Positions 1-36,671 of a stretch of 36,671 nt of DNA are shown here, one piece after another (position 1 is the first letter of the stretch; each line of letters opens with the position of its first letter). The position numbers and the translations under genes are program-made. This DNA comes from Thermoanaerobaculia bacterium (lineage in GTDB: Bacteria; Acidobacteriota; Thermoanaerobaculia; Multivoradales; UBA5704). The notes beneath the pieces are model-generated. The model made no database searches. It had not been told where the DNA came from and was given only the letters and a program-made list of their open reading frames with translations. The stretch is taken from assembly GCA_044226625.1 (NCBI GenBank), contig JBGAGQ010000062.1:1-36671 (forward strand). The letters are read 5' to 3'.

Positions 1-455
1 CCCCAGCCCAGCCCCGAGATCTTTCCGATGTTGTCCGCCCGGGAGATCTCCGGCAGGAACGCCGCGGTCAGGTTCTCGCCGAAAGAAAAGCCGACGAACG
101 AGAGAACGAAGAGGGCGAGCCCGAGCGCCGCGTGCCCCGGCGTGACGAACCAGAGCAGGGCCGTACCCGTGACGCAGATCGCGTACGTGGCGAACAGGAA
201 AGGTTTCTTCCTTCCGGAGTCGTCCGCGACCGCGCCCACCATCGGCGAAAGCAGGAGGACGAAGAGGTTGGCGAGCGCGATCGCGCTGCCCCAGAGCGCG
301 TCCCCTCGACCCACCGGGGCGATCAGCTTCGAGAAGAAGACGCCATAGGCGACCGTGACGATGATCGTCGTATAGCTCGAGTTGGCGAAATCGAACATCG
401 CCCAGCCGAAGATCTCGCGCGGGCGGACCGGAGGAACCTCTCGGGGATTGGGCAT
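1..455 (-). CDS. MFS transporter, UMF1/ATG22-like family (5' part; runs off window start)
   Basis: Not in ORF track. Manual translation from ATG at 455: MPNPREVPPVRPREIFGWAMFDFANSSYTTIIVTV...LSPMVGAVADDSGRKK...FLPEISRADNIGKISGLGW. The WAxxDFANS and GAxADxxGRKK motifs are typical of this MFS group. Confidence 0.85.
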   Translation of the reverse strand, partial: MPNPREVPPVRPREIFGWAMFDFANSSYTTIIVTVAYGVFFSKLIAPVGRGDALWGSAIALANLFVLLLSPMVGAVADDSGRKKPFLFATYAICVTGTALLWFVTPGHAALGLALFVLSFVGFSFGENLTAAFLPEISRADNIGKISGLGW

Positions 456-502
456 TCGGCGGATCTTATCCTCGGTCGGGCGCGGGCCGGCGTCCGAACG
501 CC

Positions 503-2497
503 TTAGGGCTCCGAGGCGAGAGCCTGCCGCACCTTTCCCGGATCGGCCACCACCGAGGCGCCGTGGAGGAGCCAGCGCCGCGCCTCGGCCGGGTCGCCGC
601 GCCGGCCCGCGCTCGCGGCGAGCGCGAGATACCCTCGGGTGAAACGAGGATCGACCTCGAGGGCCTTTCGATACGAGGCTTCCGCCTCCTCCCTCCGATC
701 GAGCGATTCCAAGGCTACGCCCCGGTAGTACCAAGCGGCGACCAGGTTGTCGCGCAACGCGACGGCTCGATCGAGGGTGGCGAGCGCCCCTTTCGGGTCG
801 TGTGGGACGAGAAGCAGACCGAGGTTGAACAGGCTTTCCGGTCGCGCCGGGGCACCGCTCTTCTCCCCGGCCGCGAGCACCGCGCGGAGCGTCGCGATCG
901 CCTCCTCGTCCCTGCCTTGAGCGGCCAGCGCGATGCCGAGCCATTCGAGCGCCAGCGGCCGCCCGGGAGAGCGGCCGAGGACTCCGCGGAGCGTCCGCTC
1001 CGCCGCCGCGAAGCGCCGAGCCTGGAGCTGCCCCTCCGCGAGGTCGAGATAGGGCTCGACCTCGGTAGGTTTCCCGAGATCGAGCATCGCCTCTAGGCGA
1101 TCGACCGCAGCGTCGCTCCGGACTGCGCGCACGGCCGTCGCCGCCCGGTAGACCTCGGCGAGCGCGCCGGGGACCCGGCCGGACTCGAGCAGGCGAAGAG
1201 CGGTGATCTCCGGGTCCTTTTCGGCGCGTGGGGCGACGAGATCGACTCCCGGTTTCGGGATCTGAATCTCGTGGTCGGTCATCACCGCGTGGACCACGTC
1301 GCTCGGCCGGCGCCGGGGCATGTGGCAAGTGACGCAATCGGCCGCGATCGTCGCGTTGGGACTCTCTTTGGCGATCCCGCACGCCTCGGGCTGATGTCCC
1401 TCGTGGCAGGCGAGGCAGACCGAGGCGTAATGCTCCGCGCGCTCGGTCGACGGGACCTTTCGGTGCGGATCGTGGCACGAGAGGCACGAGAGGTCTCCGC
1501 TTTTCACGTAGCAGCGGCTTTGGCGAAGCCGGTAGGCATGGTGGTTGATCTCGAACCGGCCGCCGGGCGCGACGCCCTCTTCTTCGACGTCGACCGCGAC
1601 CTGGTACTCCGCGAGATCCTGTCCGGGCCGAAACGACCAGTCTCCGACGCCGTACCGACGCAGCCCTTGGAGGGCGACCGACGGCTGGAGATGGCACTGG
1701 AAGCAGACGTCCTCCATCCGCGGCTTGGGCAAAGCGCCGGGATCGACGATTGCTTTTCGGACAGCCTCGCCTCCTTTCGGAGCGAGAATCGCGCGCCGGA
1801 CGTGCTCCGCCCCGGGACCGTGGCAGCGTTGGCAACCGATCCCCTCCGGGAGCCGTTCCGGGAACGTCTGCGGCGCGTCGTGGAAGTCGCTTCCGAGCGG
1901 CGCGTCCGGATAGGCGTCGTGGCAGAACATGCACTCCCGACGCACGCGGCGCCGGACGCCCTCGTGGTCGGGGCGGTCGAATCCGGGAGCCATCCCCCAG
2001 CGGCCCTCGAGGGCATACCAGGCGATCGGCAGTTGGTAGAGCTCGCCTCCTTCGGTTCGATAGAGGTAGGTCCGCGCGTGATTGCCCGAGCCCAGAATCC
2101 AGGCGACCTCGCGTTCCCAGACGTTGATCGGCCGGCCCGACAGATCCTTTTGGTCGCGGCGAAACCAGAGCCGATCGCCGCGCCAGGCCATCTCGTACGA
2201 CTCCTTCGACGCGGCATGGGTAAAACCGCCGGCCGCGAAGTCCTCGATCTTTGGGGCGGTGGCCGGGCGCGCGAACGAGCGCGCCATGCCCACCTGCTGA
2301 TAGGAGGTCCAGACCTCCCGGTGGCAGTCGGCGCAAACGCGGTCCTCGACGTAGCCCGGGGCCGCGCCCGTCGTGACCGCGATCCGCCGGGAGACGAGCG
2401 GGTCTGCGTCCGGCGCCGCCGCGCCGAGGGAACCCAGGCCTAATCCGAGAAAGAGAAGCCCGAGCAACCGAGGCCTTCGAATCCTGGTGAAACACAT
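503..2497 (-). CDS. Exported multiheme cytochrome c (c554-like) with C-terminal TPR repeats
   Basis: N-terminal signal peptide. Seven CxxCH motifs (CADCH, CMFCH, CQRCH, CFQCH, CLSCH, CLACH, CVTCH). C-terminal TPR-like helices (AWYYRGVALESLDRREEAEASYRKALEVDP). Confidence 0.85.
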   Translation of the reverse strand: MCFTRIRRPRLLGLLFLGLGLGSLGAAAPDADPLVSRRIAVTTGAAPGYVEDRVCADCHREVWTSYQQVGMARSFARPATAPKIEDFAAGGFTHAASKESYEMAWRGDRLWFRRDQKDLSGRPINVWEREVAWILGSGNHARTYLYRTEGGELYQLPIAWYALEGRWGMAPGFDRPDHEGVRRRVRRECMFCHDAYPDAPLGSDFHDAPQTFPERLPEGIGCQRCHGPGAEHVRRAILAPKGGEAVRKAIVDPGALPKPRMEDVCFQCHLQPSVALQGLRRYGVGDWSFRPGQDLAEYQVAVDVEEEGVAPGGRFEINHHAYRLRQSRCYVKSGDLSCLSCHDPHRKVPSTERAEHYASVCLACHEGHQPEACGIAKESPNATIAADCVTCHMPRRRPSDVVHAVMTDHEIQIPKPGVDLVAPRAEKDPEITALRLLESGRVPGALAEVYRAATAVRAVRSDAAVDRLEAMLDLGKPTEVEPYLDLAEGQLQARRFAAAERTLRGVLGRSPGRPLALEWLGIALAAQGRDEEAIATLRAVLAAGEKSGAPARPESLFNLGLLLVPHDPKGALATLDRAVALRDNLVAAWYYRGVALESLDRREEAEASYRKALEVDPRFTRGYLALAASAGRRGDPAEARRWLLHGASVVADPGKVRQALASEP

Positions 2498-2626
2498 TTC
2501 AAGGCGATGCTACCGCCGTTCGGCGTACCTGCGCCGGGCGAGCGGCTGGCGTTGACGCCGGCCTCCTCCACCCCCTACGCTCTGCCGCGCTTTTCAACCT
2601 CTCAAGACCGGTATCGGAAACCTCGC

Positions 2627-3202
2627 ATGGGCAAAGGACGGCTCGAAGCGTTCAGCGACGGAGTGATCGCCATCATCATCACGATCATGGTGCTCGAGCT
2701 CAAGGTACCTCACGGCGCCGATCTCGCGGCACTGCGCGAGCTATCGCCGGTTTTCTTGAGTTACGTGTTGAGCTTCGTCTACGTCGGGATCTACTGGAAC
2801 AACCACCACCATCTGTTCCACGTCGTCCACAAGGTCAACGGTCGGATCCTCTGGGCCAACCTCCATCTCCTGTTCTGGCTGTCGCTCACCCCGTTCGTCA
2901 CCGGCTGGATGGGCGAAAACCACTTCGCTCCGCTGCCCGTGGCCCTCTACGGAGTCAACCTCCTCATGGCGGCGATCAGCTACACGATCCTGGTGCGCGC
3001 GCTGCTCGCCCATCACGGCCAGGAATCCTTGCTCGCGCAAGCGATCGGTCGGGATTTCAAGGGATACGTCTCGCTCGCCCTCTACGCCATGGCGATCCCC
3101 CTCTCGTTCGTCAACCCCTGGATCGGCTTCTCGCTCTACGTCCTCGTCGCGATCATCTGGTTCGCCCCCGACCGGCGGATCGAAAAGAAGATCGCGGAGT
3201 GA
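2627..3202 (+). CDS. TMEM175-family (DUF1211) potassium channel
   Basis: MGKGRLEAFSDGVIAIIITIMVLEL signature and YWNNHH motif; hydrophobic helices. Start re-assigned to ATG 2627. Confidence 0.9.
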   Translation: MGKGRLEAFSDGVIAIIITIMVLELKVPHGADLAALRELSPVFLSYVLSFVYVGIYWNNHHHLFHVVHKVNGRILWANLHLLFWLSLTPFVTGWMGENHFAPLPVALYGVNLLMAAISYTILVRALLAHHGQESLLAQAIGRDFKGYVSLALYAMAIPLSFVNPWIGFSLYVLVAIIWFAPDRRIEKKIAE

Positions 3203-3305
3203 TCCGAACAGACGCGGTCACGTTTCATGGAGGGGATGCACATCCTTTCATTGGGGCCTGACCCGATCCGGTACGGTGGCGACGTCGAGACCCCAGGAGG
3301 CGGAG

Positions 3306-3461
3306 ATGAGAAAACGGAAGCTCCATCTGCACCGCGAGACCGTGAAGGCCCTCGCTTCGGTCGAACCCCTCGCCGGCGCCCGGCCCGATCCGGCGACCAG
3401 CCCCACGCTCTGCTTTACCTGTCCCTGTCCGCCATCGATCTTTACCGATTGCGGTTTCTGA
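3306..3461 (+). CDS. Putative RiPP (lanthipeptide-type) precursor peptide, 51 aa
   Basis: GGAGG upstream of ATG 3306. MRKRKLHLHRETVKALASVEPLAGA-RPDPATSPTLCFTCPCPPSIFTDCGF has an LxLxRx5L leader, a GA junction and a core with 4 Cys and 6 Ser/Thr. Confidence 0.7.
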   Translation: MRKRKLHLHRETVKALASVEPLAGARPDPATSPTLCFTCPCPPSIFTDCGF

Positions 3462-3958
3462 GGTCCGCGGGGAGAGTCCCCCGACGGGAAGCACCCCGTC
3501 GGCTCGAGGGCGTCGGGGGACCGCTTGCGATCCTGCTCCTCGCTTTTCTCGTTCTCGGCTGCGCCTCGGCTCCGCGCGGCCCAGCGGAACCGGTTCGCGC
3601 CGCACTCGACGGTTTCGTGTCGGCCCTCAACGCCTTGGACGTCGATCGGATCGCCAGCTATCTCGCCGACGACGTCACCGCGTTCGTCCCGTCGGCCCAA
3701 GGCGGACGGGTGGAAGGCAAACCAGCGCTGGTCGAGATCTTCCGAGCCTATTGCGAATCGACCCGCAAGGCCCCGCAGCGCCCCACGATCGTCCCTCAAG
3801 ACGTGACCCTCGACCGGGTCGGTTCGGTTGCCCTGGTCACCTTCCAGGTACCCCAGCCGGCGGGAGTCGCCCGGCGGACGTTCGTGTTCCGAAACCAGAA
3901 AGGGCGCTGGCTGATCGCCCATTTCCACGCCTCGAATTTCGCCACGGCGCCGAAGTAA
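3449..3958 (+). CDS. Putative lipoprotein with SnoaL/NTF2-like (DUF4440-type) domain
   Basis: Hydrophobic stretch plus lipobox LVLGC; ALNALDVDRIASYLADDV...RRTFVFRNQKGRWLIAHFHAS NTF2-like pattern. Start uncertain: in-frame TTG at 3449 chosen because the listed ATG 3227 overlaps the peptide gene. Confidence 0.7.
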   Translation: MRFLRSAGRVPRREAPRRLEGVGGPLAILLLAFLVLGCASAPRGPAEPVRAALDGFVSALNALDVDRIASYLADDVTAFVPSAQGGRVEGKPALVEIFRAYCESTRKAPQRPTIVPQDVTLDRVGSVALVTFQVPQPAGVARRTFVFRNQKGRWLIAHFHASNFATAPK

Positions 3959-4033
3959 GACCTCTTGGCACCCGGCCTTTCCTACCCTCCGGGCGGTTGC
4001 CTTTCCCGATCGGTCGCGGTAGAACCCTGAGCC

Positions 4034-5020
4034 ATGTCTTTCCCCGCCACCCGACTCCGTCGTTTTCGCCGCACTCCGACCCTGCGCCGCTTGATCCGCG
4101 AGACGCGTCTTTCCGCCGATGACTTCGTGCTTCCTCTGTTCGTCTGCCCGGGAGATGGTGTGCGCCACCCCGTAGGCTCGATGCCCGGCGTCTTTCGCGA
4201 GTCGGTCGACCGGCTGGTCGAGACCTGCGAGGCGGCCTGGTCCGAAGGGATCCGCGCGATCATCCTGTTCGGCATCCCGGAAGAGAAGGACCCCATCGGC
4301 AGCAGCTCCTGGAGCGACGAGGGCATCGTCCAGCAGGCGTTCCGCGCATTGCGCGCGAAGCTGCCCGATCTGGTCCTGATCGCAGACGTCTGCTTCTGCG
4401 AATACACCGACCACGGACACTGCGGCGTGCTTCGCGACGGCCACGTGGCGAACGACGAGACGGTGGAGAACCTCGCCCGCCAGGCGGTGTCGCTCGCCCG
4501 AGCCGGCGCCGATGTGATCGCCCCTTCCGACATGATGGACGGCCGGATCGGCGCGATCCGGCACGCGCTCGACGAGGCGGGATTCCCCGACGTGGCGATC
4601 CTCGCCTACGCGGTCAAGTTCGCGAGCGGCTTCTACGGTCCGTTCCGCGAGGCCGCCGGCTCGACGCCTTCGTTCGGCGACCGGCGGGGCTATCAGATGG
4701 ATCCCGCGAACGGCCGCGAGGCGATGCGCGAAGCCGCGCTCGACGTGGACGAGGGGGCCGACGCGCTGATGGTCAAACCGGCGCTCCCCTACCTCGACGT
4801 CCTCGCGGAGCTCCGGCGGCGGTTCGACCTGCCGCTCGCGGCGTACCACGTGAGCGGCGAGTACGCGATGATCAAAGCGGCGGCCGAGAAAGGCTGGATC
4901 GATGGCGACCGCGTGATGATGGAGAGCCTGGTGGCGATCAAGCGCGCTGGGGCCGACCTGATCCTCACCTACTGCGCCCGTGACGCAGCCCGCCTGTTGC
5001 GCGAAGGATGGGCCGAGTGA
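4034..5020 (+). CDS. hemB: Porphobilinogen synthase (delta-aminolevulinate dehydratase)
   Basis: [14 protein letters not shown] Zn site, [33 protein letters not shown]. Confidence 0.98.
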
Positions 5021-6294
5021 TGGCGAGCCTGCTCGAACGCGCGTCCCGCGTGCTGCCCGGCGGCGTCAACTCCCCCGTCCGCGCCTTCCGCGGCGTCGGC
5101 GGCGAGCCGGTCTTCGTCCAAGCGGCCGAGGGGGCCTGGCTCCGCGGCGAGGACGGCCGCCGCTACCTCGATTTCATCGGCGGCTACGGTCCGCATATCC
5201 TCGGCCACCGGCACCCGGCGATTCTCGAAGCGGTGGGCGAGGCGCTCGGCCGCGGTACCACGTTCGGAGCGCCGACTTTGCGAGAGGTCGAGCTGGCGGA
5301 ACGGATCGTCGAGGCGATGCCCTCGGTCGAGATGGTCCGCATGGTGAGCTCGGGGACCGAGGCGACGATGTCGGCCTTACGGCTCGCCCGGGCGGCCACC
5401 GGACGGTCGAGCTTCGTCAAGTTCGTCGGCTGCTATCACGGCCACGCGGATCCGTTCCTGGTCGCGGCGGGATCGGGCGCCGCGACGATCGGCGTCCCGT
5501 CGTCGCCCGGCGTTCCCGAGGCGGTGATCGAGGACACCCTGCTCGCCCCCTACAACGACCTCGCCCAGGTCGAGGCGCTGTTCGCCGAGCGGGGGACGAC
5601 GATCGCCGCGGTGATCGTCGAGCCGATCGCCGGCAACATGAACCTGGTGCCGCCAGACCCCGGCTTCCTCGCCGGGCTGCGCGCGCTTTGCGACGCCCAT
5701 GGGGCGCTCCTGATCTTCGACGAGGTGATGACCGGCTTCCGGGTCGCCTGGGGCGGAGCGCAGGCGCTGTTCGGCATCCGGCCCGATCTCACCACCCTGG
5801 GCAAGGTGATCGGCGGCGGTCTGCCGCTCGCGGCCTACGGAGGCCGGCGCGACCTGATGCTCCAGATCGCGCCCGCCGGACCGGTCTACCAGGCGGGAAC
5901 GCTCTCGGGCAATCCGCTCGCGGTCGCGGCGGGAGGCGCGGCGCTCGCCGTCTTGAGCCGGCCGGAGACCTCGGCCTACGAGCGTTTGGAGTCGATCGGG
6001 GCGAGGATTCAGGCGGGATTCGAAGCGGCGGCGCGGCGCCACGGCGTACCGTTTACGCTGCATCGCCAGGGCTCGATGCTCGGCCTTTTCTTCTCCGACC
6101 GCCCGATCCGCCACATGGCGGACGTCGAGGCGACCGACCGGGCTCGGTTCAATCGCGTCTTCCACCGCTTGCTCGATCTCGGCCTCCACCTTCCGCCCTC
6201 GGCTTTCGAGGCCTGCTTCCTCTCGCTCGCCCACGGCGACGAGGAGATCGCGTTCGCCGTCGACGCCTTCGAGCGCGCGCTCGCGGCGGAGTGA
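5020..6294 (+). CDS. hemL: Glutamate-1-semialdehyde 2,1-aminomutase
   Basis: PGGVNSPVRAF, SGTEATMSA, YHGH, FDEVMTGFR, GKVIGGGLP, YQAGTLSGNP. ATG overlaps the hemB stop codon. Confidence 0.98.
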   Translation: MASLLERASRVLPGGVNSPVRAFRGVGGEPVFVQAAEGAWLRGEDGRRYLDFIGGYGPHILGHRHPAILEAVGEALGRGTTFGAPTLREVELAERIVEAMPSVEMVRMVSSGTEATMSALRLARAATGRSSFVKFVGCYHGHADPFLVAAGSGAATIGVPSSPGVPEAVIEDTLLAPYNDLAQVEALFAERGTTIAAVIVEPIAGNMNLVPPDPGFLAGLRALCDAHGALLIFDEVMTGFRVAWGGAQALFGIRPDLTTLGKVIGGGLPLAAYGGRRDLMLQIAPAGPVYQAGTLSGNPLAVAAGGAALAVLSRPETSAYERLESIGARIQAGFEAAARRHGVPFTLHRQGSMLGLFFSDRPIRHMADVEATDRARFNRVFHRLLDLGLHLPPSAFEACFLSLAHGDEEIAFAVDAFERALAAE

Positions 6295-6422
6295 AGCGTG
6301 ACGGCGTGGATCGAGATCGATTCGGCCTGTGCTACGGTTCGGCAAGCCTCGGATCGGTATAAGATTTTGCTCGGCGGGAGGACTCCTCCCCCGAGAGTTT
6401 GCAGCCTCCAGGAGGGCTTCGA

Positions 6423-6677
6423 ATGACGCACATCATCGCGGAACCCTGCGTCGGCGTGAAAGACACCGCCTGCGTCGATGTCTGCCCCGTCGATTGCATC
6501 TACGGCAAGGGCGAGGATTGGGAAATGCTCTACATCCATCCCGAGGAGTGCATCGATTGCGGACTCTGCATCGATGCCTGCCCGGTGCAGGCGATCTTCC
6601 CGCTCGAGGAAGTACCCGACAAGTGGAAGAACTTCGTCGCCAAGAATTACGAGCACTTCGGCTTCACCCCTCCGTGA
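6423..6677 (+). CDS. Dicluster (FdxA-like) ferredoxin
   Basis: MTHIIAEPCVGVKDTACVDVCPVDCI...PEECIDCGLCIDACPVQAIF; GGAGG upstream of ATG 6423. Confidence 0.93.
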   Translation: MTHIIAEPCVGVKDTACVDVCPVDCIYGKGEDWEMLYIHPEECIDCGLCIDACPVQAIFPLEEVPDKWKNFVAKNYEHFGFTPP

Positions 6678-6714
6678 CGTAGGCCGGCCTCGAGCCGGCC
6701 CACAGAAGCTTCCG

Positions 6715-6750
6715 AGAGAGACGCGGTTCCCGCGTCTCTCTTTTTTTGTT
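6715..6750 (+). terminator. Intrinsic terminator after ferredoxin
   Basis: Perfect 12-bp stem AGAGAGACGCGG/CCGCGTCTCTCT, 3-nt loop, followed by a T-run. Confidence 0.85.
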
Positions 6751-6769
6751 TTCCCTGCCCCCCGTGGGA

Positions 6770-6819
6770 ATGACAAAATCTGCGCGCCGGTTCTATAACT
6801 TGAGCGCGCTCCGCTCAAA
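6770..6819 (+). promoter_or_regulatory. Sigma70-like promoter with overlapping HAIR-like (HspR) operator
   Basis: ATGACA (6770-6775), 18 bp, TATAAC (6794-6799). CTTGAGC-N7-GCTCAAA (6799-6819) compared with the HAIR consensus CTTGAGT-N7-ACTCAAG; lies upstream of the dnaJ-like gene and clpB. Confidence 0.65.
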
Positions 6820-6843
6820 TTGAAGCTTCGCGAGGAGGGTGCC

Positions 6844-7800
6844 TTGGAGTACAAGGACTACTACGAGACGCTGGGGGTCAAGCGCGACGCGACCCAAGAG
6901 GAGATTCAGAAGGCGTACCGAAAGCTCGCGCGCAAGCTCCACCCGGACGTCAACAAAGACCCCAAGGCGGAAGCTCGCTTCAAGGAGATCGGGGAAGCGA
7001 ACGAGGTCCTGAAGGATCCCGAGAAGCGAAAGAAATACGACCAGTACGGCTCCGCCTGGAAGACCGCCCAGCAGACGGGTACCCCGCCTCCCGGTTGGGA
7101 AGGGTTCGACTTCTCCGGCGGAGGTTTCGGCGGCGGTTTCGGCGGCGGCGGAGAGGGCTTCAGCTCGTTCTTCGACATGCTGTTCGGCGGCGGCGGTCCC
7201 GGCCGCGGCGGCATGCGCGGAGGTTGGACCTCTCAAGGGAGTCCCGGGGGAGCGTTCGGGCGCGACGGCGAGAGCGCCGAGGTCGCCCTGGAGATCACGC
7301 TCGAGGAGGCGCTCGAGGGGGGATCGCGCGAGCTTCAGCTCACCGACCCCCGCACCGGCCGCTCGCGCTCGGTCTCGGTGAAGATCCCGAAAGGGATCCG
7401 CGCCGGCCAGAAGATTCGCCTGGCGGGGCAAGGTTCGCCCGGGGTGGGCAAGGGGCAAGCGGGAAACCTGTTCCTGCGGATCGAGCTTCAGCCTCACTCC
7501 CGTTTCCAGGTGGACGGCTCGAATCTGACCGTCGCCGTTCCCCTCGCTCCCTGGGAGGCGGCCCTGGGCGCGGAGGCGGAGGTCGAGACCCTCGACGGCA
7601 CCGTCCGCCTTCGGGTGCCGCCGGGGACCTCCTCCGGACGCAAGGTCCGGTTGCGCGGCAAGGGTCTGCCGCAACCGGGGTCGGACCGAGGAGATCTGTA
7701 CGCGGAATTCAAGATCGTCATGCCGGATTCGCTCTCCGAGCGCGAGCGCTCCCTGTTCGAGCAGCTCGCGAACGAGTCGGAGTTCCGGCCGCGCGGTTAG
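6844..7800 (+). CDS. Class II J-domain co-chaperone (CbpA/DnaJ-like, no Zn finger)
   Basis: KDYYETLGV...[15 protein letters not shown]-domain, G/F-rich linker, DnaJ C-terminal domain, no CxxCxGxG repeats. TTG start at 6844 behind GAGGAGG. Confidence 0.92.
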
Positions 7801-7830
7801 AGAGCTAGAGAGAAGCTCCGGAGGAGAGCC

Positions 7831-10458
<2,628 letters not shown>

Positions 10459-10506
10459 TCGGAAATTGCGAGCTACGAGCCCGGCGAGGTCATCGCCCGC
10501 CGGGTT

Positions 10507-11181
10507 CTACGCTTTTCCTCGCCGGCGCCGGTCCCACCCCACCGCGAAGAGAATCGCGAGCAGCGCGCCGCCGCTCGCGAGCGCCATGTCCTTGTGGGCG
10601 TCCCAGACATCCCCTTGCGTACCGAGGTAGGCCATGCCGAGGCCGCCGCCGAACACCGCCGAGGCGCCCCATTCGATCAGCTCGTAGAGCGCCGAGGAGG
10701 AGACCATGATGTCGAGCGGCAGGAAGTAGCTCCAGAAGCCGCGAACGCCCGCCTTCGGCACCACCAGCTCTCGCAGGGGCAGCGCGAGCAGCAGGCCGTA
10801 GCCGAAGTGGATCACCCGATCGAAATTGTTGCGTTCCCAACCGACCAGCGAGTTGAAGGTCGAGCCCGTGAGCGCCTTCCACCACGCGTCGTACGGCACC
10901 TCGGCGTACGTGTAATGGGCGCCCACCTCGTGTAGGCAGAGGAAGACGAAGATCAAAGTGTAGGAGATGGTCGACAGCCGAGCCCGGCGCCACGTCCAGG
11001 TGACGAAGAGCACGGCGGCGACCACCAGAGCGTTTTCGAGCAGCCAATCGTGGCGATCGAACGGGCGGATCGCGAGCACCACCCAGAGCACGGCGAACAG
11101 AGCGGTGAGCGTCGCCACATAGCGACCGCTCGCCGGAACGATCGCCGCGGGTGGGCCTTTGGAACGGGATGGGCGGCTCAT
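10507..11181 (-). CDS. DUF2238 (YjdF-like) inner membrane protein
   Basis: DWLLEN, LHEVGAHYTYAEVP, RNNFDRVIHF, YELIEW, GTQGDVWDAHKDM motifs. Confidence 0.9.
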   Translation of the reverse strand: MSRPSRSKGPPAAIVPASGRYVATLTALFAVLWVVLAIRPFDRHDWLLENALVVAAVLFVTWTWRRARLSTISYTLIFVFLCLHEVGAHYTYAEVPYDAWWKALTGSTFNSLVGWERNNFDRVIHFGYGLLLALPLRELVVPKAGVRGFWSYFLPLDIMVSSSALYELIEWGASAVFGGGLGMAYLGTQGDVWDAHKDMALASGGALLAILFAVGWDRRRRGKA

Positions 11182-11280
11182 GGGCGGCTCGATCGCAGAT
11201 CGCTCCCAAAAATTCGCATCGATGCCGCCTATGTTATGCCATGGAGCCTATCTCGCCCGTGACGCAGAGCGGCGAGTGGG

Positions 11281-12090
11281 TCAACGCCCCAACGCGCGGC
11301 GCCAGCTCCCGCCCACGAGGCTTCCCCCCAAGACCGCCACCAACCCCAACAGCGCGGTCGCCATGGCGATCCGCGGATGGCTCCAATCGACCTGCTCCGA
11401 GAAACGGCTCACCTGGAGTGCGGCCACGGGAAGCAGCAGGACCAGGAAGGGCGAGACGATCCGCACCCGGTCGCGATCGTTCTCCCGCGCCATCGAGAGC
11501 ATCATCGTGCCGAGCAGCAGGAAGTAGCCGGAGAGAGCGCGCGCGTTGAGCGGCGTGATCTTCCACGGCGCGAAGTTCGAGAAATAGGCCGGATGGAGCA
11601 AGCCGATCACCGCCTCGATCGTAATGGCAGCCCCGATCACGATCAGCCCGGTCCGCACCCAACGGGGCAAGGGAGATTCCGCGACGATCGGATCGGCGCG
11701 CCGCTGCTGCCACAGGTAGCAGCCGAGGAATACCGGCGGCGGCAAGAGGTAGCTCGCGAACCAGATGTTGAACGCCCCGGTGCCGTGGGCGAACCGATCC
11801 CAGTGAACGAACGTAACCACCAGTTGGGCGAACGTGAAGAGCATGCCGGGCAGGACGAACACGCGAACCATCTCCCAACGCCGGGCAAACAGCGCCAAGA
11901 GGACGACCGGCCCGAGCGCGATGTAGAACGCGCCGAACAGCGAGGCCATCACCTCCGGCTTGATCGTCCAGGCAAAGCTCGTGGCCGTCTCCGCGGGACG
12001 CACCGCGACGGTGGACGTGGCGGCGAGCGCGAAGAAGAGCTCCACCAGGAACCAAAAACGGAGCGGCCAACCGATGGGTGTGGAACGCAT
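11281..12090 (-). CDS. Uncharacterised polytopic membrane protein (about 8 TM, internally duplicated)
   Basis: Hydrophobic throughout; two related modules FAWTIKPEVMASLFGAFY and APWKITPLNARALSGYF; GAGGAG RBS. Confidence 0.8.
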   Translation of the reverse strand: MRSTPIGWPLRFWFLVELFFALAATSTVAVRPAETATSFAWTIKPEVMASLFGAFYIALGPVVLLALFARRWEMVRVFVLPGMLFTFAQLVVTFVHWDRFAHGTGAFNIWFASYLLPPPVFLGCYLWQQRRADPIVAESPLPRWVRTGLIVIGAAITIEAVIGLLHPAYFSNFAPWKITPLNARALSGYFLLLGTMMLSMARENDRDRVRIVSPFLVLLLPVAALQVSRFSEQVDWSHPRIAMATALLGLVAVLGGSLVGGSWRRALGR

Positions 12091-12150
12091 GGATCTCCTC
12101 GCGCTCGAGAGAGCCGGTAGGGCTGGTTAGAAAAAGGCGGCCGGCCGCGC

Positions 12151-12942
12151 TCAGCGGCCGTGCCGGAGGGCGTTGACGGCGAGGAACGTCGAGCCCAGCC
12201 CGATCGTTCCCAGCGTCGCGAACCAAACGAGCTTCGACGGGCTCCCCTCGGCGAACAACGCGATGTGGCGCATCGATCCGATCAGGGCGAGAACGGCGAA
12301 GGTCACCGTGCCCACGGCGGGAATCAGCGTCTCTTGCCAGTTCTTGCGCGCCGCGAGGACCAGGCCCGCGACGCCGTAAGCGAGCGTCGGACCGGAATAG
12401 ATCTGGGCGAGAAACGGCGAGATCTTCCACGGCCAGATCGTCGCGACCCAGGCCGGAGCGAAGAAGCAGGCGGCCGCGAGCAGCACGAGGAGCGTGCCCT
12501 GGACGCGCAGATAGACAGGGATCCAAGGCTCCCGGATGAGCCCCGTGTCGGGATCCGGACGCCGGGGGCCAGCCCACGCGAGCCACGCCGCCGCGATCGG
12601 AAACAGGATGTAGGCGAAGACCCAGAACCAGGGTTGCGGCCGCGAGAAATCGAACGTGTCCCAATGCATGAAGGTGATCAGGAGGAGCCAACCCGTCCAA
12701 GTGAAGGCCATGATGACGATGGTCCGAACCTGAAGCAGCGTCCGCGCCAAGAAGGAAAGAAAGAGGAACACCGTCGCCGAAAGGTAGAACGACCCGATGA
12801 ATCGCGCATGGAGCGGCGGTACCGGCCACGGCAGAGCCCGCAAGATCTCTTCCGGCCGAAAGAAGCCGAAATATCCGACCCACAAAGTGAACCAGATGAC
12901 GATCGAGAAATACACTCGATGCAAGGCCTGTGTCGGTTTCAC
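12151..12942 (-). CDS. Uncharacterised polytopic membrane protein, paralogue of 11281-12090
   Basis: LPWPVPPLHARFIGSFY and WPWKISPFLAQIYSG modules; TFMHWDTF matches TFVHWDRF of the neighbour; GTG start with GAGGGAG RBS. Confidence 0.8.
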   Translation of the reverse strand: MKPTQALHRVYFSIVIWFTLWVGYFGFFRPEEILRALPWPVPPLHARFIGSFYLSATVFLFLSFLARTLLQVRTIVIMAFTWTGWLLLITFMHWDTFDFSRPQPWFWVFAYILFPIAAAWLAWAGPRRPDPDTGLIREPWIPVYLRVQGTLLVLLAAACFFAPAWVATIWPWKISPFLAQIYSGPTLAYGVAGLVLAARKNWQETLIPAVGTVTFAVLALIGSMRHIALFAEGSPSKLVWFATLGTIGLGSTFLAVNALRHGR

Positions 12943-13002
12943 AATTGCTCCCTCTCTGGATGCATCGTTACTTTACCTTTCTGACGTACCTTACTTTTCT
13001 GG

Positions 13003-13410
13003 CTAGGTTTCGACGGAGCGGCGGCCACCGAGCCAGGCCGCGGCGATCCCGAGTCCGCCCAACAAGAGGTGGAACGGGTGATCGAACGGCTGCAACCCGA
13101 GCCCGAGCGCGCGGCCGCTCGCGAAACCGAGCAGCGCCAGTCCGGCGTAGAAGCTTCCGAATCCCAGGGCGAACCACCAGGTCGCCCGCTTGCCGAGGAA
13201 GATCGCAAGGAAAGCGAGAAGTGCCGTTGTAATGTGTAAAACGGAATGGACCGGCATCATGCGGGTGGTTTCGAGCAATGCGGGAACCATCCGATCGAAC
13301 CGCGGGAAGAGCCGAGCGGCCAGGGTGGTCGTTCCTTGAGCGAAAAGGAACGCGCCGCAAAACCAGGCATACGCGCGCGCCGGACCGCCTCTCCTCCGCA
13401 CCTCTCCCAT
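13003..13410 (-). CDS. Small membrane protein, DUF4383-like
   Basis: Four TM segments with HSVLHITTA and DHPFHLLLG His motifs; start re-assigned to ATG 13410. Confidence 0.6.
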   Translation of the reverse strand: MGEVRRRGGPARAYAWFCGAFLFAQGTTTLAARLFPRFDRMVPALLETTRMMPVHSVLHITTALLAFLAIFLGKRATWWFALGFGSFYAGLALLGFASGRALGLGLQPFDHPFHLLLGGLGIAAAWLGGRRSVET

Positions 13411-13634
13411 GGAAACCTCTCCCCCATCCAAGCCTTCACGCAACGTCACAAACGCCCACCGCGTTGCGTCGACGAAACGCGCGCTAGGCCCCTGTCCTGT
13501 CTCAAATGACGGGCCGGGATTCTGCCGTAGCGGGGAGTCGCACGCAAGCGAAGCCCATCGAAGCGAACGAATTCGCAACAAGCACAAAAATCTTATAGAT
13601 TGCGCGCAAGAATTCCTTCGATGGAGGAAGGCCC

Positions 13635-14594
13635 ATGAGACTCGACCGGACGTCTCCCCGGGTTGCTCGCTTCGCCGGCCTCTTCCTGGCCTTCGCCGTC
13701 TCGGGATGCCCACGCTCTGCGACCGTGGGGTCCACCCGCTCGACGCAGAACCTCACATGCGACTCGGCCGCGATCGAAGCGACTCGATGCGCGCAGGGGC
13801 TCGAACGGAGCCAGGATCGTTGCGCTTACGCCGAGATGATCGCCCGCGTTTGCGACCGGGCCGCGACGCGCTCGACTCCGGCCGCGGCGGCTTCCCTCGT
13901 CTCCGCCGCGAGCGCCTCCTCGACCTCCTCGGCCGGTAGCGGCTACGCGCCGCGATCGACCACGGTGTTCTATCGAGAGATCCCGGGCGGCCCGGAGCGG
14001 ACCGCGACCGGCTCGCCCTCGGCGGACCCGTGGGCACTCTCGTGCCAGGCCAAACAGGGTGCGGAGCTCGCGGCCTGCCTGCGATCGCGCTATCTCGTCA
14101 CCAACCCCGCCGTCTGCGCCGAGTACGCGAGGGCTTTCGGCGTGACCTCCTGCGGCACGCCGGGGGGAGGGTGGACTCGAGGCCCGAGCAACGAGCGCTG
14201 GGGAAGCGCGCGCCAGGCCCTCGATTACTTCTGCGAAAACGACCCGGCGGTGATCGGCTCGACCGGCCGCTCCGGCGGTTGGGACTGCGAGAGCACCGCG
14301 GTCGAATGGGCTCGGTTGGGCGCGTTCGGCGGCGAGGCGATCGTCACCGAATGGCAGCGGAGGAACGAGGCCCCGGTCTGCGGCAACCATCGACGCGATC
14401 CCGGCGAAACCTGCGCGAACTGCCAGGCCGACGCGGGTCCCTGCGTTCCGCCCCCGGCCGATCCGGAGGCGATCGACTGCTCGGGCCTCGCGCTCCCCTC
14501 GCCGGGTGCGCCCCTCTTCGTGACGTACCGTGCCGAGCTCGCGTCGACCGGTAGATCGGAGGTCCGCCAGGTCAATTGCCGCATGCGGCAGTAA
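13635..14594 (+). CDS. Cys-rich putative lipoprotein of unknown function
   Basis: GGAGG RBS; signal peptide with lipobox-like AVSGC; 16 further Cys; Ser/Ala linker; CGNHRRDPGETCANC resembles the CGxGxxxxGExC repeat. Confidence 0.65.
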   Translation: MRLDRTSPRVARFAGLFLAFAVSGCPRSATVGSTRSTQNLTCDSAAIEATRCAQGLERSQDRCAYAEMIARVCDRAATRSTPAAAASLVSAASASSTSSAGSGYAPRSTTVFYREIPGGPERTATGSPSADPWALSCQAKQGAELAACLRSRYLVTNPAVCAEYARAFGVTSCGTPGGGWTRGPSNERWGSARQALDYFCENDPAVIGSTGRSGGWDCESTAVEWARLGAFGGEAIVTEWQRRNEAPVCGNHRRDPGETCANCQADAGPCVPPPADPEAIDCSGLALPSPGAPLFVTYRAELASTGRSEVRQVNCRMRQ

Positions 14595-14867
14595 GGCCGG
14601 CGAGCCGACCGCCGATCGCCTCGCCTGCGAGAGCTCAGTTTGACCTCGTCCGCGCCTTGTGACATCCTTCACAAGCCGGTTTCACGATTCGGTCGTATCG
14701 AATCCGGAAACCCGGCCCGCATCATCCAAGTTTGAGGGCCTCCCGGCCCTGGCGGCGGCCTCACCGGCAAGTCCCCCGTTTTCCTCCTCTGCATCGCCGG
14801 AACCCATGGAGCGCGAGATGGGCTCGCCACGGCGAGACCGCGCGCCCGGAAAGACCTAGGTTCCCTC

Positions 14868-16532
14868 ATGTCCTTTTCTTCGTTCGGCCTTCACCCTTCC
14901 CTGCTCGCGGGAGTCCGCGACATGGGATTCGACCAGCCCACGCCGATCCAGCTCGACGCGATCCCGCCCGCGATGGACGGCCGCGACCTGCTCGCCTGCG
15001 CGATGACCGGCAGCGGCAAGACGGCGGCGTTCGTGCTGCCCACGCTGCAGCGCCTGCTCGGCAAGCGACCGGGAGTCACCCGCGCGCTGGTGCTCACCCC
15101 CACCCGGGAGCTCGCGGCACAGGTCGAAGAGAGCACCCGCGCGCTCGGCGCGCACACCCCGCTCAAGAGCGCGGCGGTCTTCGGCGGCGTCGCGATGGGC
15201 CCGCAGGAGCGGGCGTTCCGCACCGGCGTCGACGTCCTGATCGCGACCCCGGGACGCCTGCTCGACCATTTCCAGTACCCCTACGCGTCGCTGCCGGGCA
15301 TCGAGATCCTGATCCTCGACGAGGCCGACCGGATGCTCGACATGGGCTTCCTCCCGGATATCCGCAGGGTCTTGAAGCACCTGCCGCAGACCTCGCGCCA
15401 GACGCTGTTCTTCTCGGCGACCATGCCCCAGCCCATCGTGGCGCTCTCCCGCGAGCTCCTGACCTTCCCGGCGATGGTCAACGTCGATCGCAAGGCGGCG
15501 CCCGCCGACGGAGTCACGCAGACGCTCTTCCCGGTGCGCGACGACCTTAAGTCGGCGCTGCTGCTCGAGATGCTCCGGCGCGACGAGATCAAGAGCGCGC
15601 TCGTCTTCACGCGCACGAAGCACCGCGCGAACCGGCTCGCCGAATACCTGAACCGCAACGGCATCGCCTGCGAGCGGATCCACGGCAATCGGAGTCAGGC
15701 GCAGCGTACGCTCGCGCTCTCGCGCTTCAAGGAAGGCAAGGACCGCGTGCTGGTTGCGACCGACATCGCCGCCCGCGGCATCGACGTGGAGCTGCTGTCC
15801 CATGTGATCAACCTCGACGTGCCGAACATCCCCGAGGATTACATCCACCGCGTCGGACGGACCGCCCGCGCCGGTGCGGTGGGCGAGGCGTTCACCTTCG
15901 TCGGCGACGACGAGGGGGCGGAGCTCGCGGCGATCGAGCGGGCGATCGGCAAGAAGCTGCCGCGGAAGAAGCTCGAGGGCTTCGATTACGAACGCAGGGC
16001 GCAGGAGAAGCTCGAGATCCCGATCGCGGAGCGGATCGCGAAGATCCGGGCGCAGCGCTCCGAAGAGCGCGCTCGCGCACGGGAGAAGGCGGAGCGGAAG
16101 GCGGCCGGTCTGCCGGCTCGCCGGCCGGCTCCGAAGGCGGCGAGCCCGGCGCCATCGGCCCCGAAGGGCGAGCGACCGTCCGCCGCTCCGCGGCAGGAGG
16201 CGCCCCGTGGGCGCCAACAACCGTCCTCCAGATCTACGTCCGCGCAGACCTCCGGCCGGTCGTCCGCGCCGGCATCCGGTCGCGCTTCCGGCCAGACGCC
16301 GGGCCGACCGGCGCACCCGAGCGGCGGCGCTTCCGGCCGGACGCACCGGCCTTCGGGCGCTTCTCCGACCTCGGGACGGCCAGCGCAGGGGCGTCCCGCC
16401 GAGCGGGGAACGCCGATCGTTCCCTGGCACCTGCGGGGATCGTCGATCGCTCCCTCCCGCTCGGAGCAGGTGTCCGCCCCGGCACCTCGCTCTTCAGAGC
16501 CGGGTCGGTCGCGCAACCGTCGGCGCCCGTAA
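14868..16532 (+). CDS. DEAD-box RNA helicase (RhlE-like) with long R/S/P/G-rich tail
   Basis: Q motif PTPIQ, AMTGSGKT, PTRELA, TPGRL, LDEADRMLDMGF, SAT, HRVGRTARAG. Confidence 0.95.
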   Translation: MSFSSFGLHPSLLAGVRDMGFDQPTPIQLDAIPPAMDGRDLLACAMTGSGKTAAFVLPTLQRLLGKRPGVTRALVLTPTRELAAQVEESTRALGAHTPLKSAAVFGGVAMGPQERAFRTGVDVLIATPGRLLDHFQYPYASLPGIEILILDEADRMLDMGFLPDIRRVLKHLPQTSRQTLFFSATMPQPIVALSRELLTFPAMVNVDRKAAPADGVTQTLFPVRDDLKSALLLEMLRRDEIKSALVFTRTKHRANRLAEYLNRNGIACERIHGNRSQAQRTLALSRFKEGKDRVLVATDIAARGIDVELLSHVINLDVPNIPEDYIHRVGRTARAGAVGEAFTFVGDDEGAELAAIERAIGKKLPRKKLEGFDYERRAQEKLEIPIAERIAKIRAQRSEERARAREKAERKAAGLPARRPAPKAASPAPSAPKGERPSAAPRQEAPRGRQQPSSRSTSAQTSGRSSAPASGRASGQTPGRPAHPSGGASGRTHRPSGASPTSGRPAQGRPAERGTPIVPWHLRGSSIAPSRSEQVSAPAPRSSEPGRSRNRRRP

Positions 16533-16631
16533 CCCATCCGGAAGGCATCGCGGGCTGACGCGCTGCATTTTGCCGCTGTGCGGCATGACGTGGTAGCGTC
16601 GAACGGATCTCTCGACTAGGAGCCGCCCGCG

Positions 16632-18389
16632 ATGCCATCCGCTCTCGCCGCCCCGCCCATCGCAACCGCCACCGCCAAGCCGGCGGCCGGCGGTTTCCCG
16701 CCGACGCCGCGCGCCGAGATGGACGCGGCGTTGCGCGACCTCCAGAACGCCAAGCGGGCTTGGATCGCCGTATCGCCGGCCGAGCGGGTCCGGCTCCTCG
16801 CCGAGATGTCGCGGCGCACCCTCGCGGTCGCCGAGCGATGGGCCGCCCTCTGCACCGAGGCCGAGGGTCTCACGCCGGGCCATCCCGCCTGGGGCGAGGA
16901 GGCGCTCGTCGGCCCCTACTTCATGCTGCGCAACCTGCGGCTGATCGAGGCGTCGGTGGCCGACCTCGCGGCGGGCCGGAAGCCGCGCGTTCCCGGCCGG
17001 GTCCGCCGCCTCTCGGACGGCCGGACGGCGGCCCGGGTCTTCCCGTACGACGTCTGGGATCGGCTCTTCTATACGGGAGTCACCGGCGAAGTCTGGATGG
17101 ATTCCGGGGTGACGCCGGAAAACCTCCCCTCCACCCAAGCCGTCGCCTACGACCATCCGGAGGATCCCGGCGCGGTCTGCCTGGTGCTCGGCGGTGGCAA
17201 CGTCTCCGGCATCGCGCCGATGGACGCGCTCTACAAGCTGTTCGTCGAAAACCGCGTGGTCATGCTGAAGATCCATACGGTCAACGAGTACCTCGGCCCG
17301 ATCCTGGCCGAGATCTTCGCGCCGCTCGCCGACCGCGGCTTCTTCCGCATGGCCTACGGCGGCATCGCCGAGGGCGCCTACCTTTCGAGCCACCCCGACG
17401 TTGACGAGCTGCACATCACGGGTTCCGACAAGACCTACGACGCGATCGTGTTCGGCACCGGACCGGAGGGGAAAGAGCGCAAGGAGCGCGACGCCCCGAT
17501 CAACGACAAGCCGTTCTCCTCCGAGCTGGGCAACGTCTCCCCGGTGATCGTCGTCCCCGGCGATTGGAGCGATTCGGACATCGCCTACCACGCCGAGAAC
17601 CTGGTGACCCAGTTCACGAACAACGCCGGCTTCAACTGCAACGCGACCCGCGTCATCCTCACCTGGGCCGGGTGGCCGCAGCGCGAGAAGCTGCTCGCCG
17701 AGATCCGGCGGATGCTGGCCAAGGCCGACCTCCGCAAGGCCTACTACCCGGGAGCCGCGGATCGTTTCGGCCGCTTCGCCGCGGCGCATCCCGAGATGGA
17801 GGCGTTCGGGAAGGCCCAAGGGGAGGAGCTCCCGTGGGGGTTCATCGTCGGCGTCTCCCCGACCCAGGGCAACGACCTCTGCTTCACGATGGAAGCCTTC
17901 TGTGGTCTCGCCTGCGAGACGCCGATCGAGGCCGCGTCGGCGGCTGAGTTCGTGGACGCCGCCGTGCGGTTCGCCAACGAGACGATCTGGGGAACCTTGA
18001 ACGCCACCCTGATCGTCCATCCCTCGTCGCGCCGAGATCGCGAGGTGGGCCGCGCGGTCGAAAGGGCGATCGAAGACCTGCGCTACGGCACCGTCTCGGT
18101 GAACCACTGGGCGGCGATCGGCTACGGCGTGATCGTTTCGCCCTGGGGCGCCTACCCGGGGCACCCGCGGAACGACATCGGCTCCGGCACCGGCTGGGTG
18201 CACAACACGCTGATGTTCTCGCGCATCGAGAAGACCGTCTTCCGCGCCCCGTTCCGCGTCCTTCCCAAACCGGTCTGGTTCCTGACCCACAGGACCGCGA
18301 ACCGCCTCACCGCGAAACTCGGTGCGTTCGAGGCGGCCCCGTCGATCGCGAAGTTGCCGGGAATCTTCGCGCTCGCCCTGCGCGGCTGA
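16632..18389 (+). CDS. Aldehyde dehydrogenase family protein
   Basis: LGGGN, HITGS, SELGNVSP (catalytic Glu), NAGFNC (catalytic Cys), EAFC, LRYGTVSVN. Confidence 0.85.
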   Translation: MPSALAAPPIATATAKPAAGGFPPTPRAEMDAALRDLQNAKRAWIAVSPAERVRLLAEMSRRTLAVAERWAALCTEAEGLTPGHPAWGEEALVGPYFMLRNLRLIEASVADLAAGRKPRVPGRVRRLSDGRTAARVFPYDVWDRLFYTGVTGEVWMDSGVTPENLPSTQAVAYDHPEDPGAVCLVLGGGNVSGIAPMDALYKLFVENRVVMLKIHTVNEYLGPILAEIFAPLADRGFFRMAYGGIAEGAYLSSHPDVDELHITGSDKTYDAIVFGTGPEGKERKERDAPINDKPFSSELGNVSPVIVVPGDWSDSDIAYHAENLVTQFTNNAGFNCNATRVILTWAGWPQREKLLAEIRRMLAKADLRKAYYPGAADRFGRFAAAHPEMEAFGKAQGEELPWGFIVGVSPTQGNDLCFTMEAFCGLACETPIEAASAAEFVDAAVRFANETIWGTLNATLIVHPSSRRDREVGRAVERAIEDLRYGTVSVNHWAAIGYGVIVSPWGAYPGHPRNDIGSGTGWVHNTLMFSRIEKTVFRAPFRVLPKPVWFLTHRTANRLTAKLGAFEAAPSIAKLPGIFALALRG

Positions 18390-18402
18390 GACCGCGTCCC
18401 AC

Positions 18403-18678
18403 TCAGGCCGGCCGCGCGTACCGCTCGGCCGAGCGTGCGCGGGCCTTTGCCGCCTCGATCGCCCGGTCGCGCGGCGGCGCCGTCGTGGCAAGAGAACCGA
18501 GGAGCTTGCGCGAGGCCTCGGCGATCTCTTCGATCGCCGCCGCGAACGCGTCCTCGTTGGCCTTCGAAGGCTTGTTGAAGCCGGTCACCTTCCGCACGAA
18601 CTGAAGCGACGCCGCGCGGATTTCCTCCTCCGTCACCGGCGGGTCGAAGTTGAACAGGGTCCGGATGTTTCGGCACAT
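18403..18678 (-). CDS. DUF2277 family small protein
   Basis: MCRNIRTLFNFDPPVTEEEIRAASLQFVRKVTGFNKPSKANE signature; start re-assigned to ATG 18678. Confidence 0.9.
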   Translation of the reverse strand: MCRNIRTLFNFDPPVTEEEIRAASLQFVRKVTGFNKPSKANEDAFAAAIEEIAEASRKLLGSLATTAPPRDRAIEAAKARARSAERYARPA

Positions 18679-18974
18679 GGCTCGCGTCCTTTCGGCATCC
18701 TCGCCGCGTCGCTCCGGAGGGCAGCTCGATGTCGCGCGGCGTGAGCCCGGAAAGGCGCGCGCGGACTTCGAGATCGGGGAGATTCGCCAGGGCAAAATTC
18801 CCAGGGGATCCCTCCGGCGGTGTTATACGGATATTCTATTGGGCACAAACGTCGGCTCGGTTGGATTCTGAAAAGTCGGTCTGCATCGCTCGCGGCAACG
18901 CTCGGGCTTGCCACCGGAATTCCGGGGCGGCCCCGAACGGGAAACATCTCTTGGGGTGGGGGAAGGCTTTTTTT

Positions 18975-19868
18975 ATGTTCAAGGCTTGGTGTGCTTTGCT
19001 GTTGGTTCCGCTCGCGCTTCGTGGAGACGAGCTGCCTTCCTCGAACCTGCCGCCTCTCGGGGCGCCGACCTATCGGCGATCCCACCCGGTGGTGCTGTTC
19101 GACGAAGGGCATCACAACGTCCACTATCTTTCGACCGGCTACAAGCCGTTCGCCCAGGTGCTCGAGCACGACGGCTATCGTCCCGAGCCGATCCGCGAGC
19201 CGTTCTCGGACTCGAACCTCGCGGGCGCGAAGATCCTCGTCATCGTCAACCCAAGGAGCGCGGGGCGCGAGGTCCCGATTCCCGAACGCGGCCATCCGGC
19301 GTTCACGCCGGAAGAGGTCGCGGCGGTGGAGCGGTTCGTGCGGCGGGGGGGCTCGTTGCTGCTGGTCGCCGATCACTATCCGATCGGCTCGGCCACGCAA
19401 GGCCTCGCCGACGCGTTCGGGGTCGGATTGAGCAACGGCTTCGCGATCGATCCGAAGTTCGCCATTCCCGATCTGCCGCGCAGCCAGACGATCACCTTCT
19501 TCCGCGAGCAGGGCCGCCTCGGCGACCATCCGATCACGCGAGGTCGGAGCTCGAAGGAGAGAGTCGATCGGGTCGAGACCTTCTGCGGCCAGTCGCTACG
19601 CGGTCCGAGCGGCAGCACCCGTCTGCTGCTCCTCTCCGAGCAGGCGCAGGACGAGCAGCCTCCGGACCATCAGGCCAAAGTTTCGGCGGCGGGGCGCAGT
19701 CAGGGGCTCGCCCTCACCCACGGCGAGGGGCGCGTGGTGGTGATCGGTGAGGCGCAGTCGCTCACCAGCATCGTTGCGGATCACCAGCTCACCGGCTTCG
19801 GTCGACCGGACAACGACAACGTCCAGTTCCTGCTCAACGTCATGCACTGGTTGAGCCGCAAGCTCTGA
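18975..19868 (+). CDS. Secreted protein with DUF4350/GldG-like (class I GATase-like fold) domain
   Basis: Signal peptide; VVLFDEGHHNVH, FTPEEVAAVERFVRRGGSLLLVADH, GEGRVVVIGE, DNVQFLLNVMHWL. Start re-assigned to ATG 18975. Confidence 0.7.
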   Translation: MFKAWCALLLVPLALRGDELPSSNLPPLGAPTYRRSHPVVLFDEGHHNVHYLSTGYKPFAQVLEHDGYRPEPIREPFSDSNLAGAKILVIVNPRSAGREVPIPERGHPAFTPEEVAAVERFVRRGGSLLLVADHYPIGSATQGLADAFGVGLSNGFAIDPKFAIPDLPRSQTITFFREQGRLGDHPITRGRSSKERVDRVETFCGQSLRGPSGSTRLLLLSEQAQDEQPPDHQAKVSAAGRSQGLALTHGEGRVVVIGEAQSLTSIVADHQLTGFGRPDNDNVQFLLNVMHWLSRKL

Positions 19869-19894
19869 CAGATGTCGCCCTCCGGGGCGACGCC

Positions 19895-20056
19895 TCAAAA
19901 CGCGGCATTGCATCGGCTGCAGTGATGGCTCCCGTCGTGGCCGGCTTCGCGGTCGCACGATCCCTGCCAAGAGTTCGGGCAGTCGCCGTGTTGCTGGCCG
20001 CATTCGGAACCGTAGCCGGGATGGGTTTCCTTCGGCTCCTTCGACGAAACGTTCAT
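19895..20056 (-). CDS. Cys/His-rich microprotein, 53 aa (not in ORF track)
   Basis: AGGAGGT RBS 7 nt before ATG 20056. MNVSSKEPKETHPGYGSECGQQHGDCPNSWQGSCDREAGHDGSHHCSRCNAAF*. Fills the gap between neighbouring genes without overlap; a GC hairpin (19874-19891) follows the stop. Confidence 0.7.
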   Translation of the reverse strand: MNVSSKEPKETHPGYGSECGQQHGDCPNSWQGSCDREAGHDGSHHCSRCNAAF

Positions 20057-20121
20057 GGCCTGGACCTCCTACCGATTCCAACCGGCGGCGAATCGCGGGG
20101 ATTCCAAGGTCGGCGGCCCGG

Positions 20122-21666
20122 CTACTCCCACTCGATCGTCGCGGGCGGCTTGCTCGTCACGTCGTAGACGACGCGGTTCACGCCCTTCACCTCGTTGACG
20201 ATCCGGTTCGCGACGCGGCCGAGCAGCTCGTACGGCAGCGGGCTCCAATCCGCGGTCATGAAGTCCTGGGTCTCGACGGCGCGCAGCGCGATCACGCTTT
20301 CGTAGGTCCGGAAGTCCCCCATCACGCCGACGCTCTTGACCGGCAGGAGGACGGCGAACGCCTGGCTGGTCTTGCCGTACCAACCGCTCTCGCGGAGCTC
20401 GTGGAGGAAGATCGCGTCCGCCTCCTGGAGCAAGGCCACCCGCTCCGCCGTCACCTCTCCCAGGATGCGCACCGCGAGCCCCGGGCCCGGGAACGGATGG
20501 CGGGAGATCAACGCCTCCGGCAGACCCAGCTCGCGGCCGAGCTGGCGCACCTCGTCCTTGAACAGGGAGCGGAGCGGCTCGACGAGCTCGAAACCGAGCT
20601 TCTCGGGCAGACCGCCCACGTTGTGATGCGTCTTGATCACCGCGGACGGACCTTTGACCGAGGTCGACTCGATCACGTCGGGATAGAGCGTCCCCTGGGC
20701 GAGGAACGAAAGCCCTTCGAGGCGCTTCGACTCGGCGTCGAACTCCTCGATGAACCGGTGGCCGATGATCTTCCGCTTCCGCTCCGGATCCTCGACGCCG
20801 GCAAGGGCGGCGAGGAAACGCTCGCCCGCCTCGACCTTGCGGATCGGAATCCCGAGCCCCCCTTCGAGAGCGCGGACGACCTCGGCCCCTTCGTTCTTCC
20901 GCAGCAGGCCGTTGTCGACGAACACCGGCACCGACCGCTCGCCGATCGCGCGGGCGAGCAGCGCCGCGACCACCGAGGAGTCGACGCCGCCCGAGAGCGC
21001 GCAGAGCACGCGCCCCTCCCCGACCCGCGCGCGCACCCGCTCGACCGCCTCTTCGAGGTAGGAGGCCATGTGCCAATCGCCGCGGGCGCCGCAGGCGCCG
21101 AACAGGAAGTTCCGCAGCAGCTCCGACCCCGAGACGGTGTGCGATACCTCGGGATGGAACTGAATGCCGTAGAGGCCACGGGTTCGATCTTCGAAAGCGA
21201 CGATCGGAACGCTCTCGGTGGATGCGGTCGCGACGAAGCCGGCGGGAAGCCCGCGCACGCGATCGCCGTGGCTCATCCAGACCGTCTCGCGGGCGGTCAA
21301 GCCGTCGAACAGCAGACCCGGATCGACGACGTCGATCTCGGCTCGGCCGTACTCGCGATGGGCGCTCGGATCGACCCCGCCGCCCAGCTCGTGCGACATG
21401 ACGTGCATGCCGTAGCAGATCCCGAGCACGGGGATGCCCAGCTCGAACAGCTCGCGCGGCGCGGTCGCCGCCCCCTCCTCGTAGACGCTCTGCGGCCCGC
21501 CCGAAAGGATCAGACCGATCGGCGCCCGTTTGCGGATCTCCTCGAGCGGCAGGTCGAAGGAGTGGACCTCGCTGTAGACCCGGTGCTCGCGGACGCGGCG
21601 CGCGATCAGCTGGGTGAACTGGCTGCCGAAATCGAGGATCAGGATCGTCTGGTGCTCGGTGCTCAT
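20122..21666 (-). CDS. guaA: GMP synthase (glutamine-hydrolysing)
   Basis: [59 protein letters not shown]; start at ATG 21666. Confidence 0.98.
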
Positions 21667-21692
21667 GCGCTCCTTTTTGGCGAAGCCTCGGG

Positions 21693-22727
21693 TCAGGGCT
21701 CCGATTCCGATTTGAGCTCGCGGGTCATCAGCTCGAGAACGGCCTGCCGCGGATCTTTGTCTTCGTAGAGGATCGCCACCGTCTGCCGGGTGATCGGCAT
21801 GTCGAGCCCCCCCTCGCGGCACTTCTCCGCGAGATGGAGGATCGCGAGCGAGTTGCGGACCCCCTCGGCCACCATCGGGGTGTCGGCGGTGATCTCGGCG
21901 AGCTTGCGCCCTTTGGCGAGCTCGATGCCGGTCCGCCGGTTGCGCGACAGGCCGCCGGTCGCCGTGAGCACGAGATCCCCGAGCCCCGTGAGCCCGGCGA
22001 ACGTGCGCGCGTCGCCACCGCAGGCGACGCCGAGCTTGGCGATCTCGTGCAGGCCGCGGGTGATCAGCGCGGCGAGCGTGTTCTGGCCGAAGCCGAGCCC
22101 CGTCGCCACGCCGGCCGCGATCGCGATCACGTTCTTCGTCGTGCCGCCGAGCTCGACCCCCACCAGGTCGCTCGACGAATAGAGCCGGAAATAGCGGGTC
22201 GAGAGCGTCTCGCGAATCTCGGTCGCGAGGTCGTGGTCGGCCGACGCGACCACCGCCGCGGTCGGCTGGTTCCGCGCGAGCTCGGCGGCGAAGCTCGGAC
22301 CGGAGAGTACCGCGAACCGCACCTGAAGCTCCGCCCGCGCCCCCTCTTCCGCCGCCACCGCGCTCATTCGGGCGAGCGTGTCCGGCTCGATTCCCTTGGT
22401 CCCCGAGATGACGATCGCCGGCCGGTCGGGGGCTCGCTCCTTCAACCGGGCGAGATGGTTGCGGAGCACCGAGCGGAAGCCGTGCGAGGGGATCACCACC
22501 AGGGTGAGATCGGCGTCGTGGACGTCGTCGAGGCGGGAGGTGGGCACGAGATTCGGCGGCAGCTCCACGTCGGGCAGGTACTCGGGGTTCGCCCGCTCGG
22601 CGGCCATCCTCGCGGTGAGCGCCTCGCTCCGCGCCCACAGGACCACCTCGTGACCTCCCGCTCCCGCGAAATGCACGGCGAGCGCCGTGCCCCAGGAGCC
22701 CGCGCCGAGGACGGCGACGCGGCTCAT
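21693..22727 (-). CDS. gpsA: NAD(P)H-dependent glycerol-3-phosphate dehydrogenase
   Basis: [47 protein letters not shown]; start at ATG 22727. Confidence 0.97.
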
Positions 22728-23356
22728 TCGCGACCTCCGCGCGGACCGCCGATGCGCCGCTCGTCCCCCGAGAGGAGCCGGCGCAGATTGCCGCGATGGG
22801 TGAGGAAGACGAGCAATGCGAGCCCGGCCGCCGCGGTCGCGTGCCAAGGTCCCTCCGAGCGCTGCCAGCCGAGCCGCTCGCAGAGCACGACCCAGAGCGG
22901 CAACGTGAGCGAAGCCGAGAGCGAGCCGAGCGAGACGTAGCGCGTGCGGGCGACGACGGCCACGAACAGGACCGCCGCGATGCCGAGCGCCGCCGGTGTG
23001 AGCACCGTCATCGCCCCCGCCGAGGTGGCGACGCCCTTGCCTCCCCGGCCCCCAAGGAACAAGGGGAAGACGTGGCCGAGGACGACCGCGAACGCCGCCG
23101 CAGCGGCGATCCCCGCGCCCGCGCCGAGCATCCTCGCCCCGGCGACCGCCACGGCTCCCTTGGCGAGATCGCCGACTAGGGCGATGCCGCCGGCCTTCTT
23201 GCCGGCGACCCGAAGCGCGTTGGTCGCCCCGGCGTTGCCGCTGCCGGCGGTCCGCAGGTCGCGCCCCACGAACCACCGGACCAGCAGGTAGGAAAACGAG
23301 ATCGAGCCGATCAGATAGGCCGCGGTGAGGACCGCCGCGGAGCGGAGGGGCGTCAC
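22724..23356 (-). CDS. plsY: Glycerol-3-phosphate acyltransferase PlsY
   Basis: [46 protein letters not shown]; GTG start behind AAGGAGG. Confidence 0.95.
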
Positions 23357-24096
23357 GCCTCCTCCTTCGGGACGTCCGCCGAATTCGTCGACCCGGATTC
23401 CACCTCGTCGGCCGGTTCGATCCCTTCGGCCGGTTCCGCGACCCCGAGGGGCATGCGCAGGAGCATCTCGTGCCGGCCGCCGCGGACCTTCGATTCGGGA
23501 CCGCCAGGGCCGTCGATCGCCCGGTTCCCTTCGCCCAGATGGCTCCGGTACAGCACCACTTCGGCCACTTCGAACGGCTCGCCGATCGGCCCGGCGAAGG
23601 CCGCCGAGAAGGTCGCGATCGCCGGCCGTGTCCACGGCTCGCGGCAGCGCGCGACCGTCAGGTGCGGCACGAACGGCCGGTCCTCGGGCGGATGGCCGAT
23701 CGCCTCCCCCGCCGCTGCGTTCAAGGCGGCGACCAGCTCGCGGAGCTCGGGGGGATTGTTCATCCCCACCCAGGCTACCCGCGCTGGCCGCGACGGGGGA
23801 AAGGTCCCCGCGCCTTCGAGCGCGAGGGTGAACGGCGTCCGCGGCGCGCACGCCGCGGCGAGCTCGCGGCCGAGCCACGGCACGAGATCGGACGCGACGT
23901 CGCCCAAGAACAGCACGGTGAGATGAAGCCCGCGGGGATCGACCCAGCGCGTCTTGCCTCCGGCCGAGAGCGATTCGCGTAGCGGCGCGATCCGCCGGCC
24001 GACCTCGGACTTCTGCTCGGCCGGCAGCTCGATCGCGACGAACAGGCGCCACGCCTCCGGCGGCGCGATCCGGGACTCCTCGTCGACGACGTTCAT
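23353..24096 (-). CDS. thpR: RNA 2',3'-cyclic phosphodiesterase (2H family)
   Basis: RLFVAIEL start and two HxT motifs (LHLTV, PHLTV); follows cinA with a 4-nt overlap. Confidence 0.92.
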   Translation of the reverse strand: MNVVDEESRIAPPEAWRLFVAIELPAEQKSEVGRRIAPLRESLSAGGKTRWVDPRGLHLTVLFLGDVASDLVPWLGRELAAACAPRTPFTLALEGAGTFPPSRPARVAWVGMNNPPELRELVAALNAAAGEAIGHPPEDRPFVPHLTVARCREPWTRPAIATFSAAFAGPIGEPFEVAEVVLYRSHLGEGNRAIDGPGGPESKVRGGRHEMLLRMPLGVAEPAEGIEPADEVESGSTNSADVPKEEA

Positions 24097-25370
24097 CTCG
24101 CCACCTCGTCCGAGCCGAACGCTTTGGGAGGCGGCAAGCCGAGCAACTTCCGGCGCAACATCTCGAGCGCCAGCTGGCTCGCCTGGGTCCGGACGAAATC
24201 GCGCCCGCCGGGGAAGCGCGCGCGCCGGTGCTCCACCCCTTCGGGACCGGCGAGTGCCAGATGGACGGTGCCCACCGGTTTCTCTTCGCTTCCCCCTCCC
24301 GGGCCGGCGACCCCGGTGACGCTCAACGCCCAGGTCGTCCCGAGGCGCGAGCGCGCCCCCTCGGCCATCGCCCGCGCGACCGGCTCGGAGACCGCGCCGT
24401 GCGCGGCGAGCATCTCTTCGGAGACGCCGAGAAATCGGGTCTTCCACTCGTTCGAATAGGTCACCACCCCGCCGAGGAAGTAGTCGCTGCTCCCCGGGAT
24501 CGCGGTGATCCGCTCGGCGAGCAGCCCGCCCGTGCACGATTCGGCGACGGAGAGCGTGGCCCCCGCCGCGCGCAGCAGCTCCCCCACCACGGTCGGCAGT
24601 TCCGCCTCTTCGCGGTCGGCGAAGGCCGCGTCGCCCGCGAACTCTTTCAGTCGCCCGACCATCGCCGCCAGGCGCTCGCGGCGCTCCTCCGCGGAGCCCT
24701 CGGCGGTCGCCTCGAGACGGATCTCCCCCGGCTTCGCGAGGATCGTGATGTTCTCGCGGCCGAACTCGTCGTAAGCGGGGGCGATCAGCTCCTCGACGCC
24801 CGATTCCGGCAAGCACGCGACCTTGACCACCGCGGTCTCGCGCCCGACGCCGCCCGAACGGGCGGCAAGGAACCCATCGAGATAGGAATCGATCATCCCT
24901 TCCAGCTCGTACGGCACGCCGGGGAAGAGCACGATCGTCTTGCCCTCGTGCTCGACCGCCATTCCGGGCGCGGAGCCGCGAGGATTCGGGATGACCGCTC
25001 CTCCCTCGACGAGCTCGGCCTGTTTGCGGTTGACCGCCGGCATGATCCGGCCGTAGGCGCGGAACCGCGCCTCGATCCCGGCGAGCACCTCGGGCACCAG
25101 CCGGAGCTCTCGTCCCAGCGCATGGGCCACGGCCTCGCGCGTCACGTCGTCCGCGGTCGGGCCGAGGCCGCCGGTGATCAGGACCAGATCGGCCCGCCGG
25201 AGGTGCGAGAGGATCTCGGCGGAGATTTCTTCGATCGAATCGCCCGCCACCGATTTCGCCCGCAGCTCATACCCATGGCGGAGCAGGACGGTGGTGAGAC
25301 GCAGAGAATTGGTGTCGAGCCGCCGGGTTCCGAGCAGCTCGGACCCGACCGCGAGAATCGCTGCACGCAT
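24093..25370 (-). CDS. cinA: Competence/damage-inducible protein CinA (MoCF domain + NMN deamidase)
   Basis: AVGSELL, DTNS, TGGLGPTADD, PGVP, AESCTGG, GSSDYF, GAVS, TGVAGPGGG; start at ATG 25370. Confidence 0.95.
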   Translation of the reverse strand: MRAAILAVGSELLGTRRLDTNSLRLTTVLLRHGYELRAKSVAGDSIEEISAEILSHLRRADLVLITGGLGPTADDVTREAVAHALGRELRLVPEVLAGIEARFRAYGRIMPAVNRKQAELVEGGAVIPNPRGSAPGMAVEHEGKTIVLFPGVPYELEGMIDSYLDGFLAARSGGVGRETAVVKVACLPESGVEELIAPAYDEFGRENITILAKPGEIRLEATAEGSAEERRERLAAMVGRLKEFAGDAAFADREEAELPTVVGELLRAAGATLSVAESCTGGLLAERITAIPGSSDYFLGGVVTYSNEWKTRFLGVSEEMLAAHGAVSEPVARAMAEGARSRLGTTWALSVTGVAGPGGGSEEKPVGTVHLALAGPEGVEHRRARFPGGRDFVRTQASQLALEMLRRKLLGLPPPKAFGSDEVAR

Positions 25371-25511
25371 CTCGAGATGATAGCGCAGCAGACGAGGCGG
25401 CCCGGCTCCCTCGGCCGGCCGGACCGCGCCGCCCGGCAGGAGGGCGTTCGATACACTTCTCTCGATTTCCCGCGCCGGCGACCGGGCCGGCCGGACCGGA
25501 CGATCAAACGG

Positions 25512-26444
25512 ATGGCGCACAACCACTCCCACGCCCACGGGGCTTCGCACGCCCACTCCCACGCGCCCGCAGATTTCGGGCGCGCGTTCGCGCTCGGCAT
25601 TGCGGCGAACCTCGCCTACGTCGCGCTCGAGGGGGGGTGGGGCCTTTATTCGGGCTCGCTCGCGCTGATCGCGGACGCCGGCCACAACCTGGGCGACGTC
25701 CTCGGGCTCGGTCTCGCCTGGGGGGCGAGTGTGCTCGCCCGACGTCAGCCGACGCCGAAGCGGACCTACGGCCTAAGGCGGGGCTCGATCCTCGCGGCGC
25801 TCGGCAACGCGCTGCTGCTCCTGGTCGCGGTCGGCGGCATCGCGGCCGAGGCGATCGAGCGCCTCCGCCACCCCGCGCCGGTCGCCGGCGGTCCGATCGT
25901 CGCGGTCGCCGCCGTGGGCATCGCGGTCAACGTCGGCACGGCCCTGCTGTTCCTTCGCGGCCGGCGCGACGACCTCAACGTCCGCGGCGCGTTCCTCCAC
26001 ATGGTGGCGGATGCCGCCGTCTCGCTCGGCGTCGTCGTGGCCGGAATCGCGATCTGGCGAACCGGAATCGACTGGATCGACCCCGCCGTGAGCCTCGTCG
26101 TCGCCGCGGTCATCCTCGCCGGCACCTGGGGCCTCCTGCGCGAATCGCTCGACCTCGCCCTCGACGCCGTGCCGCCCGGCATCGAGCTCTCTTCGATCCG
26201 CGCGTTTCTCGGCGCCCTACCGGGAGTTTGCGCGGTTCACGACCTGCACGTCTGGCCGATGAGCACGACCGAGGTCGCCCTCACCGCCCATCTCGTCATC
26301 CCCGGACCACGCCCGGCCGACTCCTTCTACGACCGCGCGGCCCGAGGTCTCCACGACCGCTTCGGCATCGAGCACACCACCCTCCAGATCGAGTGCGGCG
26401 ACGACGACAGCCCCTGCCGCCACGAGCCGGACGAGGTGCTCTGA
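25512..26444 (+). CDS. Cation diffusion facilitator, Zn/Co/Cd type (CzcD/ZitB-like)
   Basis: His-rich N-terminus, SLALIADAGHNLGD and AFLHMVAD (HxxxD sites), VHDLHVW, HTTLQIE. Confidence 0.93.
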   Translation: MAHNHSHAHGASHAHSHAPADFGRAFALGIAANLAYVALEGGWGLYSGSLALIADAGHNLGDVLGLGLAWGASVLARRQPTPKRTYGLRRGSILAALGNALLLLVAVGGIAAEAIERLRHPAPVAGGPIVAVAAVGIAVNVGTALLFLRGRRDDLNVRGAFLHMVADAAVSLGVVVAGIAIWRTGIDWIDPAVSLVVAAVILAGTWGLLRESLDLALDAVPPGIELSSIRAFLGALPGVCAVHDLHVWPMSTTEVALTAHLVIPGPRPADSFYDRAARGLHDRFGIEHTTLQIECGDDDSPCRHEPDEVL

Positions 26445-26493
26445 AGGCAAGGGATCACGCCCACGGATCGAAACCTTTTCGACCGAGCCTCCG

Positions 26494-26525
26494 AAAAGCC
26501 CGCGGCGGAGCCTTCCGCCACGGGC
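26494..26525 (-). terminator. Intrinsic terminator between convergent CDF and Cys-rich genes
   Basis: On the minus strand, hairpin GCCCGTGGCGGA-AGGC-TCCGCCGCGGGC followed by TTTT. Confidence 0.6.
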
Positions 26526-26547
26526 CTCCCGAGAACGATGGACCGCC

Positions 26548-26886
26548 TTACTGCTGGTCGGGACCGCCGAAGCAGTTGGCGCAGCTGTAGCTGATGAATC
26601 CGTGCTTGTGGACCTGGCCGCCCGAGAGAGTGCAGTTGTCGAGCGTCGCCGAGTCGTTGCACGAGCGGTCGTAGCCGCGGTTCACGCAATCGCCGTCCGA
26701 GGTGGTGTTGAGATCGTAGATCAGCGCCGACGTGAGAGGGCTGCAGGTGGGACCGTGGACCGTCGTCTCGTAATAGAAGACCGTATTCGAGAAGCAGGTG
26801 CAGGTCTCGGCGCTAGCGGGGCGGGAGCTGAGCAGAAGGGCGAATCCGAGTGCGGCCAACGCGAGGACGATACGACTCTTCAACAT
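26548..26886 (-). CDS. Small secreted Cys-rich protein (8 Cys)
   Basis: Signal peptide ending ASA; mature ETCTCF...CANCFGGPDQQ; AAGGAAG upstream. Confidence 0.75.
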   Translation of the reverse strand: MLKSRIVLALAALGFALLLSSRPASAETCTCFSNTVFYYETTVHGPTCSPLTSALIYDLNTTSDGDCVNRGYDRSCNDSATLDNCTLSGGQVHKHGFISYSCANCFGGPDQQ

Positions 26887-27012
26887 CGCGACTTCCTTTC
26901 CAAGTCGCTCCTCTCGAGACTCGTATCCGGTATACGAAGATTCTGCCGCAAGGTTTGACCGATCGGCGGCGGAACCACCGCGCTCCGCCGCCCCGGCTGC
27001 TATCCGGCTAGC

Positions 27013-27333
27013 CTAGCTCCGACAACAACTCGAGCAGCAGCGCCCGTCGCCGACGCACTGGCACCAGCAGAACTGTCCCTGACAGACGATGCCACCACAG
27101 AAGCAGCCGGCCTCATCGATCCTCGCGTCGAACAGGTCGCCCCAATCGGCGGCGCCTTTCGCCGGTTCGATCGGCGCGTTCGGGGACACGTTCGGCGCGG
27201 GAGCGGCAAAGAGGGCCGGCGCGGCGCAGGAGGACGCCGGCGCGAGAGAAGCGTCCGATTGGGCTTGGGCGACGGCGGGGAGTAGAACGGCGAGGGCGAG
27301 GACCAGCAGGGTGAAGGGGAGGAATCGGTTCAT
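27013..27333 (-). CDS. Secreted prepropeptide with 10-Cys C-terminal domain
   Basis: AAGGGAG RBS and ATG 27333; signal peptide ending AQA; Pro/Ala/acidic spacer; GCFCGGIVCQGQFCWCQCVGDGRCCSSCCRS. Confidence 0.75.
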   Translation of the reverse strand: MNRFLPFTLLVLALAVLLPAVAQAQSDASLAPASSCAAPALFAAPAPNVSPNAPIEPAKGAADWGDLFDARIDEAGCFCGGIVCQGQFCWCQCVGDGRCCSSCCRS

Positions 27334-27427
27334 CGAGGATCTCCCTTGAGGTTGCGGGGTGCTAGAACCCCTCACCTTGTCGGGTGCGCGCCCGGCAGCG
27401 GAGCGCGCCTCGTGGATCCGCCGCCGG

Positions 27428-27931
27428 TTACTCCCCCGCCGCGAGCTCCTGGATCAGCTCCGTCGCGACTCGGCCGGACCACGCCTCGATTTCCTGTTCG
27501 ACCTCTTGATTGGCTTTCGGCATCTCGCGCAGGAAGACCTTCCCAGCGGGCGACTCGTAGAAGGCGAGCAGGCCGCGGATCTCTTCCAGGGAATAGTGGC
27601 GGTCGTAGACGGCGACCACGATGTCGAAGATCTCGCGCGGATCGACCTTCTCTCGCAGCCGTACCCAGAGCAGCTCGGGCGTGTCGGGCGAGGCCTTCCG
27701 GAGCATGTCGATCATCTGATCGACGTTCTCCTGGGCGTTACGGGTGGCGCCGGTCGCGTCGATCACCTGGCGGATCAGCGCCGCTTTCGTCGGGTCGATC
27801 CGGGCTGTTACCGCCGGACGTTTGGGCTCGGATGCGGCGGCCGGTCCGGTGGCGAGGGAGAGGAGGGCGAGGACGATCAGCGGCGCAAGGCCGCGTTGCA
27901 GGCGAAGGAGGGCTTGGGTCGCTCTGGGCAT
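27428..27931 (-). CDS. DUF2059 domain exported protein
   Basis: Signal peptide; VYDRHYSLEEIRGLLAFYESPAGK motif. Start uncertain (27931 or 27976). Confidence 0.8.
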   Translation of the reverse strand: MPRATQALLRLQRGLAPLIVLALLSLATGPAAASEPKRPAVTARIDPTKAALIRQVIDATGATRNAQENVDQMIDMLRKASPDTPELLWVRLREKVDPREIFDIVVAVYDRHYSLEEIRGLLAFYESPAGKVFLREMPKANQEVEQEIEAWSGRVATELIQELAAGE

Positions 27932-28025
27932 CGGCGGAGTTCCTGGCGGGTTGGACGAGATCGAAATGGAGCTCATGCTCGCCGAAAGAGACTCCTTTCC
28001 CCGGCCGAAGTATTAGATTGGAGCC

Positions 28026-28475
28026 ATGACCACGTTCACCTTCCGCCCGATCGGCTTCGTCCGCAGCCCCTACTCTTCGACCTCCGACATCCCGCGAGGA
28101 CTCGGCGCCGAGCACCATGCCGAGGGAACCCTCGAGCTCCTGCCCGAGCTCGAGGCGGGCCTCGCCGACGTCGAGGGGTTTTCCCACCTGTTCGTTCTCT
28201 GGGTCTTCGATCGCTCGAAGGGCTTCGACCTCACGGCGTACCCGCCTACCGACGATCGCCCGCACGGGGTCTTCGCCACCCGGTCGCCGCAGCGGCCGAA
28301 CCCGATCGGCTTGACGGTCGTCGAGCTGCTCGGTCGCGAGGGGAGCGTGCTCCGCGTCCGCGGCGTCGACATGCTCGACGGTACGCCGATCCTCGATTTG
28401 AAGCCCTACCTTTCGAGCGTCCCGGCGGAGAGCCTCCGCCGCGGCTGGCTCGACGAGGCGGAGCGGCGGAAGTAG
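28026..28475 (+). CDS. tsaA: tRNA m6t6A37 methyltransferase TrmO/TsaA-like
   Basis: PIGFVRSP, GFSHLFVLWVFD, GVFATRSPQRPNPIGLTVV, DMLDGTPILDLKPY. Confidence 0.92.
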   Translation: MTTFTFRPIGFVRSPYSSTSDIPRGLGAEHHAEGTLELLPELEAGLADVEGFSHLFVLWVFDRSKGFDLTAYPPTDDRPHGVFATRSPQRPNPIGLTVVELLGREGSVLRVRGVDMLDGTPILDLKPYLSSVPAESLRRGWLDEAERRK

Positions 28476-28490
28476 GGCTAGCTCGACGAG

Positions 28491-28620
28491 CAGGCTGCCG
28501 AAAAACTCCTCCCACACGTCGCAGAGTTCCCGAGGACGACCCCGAGTCTGTCTGAGCAAAGCGAGTACGAGGGGCGCCCGCAGGGAACCTCGTGCGACGA
28601 AGGAGTTTTTCAGCAGCCTG
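28491..28620. mobile_element. MITE-like non-autonomous element / long inverted repeat (130 bp)
   Basis: Terminal IRs CAGGCTGCCGAAAAACTCCT / AGGAGTTTTTCAGCAGCCTG (19/20), further internal complementarity, flanked by CGAG and CTAG; no transposase. Confidence 0.65.
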
Positions 28621-29493
28621 CTAGCGCGAAGCTTTCCCCTTGTAGACGACGCCGAGTCGGAAGGTCGGTCCGAGCGCGATGTTCCGCGCCGAGGCGGCAC
28701 CGTCGATCGCCGTCTGGAAACTCCAGCGCTCGGACGCATCCCAGGTGAGGCTCGGCCCGAGCGCGAGGTAGGCGACGTCGTTGCCGAGACCCGCGGGCAC
28801 CGCGACCGGCCGCGTCTCGGGATCCTGGTACGGCTCGACGCCCCAGACGCGGGCGGCGGAGATCCAGCGGCCGTCGCGCCCGAACCGGTATCCCAGCTCT
28901 GCGCGATAGACGATGCCGTCGACGAAGCCCTTCCCCCGGGCGAGATGCCCCAGCTCGCCGAACCCGTAGCCTTTCCCCTCGGGACCGAACGAGCGACCGA
29001 GCGAAAGCGAGGTCTCGAGCTCCCAAACGCCGGAACCGGCGGGAAGCTCGCCCAAGCCCGCCGTCTCGTCGCCGGTCGGCGCCTGGACGATCCCCCGCGC
29101 CGCGAGGCGCCACGGGCCGCTCTCCCAGAGCTGCCCCTGGAGCCCGAGCTGGAGATCGCCTACGCCGCGCTCCGTTCCGAAGCCGTCGAGCTCCGACCGA
29201 CGCACGATCGGCGCCCGGAAGATCGCCGTCCATCGATCGCCGAAGCCGTAGGTCGCATACAGCGAGAGCTCGTCGAGCGTGAAATCGGCGATGTCCACGT
29301 CGTGCCCGTCGGCGTCGGCCAACCGATCCGCGGAAAGGCGAGCCCAGCTCCACTGGAGGTACAGCTCCCCCGGCTCGTTCTTCCAAGGACCGCCCCAGGC
29401 GGCCGAGGACGCGAGCATCGAGAGGACGGTCGCAAGCGCAAGACGGAGGGCGGCGGGACGGAGGGGCGTAAAGATCGTAAGGCACGAGCTCAT
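28621..29493 (-). CDS. Putative outer-membrane beta-barrel protein (MetA-pathway/SphA-like transporter fold)
   Basis: Signal peptide; alternating amphipathic strands; YATYGFGDRWT, GVGDLQLG, APTGD, GSGVWE; ends FRLGVVYK. Start re-assigned to ATG 29493. Confidence 0.65.
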   Translation of the reverse strand: MSSCLTIFTPLRPAALRLALATVLSMLASSAAWGGPWKNEPGELYLQWSWARLSADRLADADGHDVDIADFTLDELSLYATYGFGDRWTAIFRAPIVRRSELDGFGTERGVGDLQLGLQGQLWESGPWRLAARGIVQAPTGDETAGLGELPAGSGVWELETSLSLGRSFGPEGKGYGFGELGHLARGKGFVDGIVYRAELGYRFGRDGRWISAARVWGVEPYQDPETRPVAVPAGLGNDVAYLALGPSLTWDASERWSFQTAIDGAASARNIALGPTFRLGVVYKGKASR

Positions 29494-29599
29494 GGATGGA
29501 CCCCCTTTTCGTAGCGGCATCTTAACCTCGGCGCGTTCGATCGTAACGAAACGCCCGCTCCTTCGCCCGTCCGAAGAGAGGCTATCGAAGGAGGTTTCC

Positions 29600-32500
29600 A
29601 TGAAACGTCATCTCCGCGGCGTCCGCGCGTTGGTTTCCACGTTGCTTTTTTCGGCGCTCGCAGCGCCCACGTTCGCGACGATCGAGGGGACCACCTGGTT
29701 TCCGCTCGGTCCCGCGCCGATCGACGGATTCTTCGCCGGCGGCACCACCGGCCGCGCGACGGCCATCGCCGTCAACCCGGCCAATCCCGACGAGATCTGG
29801 CTGGGCACCGCGACGGGCGGAGTCTGGCATTCGCTCGACTCGGGGGCGAACTGGGAACCGGAATCGGATCGCGAGGACGCGCTCGCGATCGGCGCGATCA
29901 CGCTCGACGGATGCAACGCCGCGGGCTGCGCCGTCATCTATGCCGGCACGGGGGAGAACGCGATCCGGCGCGACACCTACTACGGCGCCGGCCTGCTGAT
30001 CGGCGCCAGCACCGGCGGCGAGATCCCGATCTTCGTCTGGACCCAGCGGACCGGCGCGCCGTTCGATTTTCGCCAGGGATCGATCCAGGACGTGGTGCTC
30101 GATCCGACCACCTCGGGTGCCTCGAAACGAATCTTCGTCACGCTGTCGAGCGGGGTCACGCTCGGCGCGCCCGAATCGACGGTGACCGCCCCCGCACCGA
30201 CCGGCGGCTACGGCATCTACCGCTCCGACGACAACGGCGCGAGCTGGTCGCAGGTGACGGTCGCAGGCACGAGCGGCGCGAAACCCACCGATCTCAAGAT
30301 TCACCCGACCGATCCCCTTACGATGTTCGCCGGTTTTCTCGGCCGCGGGGTCTTTCGCTCGACCGACGGCGGAGCGAGCTGGTGCCCCTTGAACGCCGGC
30401 ATCGCGCTGCCGGCCGGCTGCCCGGCGCAGCAGCTGCCCAACGTCGGCTCGACGACGTTCGACCACGTCGAGGTCGCGATCGCCCCGAGCGACCCGCAGG
30501 TCGTCTACGCCTCGTTCGGCATGTGCGCGGACCGGCTGCTCCAAAACTGCCGTCCGGCGATCTTCCGCTCCGCCGACGGCGGAGCCACCTGGACGGCGAA
30601 GCTCACCGGCAACCCGAACGACGGCGGCGCTCAGGCGGGATACAGCCGCTACACCCACGCGCTCGCCGTCGATCCGACGAACCCGAACGTCCTGTTCCTG
30701 GGCGGCGTCTCCCTATGGCGTTCGACCGACGGAGGCGGCTCGTTCTCCGTCTCCGACGCGAATCTCGCGCCCGGCCCCGGATCGTCGGTGATCCACTCCG
30801 ACCATCGCGAGGTGGTGTTCCATCTCTCCTCGACGAGCCGCGCCTACACGACCGGCGACGGCGGCTTCGCCGTCTCCACCGACGGGGGGCTGCACTGGAC
30901 CCCGAGAAACGACGACCTACAGATCACCGGTTTCCAGAGCATCGCCTCGTCTCCCCTGGTCACCGCGGTGATCGGTGCGAGCCAGGACAACGCGGCGCAG
31001 CTGTTTTCCGGCAGCCGGCGCTGGAAGCACCTTCCCTGCTGCGGCGACGGAGGGTTTTCGTTTCTCGACTTCGACGACCCGCTCAAGATGTACGCCGGCA
31101 CCAACTTCGGCGCGCTCGAGCGGTCAGACGACGGCGGGACGTTCTGGAGCGGCATCAACTCCGGCATCCCCTCGACCGATCCGCGCCTGTTCTACGCACC
31201 GTTCGTCCAAGCCCCCTCGGGAGCCCATCCCCTCTTCTTCGGCACCAACCGCCTGTGGAAGAGCATCAACGACGGCGGCGCGTGGAGCGACGTGAGCCCC
31301 GTGCTCGCGACCGGCACCTCGGCGGAGATCGTCACCGCGAATTCGACCTCGGCCCACATTGCGGCGGGCACGGGCCAGAACGTGATCACCGCGATCGGCG
31401 TGGCGCCGAGCGACGTCGACCGGATCTACGTCGGCTACTACCTGGGTCAACTGTTCCGCTCGAACGGCGCACCCTGCAACACCGCCGCCTGCTGGATTTC
31501 GATCTCGGCCGGCCTGCCCGCGGCGCCGATCTCGCGCATCGCCGTCCATCCGACCCAGCCGGGCACGGCGTACGTCACGTTTTCGGGTTTCGGCAGCTTT
31601 CCCCGAGTCTGGAAGACCACCAACTCCGGAGCCTCGTGGAACGCGGTCTCGACCGGCCTGCCGGCGGGCGTTCCGGCGACGACCGTGAGCCTCGAGCCGA
31701 GCGCGCCGGAGCGCGTCTACGTGGGCCTCGACAGCGGTCCGGATGGCGCGAGCCTGTTCCGGAGCACGAACGGCGGCGGCTCGTTCTCGGCGTTCTCGTC
31801 CGGCCTTCCGAACGTACCGATCGAAGAGATCTCGATCGACGAGACCCACGGCCGAATGTACGTAGGAACGCACGGCCGCGGCGCCTTCGCGCTCGGCAAG
31901 CCCTTCATCAGCAATTTCGAGGGGTGCATCGGCGGGAGCGTCTGGGACATCCCCATCTTCGGGCACAACTTCCTGCCCAACCAGCCGAGTTGCACGATCT
32001 CGGTGCTGCAATCGAACGGCTCGATCTGCGCCTCCGGCACGGTCGACGCGATGGGAGGGACCGTCCGCACGAGCGCGAACGGCGAGCTCGAAACCAGCCG
32101 GCTCAACCTGTGGAACGGCAAGCAGGTCGCCTGGGCCTGCTTCAACGGCGACTGCGTCGGCGACACGCCGATCGAGCAGTGCCAAGACGACGCGGACGGC
32201 GACGGCGACCGCGATCCCCTCTCGACCATCGCGGTGGCTTGCGGACCGGAGATCGCGATTGCGACGGTCACCGGTTGTCCGCCGCTCGACAACCCGCCGA
32301 GCAGCTTCGTCGAGCTCGGCGTCTCGGGCTTCCCGTCGTTGCTCCCGGCCGGCTTCGCGGCCGAGCTGCCCGCCGATCGCGCCGGCCTCGCGCCGACTGG
32401 CGGGGTGCTCCACCTGGTCGCGAGCGTCCAGCGCGCGGTGGGAACCGAATCGCTCTGCGCGATCGCGGTCCCCTACCAGCTCGGCGAGTCGGACGAGACG

Positions 32501-33808
32501 GTCCTCGCCCGCGCCCGCGACGCGATCGCCGCCAGCCCCACCTGCGCCTCCCACGGCGTCGAGGCGCTGCTCGATCCGGGGAACCCGGGATCCTCCGAAG
32601 ACCTCTTCCCGCGACGGCCGCGCCTCCTCTTGCGCGCGCCCAGCCTCGCCGGCAGCCAGCTGATCACCGCTCTCCACGCCGATCCCGGAGGAAGCGCCGG
32701 CTCCTGCGTGCGGATCGACGGCGTCGGGGTGCCCGTCCTCAACCAGATCCAGGTGCTCAAGACGACGTTCACCACGCCGCCGGAAGGCGCCGCGGGCGGC
32801 GGCCTCACGCTCGTCGAGCAAACCCCGCTTGGCGCCTGCTCGCTCGACATCCCGACCGTGGCCGGCGAAACCGGCGCGCAGATCGCCGGAGCGGTCGACG
32901 CCGCGGTCCACGCCGTCGGGATTCCCGGACCCCATCCGGGTTGCCCCGCAGACCGCAACGCGCGCGACATCACGAGCCGGATGGGCTTCCTGCTCGCCGT
33001 CCACGCCTCGTCGCTCGAGCTTTGCATCCGCGACCCGAAGGTCGGCTTCGACATCCGCACCAAAGATCTGATGAACGCCCACCCGATCGCCGATGCCGGA
33101 GGCGACCGCGTGCTCGGAACGGGCACTGTCGCCCTGGACGGCTCGGCGAGCGCCGATTCCGACTCGAGCCCAGGCACGAACGACGACATCTCGAGCTTCG
33201 AATGGTTCGACGTCTCGACCGGCTCGCCCGTCTCGCTCGGCACCGGCGAGACCCTCTCGGTGCCGCTCGGGCTCGGCCTCCATCGCATCCGGTTGCGCGC
33301 GACCGACAAGGGCGGCTTGGCCGACACGGACGAGATCCTGGTCACCGTCGGAGGCGCCGGGACCGGCGGGACGAACAGCCCCTGGTTCGGCAGCTTCCAC
33401 GTCGGCTCCACCCATCCGCTCGGCGACCTCAACCGAATCGCCGATGCCAACGTCCACGTCCGCGCCGATCTCGGATACCGCCTCGCCGACCGCTTCCGCC
33501 TCGATCTCCAAGCGGGCTTCTCGCAGCTCACCGCCGAAGCCGGCGCCGGCATCGATCATCCCCACTTCTTCGCCCTGTCCTTCGACGGTCAGCTGCTCTT
33601 CCCCCAGCCGAGCGGCAACGCCTTCTTCCTCGAAGCCGGACCGGGCCTCTACTGGCGCAACGGCGGCGGCTCCGATCTCGGCTTCAACCTGGGCTTCGGG
33701 TACCAGCTGCCGATTTCTTTCCGTCACACCTTGGAGATCGGCGCGGACTATCACCGGGTGCCGGGGCAGGAGGAGTTCGTGACCTTGGCGTTGGGTGTGC
33801 TGTTCTGA
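29600..33808 (+). CDS. 1402-aa exported protein: Asp-box (BNR/VPS10/GH74-like) propellers + Cys-rich region + PKD domain + C-terminal OM beta-barrel
   Basis: AAGGAGG RBS and signal peptide; many SxDxGxxW repeats; GTGE and THGRG motifs; NAHPIADAGGD...LDGSASADSD...LRATDKGG PKD pattern; about 143-aa amphipathic C-terminus ending ALGVLF. Confidence 0.85.
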   Translation: MKRHLRGVRALVSTLLFSALAAPTFATIEGTTWFPLGPAPIDGFFAGGTTGRATAIAVNPANPDEIWLGTATGGVWHSLDSGANWEPESDREDALAIGAITLDGCNAAGCAVIYAGTGENAIRRDTYYGAGLLIGASTGGEIPIFVWTQRTGAPFDFRQGSIQDVVLDPTTSGASKRIFVTLSSGVTLGAPESTVTAPAPTGGYGIYRSDDNGASWSQVTVAGTSGAKPTDLKIHPTDPLTMFAGFLGRGVFRSTDGGASWCPLNAGIALPAGCPAQQLPNVGSTTFDHVEVAIAPSDPQVVYASFGMCADRLLQNCRPAIFRSADGGATWTAKLTGNPNDGGAQAGYSRYTHALAVDPTNPNVLFLGGVSLWRSTDGGGSFSVSDANLAPGPGSSVIHSDHREVVFHLSSTSRAYTTGDGGFAVSTDGGLHWTPRNDDLQITGFQSIASSPLVTAVIGASQDNAAQLFSGSRRWKHLPCCGDGGFSFLDFDDPLKMYAGTNFGALERSDDGGTFWSGINSGIPSTDPRLFYAPFVQAPSGAHPLFFGTNRLWKSINDGGAWSDVSPVLATGTSAEIVTANSTSAHIAAGTGQNVITAIGVAPSDVDRIYVGYYLGQLFRSNGAPCNTAACWISISAGLPAAPISRIAVHPTQPGTAYVTFSGFGSFPRVWKTTNSGASWNAVSTGLPAGVPATTVSLEPSAPERVYVGLDSGPDGASLFRSTNGGGSFSAFSSGLPNVPIEEISIDETHGRMYVGTHGRGAFALGKPFISNFEGCIGGSVWDIPIFGHNFLPNQPSCTISVLQSNGSICASGTVDAMGGTVRTSANGELETSRLNLWNGKQVAWACFNGDCVGDTPIEQCQDDADGDGDRDPLSTIAVACGPEIAIATVTGCPPLDNPPSSFVELGVSGFPSLLPAGFAAELPADRAGLAPTGGVLHLVASVQRAVGTESLCAIAVPYQLGESDETVLARARDAIAASPTCASHGVEALLDPGNPGSSEDLFPRRPRLLLRAPSLAGSQLITALHADPGGSAGSCVRIDGVGVPVLNQIQVLKTTFTTPPEGAAGGGLTLVEQTPLGACSLDIPTVAGETGAQIAGAVDAAVHAVGIPGPHPGCPADRNARDITSRMGFLLAVHASSLELCIRDPKVGFDIRTKDLMNAHPIADAGGDRVLGTGTVALDGSASADSDSSPGTNDDISSFEWFDVSTGSPVSLGTGETLSVPLGLGLHRIRLRATDKGGLADTDEILVTVGGAGTGGTNSPWFGSFHVGSTHPLGDLNRIADANVHVRADLGYRLADRFRLDLQAGFSQLTAEAGAGIDHPHFFALSFDGQLLFPQPSGNAFFLEAGPGLYWRNGGGSDLGFNLGFGYQLPISFRHTLEIGADYHRVPGQEEFVTLALGVLF

Positions 33809-33856
33809 TCGACGGCGCCTTCTCCCGGAACGTTGACGCGGTTACAGTTCCTCGCC

Positions 33857-34669
33857 ATGGACAAAGACATGAAGCGGCTCCTGGCCCTGGTTCGCGCCGG
33901 GTGCTATGCCTGGTCGGGCACCAAGCGCGATCTGGAGAGGGCGTTAGAGATCGGGCACGGCCGGCTCGAAGAGTGCCTCAACGGAACGCGCGAGCTGCGG
34001 GTCTGCCACCTCGTCAACCTGGCTCGGCTGCTCAAGGTCAAACCCTCCGACTTTCTACGCCTGGCCTATCCGGAGGACGAGGCTGCGGCGCCCAATCAGC
34101 TGGAAGAATGGATCGGCGAACCCAAACCGCCGTTCGCTCGCAAGAACCTCCCGCCGGTGGCTCCGGAAATGGCGGAGGAGATTCGGAATCTGATTCGCGA
34201 AGAGCTGGCGAAGGCGAAGCCGAAAGCCGCTTTGGTCTCTGAACGGCGGCTCTCCGCCTCGAACAACGGGTACCGGAGCCAGGAAGCGGTCATCCGTTTC
34301 AGAAAGCGCGCTGCCGTCCCGAAACGGGAACTTCCGTCCCAGCACGGGAGCATTCGTCCCAGAATGGGAACTTCCGTCCCAGAATGGGAACATTCGTCCC
34401 AGGACGGGAATTTCTGTCCCAGGACGGGAACTTCTGTCCCAGGACGGGAACTGCCGTCCCAGGACGGGAACTGCCGTCCCGGGACGGGAACTTCTGTCCC
34501 GGGAAGGGAACTTCTGTCCCAGAACGGGAACTTATGCCGCAGCCAGCGGCTCTACGCAGCCGCATCGAGCTTCACTCCGAGGAAACCGGCCATCGGTCAC
34601 CGCTCGGGATCGTCAGCGTCGAGAGAAGCCGGGCGCCCGCCGAAAGAGACGTCCTTTCTCAGAAAGTAG
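33857..34669 (+). CDS. XRE/Cro-like HTH protein; reading frame continues through a tandem repeat
   Basis: KRDLERALEIGHGRLEECLNGTRELRVCHLVNLARLLKVKPSDF is HTH-like. Only the first ~125 aa look protein-like; the 3' end is uncertain. Confidence 0.6.
   Translation: MDKDMKRLLALVRAGCYAWSGTKRDLERALEIGHGRLEECLNGTRELRVCHLVNLARLLKVKPSDFLRLAYPEDEAAAPNQLEEWIGEPKPPFARKNLPPVAPEMAEEIRNLIREELAKAKPKAALVSERRLSASNNGYRSQEAVIRFRKRAAVPKRELPSQHGSIRPRMGTSVPEWEHSSQDGNFCPRTGTSVPGRELPSQDGNCRPGTGTSVPGRELLSQNGNLCRSQRLYAAASSFTPRKPAIGHRSGSSASREAGRPPKETSFLRK
34311..34533. repeat. Tandem array of 11 x 20-bp units, consensus CTTCYGTCCCAGGACGGGAA
   Basis: Exact 20-bp period from 34311 to 34530 with no indels or spacers; GTCCC and GGGA invariant in all 11 units. 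Confidence 0.97.
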
Positions 34670-34784
34670 ATCTCCCTGCCGTAGTGAGTCCAGCTTCGGG
34701 GAGAACGCTCCAACGAAAGCCACTTCTCTCGGGCTTCCGAAGGGATTGCTGGACAGGCTCCGCCGCGCGTGGAACACTGCGGGC

Positions 34785-35186
34785 GTGGCGCGCAATTCTC
34801 GGTTCTCCAGGATTCTCTTGGTGCTCGCCTTCCTCGGCTCGATCGGCTCGCTCTCCGCAGGCTGCCTTTGCGCGGAGATGCGTTCGACGCCCAGCGGCGT
34901 GAGCGGCGCGGCGGCGCGACCGGCGATGTCTTGCCATGTTCCGGAGAGACAAGACGGGGGCGGCCGGCTCCTTGCGCGCTGCTGCTGCGAGATGTCGCCC
35001 GGGGCTCCTTCGGCGGTCGATCCCCATCGCGCGTCGACGCTGCCCGAGCGTTGGAACGCCGCCGTCGCCGAGTCCGCCATGGTTCCAACGGCCCGTCTGC
35101 CGCGCTTCGAGGGCCATGGCGACCTCGGCGGCCATCGAATCGATCGGGCGCCCCCACCGAGCTTCAAGAACCCGCTGCGCATTTGA
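34785..35186 (+). CDS. Cys-rich exported leader protein with C-terminal RAPP motif (DUF2946/CruR/CutF-like)
   Basis: Signal-like N-terminus; CLC, SCH and CCC clusters; RAPPP encoded at 35145-35159, then SFKNPLRI*; directly upstream of TolC. GTG 34785 chosen as start. Confidence 0.65.
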   Translation: MARNSRFSRILLVLAFLGSIGSLSAGCLCAEMRSTPSGVSGAAARPAMSCHVPERQDGGGRLLARCCCEMSPGAPSAVDPHRASTLPERWNAAVAESAMVPTARLPRFEGHGDLGGHRIDRAPPPSFKNPLRI

Positions 35187-35250
35187 TCTCCGCCGGAAGC
35201 CCCGAAGGTCGCCTGTCGTTCAGGCCCTTGACGGGATGCGTGTCGATTCC

Positions 35251-35285
35251 GGGCGCCTTCGCGCTCGGGAGCCGCGCCCCTTTTT
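35251..35285 (+). terminator. Terminator/attenuator-like hairpin just before the TolC RBS
   Basis: GGGCGC...GCGCCC stem with inner CTTC/GGAG pairing, then C-TTTTT, then ACGGAGAG RBS. Confidence 0.45.
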
Positions 35286-35301
35286 CACGGAGAGATCGCC
35301 G

Positions 35302-36671
35302 ATGGTACGTCGTACCCTCTTTTTCTACATCCCGCTGCTGTTCCTCGCGGCGGGCTGCACCACCACGAACCCGACCCGATCGTTTGCCGATGCCGCGCGA
35401 CCGGTGGCCGAGCGCACCGCGCTCGAACCCTTGTGGCCGCGCGACGCGGCCGCCCAGTCGGAGCTCTCGACCCGGGTCGACGCGCTCCTTTCCCAGCCGC
35501 TCGATCCTGACCGCGCCGCGCAGATCGCGCTCTGGCGCAATCCCGAGCTGCTCGCCGAGCTGGAAGAGCTGGGGATCTCGCAAGCCGACTACGCACAGGC
35601 GACGCGGCTCGCGAACCCGTCGCTCGATTTCTTCTACCGGCGGCCCGACCGCTCCGGGCTGGTGCCGAACGTCGAGATCGGCTTGATCGAAAACCTGCTC
35701 GATCCGCTCCTCCTGCCGCTACGGAAACGGATGGCCGCCGCCGAGCTCGAAGCGGCGAAGCTCCGCGTGGGGCAGCGAATGCTCGACCAGATCGCGGAGA
35801 CGAAGCAGGCGGTGGTCTCCCTTCAGGCCGCGAACCGGCTGGTCGAGCGGCTCGCTTCGATCGTCGAGGTCGAAGGGACGGCGGCCGAGTTCGCCGAGCG
35901 CCAGCGCGCGGCGGGAAGTCTCTCCGAGCTCGCGCTCGAAGAGCAGAGCGCGCTGCTCGACGAGACGAAGGTCGAGCTTGCGCACGCCGAGATGTCCGCC
36001 CGCGCCGCCCGCGAAACGCTCCAACGGGCGATGGGGCTCACCGGGAAAGAGACGGCGTGGACGGTGGCCGCCCCGAATCCCGATCCGCCGGACGATCCGC
36101 CGGCAGGAGGCGGAAGTGCCATGGATCCCTCGGCGCTCCAGACCGCGGCCCTCGCCGACCGCCTCGACGTCGCCGCCGCGCGCGCCGGGGTCGGCATCGT
36201 CGACCGCGCTCTCGCGCTCCGGCGCGGCGGGCGATTCCTCCCTGGCGGGATCAAGGTCGGCGTCTCGCGCGAGCGCGATCCGGACCGCGTACGGGTGACC
36301 GGCCCGGTGCTCGGCATCGAGCTGCCGATCTTCGACACCGGCGCCGCCTCGATCGCGAAGCTCCAGAGTGAAAGGCGCCGCGCGGAGCGGCAAGTGGAAG
36401 CGCTGGCGGTTCGGGTCGCCTCCGAGGTGCGCGAATCGGCGTTCCGCTTCGCCGCCGCCCGCGACCTCGCCCGGAGCTATCGCGACACCGTCCTGCCACG
36501 CCGGGCGCGCATCCTCGACCAGACCCTTCGGCATTTCAACGCGATGCTGGTCGGGGTTTATGACGTCCTGCTCGCCAAACGGATGGAGATCGAGAGCGAG
36601 AAGGCGGCGATCGAAGCCTGGCGCGACGCCTGGATCGCCCGCTTCGCGCTCGAGCACGCGGTCGGCGGCAA
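35302..36671 (+). CDS. TolC-family outer-membrane lipoprotein, heavy-metal/copper-associated type (3' end beyond window)
   Basis: Not in ORF track. Manual translation: MVRRTLFFYIPLLFLAAGC (lipobox)...AAQIALWRNPELLAELEELGISQADYAQATRLANP...IELPIFDTG...YRDTVLP...FNAMLVGVYDVLLAK...LEHAVGG. Confidence 0.88.
   Translation, partial: MVRRTLFFYIPLLFLAAGCTTTNPTRSFADAARPVAERTALEPLWPRDAAAQSELSTRVDALLSQPLDPDRAAQIALWRNPELLAELEELGISQADYAQATRLANPSLDFFYRRPDRSGLVPNVEIGLIENLLDPLLLPLRKRMAAAELEAAKLRVGQRMLDQIAETKQAVVSLQAANRLVERLASIVEVEGTAAEFAERQRAAGSLSELALEEQSALLDETKVELAHAEMSARAARETLQRAMGLTGKETAWTVAAPNPDPPDDPPAGGGSAMDPSALQTAALADRLDVAAARAGVGIVDRALALRRGGRFLPGGIKVGVSRERDPDRVRVTGPVLGIELPIFDTGAASIAKLQSERRRAERQVEALAVRVASEVRESAFRFAAARDLARSYRDTVLPRRARILDQTLRHFNAMLVGVYDVLLAKRMEIESEKAAIEAWRDAWIARFALEHAVGG

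Follow-up and report, generated by a model that had tools for sequence, protein, structure and literature searches.

Among animal secreted peptides, the prepropeptides of α-defensins, hepcidin, and conotoxins are laid out as a signal peptide, an anionic pro-piece, and a cysteine-dense C-terminus, with the cationic mature peptide of mammalian α-defensins containing six cysteines in the arrangement C-x-C-x(3-5)-C-x9-C-x9-CC. Metallothioneins also have a high content of cysteine, which is found in CxC and CC motifs alongside few or no aromatic residues and builds metal-thiolate clusters. In bacteria, the class II-IV cis-defensins are described (PMC11561630) as having a signal peptide followed by an unstructured acidic/hydrophobic N-terminal tail, which in class IV is 21-53 residues long. 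These peptides were mined by combining a cysteine regular expression, C x(2,18) C x(3) C x(2,12) C x(4,17) C x C, with the requirement for a signal peptide as judged by Phobius, and class IV includes one member with extra disulfides and one from an unidentified member of the Acidobacteria (PMC11561630). The bufferins (PMC12452194) are cysteine-containing peptides with Sec signals, and have MNIO and DUF2063 genes adjacent to their own. The first-pass annotation of the locus described below had called such an architecture rarely described in bacteria, which is a fair statement, though the class II-IV cis-defensins and the bufferins (PMC11561630, PMC12452194) already offer precedent.

Layout of the ten-cysteine reading frame

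Here, the window refers to the whole 36,671-nt stretch of DNA that was analysed. On its minus strand we find a short open reading frame (P0001) with the following features in and around it.

27340..27347, minus strand: Shine-Dalgarno-like AAGGGAGA, by direct reading, with 6 nt between its end and the ATG
27013..27333, minus strand: the whole P0001 open reading frame, 106 codons and a TAG stop, by translation
27262..27333, minus strand: signal peptide, residues 1-24, with a predicted signal peptidase I site after AQA (direct reading and a crude filter)
27109..27261, minus strand: Ala/Pro-rich tail, residues 25-75, predicted to be disordered (composition and pLDDT)
27016..27108, minus strand: ten-Cys module, residues 76-106 (translation and a Cys-density scan)
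26958..26997, minus strand: GC-rich hairpin, a possible terminator without a U-tract, seen in the MFE fold and in the centroid fold alike

Translation bears out the three-part layout proposed earlier for this reading frame, namely a Sec signal ending in AQA, an anionic tail of about 50 residues, and a Cys-dense C-terminus. The first 24 residues, MNRFLPFTLLVLALAVLLPAVAQA, comprise one Arg, an 18-residue uncharged hydrophobic stretch, and an A-Q-A site. Next to these, the 51-residue tail contains 15 Ala, 7 Pro, and 5 Asp, has a net charge of -5, and ends in the stretch DWGDLFDARIDEA. It also holds a lone eleventh cysteine, Cys36, which is absent from the earlier description and makes the number of cysteines in mature P0001 odd. 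The remaining residues 76-106, GCFCGGIVCQGQFCWCQCVGDGRCCSSCCRS, have a net charge of +1, and both the count of 10 Cys in 31 residues and the framework given in the first-pass annotation are exact, the latter being x1-C-x1-C-x4-C-x4-C-x1-C-x1-C-x5-CC-x2-CC-x2. This core, 32% Cys by composition, thus has an even number of cysteines in three CxC motifs and two CC pairs, with Gly-rich loops and with aromatic and aliphatic residues between the cysteines (2 Phe, 1 Trp, Ile, and Val, but no His). At the junction of tail and core (IDEA|GC) there is no recognisable cleavage motif, nor is there a basic processing site ahead of the core. Release of the core as a peptide of about 3 kDa would be speculative, with no homologues from which a conserved boundary could be read. 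Outside of the coding region, the GGGAG core of AAGGGAGA is 7 nt upstream of the ATG by direct reading, and the hairpin begins 16 nt past the stop codon. A role for this hairpin in termination is possible, with the z-score for the whole 134 nt being only -1.5 and with the consensus terminator scan listing a sole terminator-like site that lies inside the coding region rather than at the hairpin. A sigma-70 promoter scan returned 0 sites, and Rfam matched positions 26300-28100 only with a microRNA model (E 0.46-0.81) at far under its gathering score.

The cysteine density of the core is more than chance. In fact, the share of Cys across all six translated frames of the window is just 1.8%, and stop-free 31-residue stretches with at least 6 Cys occur in two places, these being the P0001 core, which has 10, and an off-frame stretch (10719-10811), which has 6, such that the density of the core is unique in the window. 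Off-frame reading frames in the window are instead rich in Arg, Ala, Gly, and Pro. Moreover, positions 26900-27400 yielded 0 rows in Tandem Repeats Finder with a minimum score of 30, and so repeat DNA is no explanation for the density of cysteines.

An AF2 model of P0001 was made from the single sequence and has a mean pLDDT of 57.7. While a helix is placed in the signal region (residues 5-21), pLDDT falls below 50 at residues 25-54, 56-65, and 69-71 of the tail region. Outside of the signal, the core has the best confidence, which is still low, averaging 63-71 per block for residues 71-100 and 57 for residues 101-106, and is sketched as two strands (78-85 and 88-94) followed by a helix (97-103). 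For comparison with the CS-αβ fold, in which disulfides tie a helix to a two-stranded sheet, there is then only this weak strand-strand-helix order, with pLDDT block means of 57-71, and a Foldseek search of the model against the PDB gave no match (best E 7.4). We take the model as a weak sketch and not as evidence.

Putting the layout together, our best explanation, tentative and a little short of an even chance, is that P0001 is the product of a lineage-restricted gene and an unmodified Sec-exported disulfide-rich mini-protein with a disordered acidic tail. Here, Sec export would remove the 24-residue signal after AQA to leave a mature protein of 82 residues, made up of the 51-residue disordered acidic tail and the 31-residue ten-Cys module. 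The latter would fold outside the cytoplasm as a compact unmodified mini-domain with up to five disulfides, in which, if the AF2 sketch is followed, a β-hairpin bearing the three CxC motifs would pack on a short helix bearing CCxxCC. The acidic tail may keep the protein soluble or neutral, and may or may not be cut off. By analogy with the anionic-tailed bacterial defensin-like peptides, we infer that P0001 might have an extracellular role as a binder or antagonist of high stability, with microbial competition as one possible setting. A bolder version, in which P0001 founds an undescribed bacterial class of Sec-exported five-disulfide peptides with a CxC hairpin before a CCxxCC helix and an anionic disordered pro-piece, is distinctly unlikely in our estimation, but if true would mean that a bacterium (Thermoanaerobaculia) arrived independently at the animal 'prepropeptide toxin/defensin' design.

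When set against the bacterial precedents, P0001 is like the class IV cis-defensins (PMC11561630) in having a Sec signal, a 51-residue acidic tail (-5), and a small C-terminal Cys-rich domain. By direct reading and the crude filter, its signal peptide comes without a transmembrane segment, and its tail falls within the 21-53 residues of class IV while also being acidic and, with a pLDDT mostly below 50, apparently unstructured. However, the cis-defensin regular expression has no match in P0001, and matches only the reversed sequence, which is biologically meaningless. Unlike the arrangement in the described cis-defensins (PMC11561630), the order in P0001 is inverted, with the CxC motifs first and the CxxxC-type spacing last, and the core has ten cysteines rather than 6-8. 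Database searches also gave no sequence or fold match, with class IV being compared here by its description. On this analogy, P0001 resembles class IV in layout only and is not a member.

Membership in the defensins or conotoxins, whose architecture the first-pass annotation had likened to that of P0001, does not hold up, as neither the whole protein nor the core has a Pfam match at E<=10, the CS-αβ expression does not fit, and the core has a charge of +1. Admittedly, P0001 is like the animal α-defensins, hepcidin, and conotoxins in its layout, its C-x-C-x4-C opening, and the CC pairs near its end. Yet unlike in α-defensins, there are ten cysteines, of which the first three spacings alone agree, together with the low charge and the lack of a Pfam family. 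Unlike in conotoxins, the Cys framework could not be matched to a named one, and there is neither a Pfam conotoxin family at E<=10 nor, among 1.84 billion representative proteins, any hit besides two repeat proteins that were judged spurious. The resemblance to these animal peptides is convergent, if there is any.

If made and folded as proposed, P0001 would add a ten-Cys scaffold to the few disulfide-rich secreted bacterial peptides, its source being an acidobacterial class that is uncultured and has been little studied. In that event, it would also be another case of the signal and anionic-tail layout arising outside animals, and disulfide-rich scaffolds are of interest for stable antimicrobials or binders. 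Since P0001 is one copy without relatives, no strong claim is possible, and for now it is a candidate worth synthesising and testing rather than a biological finding.

Coding signals and the search for relatives

P0001 is probably a real coding gene. Its GC content at codon positions 1/2/3 is 0.645/0.589/0.813, and the GC3 of 0.81, compared with 0.83-0.91 in six neighbouring genes, is high separately in the signal, tail, and core. With a codon model trained on the 16 window genes having Pfam matches, the P0001 frame scored +0.14 bits per codon and was the best of six, with the other five at -0.19 to -0.84. Of 311 in-frame windows taken from known genes, only 10% score lower than this, 10% of 1555 off-frame windows score higher, and the core segment on its own scores -0.32; taken alone, the codon score is ambiguous. 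The core uses 6 TGC and 4 TGT codons for cysteine, and this TGT share of 4/10, against 4/72 in the other (training) genes of the window (binomial P = 0.0015), suggests a foreign or young sequence. As the window is about 68% GC and has many long spurious reading frames, the length of the P0001 frame is uninformative as to whether it is coding.

A crude signal-peptide filter, applied to window reading frames of at least 60 codons, was passed by 6 of 1082 start sites, P0001 included. These six sites belong to five reading frames, four of which look real, namely P0001, the downstream neighbour P0004 (two starts), a lipoprotein-like frame, and a cytochrome/TPR protein, while the fifth is antisense to a CDF efflux gene. 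Without P0001, moreover, the genes flanking it would be 541 nt apart. Other ways of accounting for the reading frame were tried and rejected. A frameshift product is countered by the alternative minus-strand frame over the core (27000..27209), which has a GC3 of 0.59 and an Arg-rich translation. A lipoprotein fits poorly, given that Cys36 lies 14 residues past the hydrophobic core and after a charged residue, with the preceding ASS making a poor lipobox. Likewise, the hydrophobic positions before AG misfit the motif of a double-glycine leader peptide.

To the extent of the searches made, P0001 is a strict orphan, known from one contig alone. Pfam returned 0 families at E<=0.1, and still 0 at E<=10 for the whole protein and for the 45-residue C-terminus, and NCBIfam returned 0 models at E<=1, leader models included. 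A word-indexed search of 5.8 billion clustered proteins gave 52 candidates from which the query alone was returned, and when residues 62-106 only were used against the same clusters, the single candidate was again the query. An exhaustive phmmer search of 1.84 billion representatives found three proteins at E<=0.001, these being the query, P0002, and P0003, with the two non-self matches having E values of 1.5e-4 and 5.8e-4. Both were judged to be chance matches and rejected as relatives, P0002 being a eukaryote-type tandem-repeat protein that ends in an adenosine deaminase fragment and P0003 a eukaryote-type protein with chitin-binding Peritrophin-A repeats. In fact, the individual repeats of P0002 share 34-41% identity with P0001 over 29-41 columns, at a single-pair E of 2e-4 or worse, and its library-level score arises because six repeats are summed. 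As for the remaining collections, the PDB sequence search had as its sole match a signal-peptide look-alike (E 2.9), the best score in the protein atlas for the whole protein was 0.80, which is under the level that shuffled proteins also reach, and the core had no usable match to the named clusters of the atlas. PHROGs gave three weak rows (E 0.037-0.63) over the signal and tail, which we take as noise, and no match was found with PADLOC or by tblastn against plasmids and phages. We also found no description of this peptide in the literature searched, in which Thermoanaerobaculia and cysteine-rich together led only to an unrelated paper. Being without homologues, P0001 has no conservation, dN/dS, or covarying Cys framework to draw on, and for want of detectable relatives, any defensin-like or metal-binding function is guesswork so far.

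Neighbourhood and the window-specific segment

The genes around P0001, together with the point at which similarity to related loci ends, are as follows.

24093..25400, minus strand: cinA
25536..26444, plus strand: CDF efflux gene (Pfam Cation_efflux, 6.5e-38, and ZT_dimer)
26548..26886, minus strand: P0004, the downstream neighbour, a secreted protein of 112 aa with 8 Cys
26916..26918, no strand: synteny break by blastn, where similarity to L001 and L002 ends about 95 nt beyond the P0001 stop codon
27428..27976, minus strand: DUF2059 protein
28026..28475, plus strand: TrmO-like gene
Beyond the TrmO-like gene: an unassigned 326-aa reading frame, then a Sortilin/BNR and PKD protein of about 1400 residues
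Window end: outer-membrane efflux (OEP) gene

The rest of the window is housekeeping in nature (hemB, aminotransferase, dnaJ, clpB, DEAD helicase, guaA, and plsY), and nothing near P0001 is evidently a gene for immunity, a transporter, or a protease. For P0004, we found a family of nine members, in which the eight relatives share 57-83% identity, all 8 Cys of the mature part are invariant, and the block around NRGYDRSC is likewise invariant across the nine; no Pfam or NCBIfam family matches it. When modelled by AF2 with the alignment, P0004 has a pLDDT of 77 and an α/β fold without a PDB match at E<=0.001.

The two loci found by searching genome_contigs with the P0004 alignment, L001 and L002, both titled as Thermoanaerobaculia MAGs, were compared with the window by blastn. 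Here, window positions 18416-25388 match L002 with 79-88% identity, positions 26547-26917 (P0004) match both L001 and L002 with 77-79%, and positions 35139-36671 (the OEP gene) match L001 with 77%. P0001 is absent from both related loci even though each keeps P0004, and tblastn of P0001 against them gave a best E of 0.026 in the low-complexity tail. Upstream of P0004, L001 and L002 instead have a DJ-1/PfpI-type gene on the other strand. From these correspondences, about 8.2 kb (~26918 to 35138) is specific to the window, with P0001 as its first gene. This segment contains P0001, the DUF2059 and TrmO genes, the 326-aa reading frame, and the BNR/PKD protein of about 1400 residues, and stands in place of some 1.5 kb with the DJ-1/PfpI gene between the same flanking genes in L001. 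Gene order differs on both sides of P0004 in all three genomes. A mobile element as the carrier of the segment was considered and rejected, since neither 26916 nor 35138 has direct or inverted repeats flanking it, and no mobile-element genes were seen within the segment.

That P0001 might be non-functional, i.e., a chance or very young reading frame at a recombination junction with no stable product, is the alternative that fares best, and we regard it as unlikely. It would agree with P0001 being a singleton in every search, missing from 2/2 related loci, and placed about 95 nt inside the window-specific segment, as well as with its intermediate codon score, its atypical TGT use, and the frequency of long spurious frames in DNA of this GC content. 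Against this, a Shine-Dalgarno sequence, an ATG, a textbook signal peptide of a kind rare in the window, and a hairpin past the stop codon are all found together, the P0001 frame is the best of six, and the ten cysteines in 31 residues are without a counterpart.

Some further elements were observed in passing. In a tandem array at 34324..34533, between the BNR/PKD gene and the OEP operon and near the far end of the segment, a partly palindromic unit of 20 nt is repeated 10.5 times with 86% matching. An inverted repeat (28489..28510/28601..28622) of 22 nt, 95% complementary and with 90 nt between its arms, lies in the space separating the convergent TrmO-like gene and 326-aa reading frame. Directly upstream of the OEP efflux gene, both the window (34746..35186, plus strand) and L001 (5670..6065, minus strand) have a lipoprotein-like reading frame with an LSAGC lipobox-like sequence and a conserved triple-Cys, for which there is no NCBIfam family. 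The OEP cluster of L001 extends further to a multicopper oxidase carrying Met-rich repeats, a composition suggestive of copper resistance.

Possible metal binding or enzymatic modification

The first-pass annotation had also raised a metal-chelating role for P0001 from a nearby Zn CDF gene. While this gene is real, as its Cation_efflux and ZT_dimer matches attest, it is convergent with P0001 on the opposite strand, P0004 lies between the two, and it is missing at this position in both L001 and L002. With the adjacency being convergent, interrupted, and not conserved, the argument for a metal link is weak. Nonetheless, one could envisage P0001 as an extracytoplasmic metal-thiolate peptide, whose exported Cys module stays reduced and buffers periplasmic Zn, Cd, or Cu in the manner of a secreted metallothionein. 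For this, the three CxC motifs and two CC pairs of the core do resemble metallothionein motifs, the end of the CDF gene is 570 nt from P0001, and the OEP gene, 7.6 kb off, is preceded by the triple-Cys lipoprotein-like frame and in L001 belongs to the cluster reaching the multicopper oxidase; a reduced module would be plausible if the host is an anaerobe. However, cysteines are normally oxidised upon Sec export, the aromatic and aliphatic residues and the lack of His are unusual for metallothioneins, no metallothionein or other Pfam family matches at E<=10, and the CDF link is conserved in 0/2 relatives; we regard this reading as unlikely. In the manner of metallothioneins, a group that includes PmtA (PMC11237414), the P0001 core is small, with Cys in CxC and CC motifs making up about 30% of it, but it differs from them in its Sec signal, long tail, and core aromatics, and in having no family match.

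Least probable, and very much so, is that P0001 is a Sec-signal-bearing precursor whose cysteines are modified, as in bufferins, by enzymes encoded elsewhere in the genome: such signals do occur on Cys-containing precursors of MNIO-modified peptides, and an L002 reading frame rich in Cys and Thr near the same spot weakly matches a class I lanthipeptide leader, but in bufferin clusters (PMC12452194), the precursor gene comes directly before the enzyme genes, whereas Pfam detected 0 peptide-modifying enzyme domains (MNIO (DUF692), DUF2063, radical SAM, LanB/C/M, or YcaO) among the 30 other reading frames scanned in the 36.7-kb window. Being short and Cys-containing, with a Sec signal and possible metal binding, P0001 is like the bufferins and other MNIO-modified peptides (PMC12452194; 10.1101/2024.03.18.585515). 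Unlike the bufferins, it has no MNIO or DUF2063 gene adjacent to it, its downstream gene being P0004, and neither Pfam nor NCBIfam gave the DUF2282, Buf_6/12_Cys, or EGKCG-repeat signature or another precursor family, and its Cys density is much higher. As regards lanthipeptides and other leader-dependent peptides, P0001 has no NCBIfam leader model at E<=1, in addition to the lack of LanB/C/M, YcaO, and radical SAM genes in the window. An unmodified, disulfide-bonded module stays our preferred, if tentative, reading of P0001.

The L002 reading frame itself (1970..2164, plus strand), with the P0004 homologue on one side and cinA on the other, has 64 codons and no signal peptide. Its leader-like N-terminus has a terminal Gly run, and the core that follows, about 27 residues long, contains 7 Cys and numerous Thr/Ser. 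Its match to NF038153 (class I lanthipeptide leader) has an E of 0.0079 and 16.3 bits, against a cut-off of 22. No maturase gene was found within the 11 kb of L002 sequence, and a lanthipeptide-like frame on its own in this way may mean that precursor genes are scattered in the lineage. Elsewhere in the window, 503..2497 (minus strand) encodes a 664-aa protein with a signal peptide, paired CXXCH multihaem motifs, and C-terminal TPR repeats.
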